Of a stretch of 50,103 nucleotides of DNA, positions 1-50,103 are shown one piece after another. The translations under genes and the position numbers were made by a program. Location: positions 1 to 50,103 of the forward strand of contig CANRAL010000004.1 in the NCBI GenBank assembly GCA_947628585.1, read 5' to 3'. Source of the DNA: an uncultured Bacilli bacterium. Lineage in GTDB: Bacteria > Bacillota_I > Bacilli_A > RF39 > UBA660. How positions within the stretch are numbered: position 1 is the first letter of the stretch; every line of letters starts with the position of its first letter. A model generated the notes under the pieces. That model did not search any database. It was not told the DNA's origin and saw only the letters and a list, made by a program, of their open reading frames with translations.

Positions 1-175
1 GGACTTTCCAATTAATATATATGATGTTTATGCTGATTATAATTTTAATCCATCACCTCATATCTAATACACAGCAAATTTAAATAAAAAAATTGAAAAT
101 ATCTATTTAGACTTAGATACTCCTAATATTATTAATTATCAAATTAGTTTTTCGGATAAAGCAAATATTAATTAT

Positions 176-1834
176 ATGAATTTTGATATTGATTCAGGAT
201 ATTCTGTAGATGTTAAAAATAGTCATTATATTAGAATACATGCTAGTGAAGAAATAAATAATTTAAAAATTACTTTTCTAGAAAATCATCAAAATTTAAA
301 AATAAATAAAATTATAATAAATAAACAAGTTCCTTTAATGATTAATAATATTCGTCTACTATTAATGCTTGGTATTATATTTTTTATTACGATGATTTTT
401 TCTAAAACTCCTATTAAAAATATTAAGTTTAATCAATCATATATGTTTGTTATAACCTTTATAATAATATTAAGTTTATTTTTAGTTTTTGCAAAAATGG
501 CTAGTTTTAATACTACTATTGAAAGTTCTTATCAATATAAAGATTTAACTTTAGCTCTTACTAAAAAACAATTTTATTTAGATATACCTGTACCTGAAGA
601 GTTAAATAAATTAAATAATCCTTATGATCCTAATGCAAGAGCTAATATTAATTATTATTGGGATTATGCTTATTTTAATGGTAAATATTATTCTTATTTT
701 GGAATAGTACCTTGTCTTTTAACTTATTTACCATTTTATCTTATTACTAATAAAATGATTTTGAATTGTCAAGTTGGTATAATTGGTATTATTCTTTTTA
801 TGATGGCTGGTTTCTATTTGGTTTATCAATTATGTCAAAAATATTTTTCTAATATTTCGTATATATGGTATGTTTTACTGTCGTTATTTTATTTAGCGGC
901 AAGTGGAATATTTTTATTCATAAGCTATCCTTCAATATATAATATACCTGTCGTTTATGGATTATTTTTTGCTACTTTAGGTTTAACTTTTTGGTTGAAA
1001 TCTATTGATGAGGATCACTTTAATAAAATATATTTATTTTTAGGAAGTTTATGTGCTTCTCTCGTAGCCGGATGTAGACCTCAATTATTAGTAATATTTT
1101 TTATAGCTATCCCCTTATTCTGGAATAGTGTATTTAAAAAAAGAAATTTATTTAGTAAAAAATCAATTAAAGAAACATTATCCTTAGTAGTTCCTATTTT
1201 CCTAGTGGCTGCATTTATAATGTACTATAATTATGCAAGATTCGGTAATATTTTTGATTTTGGAGCAAACTACAATTTAACAACTAATGATATGACAAGA
1301 AGAGGTATAGTATTTGATCGAACATTTACAGGATTATTTTATTATCTTTTTTCACCTATAAGAATTAATTTAGTTTTTCCTTTTATAGAAAAATTTCCGA
1401 TTAAAACTGCTTATATTGGAAAAACAATTTATGAAAACTTTTATGGCGGATTTTTTGCTATTAATATTATTTGTCTTTTAAGTTTATTTATCTTAAAATT
1501 TAAAAAATTAATAAAAAATAAATCTTTAATAAATTTTGGTATAACTAGTTTATTTATGGCTGTATTAATTATAATTGTTGATACCCAAATGGCTGGAATA
1601 TTACCAAGATATATTGGCGATTTTGGATGGTTATTTGCTATTACTACTATAATTATAATTCTTTCTATTATTAACAATAAAAATCTAGATTATAAGTATG
1701 GCAAATATTTAAAATTACTTATAGTTTTAAGTTTAGCAATGAATAGATTAACTTATTTCGCGGAAAATCTATTATTACCATATAATCCGGCATTTTATCA
1801 TAAATTATTTTATTTATTTACTTTTTGGTTTTAA
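176..1834 (+). CDS. Polytopic membrane protein, probable GT-C-fold glycosyltransferase (coding-like sequence continues upstream to the window edge, with one in-frame TAA at 65-67)
   Basis: Many TM segments, extracytoplasmic loop with WDYAYFNGKYYSYFG and FDFGANYNLT motifs, late PRY motif. Confidence 0.6.
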   Translation: MNFDIDSGYSVDVKNSHYIRIHASEEINNLKITFLENHQNLKINKIIINKQVPLMINNIRLLLMLGIIFFITMIFSKTPIKNIKFNQSYMFVITFIIILSLFLVFAKMASFNTTIESSYQYKDLTLALTKKQFYLDIPVPEELNKLNNPYDPNARANINYYWDYAYFNGKYYSYFGIVPCLLTYLPFYLITNKMILNCQVGIIGIILFMMAGFYLVYQLCQKYFSNISYIWYVLLSLFYLAASGIFLFISYPSIYNIPVVYGLFFATLGLTFWLKSIDEDHFNKIYLFLGSLCASLVAGCRPQLLVIFFIAIPLFWNSVFKKRNLFSKKSIKETLSLVVPIFLVAAFIMYYNYARFGNIFDFGANYNLTTNDMTRRGIVFDRTFTGLFYYLFSPIRINLVFPFIEKFPIKTAYIGKTIYENFYGGFFAINIICLLSLFILKFKKLIKNKSLINFGITSLFMAVLIIIVDTQMAGILPRYIGDFGWLFAITTIIIILSIINNKNLDYKYGKYLKLLIVLSLAMNRLTYFAENLLLPYNPAFYHKLFYLFTFWF

Positions 1835-1868
1835 AAAAATGGCTAATAATAATTACTAGTCATTTTTT
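1835..1868. terminator. Bidirectional intrinsic terminator
   Basis: AAAAAATGGCTA...TAGTCATTTTTT inverted repeat between convergent genes. Confidence 0.65.
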
Positions 1869-2007
1869 ATTCTTGGGTAACATAAGCCAAATTTTCTAAT
1901 TGTTCAGGCTCAAGGTTAGTAAAGTGATAATTTACAGCTACTATCATAACAATAATCGCTGTATAAAAAAAGATAACACCTCCATATTTCAAAAACATTT
2001 TTTTCAT
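1867..2007 (-). CDS. Unannotated 46-aa single-TM peptide divergent from lexA (SosA/YneA-like position)
   Basis: MKKMFLKYGGVIFFYTAIIVMIVAVNYHFTNLEPEQLENLAYVTQE*, RBS AGAGGTGG, terminator downstream, SOS boxes upstream. Confidence 0.75.
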   Translation of the reverse strand: MKKMFLKYGGVIFFYTAIIVMIVAVNYHFTNLEPEQLENLAYVTQE

Positions 2008-2038
2008 TTATACCACCTCTTTCAATTTTAATTTATCA

Positions 2039-2081
2039 CGTTCATTTGTTCGTGTCAATAATAATTATAAACATTTGTTTG
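2039..2081. promoter_or_regulatory. Two LexA (Cheo/SOS) boxes
   Basis: CGTTCATTTGTTCG (2039-2052) and TAAACATTTGTTTG (2068-2081) resemble the Bacillota consensus CGAAC-N4-GTTCG; the second overlaps the lexA -35. Confidence 0.7.
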
Positions 2082-2107
2082 ACTTTTTACATATATTATT
2101 GTAAAAT
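2079..2107 (+). promoter_or_regulatory. SigA promoter of lexA
   Basis: TTGACT-17 nt-TAAAAT upstream of RBS AGGAGG. Confidence 0.7.
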
Positions 2108-2123
2108 TATTTTAGGAGGAAAC

Positions 2124-2747
2124 ATGAAAAATAAGAATCTTACTAAAAGACAACAAGAAATTTTAACTTTTATTAAAAAATATATTGCTTTACATGGTTA
2201 CCCACCTGCCATAAGAGAAATATGTGCTGGAGTTGGGTTAAATAGTCCGGCAACGGTATTTGTTCATATTAAAAATTTACAAAGAGATGGTTATCTTAAA
2301 TCTACAAATAATAAATTTCGAACATTAGAGGTAGTTGGGGAAAATGAATATTTAGAAAAAAATGAAGACGTTGTGAAGGTTCCTTTATTAGGAAAAATAA
2401 CCGCGGGTAATCCTATAACTGCGATAGAACAACCCAATGAATTTTTTGCTTTACCGGCCTCTTTGATACCTTCTGGTTGTGAAATATTTACCTTGAAAGT
2501 AAGTGGGGAATCCATGATAAATAAAGGTATTTACGATGGAGACATTGTAATTGTTCGAAGACAAAATAATGCTCAAAATGGTGATGTCGTAGTAGCAATG
2601 ACCGAAGAAAACGAAGTAACCTTAAAAACTTTTTATAAAGAAAAAGACCATATTCGTTTACAACCCGAAAACGATAATATGGCACCATTTATTTTTAATA
2701 ACGTAACTATTTTAGGAAAAGCCATTGGTTTATATCGAAAAATATAA
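2124..2747 (+). CDS. lexA: SOS repressor LexA
   Basis: LTKRQQEIL wHTH, Ala-Gly cleavage site (ITAGNP), GESM catalytic Ser, VTLK Lys; ATG at 2124 after AGGAGG. Confidence 0.97.
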   Translation: MKNKNLTKRQQEILTFIKKYIALHGYPPAIREICAGVGLNSPATVFVHIKNLQRDGYLKSTNNKFRTLEVVGENEYLEKNEDVVKVPLLGKITAGNPITAIEQPNEFFALPASLIPSGCEIFTLKVSGESMINKGIYDGDIVIVRRQNNAQNGDVVVAMTEENEVTLKTFYKEKDHIRLQPENDNMAPFIFNNVTILGKAIGLYRKI

Positions 2748-2751
2748 TTTT

Positions 2752-2776
2752 AAAACTCCTTTTTAGGAGTTTTTTT
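2752..2776. terminator. Bidirectional terminator
   Basis: AAAACTCCT-TTTT-AGGAGTTTT between convergent lexA and asnB. Confidence 0.75.
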
Positions 2777-4598
2777 AAGATACATCATCAATAAAATAAA
2801 CTTTATACCAGACTAAGAAACAGTAAATAGTCCAGACTTTACGATAATTATCTTTTAAGCCTTTATAGTGATCAGTTAATAATTTTAAAATATAATCAAC
2901 ATTAAAGAACTTCTTGGCATAACGACTTTTAAATACTTTTTTTATCATAAGATAAAAATCTTTTTCTCGCATCCAGTCTCTGACGGGAACCGGGAATCCT
3001 AATTTTTTCTTTTTATAGGCTTCCGTAGGAATAACTTTTTTGGCCGCATCTCTTAAAGCCACTTTTGTATTTTCTTTAGTAACTTTATAATTAATTGGTA
3101 AACTTGAAGCAACCTTAAATACTTCCTTATCAATAAAAGGTACTCTTCCTTCAATCGATGAAGCCATAGTCATTTTATCAGCTTTTAATAAAATATCTTT
3201 CATTAACCAAAAATCAATATCAATTGCTTGCATTTTGACGATATCACTTTCATTTTGATAATCATCATATGTTTTTTTAGTTACTTCTTTGTTTTTTATT
3301 TTATATTTATTTAATAAAACTTTATTACATTCTTTATCATGAAAAACTTGATTAACACCAATATAAGAATTTTCTAATTTTTCGCCCCGTCTAATTAAAA
3401 AATTTACTCCTTTTACTTCGGGTAAAGCCCGAGCAAATATGGCGATAGTATGTCTAATAAAGTAAGGAATTTTATTATACCAACCCAAATCTACATCTTG
3501 CCGATAGATATTATAGCCTCCGAAAAACTCATCTGCACCTTCACCCGACAAAACAACTTTAACATCTTGACTAGCAAGTTTTGCCACGAAATATAATGCA
3601 ACAGCCGCGGGATCACTTGTTGGTTCATCTAAGTGATACATTATTTTAGGCAAAATTTCCATATATTCTTTTTTAGTAATAATTTTTGATGTATTGTTAA
3701 TATTTAACTCTTGAGCTAAGTTTTTAGCGTACTCTATTTCGTTGTATTTTTCATTATTATAACCGACCGTATAAGTTTTATCAGGTTTAGCTAAAGATAC
3801 TAAATAAGATGAATCAATACCACTTGATAAAAAAGAACCAATTTCTACATCACTTAAAAGATGCTTGGCAACACTTTCTTCCATAACTTTAGCAATATTT
3901 AAAACAGCGTCATCATAAGACATATCTTTTTCTTTAAATTCTTTTTTATAATATCTTTCAATTTTTATATCTCCATTTTGATAAATTAAACTATGTCCCG
4001 CATCTAGTCTATATACTCCTTTGAAAAAAGTTTCCGTTGTAGGTGTAAAACTAAAAGCTAGATAAGGTTTTAATATTTCTTCATTAAGTTCTTTAATAAA
4101 CCGCGGATGTTCTAAAAATGCTTTTATTTCACTAGCAAACATAAATGAACCATTCATTAAAGTATAATATAAAGGTTTTATACCAAAATTATCACGAGCT
4201 AAAAATAAAAGATCTTTATTTTTATCATAAATTGCAAAAGCAAACATTCCTCGTAAATGTTTTGGTAAATCTTTGCCCCATTTTTCATAACCGTGAACTA
4301 ATACTTCCGTATCACTTTTAGTTTTAAATTCATGGTCTTTTTTTAATTCACTTTTTAATTCAATATAATTATATATTTCTCCATTAAAAATAACTACAAC
4401 ACTTTCATCTTCATTAAACATTGGTTGATTACCAGTATCTAAATCAATTATGGAAAGTCGGCGATGAGCTAAAGCAACATCATTATAAAAATAATACCCT
4501 TCCCCATCTGGTCCGCGATGAGCTATTTTTTTACTCATTTTTCGAATAATAGTTTTTTTGTTTTTAGTTTTATCGATAAAACCCACTATTCCACACAT
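2775..4598 (-). CDS. asnB: Asparagine synthase (glutamine-hydrolysing), AsnB family; possibly a cell-wall amidotransferase
   Basis: N-terminal MCGI, HRGPD, HRRLSIID, FNGEIYN, LSSGIDSS, SGEGADEFFGGY. Confidence 0.93.
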   Translation of the reverse strand: MCGIVGFIDKTKNKKTIIRKMSKKIAHRGPDGEGYYFYNDVALAHRRLSIIDLDTGNQPMFNEDESVVVIFNGEIYNYIELKSELKKDHEFKTKSDTEVLVHGYEKWGKDLPKHLRGMFAFAIYDKNKDLLFLARDNFGIKPLYYTLMNGSFMFASEIKAFLEHPRFIKELNEEILKPYLAFSFTPTTETFFKGVYRLDAGHSLIYQNGDIKIERYYKKEFKEKDMSYDDAVLNIAKVMEESVAKHLLSDVEIGSFLSSGIDSSYLVSLAKPDKTYTVGYNNEKYNEIEYAKNLAQELNINNTSKIITKKEYMEILPKIMYHLDEPTSDPAAVALYFVAKLASQDVKVVLSGEGADEFFGGYNIYRQDVDLGWYNKIPYFIRHTIAIFARALPEVKGVNFLIRRGEKLENSYIGVNQVFHDKECNKVLLNKYKIKNKEVTKKTYDDYQNESDIVKMQAIDIDFWLMKDILLKADKMTMASSIEGRVPFIDKEVFKVASSLPINYKVTKENTKVALRDAAKKVIPTEAYKKKKLGFPVPVRDWMREKDFYLMIKKVFKSRYAKKFFNVDYILKLLTDHYKGLKDNYRKVWTIYCFLVWYKVYFIDDVS

Positions 4599-4608
4599 AG
4601 ATCCTCCA

Positions 4609-6543
4609 TTACTTTATATATTTGTAATAATCTTTTGTAATAATCAATTTACTCATATTAATTTTATTATTTACAATTTTATTCATTTTCTTAACATAAT
4701 CTTCAGGTATTTCTAAATCATCTTTTTTAACAAAAGTATTTGTATTAGCAAAGTAACTACCATAATCACTTACCCAAGAACCATTGCCAAAAATAGCTAA
4801 GCCATAATGGGAGCTTAAAATATCTTTACCAATAATAAGTCGTGAATCATAAGGTAAATTAAAAATATTATATATTGTTGGTAATACATCAATTTGACTA
4901 CCTACCTTATCTACTTCGATTGTATCCATTTTATTATTCCACAAAATGAAATTACTATGATTAATTTCGATTACACTATCTTTTTTATAACTAGCTATTT
5001 CATTAACTTCTTCAGGAGTTAAAAAATAAGGGTAATGATCGCCTACCAAGGCTATTACAGTATCATCCAAAACATTGGCTTCAGCTAATTTATTAATTAA
5101 AGTTTCTAAAGCTTTATCAAGCTCAATTTGGGAGGCCAAATAAGCTTTAGCATTTTCACTAACATCTAAATCTTCTACTTCACTACGATGTTTTTTACTC
5201 ATAGCATTACCCCAGGAATAATCCCCATGGCCACTTACAGTGACATAATAGGAAAAAAATGGTTTATCACTATTTATAAAATCTGAAACTGTAGCATTAA
5301 TCATTTCCACATCACTTTCAGGCCATATATTACAATTAATAAGTTTTTCTAAGCCATTTCGACATCCTAAATAATTATTAAAACCTAAGGCTTTTAAATA
5401 ATTATGGCGACTTTGAAAAGTATAAGTATGATCATGATAAGCATAAGTATTATAACCAGCTTCTTGAAACATATGAGCTATTCCAAAAGGAAAACTATTA
5501 TTACCATTTTTCCAAGGAGTTAAAAAACCGGAAGCAGCAACTAAACCCGTCAATTCTTGAAATTCGCCCCCAATTGTACTACTAATAGTGGGCGTATAAA
5601 AATTATTAAAATGAAACCCACCATTTACTAATTTATATAAAGTTGGAGTTCTATCTTTAGATACAGCCACTTCATTAAAACTTTCAGCCATAAATAGAAT
5701 TAAATTTTTATTTTTAAAATAACCTGTATATTCATTTTGTTCGCTTCCCGATTCATTATTAAAATATTCATGCATACTTTTTAAATCTCCTGAACTTTGG
5801 TCTATTAAACTAGCAAAATCAATATCTAAATTATTAAAAGCATAAGTTTTTGTTGGCATTTCGCCTTCCTCACCAATAGCTTCTTCTACTATTAAAACTT
5901 TAGGTGAAAAACCAAAAATAGATCGATTTAAATCAATTAACATAGTATGAATTACCCCGAGTTTATTTAAACTAATAGCCACATTACTTGTATTAAAAAA
6001 TAATTTATAAGCTGAATAATCATCATCTTTTTGAATATTTAAACTAAGTAAAAATAATAAATATATTACTAACATTAATGGTAAATATAATAAATTTTTT
6101 TTAAATGAATTTTTTTTAATTAAAATATTTTTTCTAAAAATAATACTTAAAATAAAAGGAAGAAAAATAATTAATAAATAAAAAATATTGGCACTTACTA
6201 ATTTTATTAAATCTTTAGAAAAACTTAAAACTTGATCGGTAGCCCCTAAAAGAGAAAAATCAAAATAAAAACCAAATATATTATGAACTACTACTTCTAC
6301 CCCAATAAATAAAGAAAAAATAAACATAAATAGATAAAAGACAAATCTATTAATATTATTTTTAAATAATTTAGTTATTAATGTTAAGGTTAAACTTAAA
6401 AAAATAAGAAATAATATATTATTAAAAATCGTTAAAGTAAATATTTTATTGTGCGTAATAACTTTAAATAAAAGCTCTCCATAACTTAAAGATATTAAAT
6501 AATACCAAAAAACAGGTATTTTATAATTATTTATTTTTTCCAT
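4609..6543 (-). CDS. LTA synthase (LtaS)/sulfatase family protein
   Basis: About 5 N-terminal TMs, NLILFMAES, ST..GEF catalytic Thr, GDH motif. Confidence 0.85.
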   Translation of the reverse strand: MEKINNYKIPVFWYYLISLSYGELLFKVITHNKIFTLTIFNNILFLIFLSLTLTLITKLFKNNINRFVFYLFMFIFSLFIGVEVVVHNIFGFYFDFSLLGATDQVLSFSKDLIKLVSANIFYLLIIFLPFILSIIFRKNILIKKNSFKKNLLYLPLMLVIYLLFLLSLNIQKDDDYSAYKLFFNTSNVAISLNKLGVIHTMLIDLNRSIFGFSPKVLIVEEAIGEEGEMPTKTYAFNNLDIDFASLIDQSSGDLKSMHEYFNNESGSEQNEYTGYFKNKNLILFMAESFNEVAVSKDRTPTLYKLVNGGFHFNNFYTPTISSTIGGEFQELTGLVAASGFLTPWKNGNNSFPFGIAHMFQEAGYNTYAYHDHTYTFQSRHNYLKALGFNNYLGCRNGLEKLINCNIWPESDVEMINATVSDFINSDKPFFSYYVTVSGHGDYSWGNAMSKKHRSEVEDLDVSENAKAYLASQIELDKALETLINKLAEANVLDDTVIALVGDHYPYFLTPEEVNEIASYKKDSVIEINHSNFILWNNKMDTIEVDKVGSQIDVLPTIYNIFNLPYDSRLIIGKDILSSHYGLAIFGNGSWVSDYGSYFANTNTFVKKDDLEIPEDYVKKMNKIVNNKINMSKLIITKDYYKYIK

Positions 6544-6617
6544 AATACATCACTACTACATAATTATAGCATTATTTATCTTTTTTTTGCGTAAAAATGT
6601 TATAATTTTACATAGAG

Positions 6618-7115
6618 GTGAAAAAATTGCATATAACTCATCCTTTAAAACCCATATATGATGAAAATAGTCAAATTTTAATATTGGGTTCTATGCCTAG
6701 TACTATTTCGCGAACTAAAGAATTTTATTATGCTCATCCGCATAATCGATTTTGGCCTCTTATGGAAAAAATATTCAATACCACATTATCTACTAAAGAA
6801 GAAAAAATAGATTTTTTATTAAAAAATCATATTGCTATATGGGATACCATTAAATCTTGCGATATCATCGGTTCTAGTGATTCCTCAATTAAAAATGTAA
6901 AAGTTAATGATATTAATTATCTATTATCTAAAACAAAAATTAAATATATTTTTTGTACAGGTAAAAAAAGTTATGAACTATTTCAAAAATATATTAAAGT
7001 ACCTATAGAGGTTATATACTTACCTAGTCCCTCGAGTGCTAATGCCGCCTTCAGTTTTTCTATTTTATTAAACCATTATCAAAAAATTAAAGATGTTTTG
7101 ATGGAAAATACTTGA
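6618..7115 (+). CDS. DNA-deoxyinosine glycosylase (UDG superfamily family 6)
   Basis: ILGSMPS..S....YYAHPHNRFW and LPSPSSANA motifs. Confidence 0.88.
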   Translation: MKKLHITHPLKPIYDENSQILILGSMPSTISRTKEFYYAHPHNRFWPLMEKIFNTTLSTKEEKIDFLLKNHIAIWDTIKSCDIIGSSDSSIKNVKVNDINYLLSKTKIKYIFCTGKKSYELFQKYIKVPIEVIYLPSPSSANAAFSFSILLNHYQKIKDVLMENT

Positions 7116-7162
7116 TTTTATTTTATATATTTGATATTCTTATTATGCTTATAAAAATTTAT

Positions 7163-7239
7163 GGCGGAGTTGGTGAAGTGGTTAACACGGTAGATTGTGG
7201 CTCTATTATGCGTGGGTTCGACTCCCACACTTCGCCCCA
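7163..7239 (+). tRNA. tRNA-His(GTG)
   Basis: G-1, acceptor GCGGAGT/ACTTCGC, anticodon GTG at 7197-7199, TTCGA T-loop, encoded CCA. Confidence 0.95.
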
Positions 7240-7269
7240 TTTATAGGTATTTTTTTTAAATTTAAAGTT

Positions 7270-7295
7270 AAGGATGCTAAGCATTCTTTTTATTT
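7270..7295 (+). terminator. Terminator after tRNA-His
   Basis: AAGGATGC-TAA-GCATTCTT followed by T tract. Confidence 0.6.
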
Positions 7296-7308
7296 GGGTT
7301 TATAAATA

Positions 7309-7337
7309 GTATATTTATATTTATTTAACCCACAATA
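7309..7337 (+). promoter_or_regulatory. Putative forespore (SigG-type) promoter of ligD
   Basis: GTATA-17 nt-CACAATA vs consensus GHATR-17/18-CATXHTA (one mismatch); AT-rich background weakens this. Confidence 0.35.
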
Positions 7338-7352
7338 ATAATGTGATTAATA

Positions 7353-8717
7353 ATGGCTAGTTTAAAAAAATATCAAACCAAGAGGAATTTTAAAAATACT
7401 AAAGAACCTAAAGGAAAAGTCGTTAAATCGTCTTATCAACTTCGTTTTTGCGTTCAACATCATTTAGCCCGTAAAGATCATTATGATTTTCGCTTAGAAT
7501 GGAATGGAACTTTAAAAAGTTGGGCTATACCTAAAGGTCCATCATATAATACTTTAGATCGTCGTTTAGCTATTATGGTTGAAGATCACCCTCTTAGTTA
7601 TCGAAATTTTGAAGGAACAATTCCAAATGGCGAATATGGAGCTGGAACAGTTATGCTTTGGGATGAGGGAACTTGGCTTCCTACTACTAAAATTAATAAT
7701 TCTTTTAATATGTCTAGTTTTAAATTTATTTTAAAAGGAAAAAGATTAAAAGGTCTATGGACTATGATTCATTTAGAGGATAATAATTGGCTTTTAATTA
7801 AAGAAAAGGATGATACTAAAGGTTTTAAAAATATAAATAGAATTAATAAAAGTATTAAAACTAATCGAACAATGACAGATATTAGTAAAGCAAGTGCTTC
7901 TATGCCTAAATTAACTAATCCTATGAAAAAAATAACTTCTAAATATACGAAAAAAGATATATTTAATTACTATGAAAAAGTATCTATAAGAATGTTACCA
8001 TTTATTCTAAATCGACTTATAAGTGTTATCCGAGCTCCCGAGGGATTAAAAGGGGAAATATTTTTTAAAAAGCATTTAGAAAATAATCATAAAGGAATTA
8101 AAAAAATAAATTTATCTTTGGAAAACAATAAATTAACTGATTATTACTATATAACTAATATTTATGGTTTACTTAGTGAAGTTCAAATGAATAGTTTTGA
8201 GTTTCATCCTTGGAGTAGTACTATAAATAATTTAGAACATCCTGACATTTTAATTTTTGACTTAGATCCCGATGAAAAATTGGAAATTAATAAATTACGA
8301 GAAGGAGTTAAAGATTTAAAAAGTATTTTAGATAGTTTAAATTTAAAATCCTACCTTAAAACCAGTGGCGGAAAAGGTTATCATGTTTTAGTTCCTCTTA
8401 AAACTAAAATGACATGGGCTAAAGCTCGACAAACAGCCAAAAATATTGCAACTTTAATGGAAGAAAAATGGCCGACAAAATATACTAGTAACATTCGAAA
8501 AGATAAACGTAAAGGGAAAATATTTATTGACTGGATTCGTAATACTCGTACTTCAACTTCTGTTGCTCCCTATTCTATTCGTTTAAGAAAAAATTTGCCA
8601 GTATCTATGCCAATTAAATGGAGTGAATTAGATAAAATTAAACCTAATGAGATAACTATGGAAAAAGCTATAAAAAGATTAAACAGAATTGACCCTTGGG
8701 AAGATTTTTTTGCTTAA
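7353..8717 (+). CDS. ligD: LigD phosphoesterase + primase-polymerase fusion lacking the ligase domain
   Basis: PE motifs QHHLAR..HYDFRLE, LKSWAIPKGPS, EDHP; POL motifs FDLDP, KTSGGKGYHV, IFIDW.RN; only 454 aa with no room for a ligase domain. Confidence 0.88.
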   Translation: MASLKKYQTKRNFKNTKEPKGKVVKSSYQLRFCVQHHLARKDHYDFRLEWNGTLKSWAIPKGPSYNTLDRRLAIMVEDHPLSYRNFEGTIPNGEYGAGTVMLWDEGTWLPTTKINNSFNMSSFKFILKGKRLKGLWTMIHLEDNNWLLIKEKDDTKGFKNINRINKSIKTNRTMTDISKASASMPKLTNPMKKITSKYTKKDIFNYYEKVSIRMLPFILNRLISVIRAPEGLKGEIFFKKHLENNHKGIKKINLSLENNKLTDYYYITNIYGLLSEVQMNSFEFHPWSSTINNLEHPDILIFDLDPDEKLEINKLREGVKDLKSILDSLNLKSYLKTSGGKGYHVLVPLKTKMTWAKARQTAKNIATLMEEKWPTKYTSNIRKDKRKGKIFIDWIRNTRTSTSVAPYSIRLRKNLPVSMPIKWSELDKIKPNEITMEKAIKRLNRIDPWEDFFA

Positions 8718-8756
8718 ACGTATTCTTTTTGGTATAATTAAGCCAAGAGGAAAATT

Positions 8757-10598
8757 ATGAAAGAAAAAATCCTATTAGGTATTAATACTTTTTTAACGGT
8801 ATTTGCCTTTACAATTAATTTAACCAATAGTCAAGATATCATTGATATTCATAAACCTTTAAAGATAAGTATCTTTTTTATTTTAATTATTAGTATTTTC
8901 TTTTACCTATACTATACTAAATATAGAAAATTAAAACTTAAAAAACCTTTTATATTTAAAATATTAGCATTAATATATAGTATTTTTATGCTTATAGGTA
9001 ATAGTTATGAAACAGTTGGAAATTATTCTTTAATTTTAGGTAATATCTATGTTTTAATAATTTCTTTTCTAATGCTAATTGGTTATTATTTTCTTTTTAA
9101 TAGTTTAATTAACTTTATATATTATTTTTTAAAAAATAAAAAATTTAAAAAAAAAGATAATAAAATAACTGATTTTATCTTTAATAAACATCCTTTTATC
9201 CTTTCTTTTCTTATTATGTTTATAGCCTATTTACCTTATTTAATTGCTTATTTTCCTGGGATATTATCTCCCGATCCTAGTTTTCAAATTGAACAATTTT
9301 TAGGTATTAAAACTAAATATAGTGATTATACAATTATGTTAGATGAAAATGTAACGATTACTAATCATCATCCCGTTACTCATACTGTTCTTTTAGGTTC
9401 TTTTGCTAAATTAGGTTTAAAGATGGGTTCTATTAATTGGGGAATATTTCTTTATACTTTAATTCAAACTATTGCCCTTATTTCTTTATTTAGTTATATT
9501 ATCCTCTATTTTAAAAAATTAAATACACCTTTAATAATAAGAATATTATCTTTAATTATATATAGTTTTACTCCTGTTTTTCCTTTTTATGCTATCTCTC
9601 CTGTCAAAGATGTATATTTTGCAATATTTGTTATTCTTTATATTATTCGTTTATTTGATTTAATAAAATATCAAAATTTTTCCTTAAAGAATTTAAGTAT
9701 CTTAAGTATATTAATGCTATTAATAACTTTATTTAGGAATAATGGAATATATTTAATTATAATGTCTTTTCCTTTTATGTTATTGGCTTATCCTAAAAAA
9801 GGAAGTAAATTATTAATTACTTTTTTAATACCCGTTATATGTTATTATAGTTTTACTAATGTATTACTCCCCTATTTAAAAATTACTCCAGGTAGTATTA
9901 GAGAAACCTTGTCCTTACCTTTTCAACAAACTGCAAGATATGTTAAATATCATAGTAATGAGATTACAGAAGAAGAAAAAATGGTAATAGATAAAGTGTT
10001 AGAATATGATACTTTAGCTACTCGATATAAAACTAATATTGCGGATCCGGTTAAAAATAAGTATAATAAATATAGTACCGATGAAGATTTAAATAATTAT
10101 TTAAAAGTATGGTGGATTCAATTTAAAAAACATCCGGGAACTTATTTTAATGCAACTATGGCGAATACTTATGGTTATATTTATCCTGATACTCATAATT
10201 GGTATATATATCATAAATATTATTCTTATTTAAAAGATGTAGGTTTGGATTACCATTACAATAATTTAGAAAATTTAAGAAATGGGCTTTATTATTATGG
10301 TGAGGTTTTTCCTTATATTCCTGGATTAGGAATGATAGTTAATATTGGTTTTGCTACTTGGTTATGGATGTTAATATTTACTTATTTAATCAAATTAAAA
10401 AAGTATAAATATTTAATTATTACTTGTCCCGTTATATCTATCATCTTAGTTTGTTTCGCAGGACCAGTTAATACTTATTTTCGCTATACTTTGAGTTATG
10501 TATTTGCGATTCCTATAATTATAGCAATTTTCTTAAATATATTAGAAGGAGTGAAAAAAGATGAAAAAAATCGCGGTTTTAATACCATGTTACAATGA
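8757..10598 (+). CDS. Polytopic membrane protein, DUF6020-like putative GT-C (GtrII role)
   Basis: YFPG..SPD, NHHP..HT, KD, RNNG, late RY motif; operon with GT2 and GtrA. Confidence 0.7.
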   Translation: MKEKILLGINTFLTVFAFTINLTNSQDIIDIHKPLKISIFFILIISIFFYLYYTKYRKLKLKKPFIFKILALIYSIFMLIGNSYETVGNYSLILGNIYVLIISFLMLIGYYFLFNSLINFIYYFLKNKKFKKKDNKITDFIFNKHPFILSFLIMFIAYLPYLIAYFPGILSPDPSFQIEQFLGIKTKYSDYTIMLDENVTITNHHPVTHTVLLGSFAKLGLKMGSINWGIFLYTLIQTIALISLFSYIILYFKKLNTPLIIRILSLIIYSFTPVFPFYAISPVKDVYFAIFVILYIIRLFDLIKYQNFSLKNLSILSILMLLITLFRNNGIYLIIMSFPFMLLAYPKKGSKLLITFLIPVICYYSFTNVLLPYLKITPGSIRETLSLPFQQTARYVKYHSNEITEEEKMVIDKVLEYDTLATRYKTNIADPVKNKYNKYSTDEDLNNYLKVWWIQFKKHPGTYFNATMANTYGYIYPDTHNWYIYHKYYSYLKDVGLDYHYNNLENLRNGLYYYGEVFPYIPGLGMIVNIGFATWLWMLIFTYLIKLKKYKYLIITCPVISIILVCFAGPVNTYFRYTLSYVFAIPIIIAIFLNILEGVKKDEKNRGFNTMLQ

Positions 10599-11490
10599 AA
10601 GTAAAACAATTGAAAAAGTAATTAAAGATTACAAAAAAGCTTTACCCCATGCCGATATTTATGTTTATGATAATAATTCAACTGATGGAACTGATGAAAT
10701 AGCTAAAAAAAATGGAGCTATCGTTAGATACGAATATCGCCAAGGAAAAGGTAATGTTATTAGAACAATGTTTAAAGAAATTAAAGCAGATTGCTATTTA
10801 ATGATTGATGGTGATGATACCTATCCCGCGGAAAACGCGAAAGAAATGTGTGATTTAGTTTTAGAGGGAAAAGCCGATATGGTTATTGGTGATCGATTAT
10901 CTAGTACTTATTTTGATGAAAATAAAAGACCATTTCATAACTTTGGAAATAGTCTCGTAAGATTTCTTATTAATAAAATATTTAAAAATAATATTAAAGA
11001 TATTATGACCGGATATCGGGCTTTTAGTTATGAATTTGTCAAAAGCTTTCCTATAATTTCTAAAGGATTTGAAATTGAAACTGAAATGACTATCCATGCA
11101 GTAGATAAAAATTTTAAATTAAAAGAAATTCCTATTTCTTATCGAGATAGACCTGAAGGCAGTGTTTCTAAATTAAATACTTATTCCGATGGGTTTAAAG
11201 TTTTAAAAACAATAGGTACCTTATTCGCCGAATATAAGCCTTTATTATTTTTTAATATTCTCGCTTTATTCTTTTTAATAATAACTTTAATATTAGGTAT
11301 TCCACCATTTGTCGAATATTTTAAAACTGGTTTAGTTTTAAGATTTCCTAGTTTAATTGTAGCATCAATTTCTTTAGTAATAGCTATTCTCTTATCCATC
11401 GCCGGTATAATTTTACAAATAATTAATAAAAAACATAAAGAACTCTATGAATTATATTTATTAAACTTAGGAGAACAAAATGATAAATAA
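10561..11490 (+). CDS. GT2 polyprenol-phosphate glycosyltransferase (GtrB-like)
   Basis: LIPCYNE, DNNSTD, DGDDTY, two C-terminal TMs. Confidence 0.9.
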   Translation: MKKIAVLIPCYNESKTIEKVIKDYKKALPHADIYVYDNNSTDGTDEIAKKNGAIVRYEYRQGKGNVIRTMFKEIKADCYLMIDGDDTYPAENAKEMCDLVLEGKADMVIGDRLSSTYFDENKRPFHNFGNSLVRFLINKIFKNNIKDIMTGYRAFSYEFVKSFPIISKGFEIETEMTIHAVDKNFKLKEIPISYRDRPEGSVSKLNTYSDGFKVLKTIGTLFAEYKPLLFFNILALFFLIITLILGIPPFVEYFKTGLVLRFPSLIVASISLVIAILLSIAGIILQIINKKHKELYELYLLNLGEQNDK

Positions 11491-11878
11491 TTTACTGAAA
11501 AATAATTTAGTTAGACAAATATTAAAATTTGGAGTTGTTGGTGGCAGTGCTTTTATAATTGATTATGGAATATTTACTTTATTAAGTCAATTATTAGGTA
11601 TTCATTATTTAATAGCTTCAATTATATCCTTTAGTATATCAGTTATCTATAACTATATTTTAAGTATTAAATGGGTATTTAATGTTAATAAAAAACAAAC
11701 AACTAAAGATTTCGTAGTATTTATTATTTTAAGTGTTATTGGTTTAGGATTAAATTCATTGATATTATATATTTGCGTTGATTTAATTCATATTCATGAA
11801 ATGTTAGGGAAAATTATTGCTACTGCTATTGTTATGGTTTATAATTTTATAACCCGAAAAATATTTATTGAAAAATAA
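11480..11878 (+). CDS. gtrA: GtrA family flippase
   Basis: KFGVVGG..., YNY..S..WVF, about 4 TM, 132 aa. Confidence 0.88.
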   Translation: MINNLLKNNLVRQILKFGVVGGSAFIIDYGIFTLLSQLLGIHYLIASIISFSISVIYNYILSIKWVFNVNKKQTTKDFVVFIILSVIGLGLNSLILYICVDLIHIHEMLGKIIATAIVMVYNFITRKIFIEK

Positions 11879-11902
11879 CTCCAAATAAATGGAGTTTTTT
11901 TA
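11877..11902 (+). terminator. Terminator of the gtr operon
   Basis: AACTCCA-AATAAA-TGGAGTT followed by T tract. Confidence 0.65.
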
Positions 11903-11928
11903 TTTAAAAAAAGTAACCTTTGGGGTTA

Positions 11929-13398
11929 CTAATCTTTAGGTTTCATCATTGGGAATAAAACTACATCTCTTATTGATGGTTGATTAAAAATAATCATCAT
12001 CAAACGATCAATTCCAAAACCTAAACCAGATATTGGAGGCATTCCTTGTTCCATAGCCATTAAAAATGATTCATCCATTTCCATAGTCTCATCATCCCCT
12101 TGCGCTTTAGCTTTTAATTGTTCTTCAAAAGTTTCCCTTTGAACAACTGGATCAACTAATTCGGAATAAGCTTTACATAATTCCGTACCAGCCGCTAAAA
12201 CTTGGAAAACATCAATAACACGTTTATCTTGGTCATTGCGTCGAGCTAAAGGAATCAATACAGCCGGATAATTATATATTATGGTTGGTTCCATAATATT
12301 AGCTCTAATTAATTTTTTATAACTAAAATCAATAATTTGACTTAAAGATTTATATTCTTCTAATTCTTCCCTTGTAAATAAGCCCTTTTCAACAATTTTT
12401 TGTTTTAATATATCTGGTTCCGTAATATCTAAAAAATCAAAACCTAATATTTTGGTTAATTCTTCAACATAATTAATTCTTTGCCAATTTTCTTTACCAA
12501 AGTCCAATGTATTTCCTTGGTATTCTATTTTAGTAGTACCAACTATTTCCATAAGTAAACCTTTAATAAATTTTTGATAAAATTGAATATTATCTTCAAA
12601 ATTCCAATAAGAAGCATACCATTCTACTTGTGTAAACTCTTGTAAATGTTCAGAATCCATACCTTCATTTCGAAAACATTTAGCTACTTCATAAACTTTA
12701 TCAAATCCCCCGGCGATGCATTGTTTTAAATATGTTTCGGGGGCGATTCGTAAATTACAGTCCATATCTAAAGTATTATGATGCGTATAAAATGGTTTAG
12801 CACTAGCACCACAAACAGCACTTTGCAAAATTGGCGTTTCTACTTCTAAAAAGCCATTTTCCCCTAAAAACTTATGAATATAAGCATACAATTTACTCCG
12901 TCCTAAAAATACTTTACGAGCTTCTTCATTCATAATTAAATCGACATAACGTTCCCGATATTTTATTTCGGTATCGGTTAAACCATGGAACTTTTCAGGT
13001 AATACTCTTAAAGCTTTTCCTAAAAATTCAAATTTTTTAACTCTTAAAGTTTTTTCTCCAGTTTGAGTCGTAAAAATTTCTCCTTCAGCTCCAACAAAAT
13101 CTCCAACATCGATAAGTTTTTTAAAAAATTCGTAATTATCTTCCCCTACTTCATCAATTTTAAATTCTAATTGCATATCGCTTTCAATATCGCGAATTCT
13201 GACGAAAGAAAGTTTTCCCATTTTTCGAGCAAAAACAATTCTGCCGGCAATTTTGACATTTTCGGTTCCATCGGATAATTCTCTAGCTTCTTTTAAAGAA
13301 TGCGTTTTAGGATATCTTTCAGGATAAGGATTAGTAACTTCTTTAATTTTTTCTAATTTTTCTCTCCTTACTTGTTCTTGTTCATTATATTCTCGCAT
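11929..13398 (-). CDS. lysS: Lysine--tRNA ligase class II
   Basis: OB fold, FLEVETP, LRIAPE, FRNEG, GMPP.SGLGFGIDRL; start at 13398 after AGGTGA. Confidence 0.97.
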   Translation of the reverse strand: MREYNEQEQVRREKLEKIKEVTNPYPERYPKTHSLKEARELSDGTENVKIAGRIVFARKMGKLSFVRIRDIESDMQLEFKIDEVGEDNYEFFKKLIDVGDFVGAEGEIFTTQTGEKTLRVKKFEFLGKALRVLPEKFHGLTDTEIKYRERYVDLIMNEEARKVFLGRSKLYAYIHKFLGENGFLEVETPILQSAVCGASAKPFYTHHNTLDMDCNLRIAPETYLKQCIAGGFDKVYEVAKCFRNEGMDSEHLQEFTQVEWYASYWNFEDNIQFYQKFIKGLLMEIVGTTKIEYQGNTLDFGKENWQRINYVEELTKILGFDFLDITEPDILKQKIVEKGLFTREELEEYKSLSQIIDFSYKKLIRANIMEPTIIYNYPAVLIPLARRNDQDKRVIDVFQVLAAGTELCKAYSELVDPVVQRETFEEQLKAKAQGDDETMEMDESFLMAMEQGMPPISGLGFGIDRLMMIIFNQPSIRDVVLFPMMKPKD

Positions 13399-13464
13399 AT
13401 TTCTCACCTAGGCATATTGTACCATAAAAAAACAATCTTAGAAACCTAAGATTGCTATTTTCCA

Positions 13465-14007
13465 TTAAATTTTGAACATTTTTGTGTTTTTCTTAGTTAT
13501 ATAGTAAGTAACAAAAGCTACACCCAAACCACAAGTTAAAACGATTATAGGTAGTGTTACACCAGTACTAGGTTGTTTTTCAGGAGTTAAAGTTTGTTCT
13601 ACAGCAGTTAATCCTTTAGGAGTAAATGAAATACTACATCCTACTGTATCTTGAGGCATTGTTACAGTGAATGAACCAAAATTAATATCGGCATCACTAA
13701 CAGATTCTAAAGATAATAAATGGATTTTTAAATTATCATCACTAATACTAGTCCAGCCATCATTTAATTTTAATTCCTTAAATTGAACTTTATCAGCTGG
13801 GGTTAATTTAATATCTGCTTCAAATTCAGTAATTGCTTCCGTATTACCAGTTAATCCAAAGGTACAAGTTTTTGTACACATACCATCGGCATCAACCGTA
13901 CAATTTTTATCGCATTCAAATTTAACTTTTGTCGCTGCTAATGCACTAGGCATTAAAAGCAATACTCCTAAAACTCCTACTAACCAAAAACTTAAAAATT
14001 TCTTCAC
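13465..14007 (-). CDS. Secreted cohesin-like surface protein with QPSTG sorting signal
   Basis: Signal peptide ending ALA, beta-rich domain, QPSTG + TM + KK tail; divergent from a class B sortase. Confidence 0.65.
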   Translation of the reverse strand: MKKFLSFWLVGVLGVLLLMPSALAATKVKFECDKNCTVDADGMCTKTCTFGLTGNTEAITEFEADIKLTPADKVQFKELKLNDGWTSISDDNLKIHLLSLESVSDADINFGSFTVTMPQDTVGCSISFTPKGLTAVEQTLTPEKQPSTGVTLPIIVLTCGLGVAFVTYYITKKNTKMFKI

Positions 14008-14136
14008 ACAACATCTCTCCTATCTCTATTATGTCTAAATTATATCATAAAAATACAAAAAACAACATATTTTTTACAAATTTATATTAAAAAGTGTAAA
14101 TTTGTGTTATTATATTAATGATAATAGGTGATGATA

Positions 14137-15711
14137 ATGAAGAAAATTCTTATTAAGATAAATAATAATACCTTAATATTTCGCGAAAGAAAAAAAATAA
14201 ATAGTGAATATAAAAGTATTATAAATACCAATGTAATAAGTTGTAATGAATTATTATTTTCTGATGAATATATGGTTGACAATCCTAAATTAGTATCAGC
14301 TTTTTTAACAGAATTAGCTAAATCAAATAATTTAGATACAGCCATTATTGAAAATGATAATTTAACATTAATTATATTAGATGTTATTAAAAGTAATCCT
14401 TATTTAGTTAATTTAATTTTAAAAGAAGATAAACCATTAAGTTTTAAAGCTTGTGAAAAAATAACGGAGTCTTATATAAAAAGCTTAAACTGTTATAATT
14501 TACAAGAATTTATGTTGGAAATTTTAGATAAATATCATGTCTTAGTAGAATGTCGAAGTGAAATTCTATTCCCTTCCCGATTTATGAAAGGAAATAATTT
14601 ATCTAGTTACTCTTCTTTATTTTATAAAATCACTATTCATTTAAGTTTACCTTTTAATAATGACGATGAAGAAGATTTTAAAACCTTTATTAAGATTAAT
14701 AAATATTTAAAATACATTCATGTAAACCATGTAACCCGAAGTGATTTAGAAACTATTGTAGAAATATTAAAAAAATATAATAAAAAAAATATCCGAATCT
14801 TAATAAATGAAAATATTAATGATTTAAATACTATAGAATATTTAAAAAATTATAATAAAAAGCATAGTAAAAGATATAAAATATATTTTAAAATTTGTTA
14901 TAGTGATAGTTATTTACAAGAAAATTTAATAAAACAAACAAATACTAATATTTTAAAGGTATGTGGTTTAATTATAATATTTATTATTACAGCAACATTT
15001 AGTTATGTTTTTTATGATAATTATCATTCTATGCAAAAAGTATCAACTATTCAAGAAAATCTAAAAAAAGTTATTGAAATAACTGATACGGAAGAAATAA
15101 TAGCTAATTTAAGTCCCGAAGTAATTGAAGAAGAAAAACCAATTAATGAAGAAATTGCTAGCTTACTTACAGTTAATCCCGATGTGGTAGGATGGCTAAA
15201 AGTTAACAATACTAATATTGATTATCCAACTGTTAGAGCTAATAATAATGAATACTATTTATCTCATAATATATATTTAGAAAATGATGTTAATGGTTGG
15301 GTCTTTACTGATTATCGTAATGATCCTTTGGCAGTTAATGATAATTTAATAATTTATGCTCATAATCGTTACTATAGTGGTGTAATGTTTGGAACTTTAT
15401 CAAATACTACTAAAAAAAGTTGGTATTCTAAAGAAGAGAATCAAATAATTACCTATAAAACTTTAAATGAAACTTATAAATATAAAATATTTTCTATTTA
15501 TAAAATATATAAAACTAATGATTATATAGCGACTTCATTTACTGATGCCGAAGCCAAAAATGTCTTTTACAATAAATTAAAAGATCGAAGTATTTATAAC
15601 TTCAATGTCCCTGTAAATGGCGATGATAAAATATTAACTTTATCTACTTGTGCTGATGAAAATAATCGAATAGTTGTACATGCTGTATTACAAAAAGATT
15701 TAGCGGATTAA
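14137..15711 (+). CDS. srtB: Class B sortase with an approximately 270-aa N-terminal extension
   Basis: NPDVVGWL.V..TNIDYP, NEYYL.H, IYAHN, MFG.L, LTLSTC..R; TM around aa 277-295. Confidence 0.85.
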   Translation: MKKILIKINNNTLIFRERKKINSEYKSIINTNVISCNELLFSDEYMVDNPKLVSAFLTELAKSNNLDTAIIENDNLTLIILDVIKSNPYLVNLILKEDKPLSFKACEKITESYIKSLNCYNLQEFMLEILDKYHVLVECRSEILFPSRFMKGNNLSSYSSLFYKITIHLSLPFNNDDEEDFKTFIKINKYLKYIHVNHVTRSDLETIVEILKKYNKKNIRILINENINDLNTIEYLKNYNKKHSKRYKIYFKICYSDSYLQENLIKQTNTNILKVCGLIIIFIITATFSYVFYDNYHSMQKVSTIQENLKKVIEITDTEEIIANLSPEVIEEEKPINEEIASLLTVNPDVVGWLKVNNTNIDYPTVRANNNEYYLSHNIYLENDVNGWVFTDYRNDPLAVNDNLIIYAHNRYYSGVMFGTLSNTTKKSWYSKEENQIITYKTLNETYKYKIFSIYKIYKTNDYIATSFTDAEAKNVFYNKLKDRSIYNFNVPVNGDDKILTLSTCADENNRIVVHAVLQKDLAD

Positions 15712-15726
15712 TTGCTAAATCTTTTT
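15694..15726. terminator. Bidirectional terminator
   Basis: AAAGATTTAGC...GCTAAATCTTT between convergent genes. Confidence 0.65.
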
Positions 15727-16492
15727 ATTTGGCATATAAATCACTACTATACCAATAATAATTACCTTCATCATTGATTTTAAAAGTATGTTTATATTTA
15801 ACTATATTATCTTTATTACTAAGTATATTAATTTCATAACTTACCTTGTTATTTTTCATTGTTAACTTTTCATCATTATAACAAATCTTAGTATTTTTAT
15901 CACATTTAATATAATAGTCATAAATTATTAAATCCTTATTTCTATTTAATTCATAACTGGTAATATCATTATATATATAATATTGTTCATTAGCATTATT
16001 ATCTTTTTCATATATATAAATATTTTCTTTTTCTTTTGCATAATAACCATATAAATTATTTGTATTAAAGTTAACATAATTTATTTTAACATCATTACCA
16101 AATAAATTATATATAGCGGAATTATATGTTTCTAATGGTACTTTAGCTAAAGCTTTAGCATCACTTACATTAGGCACTACTTCTATAAGTTCATTATTGG
16201 ATAAAGAATTAGAAGAAATTAAATTATGTTCTTGTAAATAATAATAGCCTAAAGTTAAAATCGTTTCATAATCTAAACTACTATATTTCGTAAAATAACC
16301 ATTATAAAAGCCATATTTAGCTTCATATTTATTAGTTAATAACATATTATGAGTTTCATTTACAACATCTTCACTAACCGTAATTTCATCTTTTTTTCCT
16401 TCAAAATTAAAGACTTTTAAAAAAATTAAAATAAATAAAAAGACAAAAATTGCCACGATAAAAAAGATAAATATTTTTGATTTATTCTTCAT
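15725..16492 (-). CDS. Hypothetical membrane-anchored extracellular protein
   Basis: N-terminal TM, RBS AGGTGAGG; no recognised motif. Confidence 0.7.
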   Translation of the reverse strand: MKNKSKIFIFFIVAIFVFLFILIFLKVFNFEGKKDEITVSEDVVNETHNMLLTNKYEAKYGFYNGYFTKYSSLDYETILTLGYYYLQEHNLISSNSLSNNELIEVVPNVSDAKALAKVPLETYNSAIYNLFGNDVKINYVNFNTNNLYGYYAKEKENIYIYEKDNNANEQYYIYNDITSYELNRNKDLIIYDYYIKCDKNTKICYNDEKLTMKNNKVSYEINILSNKDNIVKYKHTFKINDEGNYYWYSSDLYAK

Positions 16493-16542
16493 ATTCCTCA
16501 CCTATTTTAATAATATCAAAAGATAAAAAAAAAGACAAGTAT

Positions 16543-17988
16543 TTAACTTGCCACAATTGGTTTACATGTATAACCTTTATTTGCATAATAGGCTGCTACT
16601 TCTGCATAATTAACTGGAAATTCGCCTTCTGCTTCACTATTAAGCATATCTTTAGTTAAAGTATTTTTAATAGTAAACGTTAAATTAGAATCATCATAAG
16701 TAGTAATACCAGTTATACCATCATAAGTAAATTCTGCAGGTTTATCACCAACAATATCATTATAGTTTTCTAAAGTATCAATTTTATAAATATAATTTCT
16801 ATATGCGTAATCTATAAAGATATAACCATTACCACTTGTTTCATTAGCTCCCATAGCGATAAAATCAGTCATAATATCGTTACTACAACTTAAATATAAT
16901 CTAATTGGTTGAGCTAAAACAATTAAGTTGGAAGTAATAACATTTTCTTTTTCGCCGCCATCTTTAACTTTTATTCTAATTTCTCTATTACCAGTTGCAG
17001 TAACTAATTTAGCAAATTCATAATCTTCAGCAAATTCGTAAGTACAATTTTCCATCGTACAAGAATTTTCTTCAATGAAATCAGCAGCAGTATATTCATT
17101 AGTACTATTTACACTAGTAACAACTTCTTTTGGTGTCGCACTAGGTAATAAATTATTAATTATTGTTATATTACCTTTAAATACTTGATCATTACATTTA
17201 ACACTATATTCATAAGTACCTTCTTTCGTAACATCAACTGTATTTGTTACTAAATTACAATTTTTAGGATCGGTACCTGTTATTGTTGCATAACTTGTAA
17301 TATCCGTTGGTAAAGTCGAATTAATTAAAAATTCCATATTATTTACGGTAACATTTATTTTACTATGAGACTTACCTAAAGATAAATAATAATAAACTCC
17401 ATAGGCAATAGCTGCAAGTAAAACTACAATTAGAACAATAAACAAAATTTTATTCATTGGTTTTTTAGAACTAGTATTTTTAGGAATTTCGGTACCCATT
17501 TTTTCTACTTTTTTAGGTTCCACAAAACCATTACTATTACTATTACTATTAGCGCTAGCACTATAAGTCATTGTTCCTGGTATTGGTTGTTCTATTGGTC
17601 CCATATTTGATTCTGTAGCACTCATGTTAGGTACTGTTCCTAAAGATTGATCACTTGGAGCATTAGCACTATTAGAATCAGGAGTTGCTAAATTTTCCAT
17701 ATTATTAGTAATAGGAGAATTATCCATCATCGGACTTGGACTTGCCATATTGTTAGTTGGATTTACATTACCAGGATTTAAATTAGTATTATTTAAATTA
17801 TCTGTTGTACTTGGAGTTGGTGTAGGATTAGTCGCATTCAAATTTTCCATTGGTGTTGGCGTCGGATTTAATCCAGGCGTTGGCGTTGGTGTCGGTGTAG
17901 GATTTGGCATACTTACACTACCCAAAGACGTTGAATTTAACGTTCCATTATTATTTAGATTTTGATTAGTTTGATTTTCATTATTCAT
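16543..17988 (-). CDS. Bitopic protein: Asn/Pro/Thr-rich disordered N-terminus, TM, Ig-like extracellular repeats
   Basis: PTPTPTPTP repeats, TM around aa 181-202, VDVTKEGTYEY Ig-like motif. Confidence 0.7.
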   Translation of the reverse strand: MNNENQTNQNLNNNGTLNSTSLGSVSMPNPTPTPTPTPGLNPTPTPMENLNATNPTPTPSTTDNLNNTNLNPGNVNPTNNMASPSPMMDNSPITNNMENLATPDSNSANAPSDQSLGTVPNMSATESNMGPIEQPIPGTMTYSASANSNSNSNGFVEPKKVEKMGTEIPKNTSSKKPMNKILFIVLIVVLLAAIAYGVYYYLSLGKSHSKINVTVNNMEFLINSTLPTDITSYATITGTDPKNCNLVTNTVDVTKEGTYEYSVKCNDQVFKGNITIINNLLPSATPKEVVTSVNSTNEYTAADFIEENSCTMENCTYEFAEDYEFAKLVTATGNREIRIKVKDGGEKENVITSNLIVLAQPIRLYLSCSNDIMTDFIAMGANETSGNGYIFIDYAYRNYIYKIDTLENYNDIVGDKPAEFTYDGITGITTYDDSNLTFTIKNTLTKDMLNSEAEGEFPVNYAEVAAYYANKGYTCKPIVAS

Positions 17989-18037
17989 ACTATCAGCCCC
18001 TTATTATCAAAACTATACTTAAATTATACCCATTTAA

Positions 18038-19357
18038 TTACATTTTTGCAACAATATTTTTAAATTCATCGCCTCTATCTTCAAATTTTATGTAAACATC
18101 TTGACTGGAAGAAGCTGGAGAAAGCAAAACTATATCTCCTTCTTGAATATTTTCTTTTATTTTTGACATAGCATTTATTAAGGATTCACAATTATAAACT
18201 TCTTTATTGATATCCTTACCATATTGAACTACTCTATTAGTTGTACTTCCAATAGCATAAATTGCTTTTACCCAATTCATATAATTATCTAACTCGTGAA
18301 AATCTTGACCGCGATCAAGTCCTCCTAAAATAAGATGAATAGGTTTATTAAATGTTTTTAAGGCCGTAATGGTAGCCTCAATATTGGTAGATTTGGAATC
18401 ATTATAAAAACTAACATTATTAATTTCCTTTACAAATTCTAATCTATGAGCTACTCCTTGAAAATTATTATAATAATCTTTTATAGCCAATATATCCCAG
18501 CCAAAATTTTTAATAACCAATAATGTAGCTAAAATATTTTCATAGTTATGACTTCCATTTATTTTAATATCATCTAAAGTTAAAACTTTTTCTTTATTTA
18601 TATATATTCCTTCATTATCGTAATAATTAAATTCATCATTAAAATATTCTTTTTTACTTAAAATATCATTACTAATTTCGATAGAATCAACATTTTTCTT
18701 ATTTATTATAGCTAAATTACTTGAAGTATGTTTATTAAAAATTTTCTTCTTAGCCAATTTATATTTTTCATAATTTCCATGATAATCTAAATGAGCTGGA
18801 GAAATATTGGTAACTACACTAATATCCGTATGAAAATTTTTTATATCATTTAATTGATGATCGGATAATTCTAATACTAAAATAGTGTTTTTTTCGATAC
18901 TAGAAATTAAAGAACTTAAAGGATAACCAATATTTCCCCCTAAAACTACCTTAAATCCTAATTCTTTTAATAATTCGTAAATCATAGTTGTAACTGTAGT
19001 TTTACCATTAGTACCAGTTATTCCCACTATTTTCACACCATTAGGCAAATAATTATAAGCTACTTCAATTTCATTTACTAAAGGTATATTTAATTCTTTT
19101 ATTTTATGAACAATTTCACTTGTTGCCATAATCGCCGGATTTTTAATAATTACATCATATGATGCATCAATTAAATCTATTTGATTTTCCTTAATTATTA
19201 TTTTTATTCCTAATTCTTTTAACGCTCTTTCATCGCTTTCCTTTAGAGGTTTAACATCAGTTAAAGTTATGACATTATTTTTATTAGCTAAAAGCTTAGC
19301 AACGGCAATTCCACTTTTCGCAGCCCCTAATATTAGAATTTTTTTATTTTCATACAT
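18038..19357 (-). CDS. murD: UDP-MurNAc-L-Ala--D-Glu ligase
   Basis: ILGAAKSG, GITGTNGKTT, HLDYH, YNDSKSTN, LLSPA; start at 19357 after AGGTGA. Confidence 0.95.
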   Translation of the reverse strand: MYENKKILILGAAKSGIAVAKLLANKNNVITLTDVKPLKESDERALKELGIKIIIKENQIDLIDASYDVIIKNPAIMATSEIVHKIKELNIPLVNEIEVAYNYLPNGVKIVGITGTNGKTTVTTMIYELLKELGFKVVLGGNIGYPLSSLISSIEKNTILVLELSDHQLNDIKNFHTDISVVTNISPAHLDYHGNYEKYKLAKKKIFNKHTSSNLAIINKKNVDSIEISNDILSKKEYFNDEFNYYDNEGIYINKEKVLTLDDIKINGSHNYENILATLLVIKNFGWDILAIKDYYNNFQGVAHRLEFVKEINNVSFYNDSKSTNIEATITALKTFNKPIHLILGGLDRGQDFHELDNYMNWVKAIYAIGSTTNRVVQYGKDINKEVYNCESLINAMSKIKENIQEGDIVLLSPASSSQDVYIKFEDRGDEFKNIVAKM

Positions 19358-19430
19358 AATTTTCTCACCTAATATAATTATATTATTTTGAAAATAATTA
19401 TGCAAACATTAAAAAAGATTAGTCTTTAAA

Positions 19431-38545: not shown

Positions 38546-40570
38546 TCAACTATCTTCATCACAATTTAAACAGACAATTTTTTTATTTTTTTCTACTAAT
38601 AATTCTTTACATTTAGGACATTTCTCACCTGTAGGTTTATACCATAAAGCATAAGTACATTTTGGATAATTACTACAACCATAAAAAATTTTTCCTTTTT
38701 TACTTTTACGTTCAATAATTTTTCCCTTACATTTTGGACAATCACATATTTCTATTATATCTTTCTTTTCTTTTTTTACATACTTACATTCTGGATAATT
38801 ACTACAAGCAATAAATTCACCATATTTACTTTTCCGATAAACTAAAGTACCACCACATTCTGGACATATTTCCCCTGTTGATTCAGGAGCTTTCTTTTCC
38901 ATTTCGTGAAAAGCTTTGTCAACTAAAGGTTCAAATTCTGCATAAAAATCTTTTAATACTTTAATATTATCTTTTTTAGCTTCAGCAATATCATCTAAAT
39001 CTTGTTCCATTTGAGCTGTATATTTAACATTAACAATATTTGAAAAAAATTCTTGTAATTTATCTGTTGTTTCATATCCAATCGCGGTCGGTTCAAACTT
39101 TTTATCTACCAAAGTAACATATTCGCGATCCTTTATCGTTTGAATAATAGTAGCATAAGTACTAGGGCGACCAATACCTAAACTTTCCAATTCTTTAATA
39201 AGACTACTTTCTGTATAACGTGCTGATGGTTTAGTAAAATGTTGAGTTTTAGTAATATCATCGGCAGTTAATATATCAGATTTATAATTTTTTAAATCAG
39301 GTAATAAAACATCTTCATTATCTTCATATTCACCATAAACTTTTAAATAACCATCAAAAGTTAAGACACTTCCCGTTGCTTTAAAAGAATAATCGTTATT
39401 ATCTAATATAACAGTTGTAGCTAATGTTTTAGCATCATGCATCAAAGAAGCTAAAGCTCTTACATAAATTAATTTATATAATTTATATTCATCACTAGAT
39501 AAATAAGCTTTCATCTCTTCAGGAGTTCGATTAATACTTGTAGGTCTAATCCCTTCATGAGCATCTTGAACGTTTTCCGTTTTTTTAGCTTTCTTTACAT
39601 ATCCAATGTATTCTTCTCCATATTTGCCTTTAATATAACCAAAAGTACTTTTTACAAATTCATCAGAAAGTCTAACACTATCAGTACGCATATAAGTTAT
39701 TAAACCAACTGTTTCACTTCCAATATCGATACCTTCATATAATTTTTGCGCTATTTTCATTGTTTTAGAAGCCGCGAAATTTAATTTTGAAGAAGCTAAT
39801 TGTTGTAAAGTACTTGTTCGAAATACTTCTTTACTACTTTTATTTTTTTCTTTTTCTTCAACACTAGCAATTCGAAATGACTTACTTAAAACATCTAATA
39901 TTTTATTAGCGCTAACTTCATCAGGTATTTCGATATCTTTACCCTTATATTTTTCTAAAGTTGCTTTAAAAGTGTTAAAATCAGCTTCTATGGTCCAATA
40001 TTCTTTAGGAACAAAAGCTTTAATTTCTCTTTCTCGATCAACAATTAATTTTAAAGCAACACTTTGCACTCTCCCAGCACTTTTACCCGCGGTTTTACTT
40101 TGCATTAACCGGCTTAAACGAAAACCAATAATGCGATCTAAAATTCTTCTTGTTTCGCCACTTTTAACTAAATCCATATCTATTTTTCGAGGATTATCCA
40201 TGGATTTTAAAACAACATCTTTAGTTATTTCATTAAATACTACTCTTTTATATTTTTCATCAGGAATCTTTGCTTCATCATAAATATGCCAAGATATAGT
40301 TTCCCCTTCTCGATCTGGATCAGTTGCTAAATAAATAGTATCAGCACTATCTATCATTTTCTTTAAGTAAAGAACATCTTTTTTCTTTTCTTTAATAACA
40401 GTATATTTAGGTTTAAAATCATTTTCAATATCTACTCCTAAAGAATATTTTCCTGATTTTGATAAATCCCGAATATGACCCTTACTAGATATAACATTAT
40501 ATTTACTACCTAAATACTTCTCAATAGTTTTACATTTTGCTGGTGATTCCACAATCACTAGATTTTTCAT
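38546..40570 (-). CDS. topA: DNA topoisomerase I
   Basis: VESPAK, DPDREGE, SAGRVQS, ITYMRTDS, C4 zinc ribbons. Confidence 0.97.
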   Translation of the reverse strand: MKNLVIVESPAKCKTIEKYLGSKYNVISSKGHIRDLSKSGKYSLGVDIENDFKPKYTVIKEKKKDVLYLKKMIDSADTIYLATDPDREGETISWHIYDEAKIPDEKYKRVVFNEITKDVVLKSMDNPRKIDMDLVKSGETRRILDRIIGFRLSRLMQSKTAGKSAGRVQSVALKLIVDREREIKAFVPKEYWTIEADFNTFKATLEKYKGKDIEIPDEVSANKILDVLSKSFRIASVEEKEKNKSSKEVFRTSTLQQLASSKLNFAASKTMKIAQKLYEGIDIGSETVGLITYMRTDSVRLSDEFVKSTFGYIKGKYGEEYIGYVKKAKKTENVQDAHEGIRPTSINRTPEEMKAYLSSDEYKLYKLIYVRALASLMHDAKTLATTVILDNNDYSFKATGSVLTFDGYLKVYGEYEDNEDVLLPDLKNYKSDILTADDITKTQHFTKPSARYTESSLIKELESLGIGRPSTYATIIQTIKDREYVTLVDKKFEPTAIGYETTDKLQEFFSNIVNVKYTAQMEQDLDDIAEAKKDNIKVLKDFYAEFEPLVDKAFHEMEKKAPESTGEICPECGGTLVYRKSKYGEFIACSNYPECKYVKKEKKDIIEICDCPKCKGKIIERKSKKGKIFYGCSNYPKCTYALWYKPTGEKCPKCKELLVEKNKKIVCLNCDEDS

Positions 40571-40578
40571 TTTTCCTC

Positions 40579-42624
40579 CTATTCGGCATCTGCCAATATT
40601 TGTTCTTTTTCTTCTTCTATTTTATTTTGAGCATTTATTAAGGCTTCATCTAAATATTTAAAATAATTATTTTGAATTATTAAACTACTCATTTGAGTTT
40701 TTAAATTTATTTTACTGTTAATATCTTTTATTTCATCCATCGTATATTCTTTATCGGTATAATATTTTATGTTTCCATTAGAGGCATTATAATATGCTAA
40801 TTCATTTTTCCAAGAACCATCCGCATAAATAACTCGTGATTCATATTCATCGCTTAAAATATCACTACCCATATAATACCTTGGATCATAATTTAAATTA
40901 AATAAATTTGCAATAGTAGGAGTTAGATTAATAAATGAGGTATATTGTTTAAATTCTTTAGCCTCCATTTCACTATTATAAATGATGAATGGCGTTCTTT
41001 CAACCTCATAATCACTTAAATCATAATCTAGTACATAATTTAAGGTATCATTTTTAAGACCATAAGGGTAATGATCCCCAAATAAAGCAATAACTGTATC
41101 TTCTAAAATGCCGGCTTCTTCTAATTTTTCTAAAAGAACACCTAAAGCATTATCCAAAGTTTTAAGCTTAGACATATATCTTTTTAAATCTGTAGGATAA
41201 TCCTTGTCGGAAAAAAGATAAGTGTATTTATCTCCTTCAATTGAAGGAACGGAATAAGGTTGATGACTTGAAACACTAGTTAACCATAACATAAATGGTT
41301 TATCAGTATTTTCTAAAGTAATATCCATCGCTACATTTAAAAAGTCTTCATCACTAGCCCAATTTCGATATTCATTAGAATATTCTATTCCTAAATCTTC
41401 AACACCATAATATTTTTGACTACCTAAGTTTTTATGAATAGTTCTCCGATAGTAATAAGCTTCCGTATAATCATGCATACTCATTGTGCGATAATCCGCG
41501 GCATTAAATAAATTAAAAATGGAACTGCTATAAGTATTATTTTTATATTTATTAGCCGTACAATTATTATAAATAGAGTATAAACCAGTCATAGCACTAA
41601 ATTCATTATTCCCAGTTGAACACGAATTACGCGGAGAATAATTATTTTTAAAAGCCCATCCTTCCGTATACATTTTATAAAAATTAGGATAATATTCTTC
41701 ATTAATAAATATTTCATTAACACTTTCCATCATAATAACAATTAAGTTTTTACCTTCAAACATTCCCGTATAATCATTATAATTAGAAATATTTTGATTA
41801 ATCAAATAATTACTAATATTTTGTAGTGTCTTATTAGTCTCATCATCGATAACTCTTTCCCATAAAGTATCATCAATAATTCTATCAGTTACTTTATCAT
41901 TTTCTTCAATTACAAAATCAATAGTTTCATCAACATCGATTAAAGCACTTTTAATATCTAATATTCCATAGGCTAAAATACCAAATTCATTGACAACAAT
42001 ACTCGGAACATTAGGATTTTTAAATAAATCTAAATTAGAAACTGTTTGTAATTCATTTTGCATAAATTTGACTTTTAAAGTACTATAATACCCAAGAGAT
42101 AAAGTAATCAAACATATAAAAGTTGCAAGTATTCTAATAGGATACTCATATTTACTTCTCTTTTTTAATAAAAAAATTTTTTCTTCTTTAATTTTAGGAC
42201 TTTTTATCTTTAATATTAGATAAGTTAATAATAACCCAATAAAAGGAATAAATATTAAATAATATCTTGGTAAAAAAGATGCTAAAAATTCTCTTACATA
42301 ATCAATTACTGCTCCCAATTGACTAGAAGTATTAAAGGACATATAAACACCAATAAAATTATTAAATCCCATTTGTAAAAAAGCATAAATTGTAAATAAA
42401 AAACAAAATACAATTAAACCAATTTTTTGAATAGTCTTATTAAACCAAGATAAAAGAAAACTAATTACCAAGGAAATAATACTATAACCTAAAATAACTC
42501 TAATAAGCGAATAATCGAATATTTCAATATTACTAGCATATCGAAATATAAATTCAATCATTAATGTAAATATAAATATAATTAAAAAATTTTTAAGTAC
42601 TTTACTATTATTTAATTTTTTCAT
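40579..42624 (-). CDS. LTA synthase/sulfatase family protein (second paralogue)
   Basis: About 5 TM, NLIVIMMES, STGNNEF, FGDHYPY. Confidence 0.85.
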   Translation of the reverse strand: MKKLNNSKVLKNFLIIFIFTLMIEFIFRYASNIEIFDYSLIRVILGYSIISLVISFLLSWFNKTIQKIGLIVFCFLFTIYAFLQMGFNNFIGVYMSFNTSSQLGAVIDYVREFLASFLPRYYLIFIPFIGLLLTYLILKIKSPKIKEEKIFLLKKRSKYEYPIRILATFICLITLSLGYYSTLKVKFMQNELQTVSNLDLFKNPNVPSIVVNEFGILAYGILDIKSALIDVDETIDFVIEENDKVTDRIIDDTLWERVIDDETNKTLQNISNYLINQNISNYNDYTGMFEGKNLIVIMMESVNEIFINEEYYPNFYKMYTEGWAFKNNYSPRNSCSTGNNEFSAMTGLYSIYNNCTANKYKNNTYSSSIFNLFNAADYRTMSMHDYTEAYYYRRTIHKNLGSQKYYGVEDLGIEYSNEYRNWASDEDFLNVAMDITLENTDKPFMLWLTSVSSHQPYSVPSIEGDKYTYLFSDKDYPTDLKRYMSKLKTLDNALGVLLEKLEEAGILEDTVIALFGDHYPYGLKNDTLNYVLDYDLSDYEVERTPFIIYNSEMEAKEFKQYTSFINLTPTIANLFNLNYDPRYYMGSDILSDEYESRVIYADGSWKNELAYYNASNGNIKYYTDKEYTMDEIKDINSKINLKTQMSSLIIQNNYFKYLDEALINAQNKIEEEKEQILADAE

Positions 42625-42627
42625 TTT

Positions 42628-43437
42628 TTAATCTCCCCATAATTTACGAATTTTATTATTTTCATATTCATTAGCTATGTCAGAATATAAATCTTCGGCA
42701 TCTAATAATAAATCATTTATTTTTTGAGACAAAATCACTTTTTTCTCATACTGTCTCGTTTTATTTAATAATTGTAAAGCTTTTTTTAATTTTTTTATTG
42801 CTTCAATTAATTCATTTAATTCTTCAGCATTAACAATATCTTGATTAACTATTTTAATTAGTTCTTGAAGTTCCATATCTAAATAAAAACTTTCGACCAT
42901 TCCTTCGGCTTCATTACGAACCGCAACTATTTCTTGATCTAATTCCTTATCTAAATTATTTCTTTTATTAATTCGTTCTTCTATTTTACCAACTTTTTTC
43001 GAAAAAGAATTTTTAATTAATAATAAGTTTCCTTTTTCATTAAGTAAATTTTCTTTTGATTCATTTTTTATTAAAGTAACTACTTTTAAGCGAAAATTTT
43101 TAGAAAATGCCATTAAACTAGATACGGCTAAAGAAGATAAAACTAGGCTATTTATAAAAAAGGCCATTAAAGACGTTGGGAACAAAGCAATATTACCAAT
43201 TATAATAAAGGAAAGACTACCATAAAAAAAGATAGTGCCTTTAATTGGAAAATCATTTAATGCTTGTAATTTATCATCGATTTTAAGAATTTTATCGTCA
43301 ATTTCTCCCATATTTTCTAAACATTCTTTTTCTAATTTATCTAAGGTTAAGTTGCCACTGGCTTCATTATTATCAATATTTTTAATTTTATTTTCATAAT
43401 CTCTTATTTCTGTCTTAATTTTATTTTGTTTTGACAT
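42628..43437 (-). CDS. Hypothetical coiled-coil protein with 2 TM
   Basis: ORF coupled to rnhB; no recognised motif. Confidence 0.65.
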   Translation of the reverse strand: MSKQNKIKTEIRDYENKIKNIDNNEASGNLTLDKLEKECLENMGEIDDKILKIDDKLQALNDFPIKGTIFFYGSLSFIIIGNIALFPTSLMAFFINSLVLSSLAVSSLMAFSKNFRLKVVTLIKNESKENLLNEKGNLLLIKNSFSKKVGKIEERINKRNNLDKELDQEIVAVRNEAEGMVESFYLDMELQELIKIVNQDIVNAEELNELIEAIKKLKKALQLLNKTRQYEKKVILSQKINDLLLDAEDLYSDIANEYENNKIRKLWGD

Positions 43438-44047
43438 TTTTATTCCTACTTTCTAATTCTTTTACAGGTTTATAACTAAATCTATAATTATCTAATATAC
43501 CATATTTTTGCATATTTTCAAGGTGTTTTTTTGTAGGATACCCTTTATGTTTGGCAAATTCATACATTGGATATTTTTGATCAAGCTCATACATTATACT
43601 ATCACGAGTAACTTTAGCTATAACACTAGCAGCCGCAATAGATAAGCTTAAAGCATCACCATGGATAATATCAATAACATTTTCTCTAGTTGGTAATTTC
43701 ATCGCATCAGTTAAAATATATTCGGGCTTTACTTTTAAATTATCCAAGGCAATATTCATAGCTAAACGAGAAGCTTCTAAAATGTTTATTTCATCAATCG
43801 TCTTAGCATCAACTATCCCTACTCCATAACTTATAGCTTCTTTTTTAATAATTTCAAAAAATTTATTTCTTTGTTTTTCACTTAATTTTTTTGAATCGTT
43901 TAGACCTTTTAAAGAATAATTAACTGGCAATATCACAGCTGCCGCGACTACAGGTCCTACTAAAGGTCCTCGCCCTGCTTCATCTACCCCAGCAATTAAA
44001 GTAATACCTTTTTTATATAATTTTTCTTCATATTCTAGCATATTCAT
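43421..44047 (-). CDS. rnhB: Ribonuclease HII
   Basis: GVDEAGRGPL, DSKKL, IAAASVIAKVTRD, KHKGY. Confidence 0.96.
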   Translation of the reverse strand: MNMLEYEEKLYKKGITLIAGVDEAGRGPLVGPVVAAAVILPVNYSLKGLNDSKKLSEKQRNKFFEIIKKEAISYGVGIVDAKTIDEINILEASRLAMNIALDNLKVKPEYILTDAMKLPTRENVIDIIHGDALSLSIAAASVIAKVTRDSIMYELDQKYPMYEFAKHKGYPTKKHLENMQKYGILDNYRFSYKPVKELESRNKNVKTK

Positions 44048-44915
44048 CTTGATCTAATGTTACTCCTTTAATTTTTCCACTCACTAAATCATTATAAATC
44101 TTTAAAGCTACTTTTTCCATATCAACTTCATTATTTTTCTTATATCCCATTTTTTCCCCAAGAAAAATTAAAACATCTGCTGTTTCTAAGCTTTTAGCAA
44201 CTTGATAATTAGTTTCTAAAATATGAGGATAATATTTTCGGTAAAAATCAATTAAATAATACGCAATATCTAATATATCTAGAACTTCACTTTTTATGGC
44301 TGCCGTAGCTGCTAAATTTAAAGCTACCCTTTCATCATCTAATTTTGGCCAAAGAATACCTGGAGTATCCATGAGTAATAAATTATTGGCCGTTTTTAAC
44401 CAATTTACATCTTTAGTAATACCTGGTTTATTTCCTACATTTGCCACTTTTTTACCCACCAATTTATTTATAAGAGTACTTTTACCAACATTAGGTATAC
44501 CAATTACAAGAGCCTTTATTTCCTTTTTCTTTAAACCTTTTTCTAATCTACTTTTTTGAATATCCATTGTTAATTTATTAGTCATATTAATTAATGCTTT
44601 ATAATCATTATTATTGGTTAAATCCATAACTAAAACGGGAATGCCTTTATTTTCATAATATTTAACCCATTTATTTGTAATATAAATATCACATAAATCT
44701 TTTTTAGTCATAATTAAAATTCGAGGCTTATTTTTAATTATTTCTTCAATATCTTTATTCTTTGAAGAATAAGGAATTCGCGCATCGATTATTTCATATA
44801 TTATATCAATTAAATTAATATTTTCTATTATTTGTCTTTTGGTTTTAGCCATATGACCAGGATACCAATTGATTACACTTTTATGCAACCACTGTTCTTC
44901 ACTATTATTACTCAT
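44028..44915 (-). CDS. rbgA: Ribosome biogenesis GTPase RbgA/YlqF
   Basis: INWYPGHMAK, DARIP, GIPNVGKSTLIN, DTPGILWP. Confidence 0.97.
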   Translation of the reverse strand: MSNNSEEQWLHKSVINWYPGHMAKTKRQIIENINLIDIIYEIIDARIPYSSKNKDIEEIIKNKPRILIMTKKDLCDIYITNKWVKYYENKGIPVLVMDLTNNNDYKALINMTNKLTMDIQKSRLEKGLKKKEIKALVIGIPNVGKSTLINKLVGKKVANVGNKPGITKDVNWLKTANNLLLMDTPGILWPKLDDERVALNLAATAAIKSEVLDILDIAYYLIDFYRKYYPHILETNYQVAKSLETADVLIFLGEKMGYKKNNEVDMEKVALKIYNDLVSGKIKGVTLDQDEYARI

Positions 44916-44916
44916 T

Positions 44917-45777
44917 TTAATCACTCACTTTTTCTTCTATTTTCTTTGTTTCATCTATATATTTATAATTTAAACTGTTGCTTTTAGATATAGCGGATTT
45001 TTTAGTTTCTTTTTCATATAAGTCCTTTGCTCCTTTGGCAACTCCTCCACCACGCTTTGCTACATTTAGATTTTCTTTTAATCCTTTTGGATGTTCTTCT
45101 CTTGCAATATCCCTTGTTGCTATTTCACCAATATTTGTTAGAGCAACTTCAATATCAGTCATATTATCTCTCAACGATTCTTTTCTGAGACCTTTTAATT
45201 TTTTATATTCAGACGCAGTCATATTTGACCAACCTTTATATATTTCGTTAGTTAAAAGAGCATATTCTAATGGTTTAGTAATTCCCCCTTCTTTCCATAC
45301 ATCGGTAAGTTTAAATCGATCTACAATTCCATTTAACCTTGCCTTTATCCATTCATCATTATATCCTTTTTTTCGATAATATTCTACTGCTCTATTAACT
45401 GCAACTTCAGGATCAAACACCTCATCAATTCTTTCACTTCCTAAATTTGCCAACCACATTTTAAAAGGCTCTGCCTTTGGACTAGGAATTGACTCAATTA
45501 ATCTGAATACATTTTTTGTTTCTAACATATCTGTATTTCGCATTTTACCATCTTTTGATTTTAATTTGAAAGTGTCACAATTTGTGACGGTTTCATTTCC
45601 CTCTTGAACCATTCTAGATTTTAAAGTTCTCCAATAATGAGATGGATCTTTACTTTCGGTTAATGCACCTATAACATCAACAACACTAAAGTAATATTCT
45701 TCTTTTTCACTATCCCAAATACTTCTTATTTCTTTACCATCAAAAAGATTTGAAATTGTTTCTAATTTGTTATTCAA
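44917..45777 (-). CDS. BRO-N domain DNA-binding protein
   Basis: F.GKEIRSIWD...YFSVVDVI.AL, RLIESIPSPKAEPFK.WLA, LRDNMT; TTG start. Confidence 0.9.
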   Translation of the reverse strand: MNNKLETISNLFDGKEIRSIWDSEKEEYYFSVVDVIGALTESKDPSHYWRTLKSRMVQEGNETVTNCDTFKLKSKDGKMRNTDMLETKNVFRLIESIPSPKAEPFKMWLANLGSERIDEVFDPEVAVNRAVEYYRKKGYNDEWIKARLNGIVDRFKLTDVWKEGGITKPLEYALLTNEIYKGWSNMTASEYKKLKGLRKESLRDNMTDIEVALTNIGEIATRDIAREEHPKGLKENLNVAKRGGGVAKGAKDLYEKETKKSAISKSNSLNYKYIDETKKIEEKVSD

Positions 45778-45928
45778 AATGGTCACCTACTTTCTTATTT
45801 TTATTAAGGGTTACAATTCCGTAATCACCTCTCTAATTCTTAACATAATTTATACTAAATTTATTATATTTTTAATAATTTTCACCAAATTTTAATGAAA
45901 ATGTGTAAGATTAAATGTAATGAAAAGT

Positions 45929-46017
45929 CTTTATTTATAAGGGTTTATAACGGGGTTGCAATAAATCGTAATCAACCAATTGATTACACTTTTATTAAGA
46001 ACATTATTATTATTCAT
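45929..46017 (-). repeat. att-like junction A: displaced rbgA start (MNNNNVLNKSVINW) + 48-bp end motif
   Basis: 21 bp identical to the rbgA 5' region; motif 33/48 identical, ungapped, to 47102-47149. Confidence 0.75.
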
Positions 46018-47044
46018 TTTTATCACCACAACTTTTACTTTCTTCTACTAATAAATCAAAATCTGATTTATATAATTTATCTTGTTTAACTCTATATTTT
46101 TCAAATTCTGTTAATGCTTTATCACAAGCAATTTCATGTGATATTTTTCCAGCATCTTTTAAAATATCTCTATCATCTGCAAGTAAGAATTTATCTATTC
46201 TTGTCGCCCAATCTTCCATTGTCATTGGAATATGTCTTCTTGCTCTATTTTCTGCAATTTCTAAAAATGCACTAACAATTACTTCTAAATCTTTAATTTC
46301 TTCTTCAGATAAATAATTTTTAGCAATAATAACATCTGATTCCATTATTTTGCCATTGGGAGAATTTTTCCATGATGTTAAACCCATATGTTCTTTATTC
46401 GCATTTACTCTATCATATATTATTTCAGCTGCTGTTTGATGAGAAACTGCATAATGCATTTTGTTTTGAACCTTTTTAAAAAAGTCAATAGAAATAGGAG
46501 ATTTAGGGTCATAATCAATGCTTGTTGCATATATATCCGTTACTTTTTGATAAAATCTTCTTTCAGATAATCTTATTTCTCTTATTTCTTCAAGTAACTT
46601 TTCAAAATAATCTTTATCAATAAATGAGCCGTTTTTCATTCTTTCTTTATCTAATACATAACCTTGAATCGTAAAAGTCTTTAAGATATTAGTGGCCCAT
46701 CTTCTAAATTGAGTTGCTCTAATTGAATTAACTCGATATCCAACAGAAATAATTGCATCTAAATTATAGAATTCAATACTTCTTTTAACTTTTCTATTTC
46801 CTTCTAATTGAACTAATTCCATTTTGGAATAAGTTGAAGGTTTATCAAGTTCACCATCCGAATATATATTAATTAAATGTTTTGCAATTGCTGGTTGTTC
46901 TACATCAAATAATTCAGCCATTGCTTTTTGAGTCATCCAAAGAGTTTCACTTTCATATCTTACTTGAATACCTTTATCTTTTTCTTGTACTTTAAAAGTA
47001 ATAAACTCTTCAGCACTACTTCTTATCATTAAATCTTTTGCCAT
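46010..47044 (-). CDS. RhuM family DNA-binding protein
   Basis: LWMTQKAMAELF, YNLDAIISVGYRVNS.RATQFR.WA, IREIRLSERRFYQK, VQNKMH. Confidence 0.92.
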   Translation of the reverse strand: MAKDLMIRSSAEEFITFKVQEKDKGIQVRYESETLWMTQKAMAELFDVEQPAIAKHLINIYSDGELDKPSTYSKMELVQLEGNRKVKRSIEFYNLDAIISVGYRVNSIRATQFRRWATNILKTFTIQGYVLDKERMKNGSFIDKDYFEKLLEEIREIRLSERRFYQKVTDIYATSIDYDPKSPISIDFFKKVQNKMHYAVSHQTAAEIIYDRVNANKEHMGLTSWKNSPNGKIMESDVIIAKNYLSEEEIKDLEVIVSAFLEIAENRARRHIPMTMEDWATRIDKFLLADDRDILKDAGKISHEIACDKALTEFEKYRVKQDKLYKSDFDLLVEESKSCGDKNE

Positions 47045-47101
47045 TTCTTCATCTCCTTTGCATATTTATCCGAAAATGTAAAAACTTTTTTCAATAGTTT
47101 C

Positions 47102-47178
47102 CTTTATTTATAATGTCTTGTTAAGGTGTTTCCATAAATCCATATCGCACAGTTTATATTTGTTTTATTTTCATTCAT
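47102..47178 (-). repeat. att-like junction B: displaced rbgA-like start (MNENKTNIN-TG) + 48-bp end motif
   Basis: Same RBS/start module and same ungapped motif ending TTATAAATAAAG as junction A. Confidence 0.7.
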
Positions 47179-48022
47179 TTTTATCACTTACTTTTTCATT
47201 TAATAATTTAATTTTTTCTGCATTATTAAGTATATCTAATTGATATTTACATATATCACTTAATATTTCAAATCTTTCTTCTTTTGATTTTCCTTCTTTA
47301 ATTAACTCAGCATTATGTGATTCTAAATTAGATAAAACAGTTAATTCATTTATGGAAGCATAATCTCTTACATTTGAACTTTTTGCTAACTCTGGATTTA
47401 ATTCTCTCCATTTTTTAGCAGTAGTATGAAATAATATTACATTAAGAATATCTGCTTCTTCAGCATATTTTAACCATTCTTTATTTTTATAAAAATCATT
47501 ATCAGGTAAGATGTAATTTTTAATTGCATCTGTATGAATTAAATAATTATTCTTTGTAAGTATTCTTTTTACATCCCATTCTCTATTTTGATTTTCTAAC
47601 TCTTTTAATCTTTCAAATTCTTTTATTAAATATAATTTAAATACAGGACTTATGGCAGATGCAAATTCAAATGCAATATCTTTATGTGCATATGTTCCAC
47701 CATATTTACCACGTTTTGAATATATGCCAATAGCATTTGTTTTTTCACACCATTCAGTAACACTTAAAGTAAATGTATGAAGTCCAGCACTTTTTCTAAA
47801 CCCGTCGAATTCGACGGAATTAAAATTTGGATTATAAATAGATTCCCATGTTCCTAAAAACTCTAGAGTAATTCTATTCCTTAACCAATTTCTAATCACA
47901 TCATCAGCTTTTGATTTTCCTTCTTTAAATTTACCAAAATCAGAAATGCAAATATAATCATTATCATCTATATTTGTAACATTTATTTTAATATTTTGAA
48001 CTTTTATTATTTTGTTAGACAT
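47171..48022 (-). CDS. KilA-N domain DNA-binding protein
   Basis: DYICISD, I.NWLRNR.TLEFLG.WE, GKYGGTYAHKDIAFEF. Confidence 0.9.
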   Translation of the reverse strand: MSNKIIKVQNIKINVTNIDDNDYICISDFGKFKEGKSKADDVIRNWLRNRITLEFLGTWESIYNPNFNSVEFDGFRKSAGLHTFTLSVTEWCEKTNAIGIYSKRGKYGGTYAHKDIAFEFASAISPVFKLYLIKEFERLKELENQNREWDVKRILTKNNYLIHTDAIKNYILPDNDFYKNKEWLKYAEEADILNVILFHTTAKKWRELNPELAKSSNVRDYASINELTVLSNLESHNAELIKEGKSKEERFEILSDICKYQLDILNNAEKIKLLNEKVSDKNE

Positions 48023-48026
48023 ATAT

Positions 48027-48140
48027 TCACCTTCTTTCACTAGAGCGTATATTTCTAATTCTTTCTAAAAGTCTTTCAAAATAACCTTCACAAAAAATAT
48101 AATTTGGATTTTTTAATCTTTCATCATCAATTACAAATCC
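48027..48140 (-). pseudogene. Internal fragment of a third RhuM gene
   Basis: GFVIDDERLKNPNYIFCEGYFERLLERIRNIRSSERR* aligns to RhuM GYVLDKER...IREIRLSERR. Confidence 0.8.
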
Positions 48141-48641
48141 AGTAATTTCTCCTTCTTTTCATACATCGGTAAGCTTAAATCGATCTACAATACCATTTAA
48201 CCTTGCCTTTATCCATTCATCATTATATCCTTTTTTACGATAATATTCCACTGCTCTATTAACTGCAATTTCAGGATCAAACACCTCATCAATTCTTTCA
48301 CTTCCTAAATTTGCAAGCCAAAGTTTAAATGGTTCTGCTTTATTTGATGGAACTGATTCAATTAATCTTAAAATTCCCTTAGTATCTAATACATCGGTGT
48401 TATAGAATTTTCCATCTTTAGCTTTTAATTTCAGTTGACTACAAAATGTAGTCAACTCAGATCCTTCTTTTTTCAATCTTAGCTTTAATACAGACCAATA
48501 TTTTCTAGTATCACTACTATCAGTTAATGCATTTATAACATCAATAACACTAAAGTAATATTCTTCTTTTTCACTATCCCAAATACTTCTTATTTCTTTA
48601 CCATCAAAAAGATTTGAAATTGTTTCTAATTTATTATTCAA
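48141..48641 (-). pseudogene. Truncated BRO-N paralogue
   Basis: Near-identical to 44917-45777 except the central segment; TGG->TGA at 48159, then KEGEIT fused in frame to the RhuM fragment. Confidence 0.85.
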
Positions 48642-48749
48642 AATTCCACCTACTTTCTTTTTTTATTAAAGATTACAATTTCGTAATCACCTTTCAAATT
48701 TCTATATCATTTTTACTAAATTTATTATTTTTTTAATAATTTTCACCAT

Positions 48750-48787
48750 TTTTCTAAATTCATCGAATTCGATGGAATTAAATTTCA
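48750..48787 (-). pseudogene. Short KilA-N remnant
   Basis: Similar to 47791-47827; reads (F)NSIEFDEFRK vs FNSVEFDGFRK. Confidence 0.65.
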
Positions 48788-49194
48788 TAAATAATAGAAC
48801 CATTCTTAGCATCTTTATGGTTTAGTAAAACTTTAACTTCAAGAGAACTAGGTACAATATCAAAAGCATTTCTTTGATTCATGTAGGTAATTGTTTCTGA
48901 AATATTTTCAAAATGAAAATAAAAGCATAAAGAATCATTCGTTACTCTTTTTACATAAGAATTAGTTGGCCAAATTAATGCTGGCTCATTATTCTCTGAT
49001 ATTATATATTCATTAAAATCAATTTCTACTTTTTTACCAGTTTCTATATTATCGATTTCATTCCAATTATAATATATAAAAACTCGGAAACAATATATAC
49101 CAGATTTATCAATAATTCTTAAATCATCTTCATCTAATTCAATTTTACTTATGCCAATATTGATACCATTTAGAATCATCATATTATTTTCCAT
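48778..49194 (-). CDS. Hypothetical protein (cassette cargo)
   Basis: ORF overlapping the RhuM stop; no recognised motif. Confidence 0.65.
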   Translation of the reverse strand: MENNMMILNGINIGISKIELDEDDLRIIDKSGIYCFRVFIYYNWNEIDNIETGKKVEIDFNEYIISENNEPALIWPTNSYVKRVTNDSLCFYFHFENISETITYMNQRNAFDIVPSSLEVKVLLNHKDAKNGSIIYEI

Positions 49195-50103
49195 TTGAAT
49201 CGCTGCTTTCTTTAAAGTATTTATTGTAAAATTCATCCATCGAAGATATATATTTTTGATCTTGAATTACCCTATATTTTTCATATTCGCTTTCCGCTTT
49301 ATCGACTGCTTCTTTATGAGTTATTTTACCAGAATGAGTCAAAATATTTTTTTCTCTAAATTTTAATAATTTATCCGTTGCATTTATCCAATCGTTCATA
49401 GTCATAACTGTGTGTTCATATGCCATATCTTCTGCATAATCTAAAAAGGCTAAAGTTAGACGATTTAACTTATTTAATTCTTCTTCAGTTAAATAGTTTT
49501 TAGCAATAGAAACATCGTATTTATATATTAATCCATCTGGACTATTTTTCCAATTAGTAAGTCCCATATTTTCTTTATTAGCATTAGCTCTTGTATAAAT
49601 TAATTCTGCTGCAGTATAACCACTTATCGCGTAATGCAATTTGTTTTGCACAATTTTAAAAAATGTGTATGCTTCTTCAGCTTTTGGATTATAATCGGAT
49701 GATGTCGCAATGAATAAATCAGTAATCTTTTGATAAGACATTCTTTCGCTTACTCTAATAGTTTTAATTCTTTCTAATAATTCATTAAAATATTGTGTGC
49801 TAAATGTATTTCCACTTATAAATCTCTCATCATTTAAAGCAAAACCTTTTATCATATATTCTTTTAGTATTTTAGTTGCCCATATTCTAAATTCAGTTGC
49901 TTTTTTAGAATTAACTCGATAACCAACCGCAATTATAGCATCAAGATTATATATTTTTGTTTTATAATTTTTACCGTCTGAAGCAGTTACCGAGGAATCC
50001 TCGACAACTGCATTTTCATCAAGTTCGTTATCTTTAAATATATTTTTTAAATGCAATGATATATTATCAGTAGAACAATCAAAAACTTTAGACATTCCTT
50101 TTT
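49184..50103 (-). CDS. RhuM family protein (5' end outside the window)
   Basis: YNLDAIIAVGYRVNSKKATEFRIWAT, IRVSER, VQNKLH; frame open to the window edge. Confidence 0.9.
   Translation of the reverse strand, partial: KGMSKVFDCSTDNISLHLKNIFKDNELDENAVVEDSSVTASDGKNYKTKIYNLDAIIAVGYRVNSKKATEFRIWATKILKEYMIKGFALNDERFISGNTFSTQYFNELLERIKTIRVSERMSYQKITDLFIATSSDYNPKAEEAYTFFKIVQNKLHYAISGYTAAELIYTRANANKENMGLTNWKNSPDGLIYKYDVSIAKNYLTEEELNKLNRLTLAFLDYAEDMAYEHTVMTMNDWINATDKLLKFREKNILTHSGKITHKEAVDKAESEYEKYRVIQDQKYISSMDEFYNKYFKESSDSNGK

Follow-up and report, generated by a model that had tools for sequence, protein, structure and literature searches.

The start of rbgA, which encodes the essential ribosome-assembly factor ribosome biogenesis GTPase A, was found to be the insertion target of a stack of small gene cassettes that meet the gene at one dinucleotide. 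We consider it likely (probability about 0.68) that small mobile cassettes have accreted here in tandem through site-specific recombination at a single crossover, with a large serine recombinase (LSR) as the most likely enzyme. Our best reading is of an LSR-driven array resembling the staphylococcal cassette chromosome (SCC) in miniature, which works like an integron and is not one. Defence-type cassettes lacking a recombinase are stacked in the start of an essential gene, each renewing that start, and the layout recurs in many gut Bacilli. The window (the whole 50,103-nucleotide stretch analyzed) was one whole contig, C4. The target gene and the units nearest to it comprised the following features.

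44028..44915, minus strand: rbgA, 295 aa from the ATG at 44915; Pfam MMR_HSR1 2.6e-21
44866..44867, minus strand: J0 at the live rbgA start: crossover dinucleotide TG, bases 1-2 of the Trp codon
44868..44925, minus strand: BRO unit right arm (P), with RBS GTGAT, ATG 44915 and codons MSNNSEEQWLHKSVIN
44917..45786, minus strand: BRO-N gene, cargo of unit 1, 289 aa; Pfam Bro-N 7.6e-11; PADLOC PDC-S13 2.8e-112
45929..45976, minus strand: BRO unit left arm (P'), GTTGATTAC-GATTTA-N21-TTATAAATAAAG
45977..46017, minus strand: J1, displaced rbgA start and RhuM unit right arm, ATG 46017, MNNNNVLNKSVIN-W, TG 45978-45977; repeat family D10
45977-47149, minus strand: RhuM unit (unit 2), 1173 bp
46010..47044, minus strand: RhuM-family gene (RhuM-1), cargo of unit 2, 344 aa; Pfam RhuM 7.6e-110; PADLOC PDC-S05 3e-151
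47102..47149, minus strand: RhuM unit left arm (P'), TGCGATATG-GATTTA-N21-TTATAAATAAAG
47150..47178, minus strand: J2, older displaced rbgA start and KilA-N right arm, ATG 47178, MNENKTNIN, TG 47151-47150

The BRO-N, RhuM and KilA-N genes each ended in the same RBS/ATG module. The 50-kb window contained three copies of AGTGATWAAAATGARTRA with at most one mismatch, all of them at these gene ends, against a shuffle expectation of 0.01, and none of 100 shuffles reached three. The RbgA-like N-termini opened by these modules broke at the Trp-codon TG (44866-67, 45977-78 and 47150-51), giving TG-to-TG units of 1111 bp (BRO-N) and 1173 bp (RhuM). The initial annotation had described this arrangement, and its minus-strand coordinates, unit sizes and common start module all held. 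So did the shared motif that it placed after the break: GATTTA-N21-TTATAAATAAAG was present twice in the window versus 0.00 expected, with a third, truncated copy on the continuation contig C37. Clean matches lay in only three places in the whole 1.24-Mb genome (the two exact copies and the C37 copy with one mismatch), and the remaining 7 of 10 loose matches look like chance. The BRO-N stop codon lay 2 nt ahead of the rbgA ATG, and the right arm of the BRO unit formed the present rbgA 5' end, mirroring the unit's own left arm at 20 of 28 positions. At that left arm an inverted repeat (45963-45975 / 45980-45992) flanked a TTGG centre, and a near-identical copy of the arm formed the left end of a ParA-led element in another genome (G022:C55).

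The breakpoint was conserved well beyond this genome. rbgA was matched in 41 of 41 related genomes, and a TG-GTATCCaGGnCAtATGGC consensus was kept across 44 distinct rbgA starts; from the Trp codon on (WYPGHM...), the rbgA body makes up the constant right half (B') of the site. Homology of rbgA between genomes opened at J0, with alignments starting at 9154 and the TG at 9159-60 in the numbering of the joined contigs C37+C4. Within the genus, RbgA N-termini ahead of INWYPGHM varied in length and sequence, and pseudo-starts of the source genome matched live rbgA starts in other genomes. The live start MNNENKTNINW of G011 is of the N-terminus type of J2, a type also common at junctions elsewhere, and a LHKSVINW start also stood ahead of rbgA beside an LSR pair in G022. 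The comparison of regions upstream of rbgA that had been proposed as a check came out in favour of serial insertion at one fixed point, as the contents of the rplS-lepB...rbgA interval differed in every one of the 10 genomes for which upstream DNA was available and the breakpoint stayed constant; the contig stopped within 700 nt upstream of rbgA in 11 of the 22 same-genus genomes in which the gene was found. The same junction was present in at least 133 distinct copies in other gut Bacilli assemblies, a count inflated, like all those given here, by kinship among the MAGs. Across the 133 distinct junctions the rbgA reading frame broke at one dinucleotide, positions outside the search pattern were conserved as well, and every copy with an anchor gene in view had the lepB...rbgA setting. 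Among 80 loci from other species, rbgA lay downstream in 23, lepB/rplS upstream in 20, cassette-family genes were present in 25, LSR/ParA only in 4 and none of these in 8, and no anchor gene was on the opposite strand. All 16 first junctions had the order RBS, ATG, short ORF, TG and arm.

We propose that crossover would take place within ...INW|YPGHM at the rbgA 5' end, at the Trp-codon TG. Each unit consists of a left arm (TG-nTTGATnnC-GATTTA-N21-TTATAAATAAAG and further conserved sequence to about +72), a cargo of one or a few genes in the same orientation, and a right arm that is a recombination half-site and also gives rbgA a working RBS, an ATG and 5-28 N-terminal codons. The proposal that each insertion restores the essential gene agrees with the finding that every unit supplies an RBS, an ATG and N-terminal codons, so that rbgA stays intact. 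A new insertion would displace the previous start upstream, leaving it as a pseudo-start before the left arm of the new unit. Units would therefore be younger the closer they lie to rbgA, which would be co-transcribed with its newest neighbour. Expression of rbgA would probably depend on cassette promoters; a promoter scan of the arm motif itself returned no promoter. With their central TG and inverted half-sites, the unit arms look like halves of LSR att sites. They were inverted about the TG at 11.6 of 26 positions (7.5 +/- 0.27 in shuffled arms), with no overall gain in symmetry for a unit's own pair (11.59, versus 10.91 for non-cognate and 11.24 +/- 0.39 for random pairs). Symmetry reached 14-18 of 28 in LSR-bearing units and up to 22 of 28 in some LSR-less ones; about half of all LSR-less units scored near random.

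As the initial annotation had stated, no unit in the window encodes a recombinase: a profile search (PF07508, PF00239, PF00589) found none on C4 or C37. Its suggestion to look beyond 50103 for one was not borne out, the array on C37 being without a recombinase too. In this genome, PF07508 and PF00239 matched only on C2 (twice), C32, C53 and C26, and PF00589 only on C3, C5 and C30. In other genomes, LSR elements sat exactly at the rbgA-start crossover. In G067, a 7.6-kb element encoding a 418-aa LSR (Resolvase, Recombinase and Zn-ribbon domains) and PD-Lambda-4_A was inserted precisely where a YhcG cassette would meet rbgA; G022 had an LSR pair 60 nt from rbgA, G003 a broken LSR within a 4.5-kb unit, and L106 a 2.6-kb unit of an LSR gene followed by a KilA-N gene. 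The source genome's five LSRs were 25-37% identical to the rbgA-adjacent LSRs of G022 and G003 and 33-36% to that of G067; since other LSRs of the genus were about equally close, no cognate enzyme can be named in the source genome. The enzyme would most likely be an LSR supplied by larger elements using the same site, namely the 2.6-kb LSR+KilA-N unit, 4-8-kb LSR elements, ParA/ParB conjugative-type elements and a prophage-like contig. LSR-less cassettes would be moved in trans, presumably through circular intermediates. Alternatively, they might be carried along in cis upon excision of an LSR element from a junction lying farther away, as has been shown for tandem SCC-like cassettes. Phage LSRs of the canonical kind are reported not to target attR (PMC3783163; 10.1101/2025.05.02.651858), so serial insertion would need either a relaxed, Ccr-like selection of sites or the use of right arms as attB halves.

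The alternative that survives best, which we nevertheless regard as unlikely, is a fossil array, in which the units are internal-deletion remnants of autonomous LSR elements, prophages or integrative and conjugative elements (ICEs) once integrated at rbgA; the units would no longer move, and the array would be nothing more than a record of those earlier integrations. It draws on the older part of the array. The last 77 bases of the window were identical to C37:1-77, so the block leaving the window continues there, as had been suspected of a decayed block running off its end.

47171..48040, minus strand: KilA-N gene, 289 aa; Pfam KilA-N 1e-19; PADLOC PDC-S22 3.5e-115
48041..48158, minus strand: RhuM fragment, 39 aa; Pfam RhuM 8e-9, profile positions 57-89
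48159..48753, minus strand: second BRO-N copy and upstream region; Pfam truncated Bro-N at 48159-48641
48778..49236, minus strand: 152-aa ORF overlapping the end of RhuM-2; no Pfam family and no PADLOC match
49184..50103, then C37:1-180, minus strand: RhuM-2 gene, 340 aa in all; Pfam RhuM at 49184-50095
C37, upstream of RhuM-2: truncated left-arm motif at 239-277; DinD/BRO-N gene at 276-1157 (DinD by NCBIfam equivalog, 324 bits, cut-off 242)
C37, beyond the DinD/BRO-N gene: 370-bp spacer, then PepSY-like, lepB and rplS

The RhuM-2 reading frame and its homologues crossed the join, and the whole array spanned about 6.6 kb from lepB/PepSY to rbgA. The block at 47171-50103 was scrambled through illegitimate joins: a clean unit boundary was gone on the left side of the KilA-N gene, the RhuM fragment was fused behind the truncated BRO gene, which was 82-93% identical to 45277-45892 (repeat families D1, D2, D9, D12) and ended at a TGA where the intact copy has TGG, a KilA-N scrap lay at 48749-48785 behind the 152-aa ORF (repeat family D13), and junction J3 was without its pseudo-start. 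Decay rises with distance from rbgA, which fits the earlier proposal that the newest unit lies next to the gene. The fossil view also gains from the window's KilA-N gene, 86% identical to that of the L106 unit but with a RhuM fragment in the LSR's place, from the lack of a cognate LSR or an attP-like site elsewhere in the MAG, and from poorly matching arms in many units. Random decay, however, would leave broken genes and ragged ends, yet the 59 of 64 distinct complete units that had no LSR retained both arms, of 118 motif sites that could be assessed, 95 had an intact in-frame pseudo-start and most of the remaining 23 resemble decayed versions, and 13 of 44 units contained a single ORF of at least 80 aa, about ten of them 1.0-1.3 kb long. 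Cassettes also recurred at 89-95% identity beside rbgA genes only 66-77% identical: a YhcG cassette in G067 and G021 (94.6%; rbgA 77%; break at the TG), RhuM-2 in single-gene units beside rbgA in L173 and L164 (92-93% at the nucleotide level; rbgA 66-67.5%) and RhuM-1 in L099 (89% at the nucleotide level; rbgA 68%). Right-arm type tracked the family of the upstream gene (mutual information 0.556 versus 0.253 +/- 0.052; 0 of 1000 shuffles) and not that of the downstream gene (176 of 1000 shuffles). Moreover, a contig from metagenome run X1 joined 45979 to 47153, so that exactly the 1173-bp unit was absent, with two shared bases and a 20-nt short side that draws a tool warning. This joint comes from Logan contigs, for which 15 of 66 joints were listed; no circle junction was among the 15, and none of 53 metagenome contigs had terminal overlaps.

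We think it very improbable that the locus is a hypervariable island shaped by homologous recombination only, with units exchanged through short homologies or the lepB/rbgA flanks and with the module and arm motif as shared expression signals. Start modules are indeed swapped: in run X10 a 44865-to-47150 joint belonged to a BRO gene with a different, J2-type module, so arms can be exchanged by some other recombination, and the window's RhuM-1 arm followed KilA-N in L095. Homology blocks also often stopped within genes and not at the TG; one example is the block against G004 at 6967-7988 in the C37+C4 numbering. Exchange of this kind is opposed by the frame break at one dinucleotide in 133 distinct junctions, LSR-bearing elements bounded by exactly these points, arms that are inverted half-sites around the TG, and a motif found nowhere outside the array in the source genome.

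Still less probable is an assembly artefact in which single cassettes of co-existing strains were falsely chained at shared att repeats. The sample does hold variants (the contig skipping the 1173-bp unit, other start modules), cassette genes in run X1 were at 3-10 times the rbgA/rnhB depth, and the contig broke inside RhuM-2. The longest identity between junctions was nonetheless about 21 nt, far below the 77-nt overlap at the contig ends, so each junction needs real spanning k-mers, and independent assemblies contained arrays with at least two motifs as well, at 20 of the 80 genome loci and at 6 of the 53 loci from metagenomes. A true integron with IntI and attI/attC cassettes, suggested by an array of small units that mostly carry one gene, share one orientation and lack a recombinase of their own, and by cargo (defence candidates, GNAT, NUDIX) like that of chromosomal integrons, can be dismissed, since there was no tyrosine recombinase on C4, C37 or the array contigs of five relatives, no conserved attC-type hairpin when J1 (45977; z -3.6) and J2 (47150; z +1.05) were folded, and the recombinases inside arrays are LSRs. 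Of the initial interpretation, then, serial insertion, recombinase-less units and restoration of rbgA stand, whereas an integron-like mechanism does not (there was no IntI and no attI), and the phrase "without attC sites" misleads, every unit having its own conserved pair of recombination arms.

The closest known system to the accretion array appears, by analogy, to be staphylococcal SCC with its tandem SCC-like cassettes. SCC inserts at the 3' end of rlmH/orfX, whereas the rbgA site is a 5' end at which RBS, start codon and N-terminus are replaced. The rbgA units are also far smaller (0.3-4.7 kb, many single-gene, against 17-48 kb), the LSRs at the site are not Ccr orthologues (best NCBIfam CcrB score 113 bits, cut-off 900), the hosts are uncultured small-genome gut Bacilli, and the source genome's array is entirely without a recombinase. 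The nearest analogues, as far as the accessible text describes them, are SCC/SCCmec, tandem SCC-like cassettes (PMC11470126) and the Enterococcus cassette chromosome (PMC6222049): LSRs insert at one point of a conserved housekeeping gene and restore it, tandem cassettes have repeated att sequences between them, and recombinase-less neighbours with anti-phage cargo are excised singly or jointly by one element's recombinase, CcrAB mobilizing tandem defence cassettes without ccr (Hossain et al. 2024, PMC11470126). Tn5253/Tn5252-type ICEs of streptococci and enterococci enter the same gene at the same end, so the statement in the initial annotation that the rbgA 5' end is a streptococcal ICE target is correct for Tn5253; these ICEs are large and conjugative, use tyrosine integrases and have attB duplications of 17-84 bp, the duplicated att restoring rbgA coding and the N-terminus or upstream region being altered in some hosts (PMC8571831; PMC4701971). 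The rbgA-array sites differ in being LSR-like with a 2-bp crossover, and most units are tiny, recombinase-less and stacked in arrays. Integrons have a fixed insertion point, the newest unit proximal, an ordered stock of small co-oriented cassettes, a separately encoded recombinase and diverse small cargo including defence genes, and in outline the array works the same way. These integron features are backed by the accessible part of 10.64898/2026.03.17.712381. The rbgA array, however, is without IntI, an attI next to a resident integrase, Pc or single-stranded attC hairpins; its arms are double-stranded LSR-type half-sites, and insertion falls inside an essential gene, so each cassette must supply the gene start. 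Cis-mobilizable elements (CIMEs) are att-flanked and without recombination and transfer genes; they share the site of an autonomous element (ICESt1/ICESt3-type), stand in tandem with it and can leave with it through recombination of the outer att sites; the array is similar in its att-flanked units without such genes. Known CIME cases involve tyrosine integrases, 3' gene ends and one or a few decayed islands, and are not widespread arrays of single-gene units. The terms CIME and accretion-mobilization occur in the accessible text of PMC5704250 and PMC6323972.

The cargo matched PADLOC single-gene defence candidates PDC-S13, S05, S22 and S02 at 1e-95 to 1e-151. Judging from these sequence matches, the BRO-N, RhuM, KilA-N and DinD genes belong to candidate single-gene anti-phage families and would probably function in defence. 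Across arrays, the orientation of rbgA was shared by 85 of the 90 ORFs that were 120 aa or longer.

The array lay on the minus strand of the window, where three cargo genes preceded the live rbgA gene:

ATG at 44915, minus strand: start of rbgA, encoding MSNNSEEQWLHKSVINW-YPGHM, 2 nt past the BRO-N stop
44917-45786, minus strand: BRO-N gene (family by Pfam), the cargo directly upstream of rbgA
46010-47044, minus strand: RhuM gene (RhuM-1; family by Pfam), upstream of BRO-N
47171-48040, minus strand: KilA-N gene (family by Pfam), upstream of RhuM

All three cargo genes closed on the module AGTGAT(A/T)AAAATGA, which had three matches in the window against 0.01 expected (at least three in 0 of 100 shuffles). 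In the two upstream module copies the ATG opened MNNNNVLNKSVIN and MNENKTNIN, displaced rbgA starts referred to here as pseudo-starts. Their resemblance to rbgA ended at the TG of the Trp codon (45978-77, junction J1; 47151-50, junction J2), past which both ran into GATTTA-N21-TTATAAATAAAG, with two matches in the window against 0.00 expected. TG-to-TG spacing, counted from the live start (junction J0, 44866-44867), was 1111 and 1173 bp, and J0 and J1 had only ~21 nt in common. The initial annotation, which had read these features from the sequence, was correct in every coordinate. Its statement that no unit encodes a recombinase also held: Pfam found no recombinase domain in the window, and neither the five large serine recombinase (LSR) genes of the source genome (two on contig C2, one each on C32, C53 and C26) nor its three tyrosine recombinases (PF00589; C3, C5 and C30) lay on the window contig, C4, or on C37, the contig that continues it. 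The source genome comprised 1.24 Mb in 59 contigs at 25.5% GC, with the window accounting for all of C4. The last 77 bases of C4 were those of C37:1-77, and the frame of a second RhuM gene (RhuM-2, 340 aa) crossed the join. Past RhuM-2, C37 carried in order a third motif copy, a DinD/BRO-N gene, a 370-bp spacer, a PepSY-like gene, lepB and rplS, so that the array occupied the ~6.6 kb separating lepB/PepSY from rbgA-rnhB. The search beyond position 50103 for a recombinase and the outermost rbgA start thus recovered more of the array, with no recombinase there and with the pseudo-start of the third motif copy lost. The rbgA-distal part was scrambled: the second BRO copy stopped at TGA where the first has TGG and was fused to a 39-aa RhuM fragment, and a KilA-N gene scrap sat behind a 152-aa ORF without a family. 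This decay gradient fits the earlier proposal that the newest unit lies next to rbgA.

The same junction recurred widely. The first 16 junctions, from 11 genomes, all read RBS-ATG-short ORF-...AAy-TG-nTTGATnnC-GATTTA-N21-TTATAAATAAAG. Allowing up to one mismatch, the pattern matched 21 of the 56 genomes of the genus, 14 of which were of array type by eye, and a backwards control pattern matched eight genomes in the same scan. A stricter pattern applied to one genome per species gave at least 120 stretches, of which 80 were taken as loci; their record titles were nearly all uncultured Bacilli or 'Tenericutes' gut MAGs (rabbit, mouse, chicken, sheep, human). Among these loci rbgA lay downstream in 23 and lepB/rplS upstream in 20, while 25 held cassette-family genes only, four LSR/ParA only and eight none of the reference families; no opposite-strand anchor gene was found in the 80. 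A metagenome collection added 53 further stretches with the same maps, some titled human gut metagenome. An in-frame RBS-ATG-5 to 28 codons-TG was kept at 95 of 118 assessable motif sites, the other 23 being mostly decayed-looking copies, and the consensus of 133 distinct junctions had positions conserved beyond the search pattern, out to +72.

All 41 related genomes possessed rbgA. In half of the same-genus genomes in which it was found (11/22: G001, G002, G007, G008 and G012-G018) the contig ended at most 700 nt upstream of it, and many arm motifs (the conserved motif after TG) sat ~150 nt or less from a contig end, as expected if assemblies meet alternative neighbours there. The locus is the cause of a systematic MAG assembly break upstream of rbgA, and such breaks may aid in finding such arrays. 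The ten genomes with upstream DNA each had different content in the lepB-rbgA interval, RhuM, DinD-like and BRO genes reappearing in varied orders among unrelated genes, and the junctions collected shared the TG breakpoint; this is the variable content at a fixed breakpoint that had been anticipated. The RbgA N-terminus before INWYPGHM varied from 5 to ~30 residues, and the pseudo-starts of the source genome matched live starts elsewhere (MNENKTNIN resembled that of G011, LHKSVINW that of G022). Three genomes, G003, G004 and G005 (loci L033, L041 and L036), had a long N-terminal extension, MDMYQKR..., of ~30 residues before INW, and the arm in G003 had diverged (GTATAAACCGACTTTGATTAAC...TTTATTTTATAAG), which points to a second att subtype missed by the motif search. 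No same-species contigs for strain comparison were present among the 133 fetched loci, in which the best flank identity was 80%.

Sequence identity changed abruptly at the junction. A YhcG cassette was 94.6% identical between genomes G067 and G021 over 1386 nt, compared to 77.1% for the rbgA bodies, with the switch in identity falling at TG. RhuM-2 was 92-93% identical over 1096 nt to rbgA-adjacent single-gene units in two loci (L173, L164) with rbgA at 66-67.5%, and RhuM-1 was 89% identical to its counterpart in L099, with rbgA at 68%. Displaced-start type tracked the family of the gene upstream (the observed mutual information was reached in 0/1000 shuffles, in an association carried largely by one arm type following miscellaneous genes), as expected if the crossover lies between start and arm; no association was found with the downstream family (176/1000 shuffles). 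Logan contigs from four runs of four studies, the best-matching of them from rabbit gut, were mapped to the window. One contig of run X1 joined 45979 to 47153, skipping 1173 bp with two bases shared, at a depth of 25 similar to that of rbgA/rnhB; it corresponds to an array that lacks the RhuM unit, with a joint whose short side measured just 20 nt and was flagged weak. A joint from 44865 to 47150 in runs X9 and X10 was considered as an empty site and rejected, since the X10 contig returned to 44954, making it a BRO gene with a J2-type start module, which indicates that arms can be reassorted. Summed contig depth in X1 was 88-303 over the cassettes (44826-48803) and 24-32 over rnhB/rbgA (43500-44383); the excess was several-fold in four gut metagenome runs and 3-10x in X1, so that sequences at least 90% like the cassettes are present well beyond this host, in far more genomes or copies, which fits many carriers. 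Among 15 of 66 joints listed, none went back 1111 or 1173 bp as a circle joint would, contigs being uninformative on rare circles, and terminal overlap indicating circular forms was seen in 0 of 53 metagenome contigs. Both the structure of the array and its origin by site-specific insertion have good support.

An att site of an LSR has a non-palindromic central dinucleotide and imperfect inverted half-sites, ~40-50 bp in all. The junctions resemble such a site in part. TG was central in 133 of them. The arms (right arm, the RBS, ATG and N-terminal codons before TG; left arm, the motif after it) were inverted around TG, with a symmetry of 11.6/26 compared to ~7.5/26 for shuffled arms. J1 had a 13-nt inverted repeat around TTGG, and the joined right and left arms of the BRO unit matched at 20/28 positions; the joined arms of five LSR-bearing units matched at 14-18/28 and those of some LSR-less units at up to 22/28. 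Arm symmetry differed between LSR-bearing and LSR-less units (Mann-Whitney p 0.019, for few units of related sequence), about half of the latter being near random. That a unit's own arms mirror each other better than they do other arms was rejected overall (11.59, against 10.91 for neighbouring and 11.24 for random pairs), better mirroring being restricted to LSR-bearing units and a subset of cassettes. Together with the near-random half of the LSR-less units, this suggests that some right arms may be attB-type rather than attP-type halves. A pattern search of every other contig of the source MAG gave no attP-like site, one of its patterns being so strict that it missed even J1. A search for RNA features returned 0 Rfam matches (E up to 1) and likewise no tRNA.

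Larger elements bounded by TG carried LSRs with Resolvase, Recombinase and Zn-ribbon domains, and LSR genes were found inside TG-bounded units of two genomes (G067, G003) and four further loci (L106, L157, L217, L222). In G067, a 7.6-kb element comprising a CoiA-like gene, an LSR (418 aa) and a 1250-aa homologue of PD-Lambda-4_A (1.7e-195) lay exactly between the YhcG/DUF1016 cassette and rbgA. One 4.5-kb unit in G003 combined RhuM with an OLD-like ATPase and a broken LSR, and a 2.6-kb unit of L106 was made up of a KilA-N gene and an LSR (412 aa). Contig C90 of G022 carried two paired LSRs (572 and 528 aa) that ended 60 nt before rbgA, and on its contig C55 the arm motif opened an element with ParA, ParB, a SpaA-type adhesin, a sortase, a 2457-aa SNF2 protein and a DUF3991-Toprim protein; we infer that the two contigs are continuous. 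Locus L141 united arm, ParA and LSR on a single contig, the LSR being 100% identical over 531 aa to the rbgA-adjacent LSR of G022 (L039), and this protein identity suggests a very recent transfer of the element. Co-location of LSR genes with the site leads us to infer an LSR as the probable catalyst at TG. LSRs of the source genome were 25-37% identical to the rbgA-adjacent LSRs of G022 and G003 and 33-36% identical to that of G067. Naming its cognate enzyme in this way was abandoned, because LSRs at 33-40% identity abound in the genus and such values cannot single one out. The L141 record was titled an uncultured Acholeplasmatales MAG, in which the LSR followed the arm motif, ParA and four small genes.

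All intact cargo genes of the array fell in PADLOC candidate single-gene defence families: BRO-N in PDC-S13 (2.8e-112), RhuM in PDC-S05 (3e-151), KilA-N in PDC-S22 (3.5e-115) and the DinD-like gene in PDC-S13 (2e-95), the last also matching the NCBIfam DinD equivalog (324 bits, cut-off 242). We take PDC names in PADLOC to denote untested candidates, and by this family match the cargo genes are candidates for a role in defence. The 80 loci contained 44 complete units of 0.3-4.7 kb, large units being under-sampled because loci were at most 8 kb; of the 44, 13 were single-ORF units (counting ORFs of 80 aa or more) and 42 were without an LSR. Array ORFs of at least 120 aa were co-oriented with rbgA in 85 cases and opposed in five. 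The last genes of units were highly diverse, 47 proteins forming five small clusters and 31 singletons. Ten sampled proteins all had a Pfam match (E ≤0.001), among them GNAT, ASCH, histidine phosphatase, SWIM, dCMP deaminase, NUDIX, OLD-like ATPase-Toprim and methyltransferase families, with kinase-like and DUF4909 matches that fell under Pfam's own score cut-offs.

A possible explanation, to which we give roughly one chance in three, is that the array belongs to a gene-capture platform of small-genome gut Bacilli, a serine-recombinase counterpart of the integron in which LSRs on visiting elements shuffle cassettes at the rbgA start. The cassettes of such a platform, 1-5 kb in size, would come in hundreds of kinds (with defence candidates, GNAT, NUDIX, deaminase, methyltransferase and other genes), each with a two-part att site whose right half would double as the RBS, start codon and N-terminus of essential RbgA. 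Internal junctions (right arm-TG-left arm) would resemble attP and the live start (right arm-TG-rbgA) attB, so that a recombinase alone could insert or excise units, singly or in runs, without a directionality factor. Being tied to a gene that the cell needs would keep the units co-oriented and expressed. Apart from this broader platform, the course of insertion that we consider most likely is that the joined arms of an LSR-bearing element recombine with the live rbgA start at TG; the newcomer's right arm would then supply the RBS, ATG and N-terminus of rbgA, and the old start would persist upstream as a pseudo-start running into the left arm of the newcomer. Repeated insertion would build an array with the newest unit adjoining rbgA, which fits the decay gradient, and LSR-less cassettes might be targets of an enzyme supplied in trans or be excised along with an LSR element via a more distant junction. 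Phage integrases of the canonical kind are reported not to recombine attR with attP (PMC3783163; 10.1101/2025.05.02.651858), so the system would need relaxed site choice or attB-like right arms. Cargo stops abutted or overlapped the rbgA start and no terminator was predicted on the gene strand inside the array, so transcription of rbgA probably begins inside the neighbouring unit, which would account for the strict co-orientation. A -10 box at TTATAAAT in the arm was dismissed, as the promoter scan listed none there; promoter-like sites in the scan were fewer than in shuffles (28 vs 44). The conserved TcTTgCA (+66 to +72) might be a -35 box.

Of known systems, SCC and SCC-like composite islands and CIME-type accretion came closest in mechanism, and the target parallels that of Tn5253-type ICEs in rbgA. 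Like SCC-like islands, which hold tandem cassettes between repeated att/ISS, some of them recombinase-less, the arrays were tandem and 59 of 64 distinct complete units over all sets were without an LSR. SCC carries ccr genes (CcrA/B/C) in the island, whereas this array was without any LSR; those in the arrays of relatives possessed LSR domains and were rejected as Ccr orthologues because they scored 81-113 bits on CcrB/CcrC equivalog models against a cut-off of 900. SCC inserts at the 3' end of rlmH (orfX), in contrast to the 5' end of rbgA here. A CIME has att-like flanks and no recombinase or transfer genes of its own, as was true of the BRO unit with its one cargo gene only. The arms of this unit had homologues in G022, the left at the start of the ParA-led element (C55) and the right at the rbgA start by the LSR pair (C90). 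The initial label 'integron-like' held for the way of life only. Integrons have an IntI-type tyrosine recombinase beside the array, whereas PF00589 was absent from C4, C37 and the array contigs of five relatives (G022, G067, G003, G021 and G023). They also have an attC hairpin at each cassette end, whereas here, in a fold test without an attC model, J1 folded (z -3.57) because of its 13-nt inverted repeat and J2 did not on either strand (z +1.05, +0.86). Tn5253-family ICEs have a tyrosine integrase, a conjugation module and a long duplicated attB, in contrast to the lack of a tyrosine recombinase on the array contigs named above and to the mere ~21 nt common to J0 and J1; that they target rbgA with tyrosine integrases is stated in two papers (PMC4701971; PMC8571831). 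The many single-gene units, an att arm doubling as an essential-gene start, non-Ccr LSRs and the host group set the array apart from SCC, CIMEs, Tn5253 and integrons.

In open-access literature text we found no description of such an array; rbgA with a serine recombinase returned streptococcal elements only, rbgA as a defence or integration hotspot only the Tn5253 paper among the matches listed, and a ribosome biogenesis GTPase as a serine-integrase attB no paper among the matches listed. Should the cassettes indeed move in this way, bacteria would have a second means of storing tiny exchangeable genes in order, independent of the first in mechanism, with serine recombinases serving where integrons use a tyrosine recombinase. 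The hosts form a large uncultured gut group (rabbit, mouse, chicken, sheep and human metagenomes) whose mobile elements and phage defence are little known. Pseudo-start, TG and arm motif provide a simple sequence handle for harvesting cassettes from metagenomes, among them a natural set of candidate single-gene defences in a mobile context (RhuM, BRO-N, KilA-N, DinD, YhcG), as well as a family of LSR/att pairs with attB in highly conserved coding sequence.

Elsewhere in the source genome (G000:C2:20111-30604; locus L002 covers 27000-43000), a 9.7-kb insert split an ABC-transporter ATPase gene into an N-terminal 140 aa at 20111-20533 and a C-terminal 121 aa at 30239-30604. At the end of the insert, an LSR gene (27480-29096, 538 aa) immediately preceded a paralogue of BRO-N (288 aa, with 75.6% nt identity to the BRO gene of the window), so the design of an LSR with one defence-type gene at an element end recurs at another target in this genome. 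At ~37.7 kb on the same contig (L002:10728-11030), a small ORF with collagen-like GPTGPTGPQGP repeats adjoined a lysine/glutamate-rich 456-aa protein and a second LSR (531 aa). A scan of IMG/VR returned two matches, of which one (L216) was a chance match and the other (L215) a phage-tail contig. Over positions 121-7415, L215 carried phage tail-type genes (assigned by eye only) and a 300-aa gene, followed by a pseudo-start of the …NRQNTTINW type, TG and the arm motif; a prophage-like element seems also to use the same rbgA site.

Follow-up and report, generated by a model that had tools for sequence, protein, structure and literature searches.

Repressor–operator pairs with diversifying specificity are known from the immunity regions of lambdoid phages and from the C-protein/C-box controllers of restriction–modification systems. 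Palindromic sites inside the gene of their own binder are represented by parS, located within spo0J (parB) in Bacillus subtilis, and by the ori-lambda repeats within gene O; parS is conserved in sequence among bacteria and occurs repeatedly around the origin. Integron attC sites are located between cassettes; they are longer, carry extrahelical bases and require the integron integrase.

Here, four related families of DNA-binding genes were found to contain a dyad that is retained while its sequence changes. No earlier description of such in-gene palindromes was found in the literature searched. The arrangement resembles repressor–operator pairs in combining a helix-turn-helix protein, predicted to be dimeric, with a dyad-symmetric site of ~14–25 bp, in the joint variation of reading residues and site between alleles, and in the tight linkage of both within mosaic, recombining gene pools. 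By contrast to those pairs, the candidate site is part of the coding sequence, flanked by the codons for helix and wing, and there is one site per gene, with no promoter-proximal copy found in the genome. Location of a palindrome inside the gene of its own putative binder would be shared with parS and the ori-lambda repeats. Unlike parS, of which a canonical-like palindrome is present in three copies on contig C9 of this genome, the in-gene sites are hypervariable, each being unique to its gene. With attC they share a conserved structure of variable sequence in arrays of small genes, but their stems lie within ORFs and are mostly perfect, and the island has no integrase.

Palindromes within the genes of a 5.2-kb cassette

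The window analyzed is a stretch of 50,103 nucleotides, and the genes of interest occupy 5.2 kb of it, all on the minus strand. BRO1 (44917..45786), a Bro-N/DinD-like gene of 289 aa (Pfam Bro-N, E = 7.6e-11; PADLOC PDC-S13, E = 2.8e-112), contains the palindrome TGAAA-CC-GTCACAA-A-TTGTGAC-AC-TTTCA (45567..45595, minus strand), with arms of 14 nt that are 86% complementary, a 1-nt spacer and its midpoint at the second base of codon 69. BRO2 (48159..48641) is a shortened paralogue ending in a stop at the codon corresponding to Trp164 of BRO1. The flanks of both genes are near-identical, whereas a central block of ~190 nt has diverged, and in the middle of this block lies the BRO2 palindrome AGTTGACTACA-TTT-TGTAGTCAACT (48433..48457, minus strand), an 11-bp perfect stem with a 3-nt loop that is the longest perfect short-range inverted repeat of the window. 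RhuM1 (46010..47044; 344 aa; Pfam Virulence_RhuM, E = 7.6e-110; PDC-S05, E = 3e-151) carries AACTTATTCCA-AAA-TGGAATTAGTT (46811..46835, minus strand; 10/11 paired), centred on base 3 of codon 74. Its paralogue RhuM2 (49184..50095; Pfam E = 1e-99), found at the contig end with its upstream part on contig C37 (contig overlap), carries GCAGTT-GT-CGAGGA-T-TCCTCG-GT-AACTGC (49983..50011, minus strand; 12/14 paired). The KilA-N gene (47171..48040; 289 aa; Pfam KilA-N, E = 1e-19; PDC-S22, E = 3.5e-115) contains CCGTCGAATTCGACGG (47802..47817, unstranded), a 16-nt perfect palindrome centred between codons 77 and 78 that extends as an imperfect dyad to 47794–47825. A KilA-N remnant of ~65 nt (48746..48810, minus strand; compared with 47780–47860; repeats I1 and I2), joined to the 3' end of a 152-aa ORF and to the region upstream of BRO2, retains the 14-nt perfect palindrome CATCGAATTCGATG (48761–48774).

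All six palindromes had been listed in a first-pass annotation and were located where it placed them. The registers it proposed were also recovered: the dyads of BRO1 and BRO2 have their midpoint at the second base of the codon preceding a common Cys, and those of RhuM1 and RhuM2 on base 3 of the seventh codon after E-L-D. Its compensatory pair was found too, GTC/GAC in the full KilA-N copy becoming ATC/GAT in the remnant, and the covarying codon pair reads CCG/CGG in a third Bro-N paralogue, located on contig C2. Hairpins of at least 18 bits number 81 in the 1,239,203 bases of the genome, 29 of them within ORFs of at least 100 aa; three of these hairpins fall in the 5.2 kb, against ~0.34 expected, indicating that the palindromes exceed chance. 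Every palindrome is unique in this genome, those of paralogues differ from each other, and no second copy or template of any of them was found in it. The island also contains truncated gene copies and remnants, and no dedicated nuclease, recombinase or integrase was found in it.

Conservation of the dyad and codon choice across homologues

The claim that paralogues differ in sequence yet keep the symmetry was borne out by comparative pairing, which ranged from 87 to 95%. Standard pairs amounted to 95.0% in Bro-N/DinD-like genes (70 rows; 63.9% when shuffled), 90.6% in RhuM (82 rows; 65.7%), 86.8% in KilA-N (34 homologues; 68.2%) and 92.7% in a fourth, DinD-type family (24 rows; 70.0%), and slid controls across the family tests gave 17–56%. 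Changes on both sides were observed in 9/10 pairs of Bro-N, 11/11 of RhuM, 7/10 of KilA-N and 10/12 of the DinD-type family, and the covariation score was equalled by 0/500 shuffles. A single dyad stands out as an outlier in each gene, located at nt 205 in the Bro-N family (0.902 paired, background 0.27), nt 221 in RhuM (0.916, runner-up 0.56) and nt 230.5 in KilA-N (0.85). In E. coli K-12 dinD, the best hairpin lies at what appears, by eye, to be the homologous position. The inner core of KilA-N is near-invariant, GAATTC being present in 28/34 sequences. A mismatched stem, TCC/GTA, is retained in several diverged Bro-N sequences, so that perfect symmetry is not always enforced.

Codon choice is locked to the dyad. 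Against synonymous-codon shuffles, the comparison by which the proposal was to be judged, 9.34 of 10 pairs were observed in Bro-N (6.14 shuffled), 10.18 of 11 in RhuM (6.77) and 7.88 of 9 in KilA-N (4.63), and 70/74, 81/84 and 33/34 sequences, respectively, were individually significant at p ≤ 0.05. Synonymous-site variability dips solely within ~6 codons of the dyad. The central 5 nt of the palindromes are 98% A/T, and the central Lys codon is AAA in 66 cases and AAG in none, although AAG accounts for 34% of the Lys codons of these genes, and for 47% in those whose GC content is at least 0.42.

Coupling of the palindrome to recognition helix and wing

AF2 models of BRO1 and RhuM1 showed the same order, strand–strand–helix–helix–[palindrome]–strand–strand–helix. 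The best match among solved structures was the DdrC dimer of Deinococcus radiodurans (7qvb, 7udi and 8u0g; E = 1.5e-5 for BRO1 and 1.6e-3 for RhuM1), with a TM by target of 0.41–0.51 for BRO1, at a sequence identity of 8–14%. DNA damage induces both DdrC and, by its annotation name, DinD. As described in an extract of PMC9303277, DdrC is a domain-swapped homodimer whose N-terminal domain bears a wHTH motif followed by helices, and a nucleoid-associated protein that binds DNA at two asymmetric sites; that extract describes no site in DdrC's own gene. A symmetric homodimer was likewise predicted for BRO1, with a score of 0.69 against 0.00 for the best of three controls, at least 90% of contacts shared by three runs and a partner pLDDT of at least 82. 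The mark used was reached by 20/30 proteins solved as one-chain pairs and 1/23 solved as single chains, counts that hold only roughly because our own alignment was used, and the BRO1 result may stem from resemblance to the solved DdrC dimer.

In sequence comparisons, the inner bases of the palindrome varied together with the recognition helix and the outer ones with the wing, a double dissociation seen in both RhuM and Bro-N; all these statistics are drawn from related sequences, and part of the coupling must come from linkage of adjacent codons. The RhuM inner core tracks residues 48–55, the HTH turn and start of the recognition helix (46880..46903 in RhuM1), with an adjusted MI of 0.44–0.70 against 0.03–0.11 for the outer arm; A52 and K55 reach an MI/H of 1.00, and the P-A-K motif pairs with a TTCC core in 30/30 sequences having five outer-arm types. 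The outer arm in turn tracks wing residues 79–88, columns 79, 81, 84, 86 and 88 giving 0.58–0.85 against 0.17–0.21 with the inner core. Residues 58–70 are closer to the palindrome yet weakly coupled (0.09–0.30, except N59 at 0.40); the mean over 112 far columns was 0.24 and the maximum 0.59. In Bro-N, residues 49, 50, 53 and 54, within the predicted recognition helix (AF2 helix H48–61; codons 48–61 of BRO1, 45604..45645), track the inner bases with 0.63–0.78, the maximum over 66 far columns being 0.19. The third base of Bro-N codon 65 is G with Tyr83 and A with Arg83 in 74/74 sequences; residue 83 lies in the predicted wing hairpin and is Arg in BRO1 (45538..45540). The synonymous state of the outer arm thus predicts residue 83 while the residues encoded by the arm stay unchanged, which contacts within the protein cannot explain. 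Seven types of helix and inner core are present in both outer classes. Part of the outer-arm result could also arise from a pure base-pairing constraint together with co-inheritance of the right arm and the wing.

Taken together, the site is tracked best by residues 15–25 codons upstream, in the recognition helix, and 5–15 codons downstream, in the wing. The peptide encoded by the palindrome itself, earlier suggested as a possible determinant of DNA specificity, is a low-confidence loop in the Bro-N model (residues 62–73, pLDDT ~62–65) and begins the first wing strand in that of RhuM, and this part of the proposal was not upheld. Co-evolution of each putative binder with its own site gained real support from the comparisons, through the covariation of site with helix and wing, along with the predicted symmetric homodimer and the lack of an RNA-type wobble bias.

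Candidate functions of the in-gene palindrome

A base-paired helix is classically recognized by covariation in the absence of sequence conservation, and stems of 10–15 bp would be stable. A structural hairpin in mRNA, or in single-stranded or cruciform DNA, that acts by its pairing only and is recognized by general machinery of the host, not by the gene's own protein, could control mRNA decay, pause ribosome or polymerase, or hinder replication. The element is short and self-contained and shares with cis-regulatory RNA hairpins a short helix backed by compensatory changes, and the A/T-rich centre also fits cruciform extrusion. We nevertheless hold it to be unlikely, since of 2230 cells the non-Watson–Crick ones were 51 G·T, 69 A·C and 117 other, that is, with no sense-strand G·U excess of the RNA type; the element lies deep in coding sequence, matches no Rfam entry at E up to 1 and has no T-run after the stem on either strand; and a loop would need neither an A or T at the exact centre nor the avoidance of AAG. 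Pairing alone also leaves unexplained the coupling of inner bases to the helix, of outer bases to the wing and of the arm to residue 83.

A DNA secondary structure that starts recombination, with the variable central block swapped among alleles, paralogues and silent remnants, would resemble structure-triggered gene conversion at antigenic-variation loci and fits the diverged block centred on the palindrome between BRO1 and BRO2, the remnant that keeps a perfect palindrome among the truncated copies, and the reassortment of helix/inner-core and wing/outer-arm modules at least seven times. It is improbable given that E. coli dinD, a single-copy gene, has the palindrome without silent copies, that stems of 10–15 bp are short for known hairpin nucleases, that the island has no nuclease or recombinase of its own, and that pairing reaches 87–95% although selection for evolvability is a weak force. 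Targeted diversification driven by the hairpin, another early suggestion, found no template in the genome and is disfavoured, as coupling to distant residues is unlike the prediction of a purely mutational process. Somewhat less probable than a recombination-starting structure is a functionless by-product, with the arms of a quasi-palindrome evolving in concert because replicative template switching repeatedly corrects it. PMC8794818 proposes template switching as a process by which perfect stems arise and are preserved, and by which compensatory changes are made in one step. This would leave unexplained why four families have exactly one site at the same structural position, with a centre of A/T only and coupling to residues 10–25 codons away, and the persistence of the TCC/GTA mismatch indicates that such correction is not fast.

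The best explanation, to which we give somewhat better than an even chance, would be an operator that acts at the DNA level and is private to the winged-helix dimer encoded by the gene itself. Bro-N/DinD-like, DinD-type and RhuM genes and this KilA-N subfamily carry, ~65–80 codons into the reading frame, a dyad-symmetric DNA site of 25–30 bp, which would be bound by a symmetric homodimer of the N-terminal winged helix-turn-helix domain. The recognition helix would read the inner 5–6 bp of each half-site, with half-site centres ~11 bp, or one helical turn, apart; the wing would read the outer 4–5 bp, and the central 5 bp, kept A/T, would probably be unread. A position 200 nt inside the gene is unusual for an operator, transcription roadblocks are usually weak, and DdrC, the nearest solved fold, is described in the source extract as nucleoid-associated and not as a sequence-specific repressor. 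Binding and its effect are inferred here; as a guess, the effect might be roadblock autoregulation or the anchoring of a candidate defence protein at the locus that encodes it. Since the site sits between the codons for helix and wing, recombination could not separate lock from key, which would explain both the joint diversification of site and reading residues and the different sites of paralogues in one genome. If the private-operator model is true, each protein has a private site in its own gene.

Genes and palindromes of the island

The genome studied here (1.24 Mb, 25.5% G+C) is assembled in 59 contigs, and the window is one entire contig of this set (C4). Every gene between 44.9 kb and the end of the contig lies on the minus strand. 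In coordinate order these are BRO1, a Bro-N gene of 289 aa (Pfam Bro-N, PF02498, 42.9 bits); RhuM1, of 344 aa (Virulence_RhuM, PF13310, 366.5 bits); a KilA-N gene of 289 aa (KilA-N, PF04383, 70.8 bits); BRO2, a Bro-N copy with a terminating stop (38.2 bits); a KilA-N remnant of about 65 nt (48746-48810); an ORF of 152 aa belonging to no family (48778-49236); and RhuM2, at the contig end (Virulence_RhuM, 333.4 bits). Genes ylqF and rnhB border the island on the window side. On the other side it extends onto contig C37, which carries a second Bro-N gene, of the DinD type (L195:276-1157; 293 aa, 41.2 bits), and is followed by core genes encoding signal peptidase and rplS. All island genes tested exceeded the Pfam gathering scores for Bro-N (25.6 bits), Virulence_RhuM (33.7 bits) and KilA-N (23.8 bits). 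No restriction, integrase or reverse-transcriptase genes were found among the island ORFs, a search of NCBIfam returned no family, and a sequence search of solved structures gave no informative match.

Several decayed copies are present within the island. A TGA in BRO2 (48141-48163) replaces the TGG of BRO1 Trp164 (45295-45300), and past this stop the frame still encodes KEGEIT, comparable to KEGGIT of BRO1, so that BRO2 looks like a recently broken copy. A RhuM-like remnant with 41% identity to RhuM1 residues 86-163 (tblastn) lies between BRO2 and the KilA-N gene (48030-48263). The 3' end of the 152-aa ORF is KilA-N-derived sequence (…GSIIYEI* versus …ESIYNPN); since this tail is absent from the homologous ORF of locus L005, the fusion appears to be local to this genome. 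Outside the island, a KilA-N paralogue on contig C36 (9749-10402) contains an in-frame stop and lacks the 10-residue segment that carries the palindrome in the window copy. A third Bro-N paralogue, BRO3, is found on contig C2 (29139-30005) directly downstream of a 538-aa ORF (27480-29096) whose N-terminus resembles, as judged by eye, a large serine recombinase; BRO3 may lie at the border of such an integrated element as this would imply.

The first-pass annotation described palindromes within the two Bro-N, two RhuM and KilA-N genes of the island, and a further one in the KilA-N remnant. All six palindromes claimed were present at their positions and in the registers described. No other short-range perfect inverted repeat in the window is as long as the perfect 11-bp stem of BRO2. 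Genome-wide, 81 hairpins of at least 18 bits were detected, 29 of them inside ORFs of at least 100 aa, and three of those 29 fell in the 5.2 kb of the island. The arms covary between paralogues, as illustrated by one codon pair that reads GTC/GAC in BRO1, ACT/AGT in BRO2 and CCG/CGG in BRO3; CCG and CGG would be expected to be rare codons in a genome of this G+C content. No second copy of any palindrome was found within 1-3 mismatches on the 59 contigs (genome 95% complete).

Palindromes of other kinds were also observed. The core palindrome TGTTTCACGTGAAACA occurs three times within 420 bases of contig C9 (22236-22257, 22522-22553 and 22629-22654), a cluster that resembles canonical parS sites. 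A perfect palindrome of 36 nt located outside long ORFs, TTGAAGATTTTTGCCACTAGTGGCAAAAATCTTCAA (C20:6847-6882), forms the strongest hairpin in the genome. In the window, TGAGAGCTTTAAAGCTCTCA is a 20-nt perfect palindrome (38529-38548) just downstream of a topA-like ORF (38546-40570, minus strand), overlapping its final three bases, and it may be the terminator of this ORF.

Covariation and nature of the signal

Homologues were collected from four sources (80 Bro-N loci, 80 RhuM loci, 34 KilA-N rows and 24 DinD-type rows) and compared in fixed alignment windows anchored by conserved residues, not by structure. The Bro-N set comprised 70 distinct rows, made up of the two window copies and 68 different 60-mers drawn from the 80 loci; the broken copy L222 and the out-of-register L214 were left out of the DinD-type set, and a KilA-N scan of viral_contigs gave just four loci. 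In Bro-N (70 rows) the 10-bp helix was 95.0% paired, against 63.9% when partners were shuffled and 17.7-37.4% when the arms were slid, and both sides changed at 9 of the 10 pairs. Corresponding values were 90.6, 65.7 and 17.0-43.8% for RhuM (82 rows; 11 of 11 pairs), 86.8, 68.2 and 28.5-55.9% for KilA-N (34 rows; 7 of 10) and 92.7, 70.0 and 25.0-48.9% for the DinD type (24 rows; 10 of 12). The earlier proposal that the dyad is kept when paralogues differ in sequence was thus borne out, with 87-95% pairing in four families. The arms are complementary despite encoding peptides as unlike as ETVTNCDTF, ELTTFCSQL, QLYENIVQL and ELVSNTNQL, among others. The conserved pairs span positions 3-12 from the centre, with a variable inner core at positions 3-8 on either side, and the sites combine dyad symmetry with a spacing of roughly one helical turn between half-site centres, as operators do.

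The comparison with synonymous shuffles, suggested in the first-pass annotation, gave the same answer: when codons were resampled from the usage of each gene far fewer pairs formed, and the observed family sums exceeded the maximum of 1000 simulations. Covariation could moreover be purely synonymous, as in Leu TTG with Gln CAA versus CTG with CAG, or Ile ATT with Arg CGA versus ATC with CGG. Chance is ruled out by the hairpin counts, the slid and shuffled controls and the synonymous shuffles; a protein-level cause, combining an amino-acid motif with codon usage, is ruled out by these shuffles and by the synonymous covariation.

When all centres were scanned in codon alignments, a single outlier dyad was found per family, at nt 205 (0.902 paired), nt 221 (0.916) and nt 230.5 (0.85), against a background of 0.26-0.27 and runner-up centres of 0.70, 0.56 and 0.54. 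Synonymous-site variability dropped solely within about six codons of the dyad centre. Gene dinD of E. coli K-12 contains a 32-nt near-perfect palindrome, its sole hairpin above the scan threshold, at codon 64 (centre around nt 190), a position that looks homologous by eye from shared D-H-F and M-V residues in unaligned sequences. A fixed distance from the start codon is not supported, given the spread of these centres and the fact that RhuM2 as called begins merely some 30 codons ahead of its palindrome; a shared domain layout explains the position better. Presence of a palindrome in every Bro-N gene is weakly contradicted by the classical antirepressor-type genes L228 and L229, neither of which has a hairpin above threshold (n = 2).

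An RNA helix of the sense strand should favour G·U pairs, which these stems do not: in 2230 stem cells, the combinations other than Watson-Crick pairs comprised 51 G·T, 69 A·C and 117 others. The central five bases are 98% A/T, and all 66 central Lys codons are AAA, although AAG accounts for 34% of Lys codons across these genes and for 47% across those richer in G+C. A loop would not need so constrained a centre; a protein-bound or extruding DNA dyad might. A search of 44800-50103 against Rfam gave 0 matches with an E cutoff of 1, and this empty search, together with the synonymous dip confined to the palindrome, rules out a larger RNA structure. Intrinsic termination is not indicated either, as no T-run follows the stems on either strand, the coding strand being A-rich after each stem.

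Other candidate roles were also rejected. No template copy was found on the 59 contigs (genome 95% complete) and no reverse transcriptase was seen among the island ORFs, against a target of a diversity-generating retroelement; no second palindrome or arm copy stood out on these contigs, against a regulon of shared sites. A crossover site for a serine recombinase is disfavoured by the odd-length dyad of two families, the unconserved sequences and the lack of a recombinase in the island, and no fit to LexA or CRP-type boxes was seen by eye against their consensus sequences. Logan contigs were short and interrupted at the palindromes, an expected effect of repeats and strain variants, and contigs of RNA library X20 overlap parts of island genes, which is no proof of transcription.

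Predicted fold and coupling of site bases to residues

AF2 models of BRO1 (pLDDT 76) and RhuM1 (pLDDT 69) present the same order of elements, namely two strands, two helices, the palindrome-encoded segment, a beta hairpin and a helix, and the fold so predicted is a winged helix-turn-helix. In BRO1 the palindrome-encoded peptide is modelled as a low-confidence loop, and in RhuM1 it opens the first strand of the wing. The best solved match of both models is the DdrC dimer of Deinococcus, described in one report as a domain-swapped dimer with a winged helix-turn-helix in its N-terminal domain and called Deinococcus-specific there (PMC9303277). The fold shared between DdrC and the models of the DinD-like Bro-N and RhuM proteins (md293f30c4527 and m0227567399cb) suggests that DinD, RhuM and DdrC belong to a wider superfamily of winged-helix dimers linked to damage or defence. 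Two copies of BRO1 were predicted to form a symmetric dimer, with identical interface residues in both copies and a score of 0.69, versus 0.00 for the best of three controls, a prediction that may echo the solved DdrC dimer; of 30 proteins solved as one-chain pairs, 20 reached the mark for a dimer, as did 1 of 23 with single-chain structures.

Coupling between site and protein was assessed for RhuM and Bro-N, the KilA-N (34 rows) and DinD-type (24 rows) sets being too small. The inner core of RhuM was tied to the turn of the helix-turn-helix and the first turns of the recognition helix, with an adjusted mutual information of 0.44-0.70 for residues 48-55, computed, like all values below, on related sequences without phylogeny correction and with adjacent codons linked. 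Residues A52 and K55 were fully set by the core type. Values for the inner core were just 0.09-0.30 with variable residues 58-70, which are nearer the palindrome (save N59, 0.40), and 0.12-0.27 with residues 78-92; far columns of RhuM reached up to 0.59. By contrast, the outer arm (positions 9-12) gave 0.03-0.11 with the helix and 0.58-0.85 with wing residues 79, 81, 84, 86 and 88. The helix motif P-A-K accompanied core TTCC in 30 of 30 sequences with five outer-arm types, and D-N-L accompanied CGAG in 18 of 18 with three. In Bro-N, H50, R53 and T54 scored 0.70-0.78 with the inner core, and S77 and R83 scored 0.64 and 0.90 with the outer arm, the mean of 66 far columns being 0.08 and their maximum 0.19. 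Combined, these results reveal a double dissociation in RhuM, with the same pattern in Bro-N: the inner core goes with the helix and the outer arm with the wing.

The outer arm of Bro-N often varies synonymously alone (Glu GAA/GAG, Leu CTG/TTG, Gln CAG/CAA). This silent state predicted whether residue 83, in the predicted wing hairpin, is Arg or Tyr in 74 of 74 sequences, and seven helix/inner-core types were found in both outer-arm classes. Because the residues encoded by the arm stay unchanged, coupling to residue 83 does not stem from contacts within the protein. A constraint on pairing alone can mimic part of the coupling signal when the right arm and the wing are inherited together.

A putative operator inside the gene of its reader

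The simplest single account, towards which we lean, is a private operator acting at the DNA level, bound by the dimer of the gene's own product and placed between the codons of the residues that read it. It would explain the symmetry, hypervariability and A/T centre, the missing wobble bias, the genome-unique sites that differ between paralogues, and both couplings. Some 11 bp separate the centres of the two inner cores, a spacing that, by analogy with winged-helix dimers in general, would set two recognition helices in successive major grooves, with the wings falling on the bases flanking the inner cores. Binding could result in roadblock autoregulation, tethering or sensing. A caveat to such a model is that DdrC, the best fold match, is not known to be a sequence-specific repressor.

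Pairing of the arms would equally follow if the palindromes served generally as hairpins, if they started recombination, or if they were kept up by template switching. None of these explains the couplings or the constrained centre; a general hairpin is unlikely, a recombination starter improbable and upkeep by template switching more improbable still. A broader version of the operator account is more tentative than the account itself, though still plausible: a self-addressed lock and key across the superfamily, in which each allele would bind only its own gene and recombination could not separate the site from its reader. Its members would be DinD, including that of E. coli, DinD-like Bro-N, RhuM and one KilA-N subfamily, all with a hypervariable operator in the codons between recognition helix and wing.

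The four gene families that carry the palindromes are PADLOC phage-defence candidates, as PDC-S13, PDC-S05 and PDC-S22. BRO1 and the C37 gene matched PDC-S13 (E 2.8e-112 and 2e-95), and matches to PDC-S05 and PDC-S22 reached E 3e-151 and 3.5e-115. A literature search found no experiment on these three, which are candidates by name only, and no description of the palindromes, supplementary tables lying outside its coverage. According to one study, RhuM, DinD and KilA-N genes are enriched beside type I restriction-modification genes, and RhuM and DinD genes sit within such loci (PMC9881135). The DinD-type protein of C37 matches positions 2-271 of the 717-position PADLOC profile of a type I specificity subunit and positions 12-130 of the 468-position PDC-S05 profile; from these partial matches, natural fusions of the DinD-type module with HsdS and with RhuM seem to exist. 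Binding to its own locus may help to hold such a protein in check, or let it monitor the condition of cellular DNA in the course of an infection.

Even without an operator, the conservation of a codon-locked nucleic-acid element across four families demands explanation, and the element calls for caution in codon optimisation and dN/dS analyses of these genes. The operator reading can be tested directly on dinD of E. coli K-12. If true, it would represent a new layout of regulator and site, with the site within coding sequence and flanked by the codons that read it, and a natural table of helix residues and half-site bases (P-A-x-x-K with TTCC, D-N-x-x-L with CGAG, x-T-x-x-E with NCGG) that could serve as a recognition code. 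It would also offer the first access to the mechanism of four very widespread gene families for which none is known.
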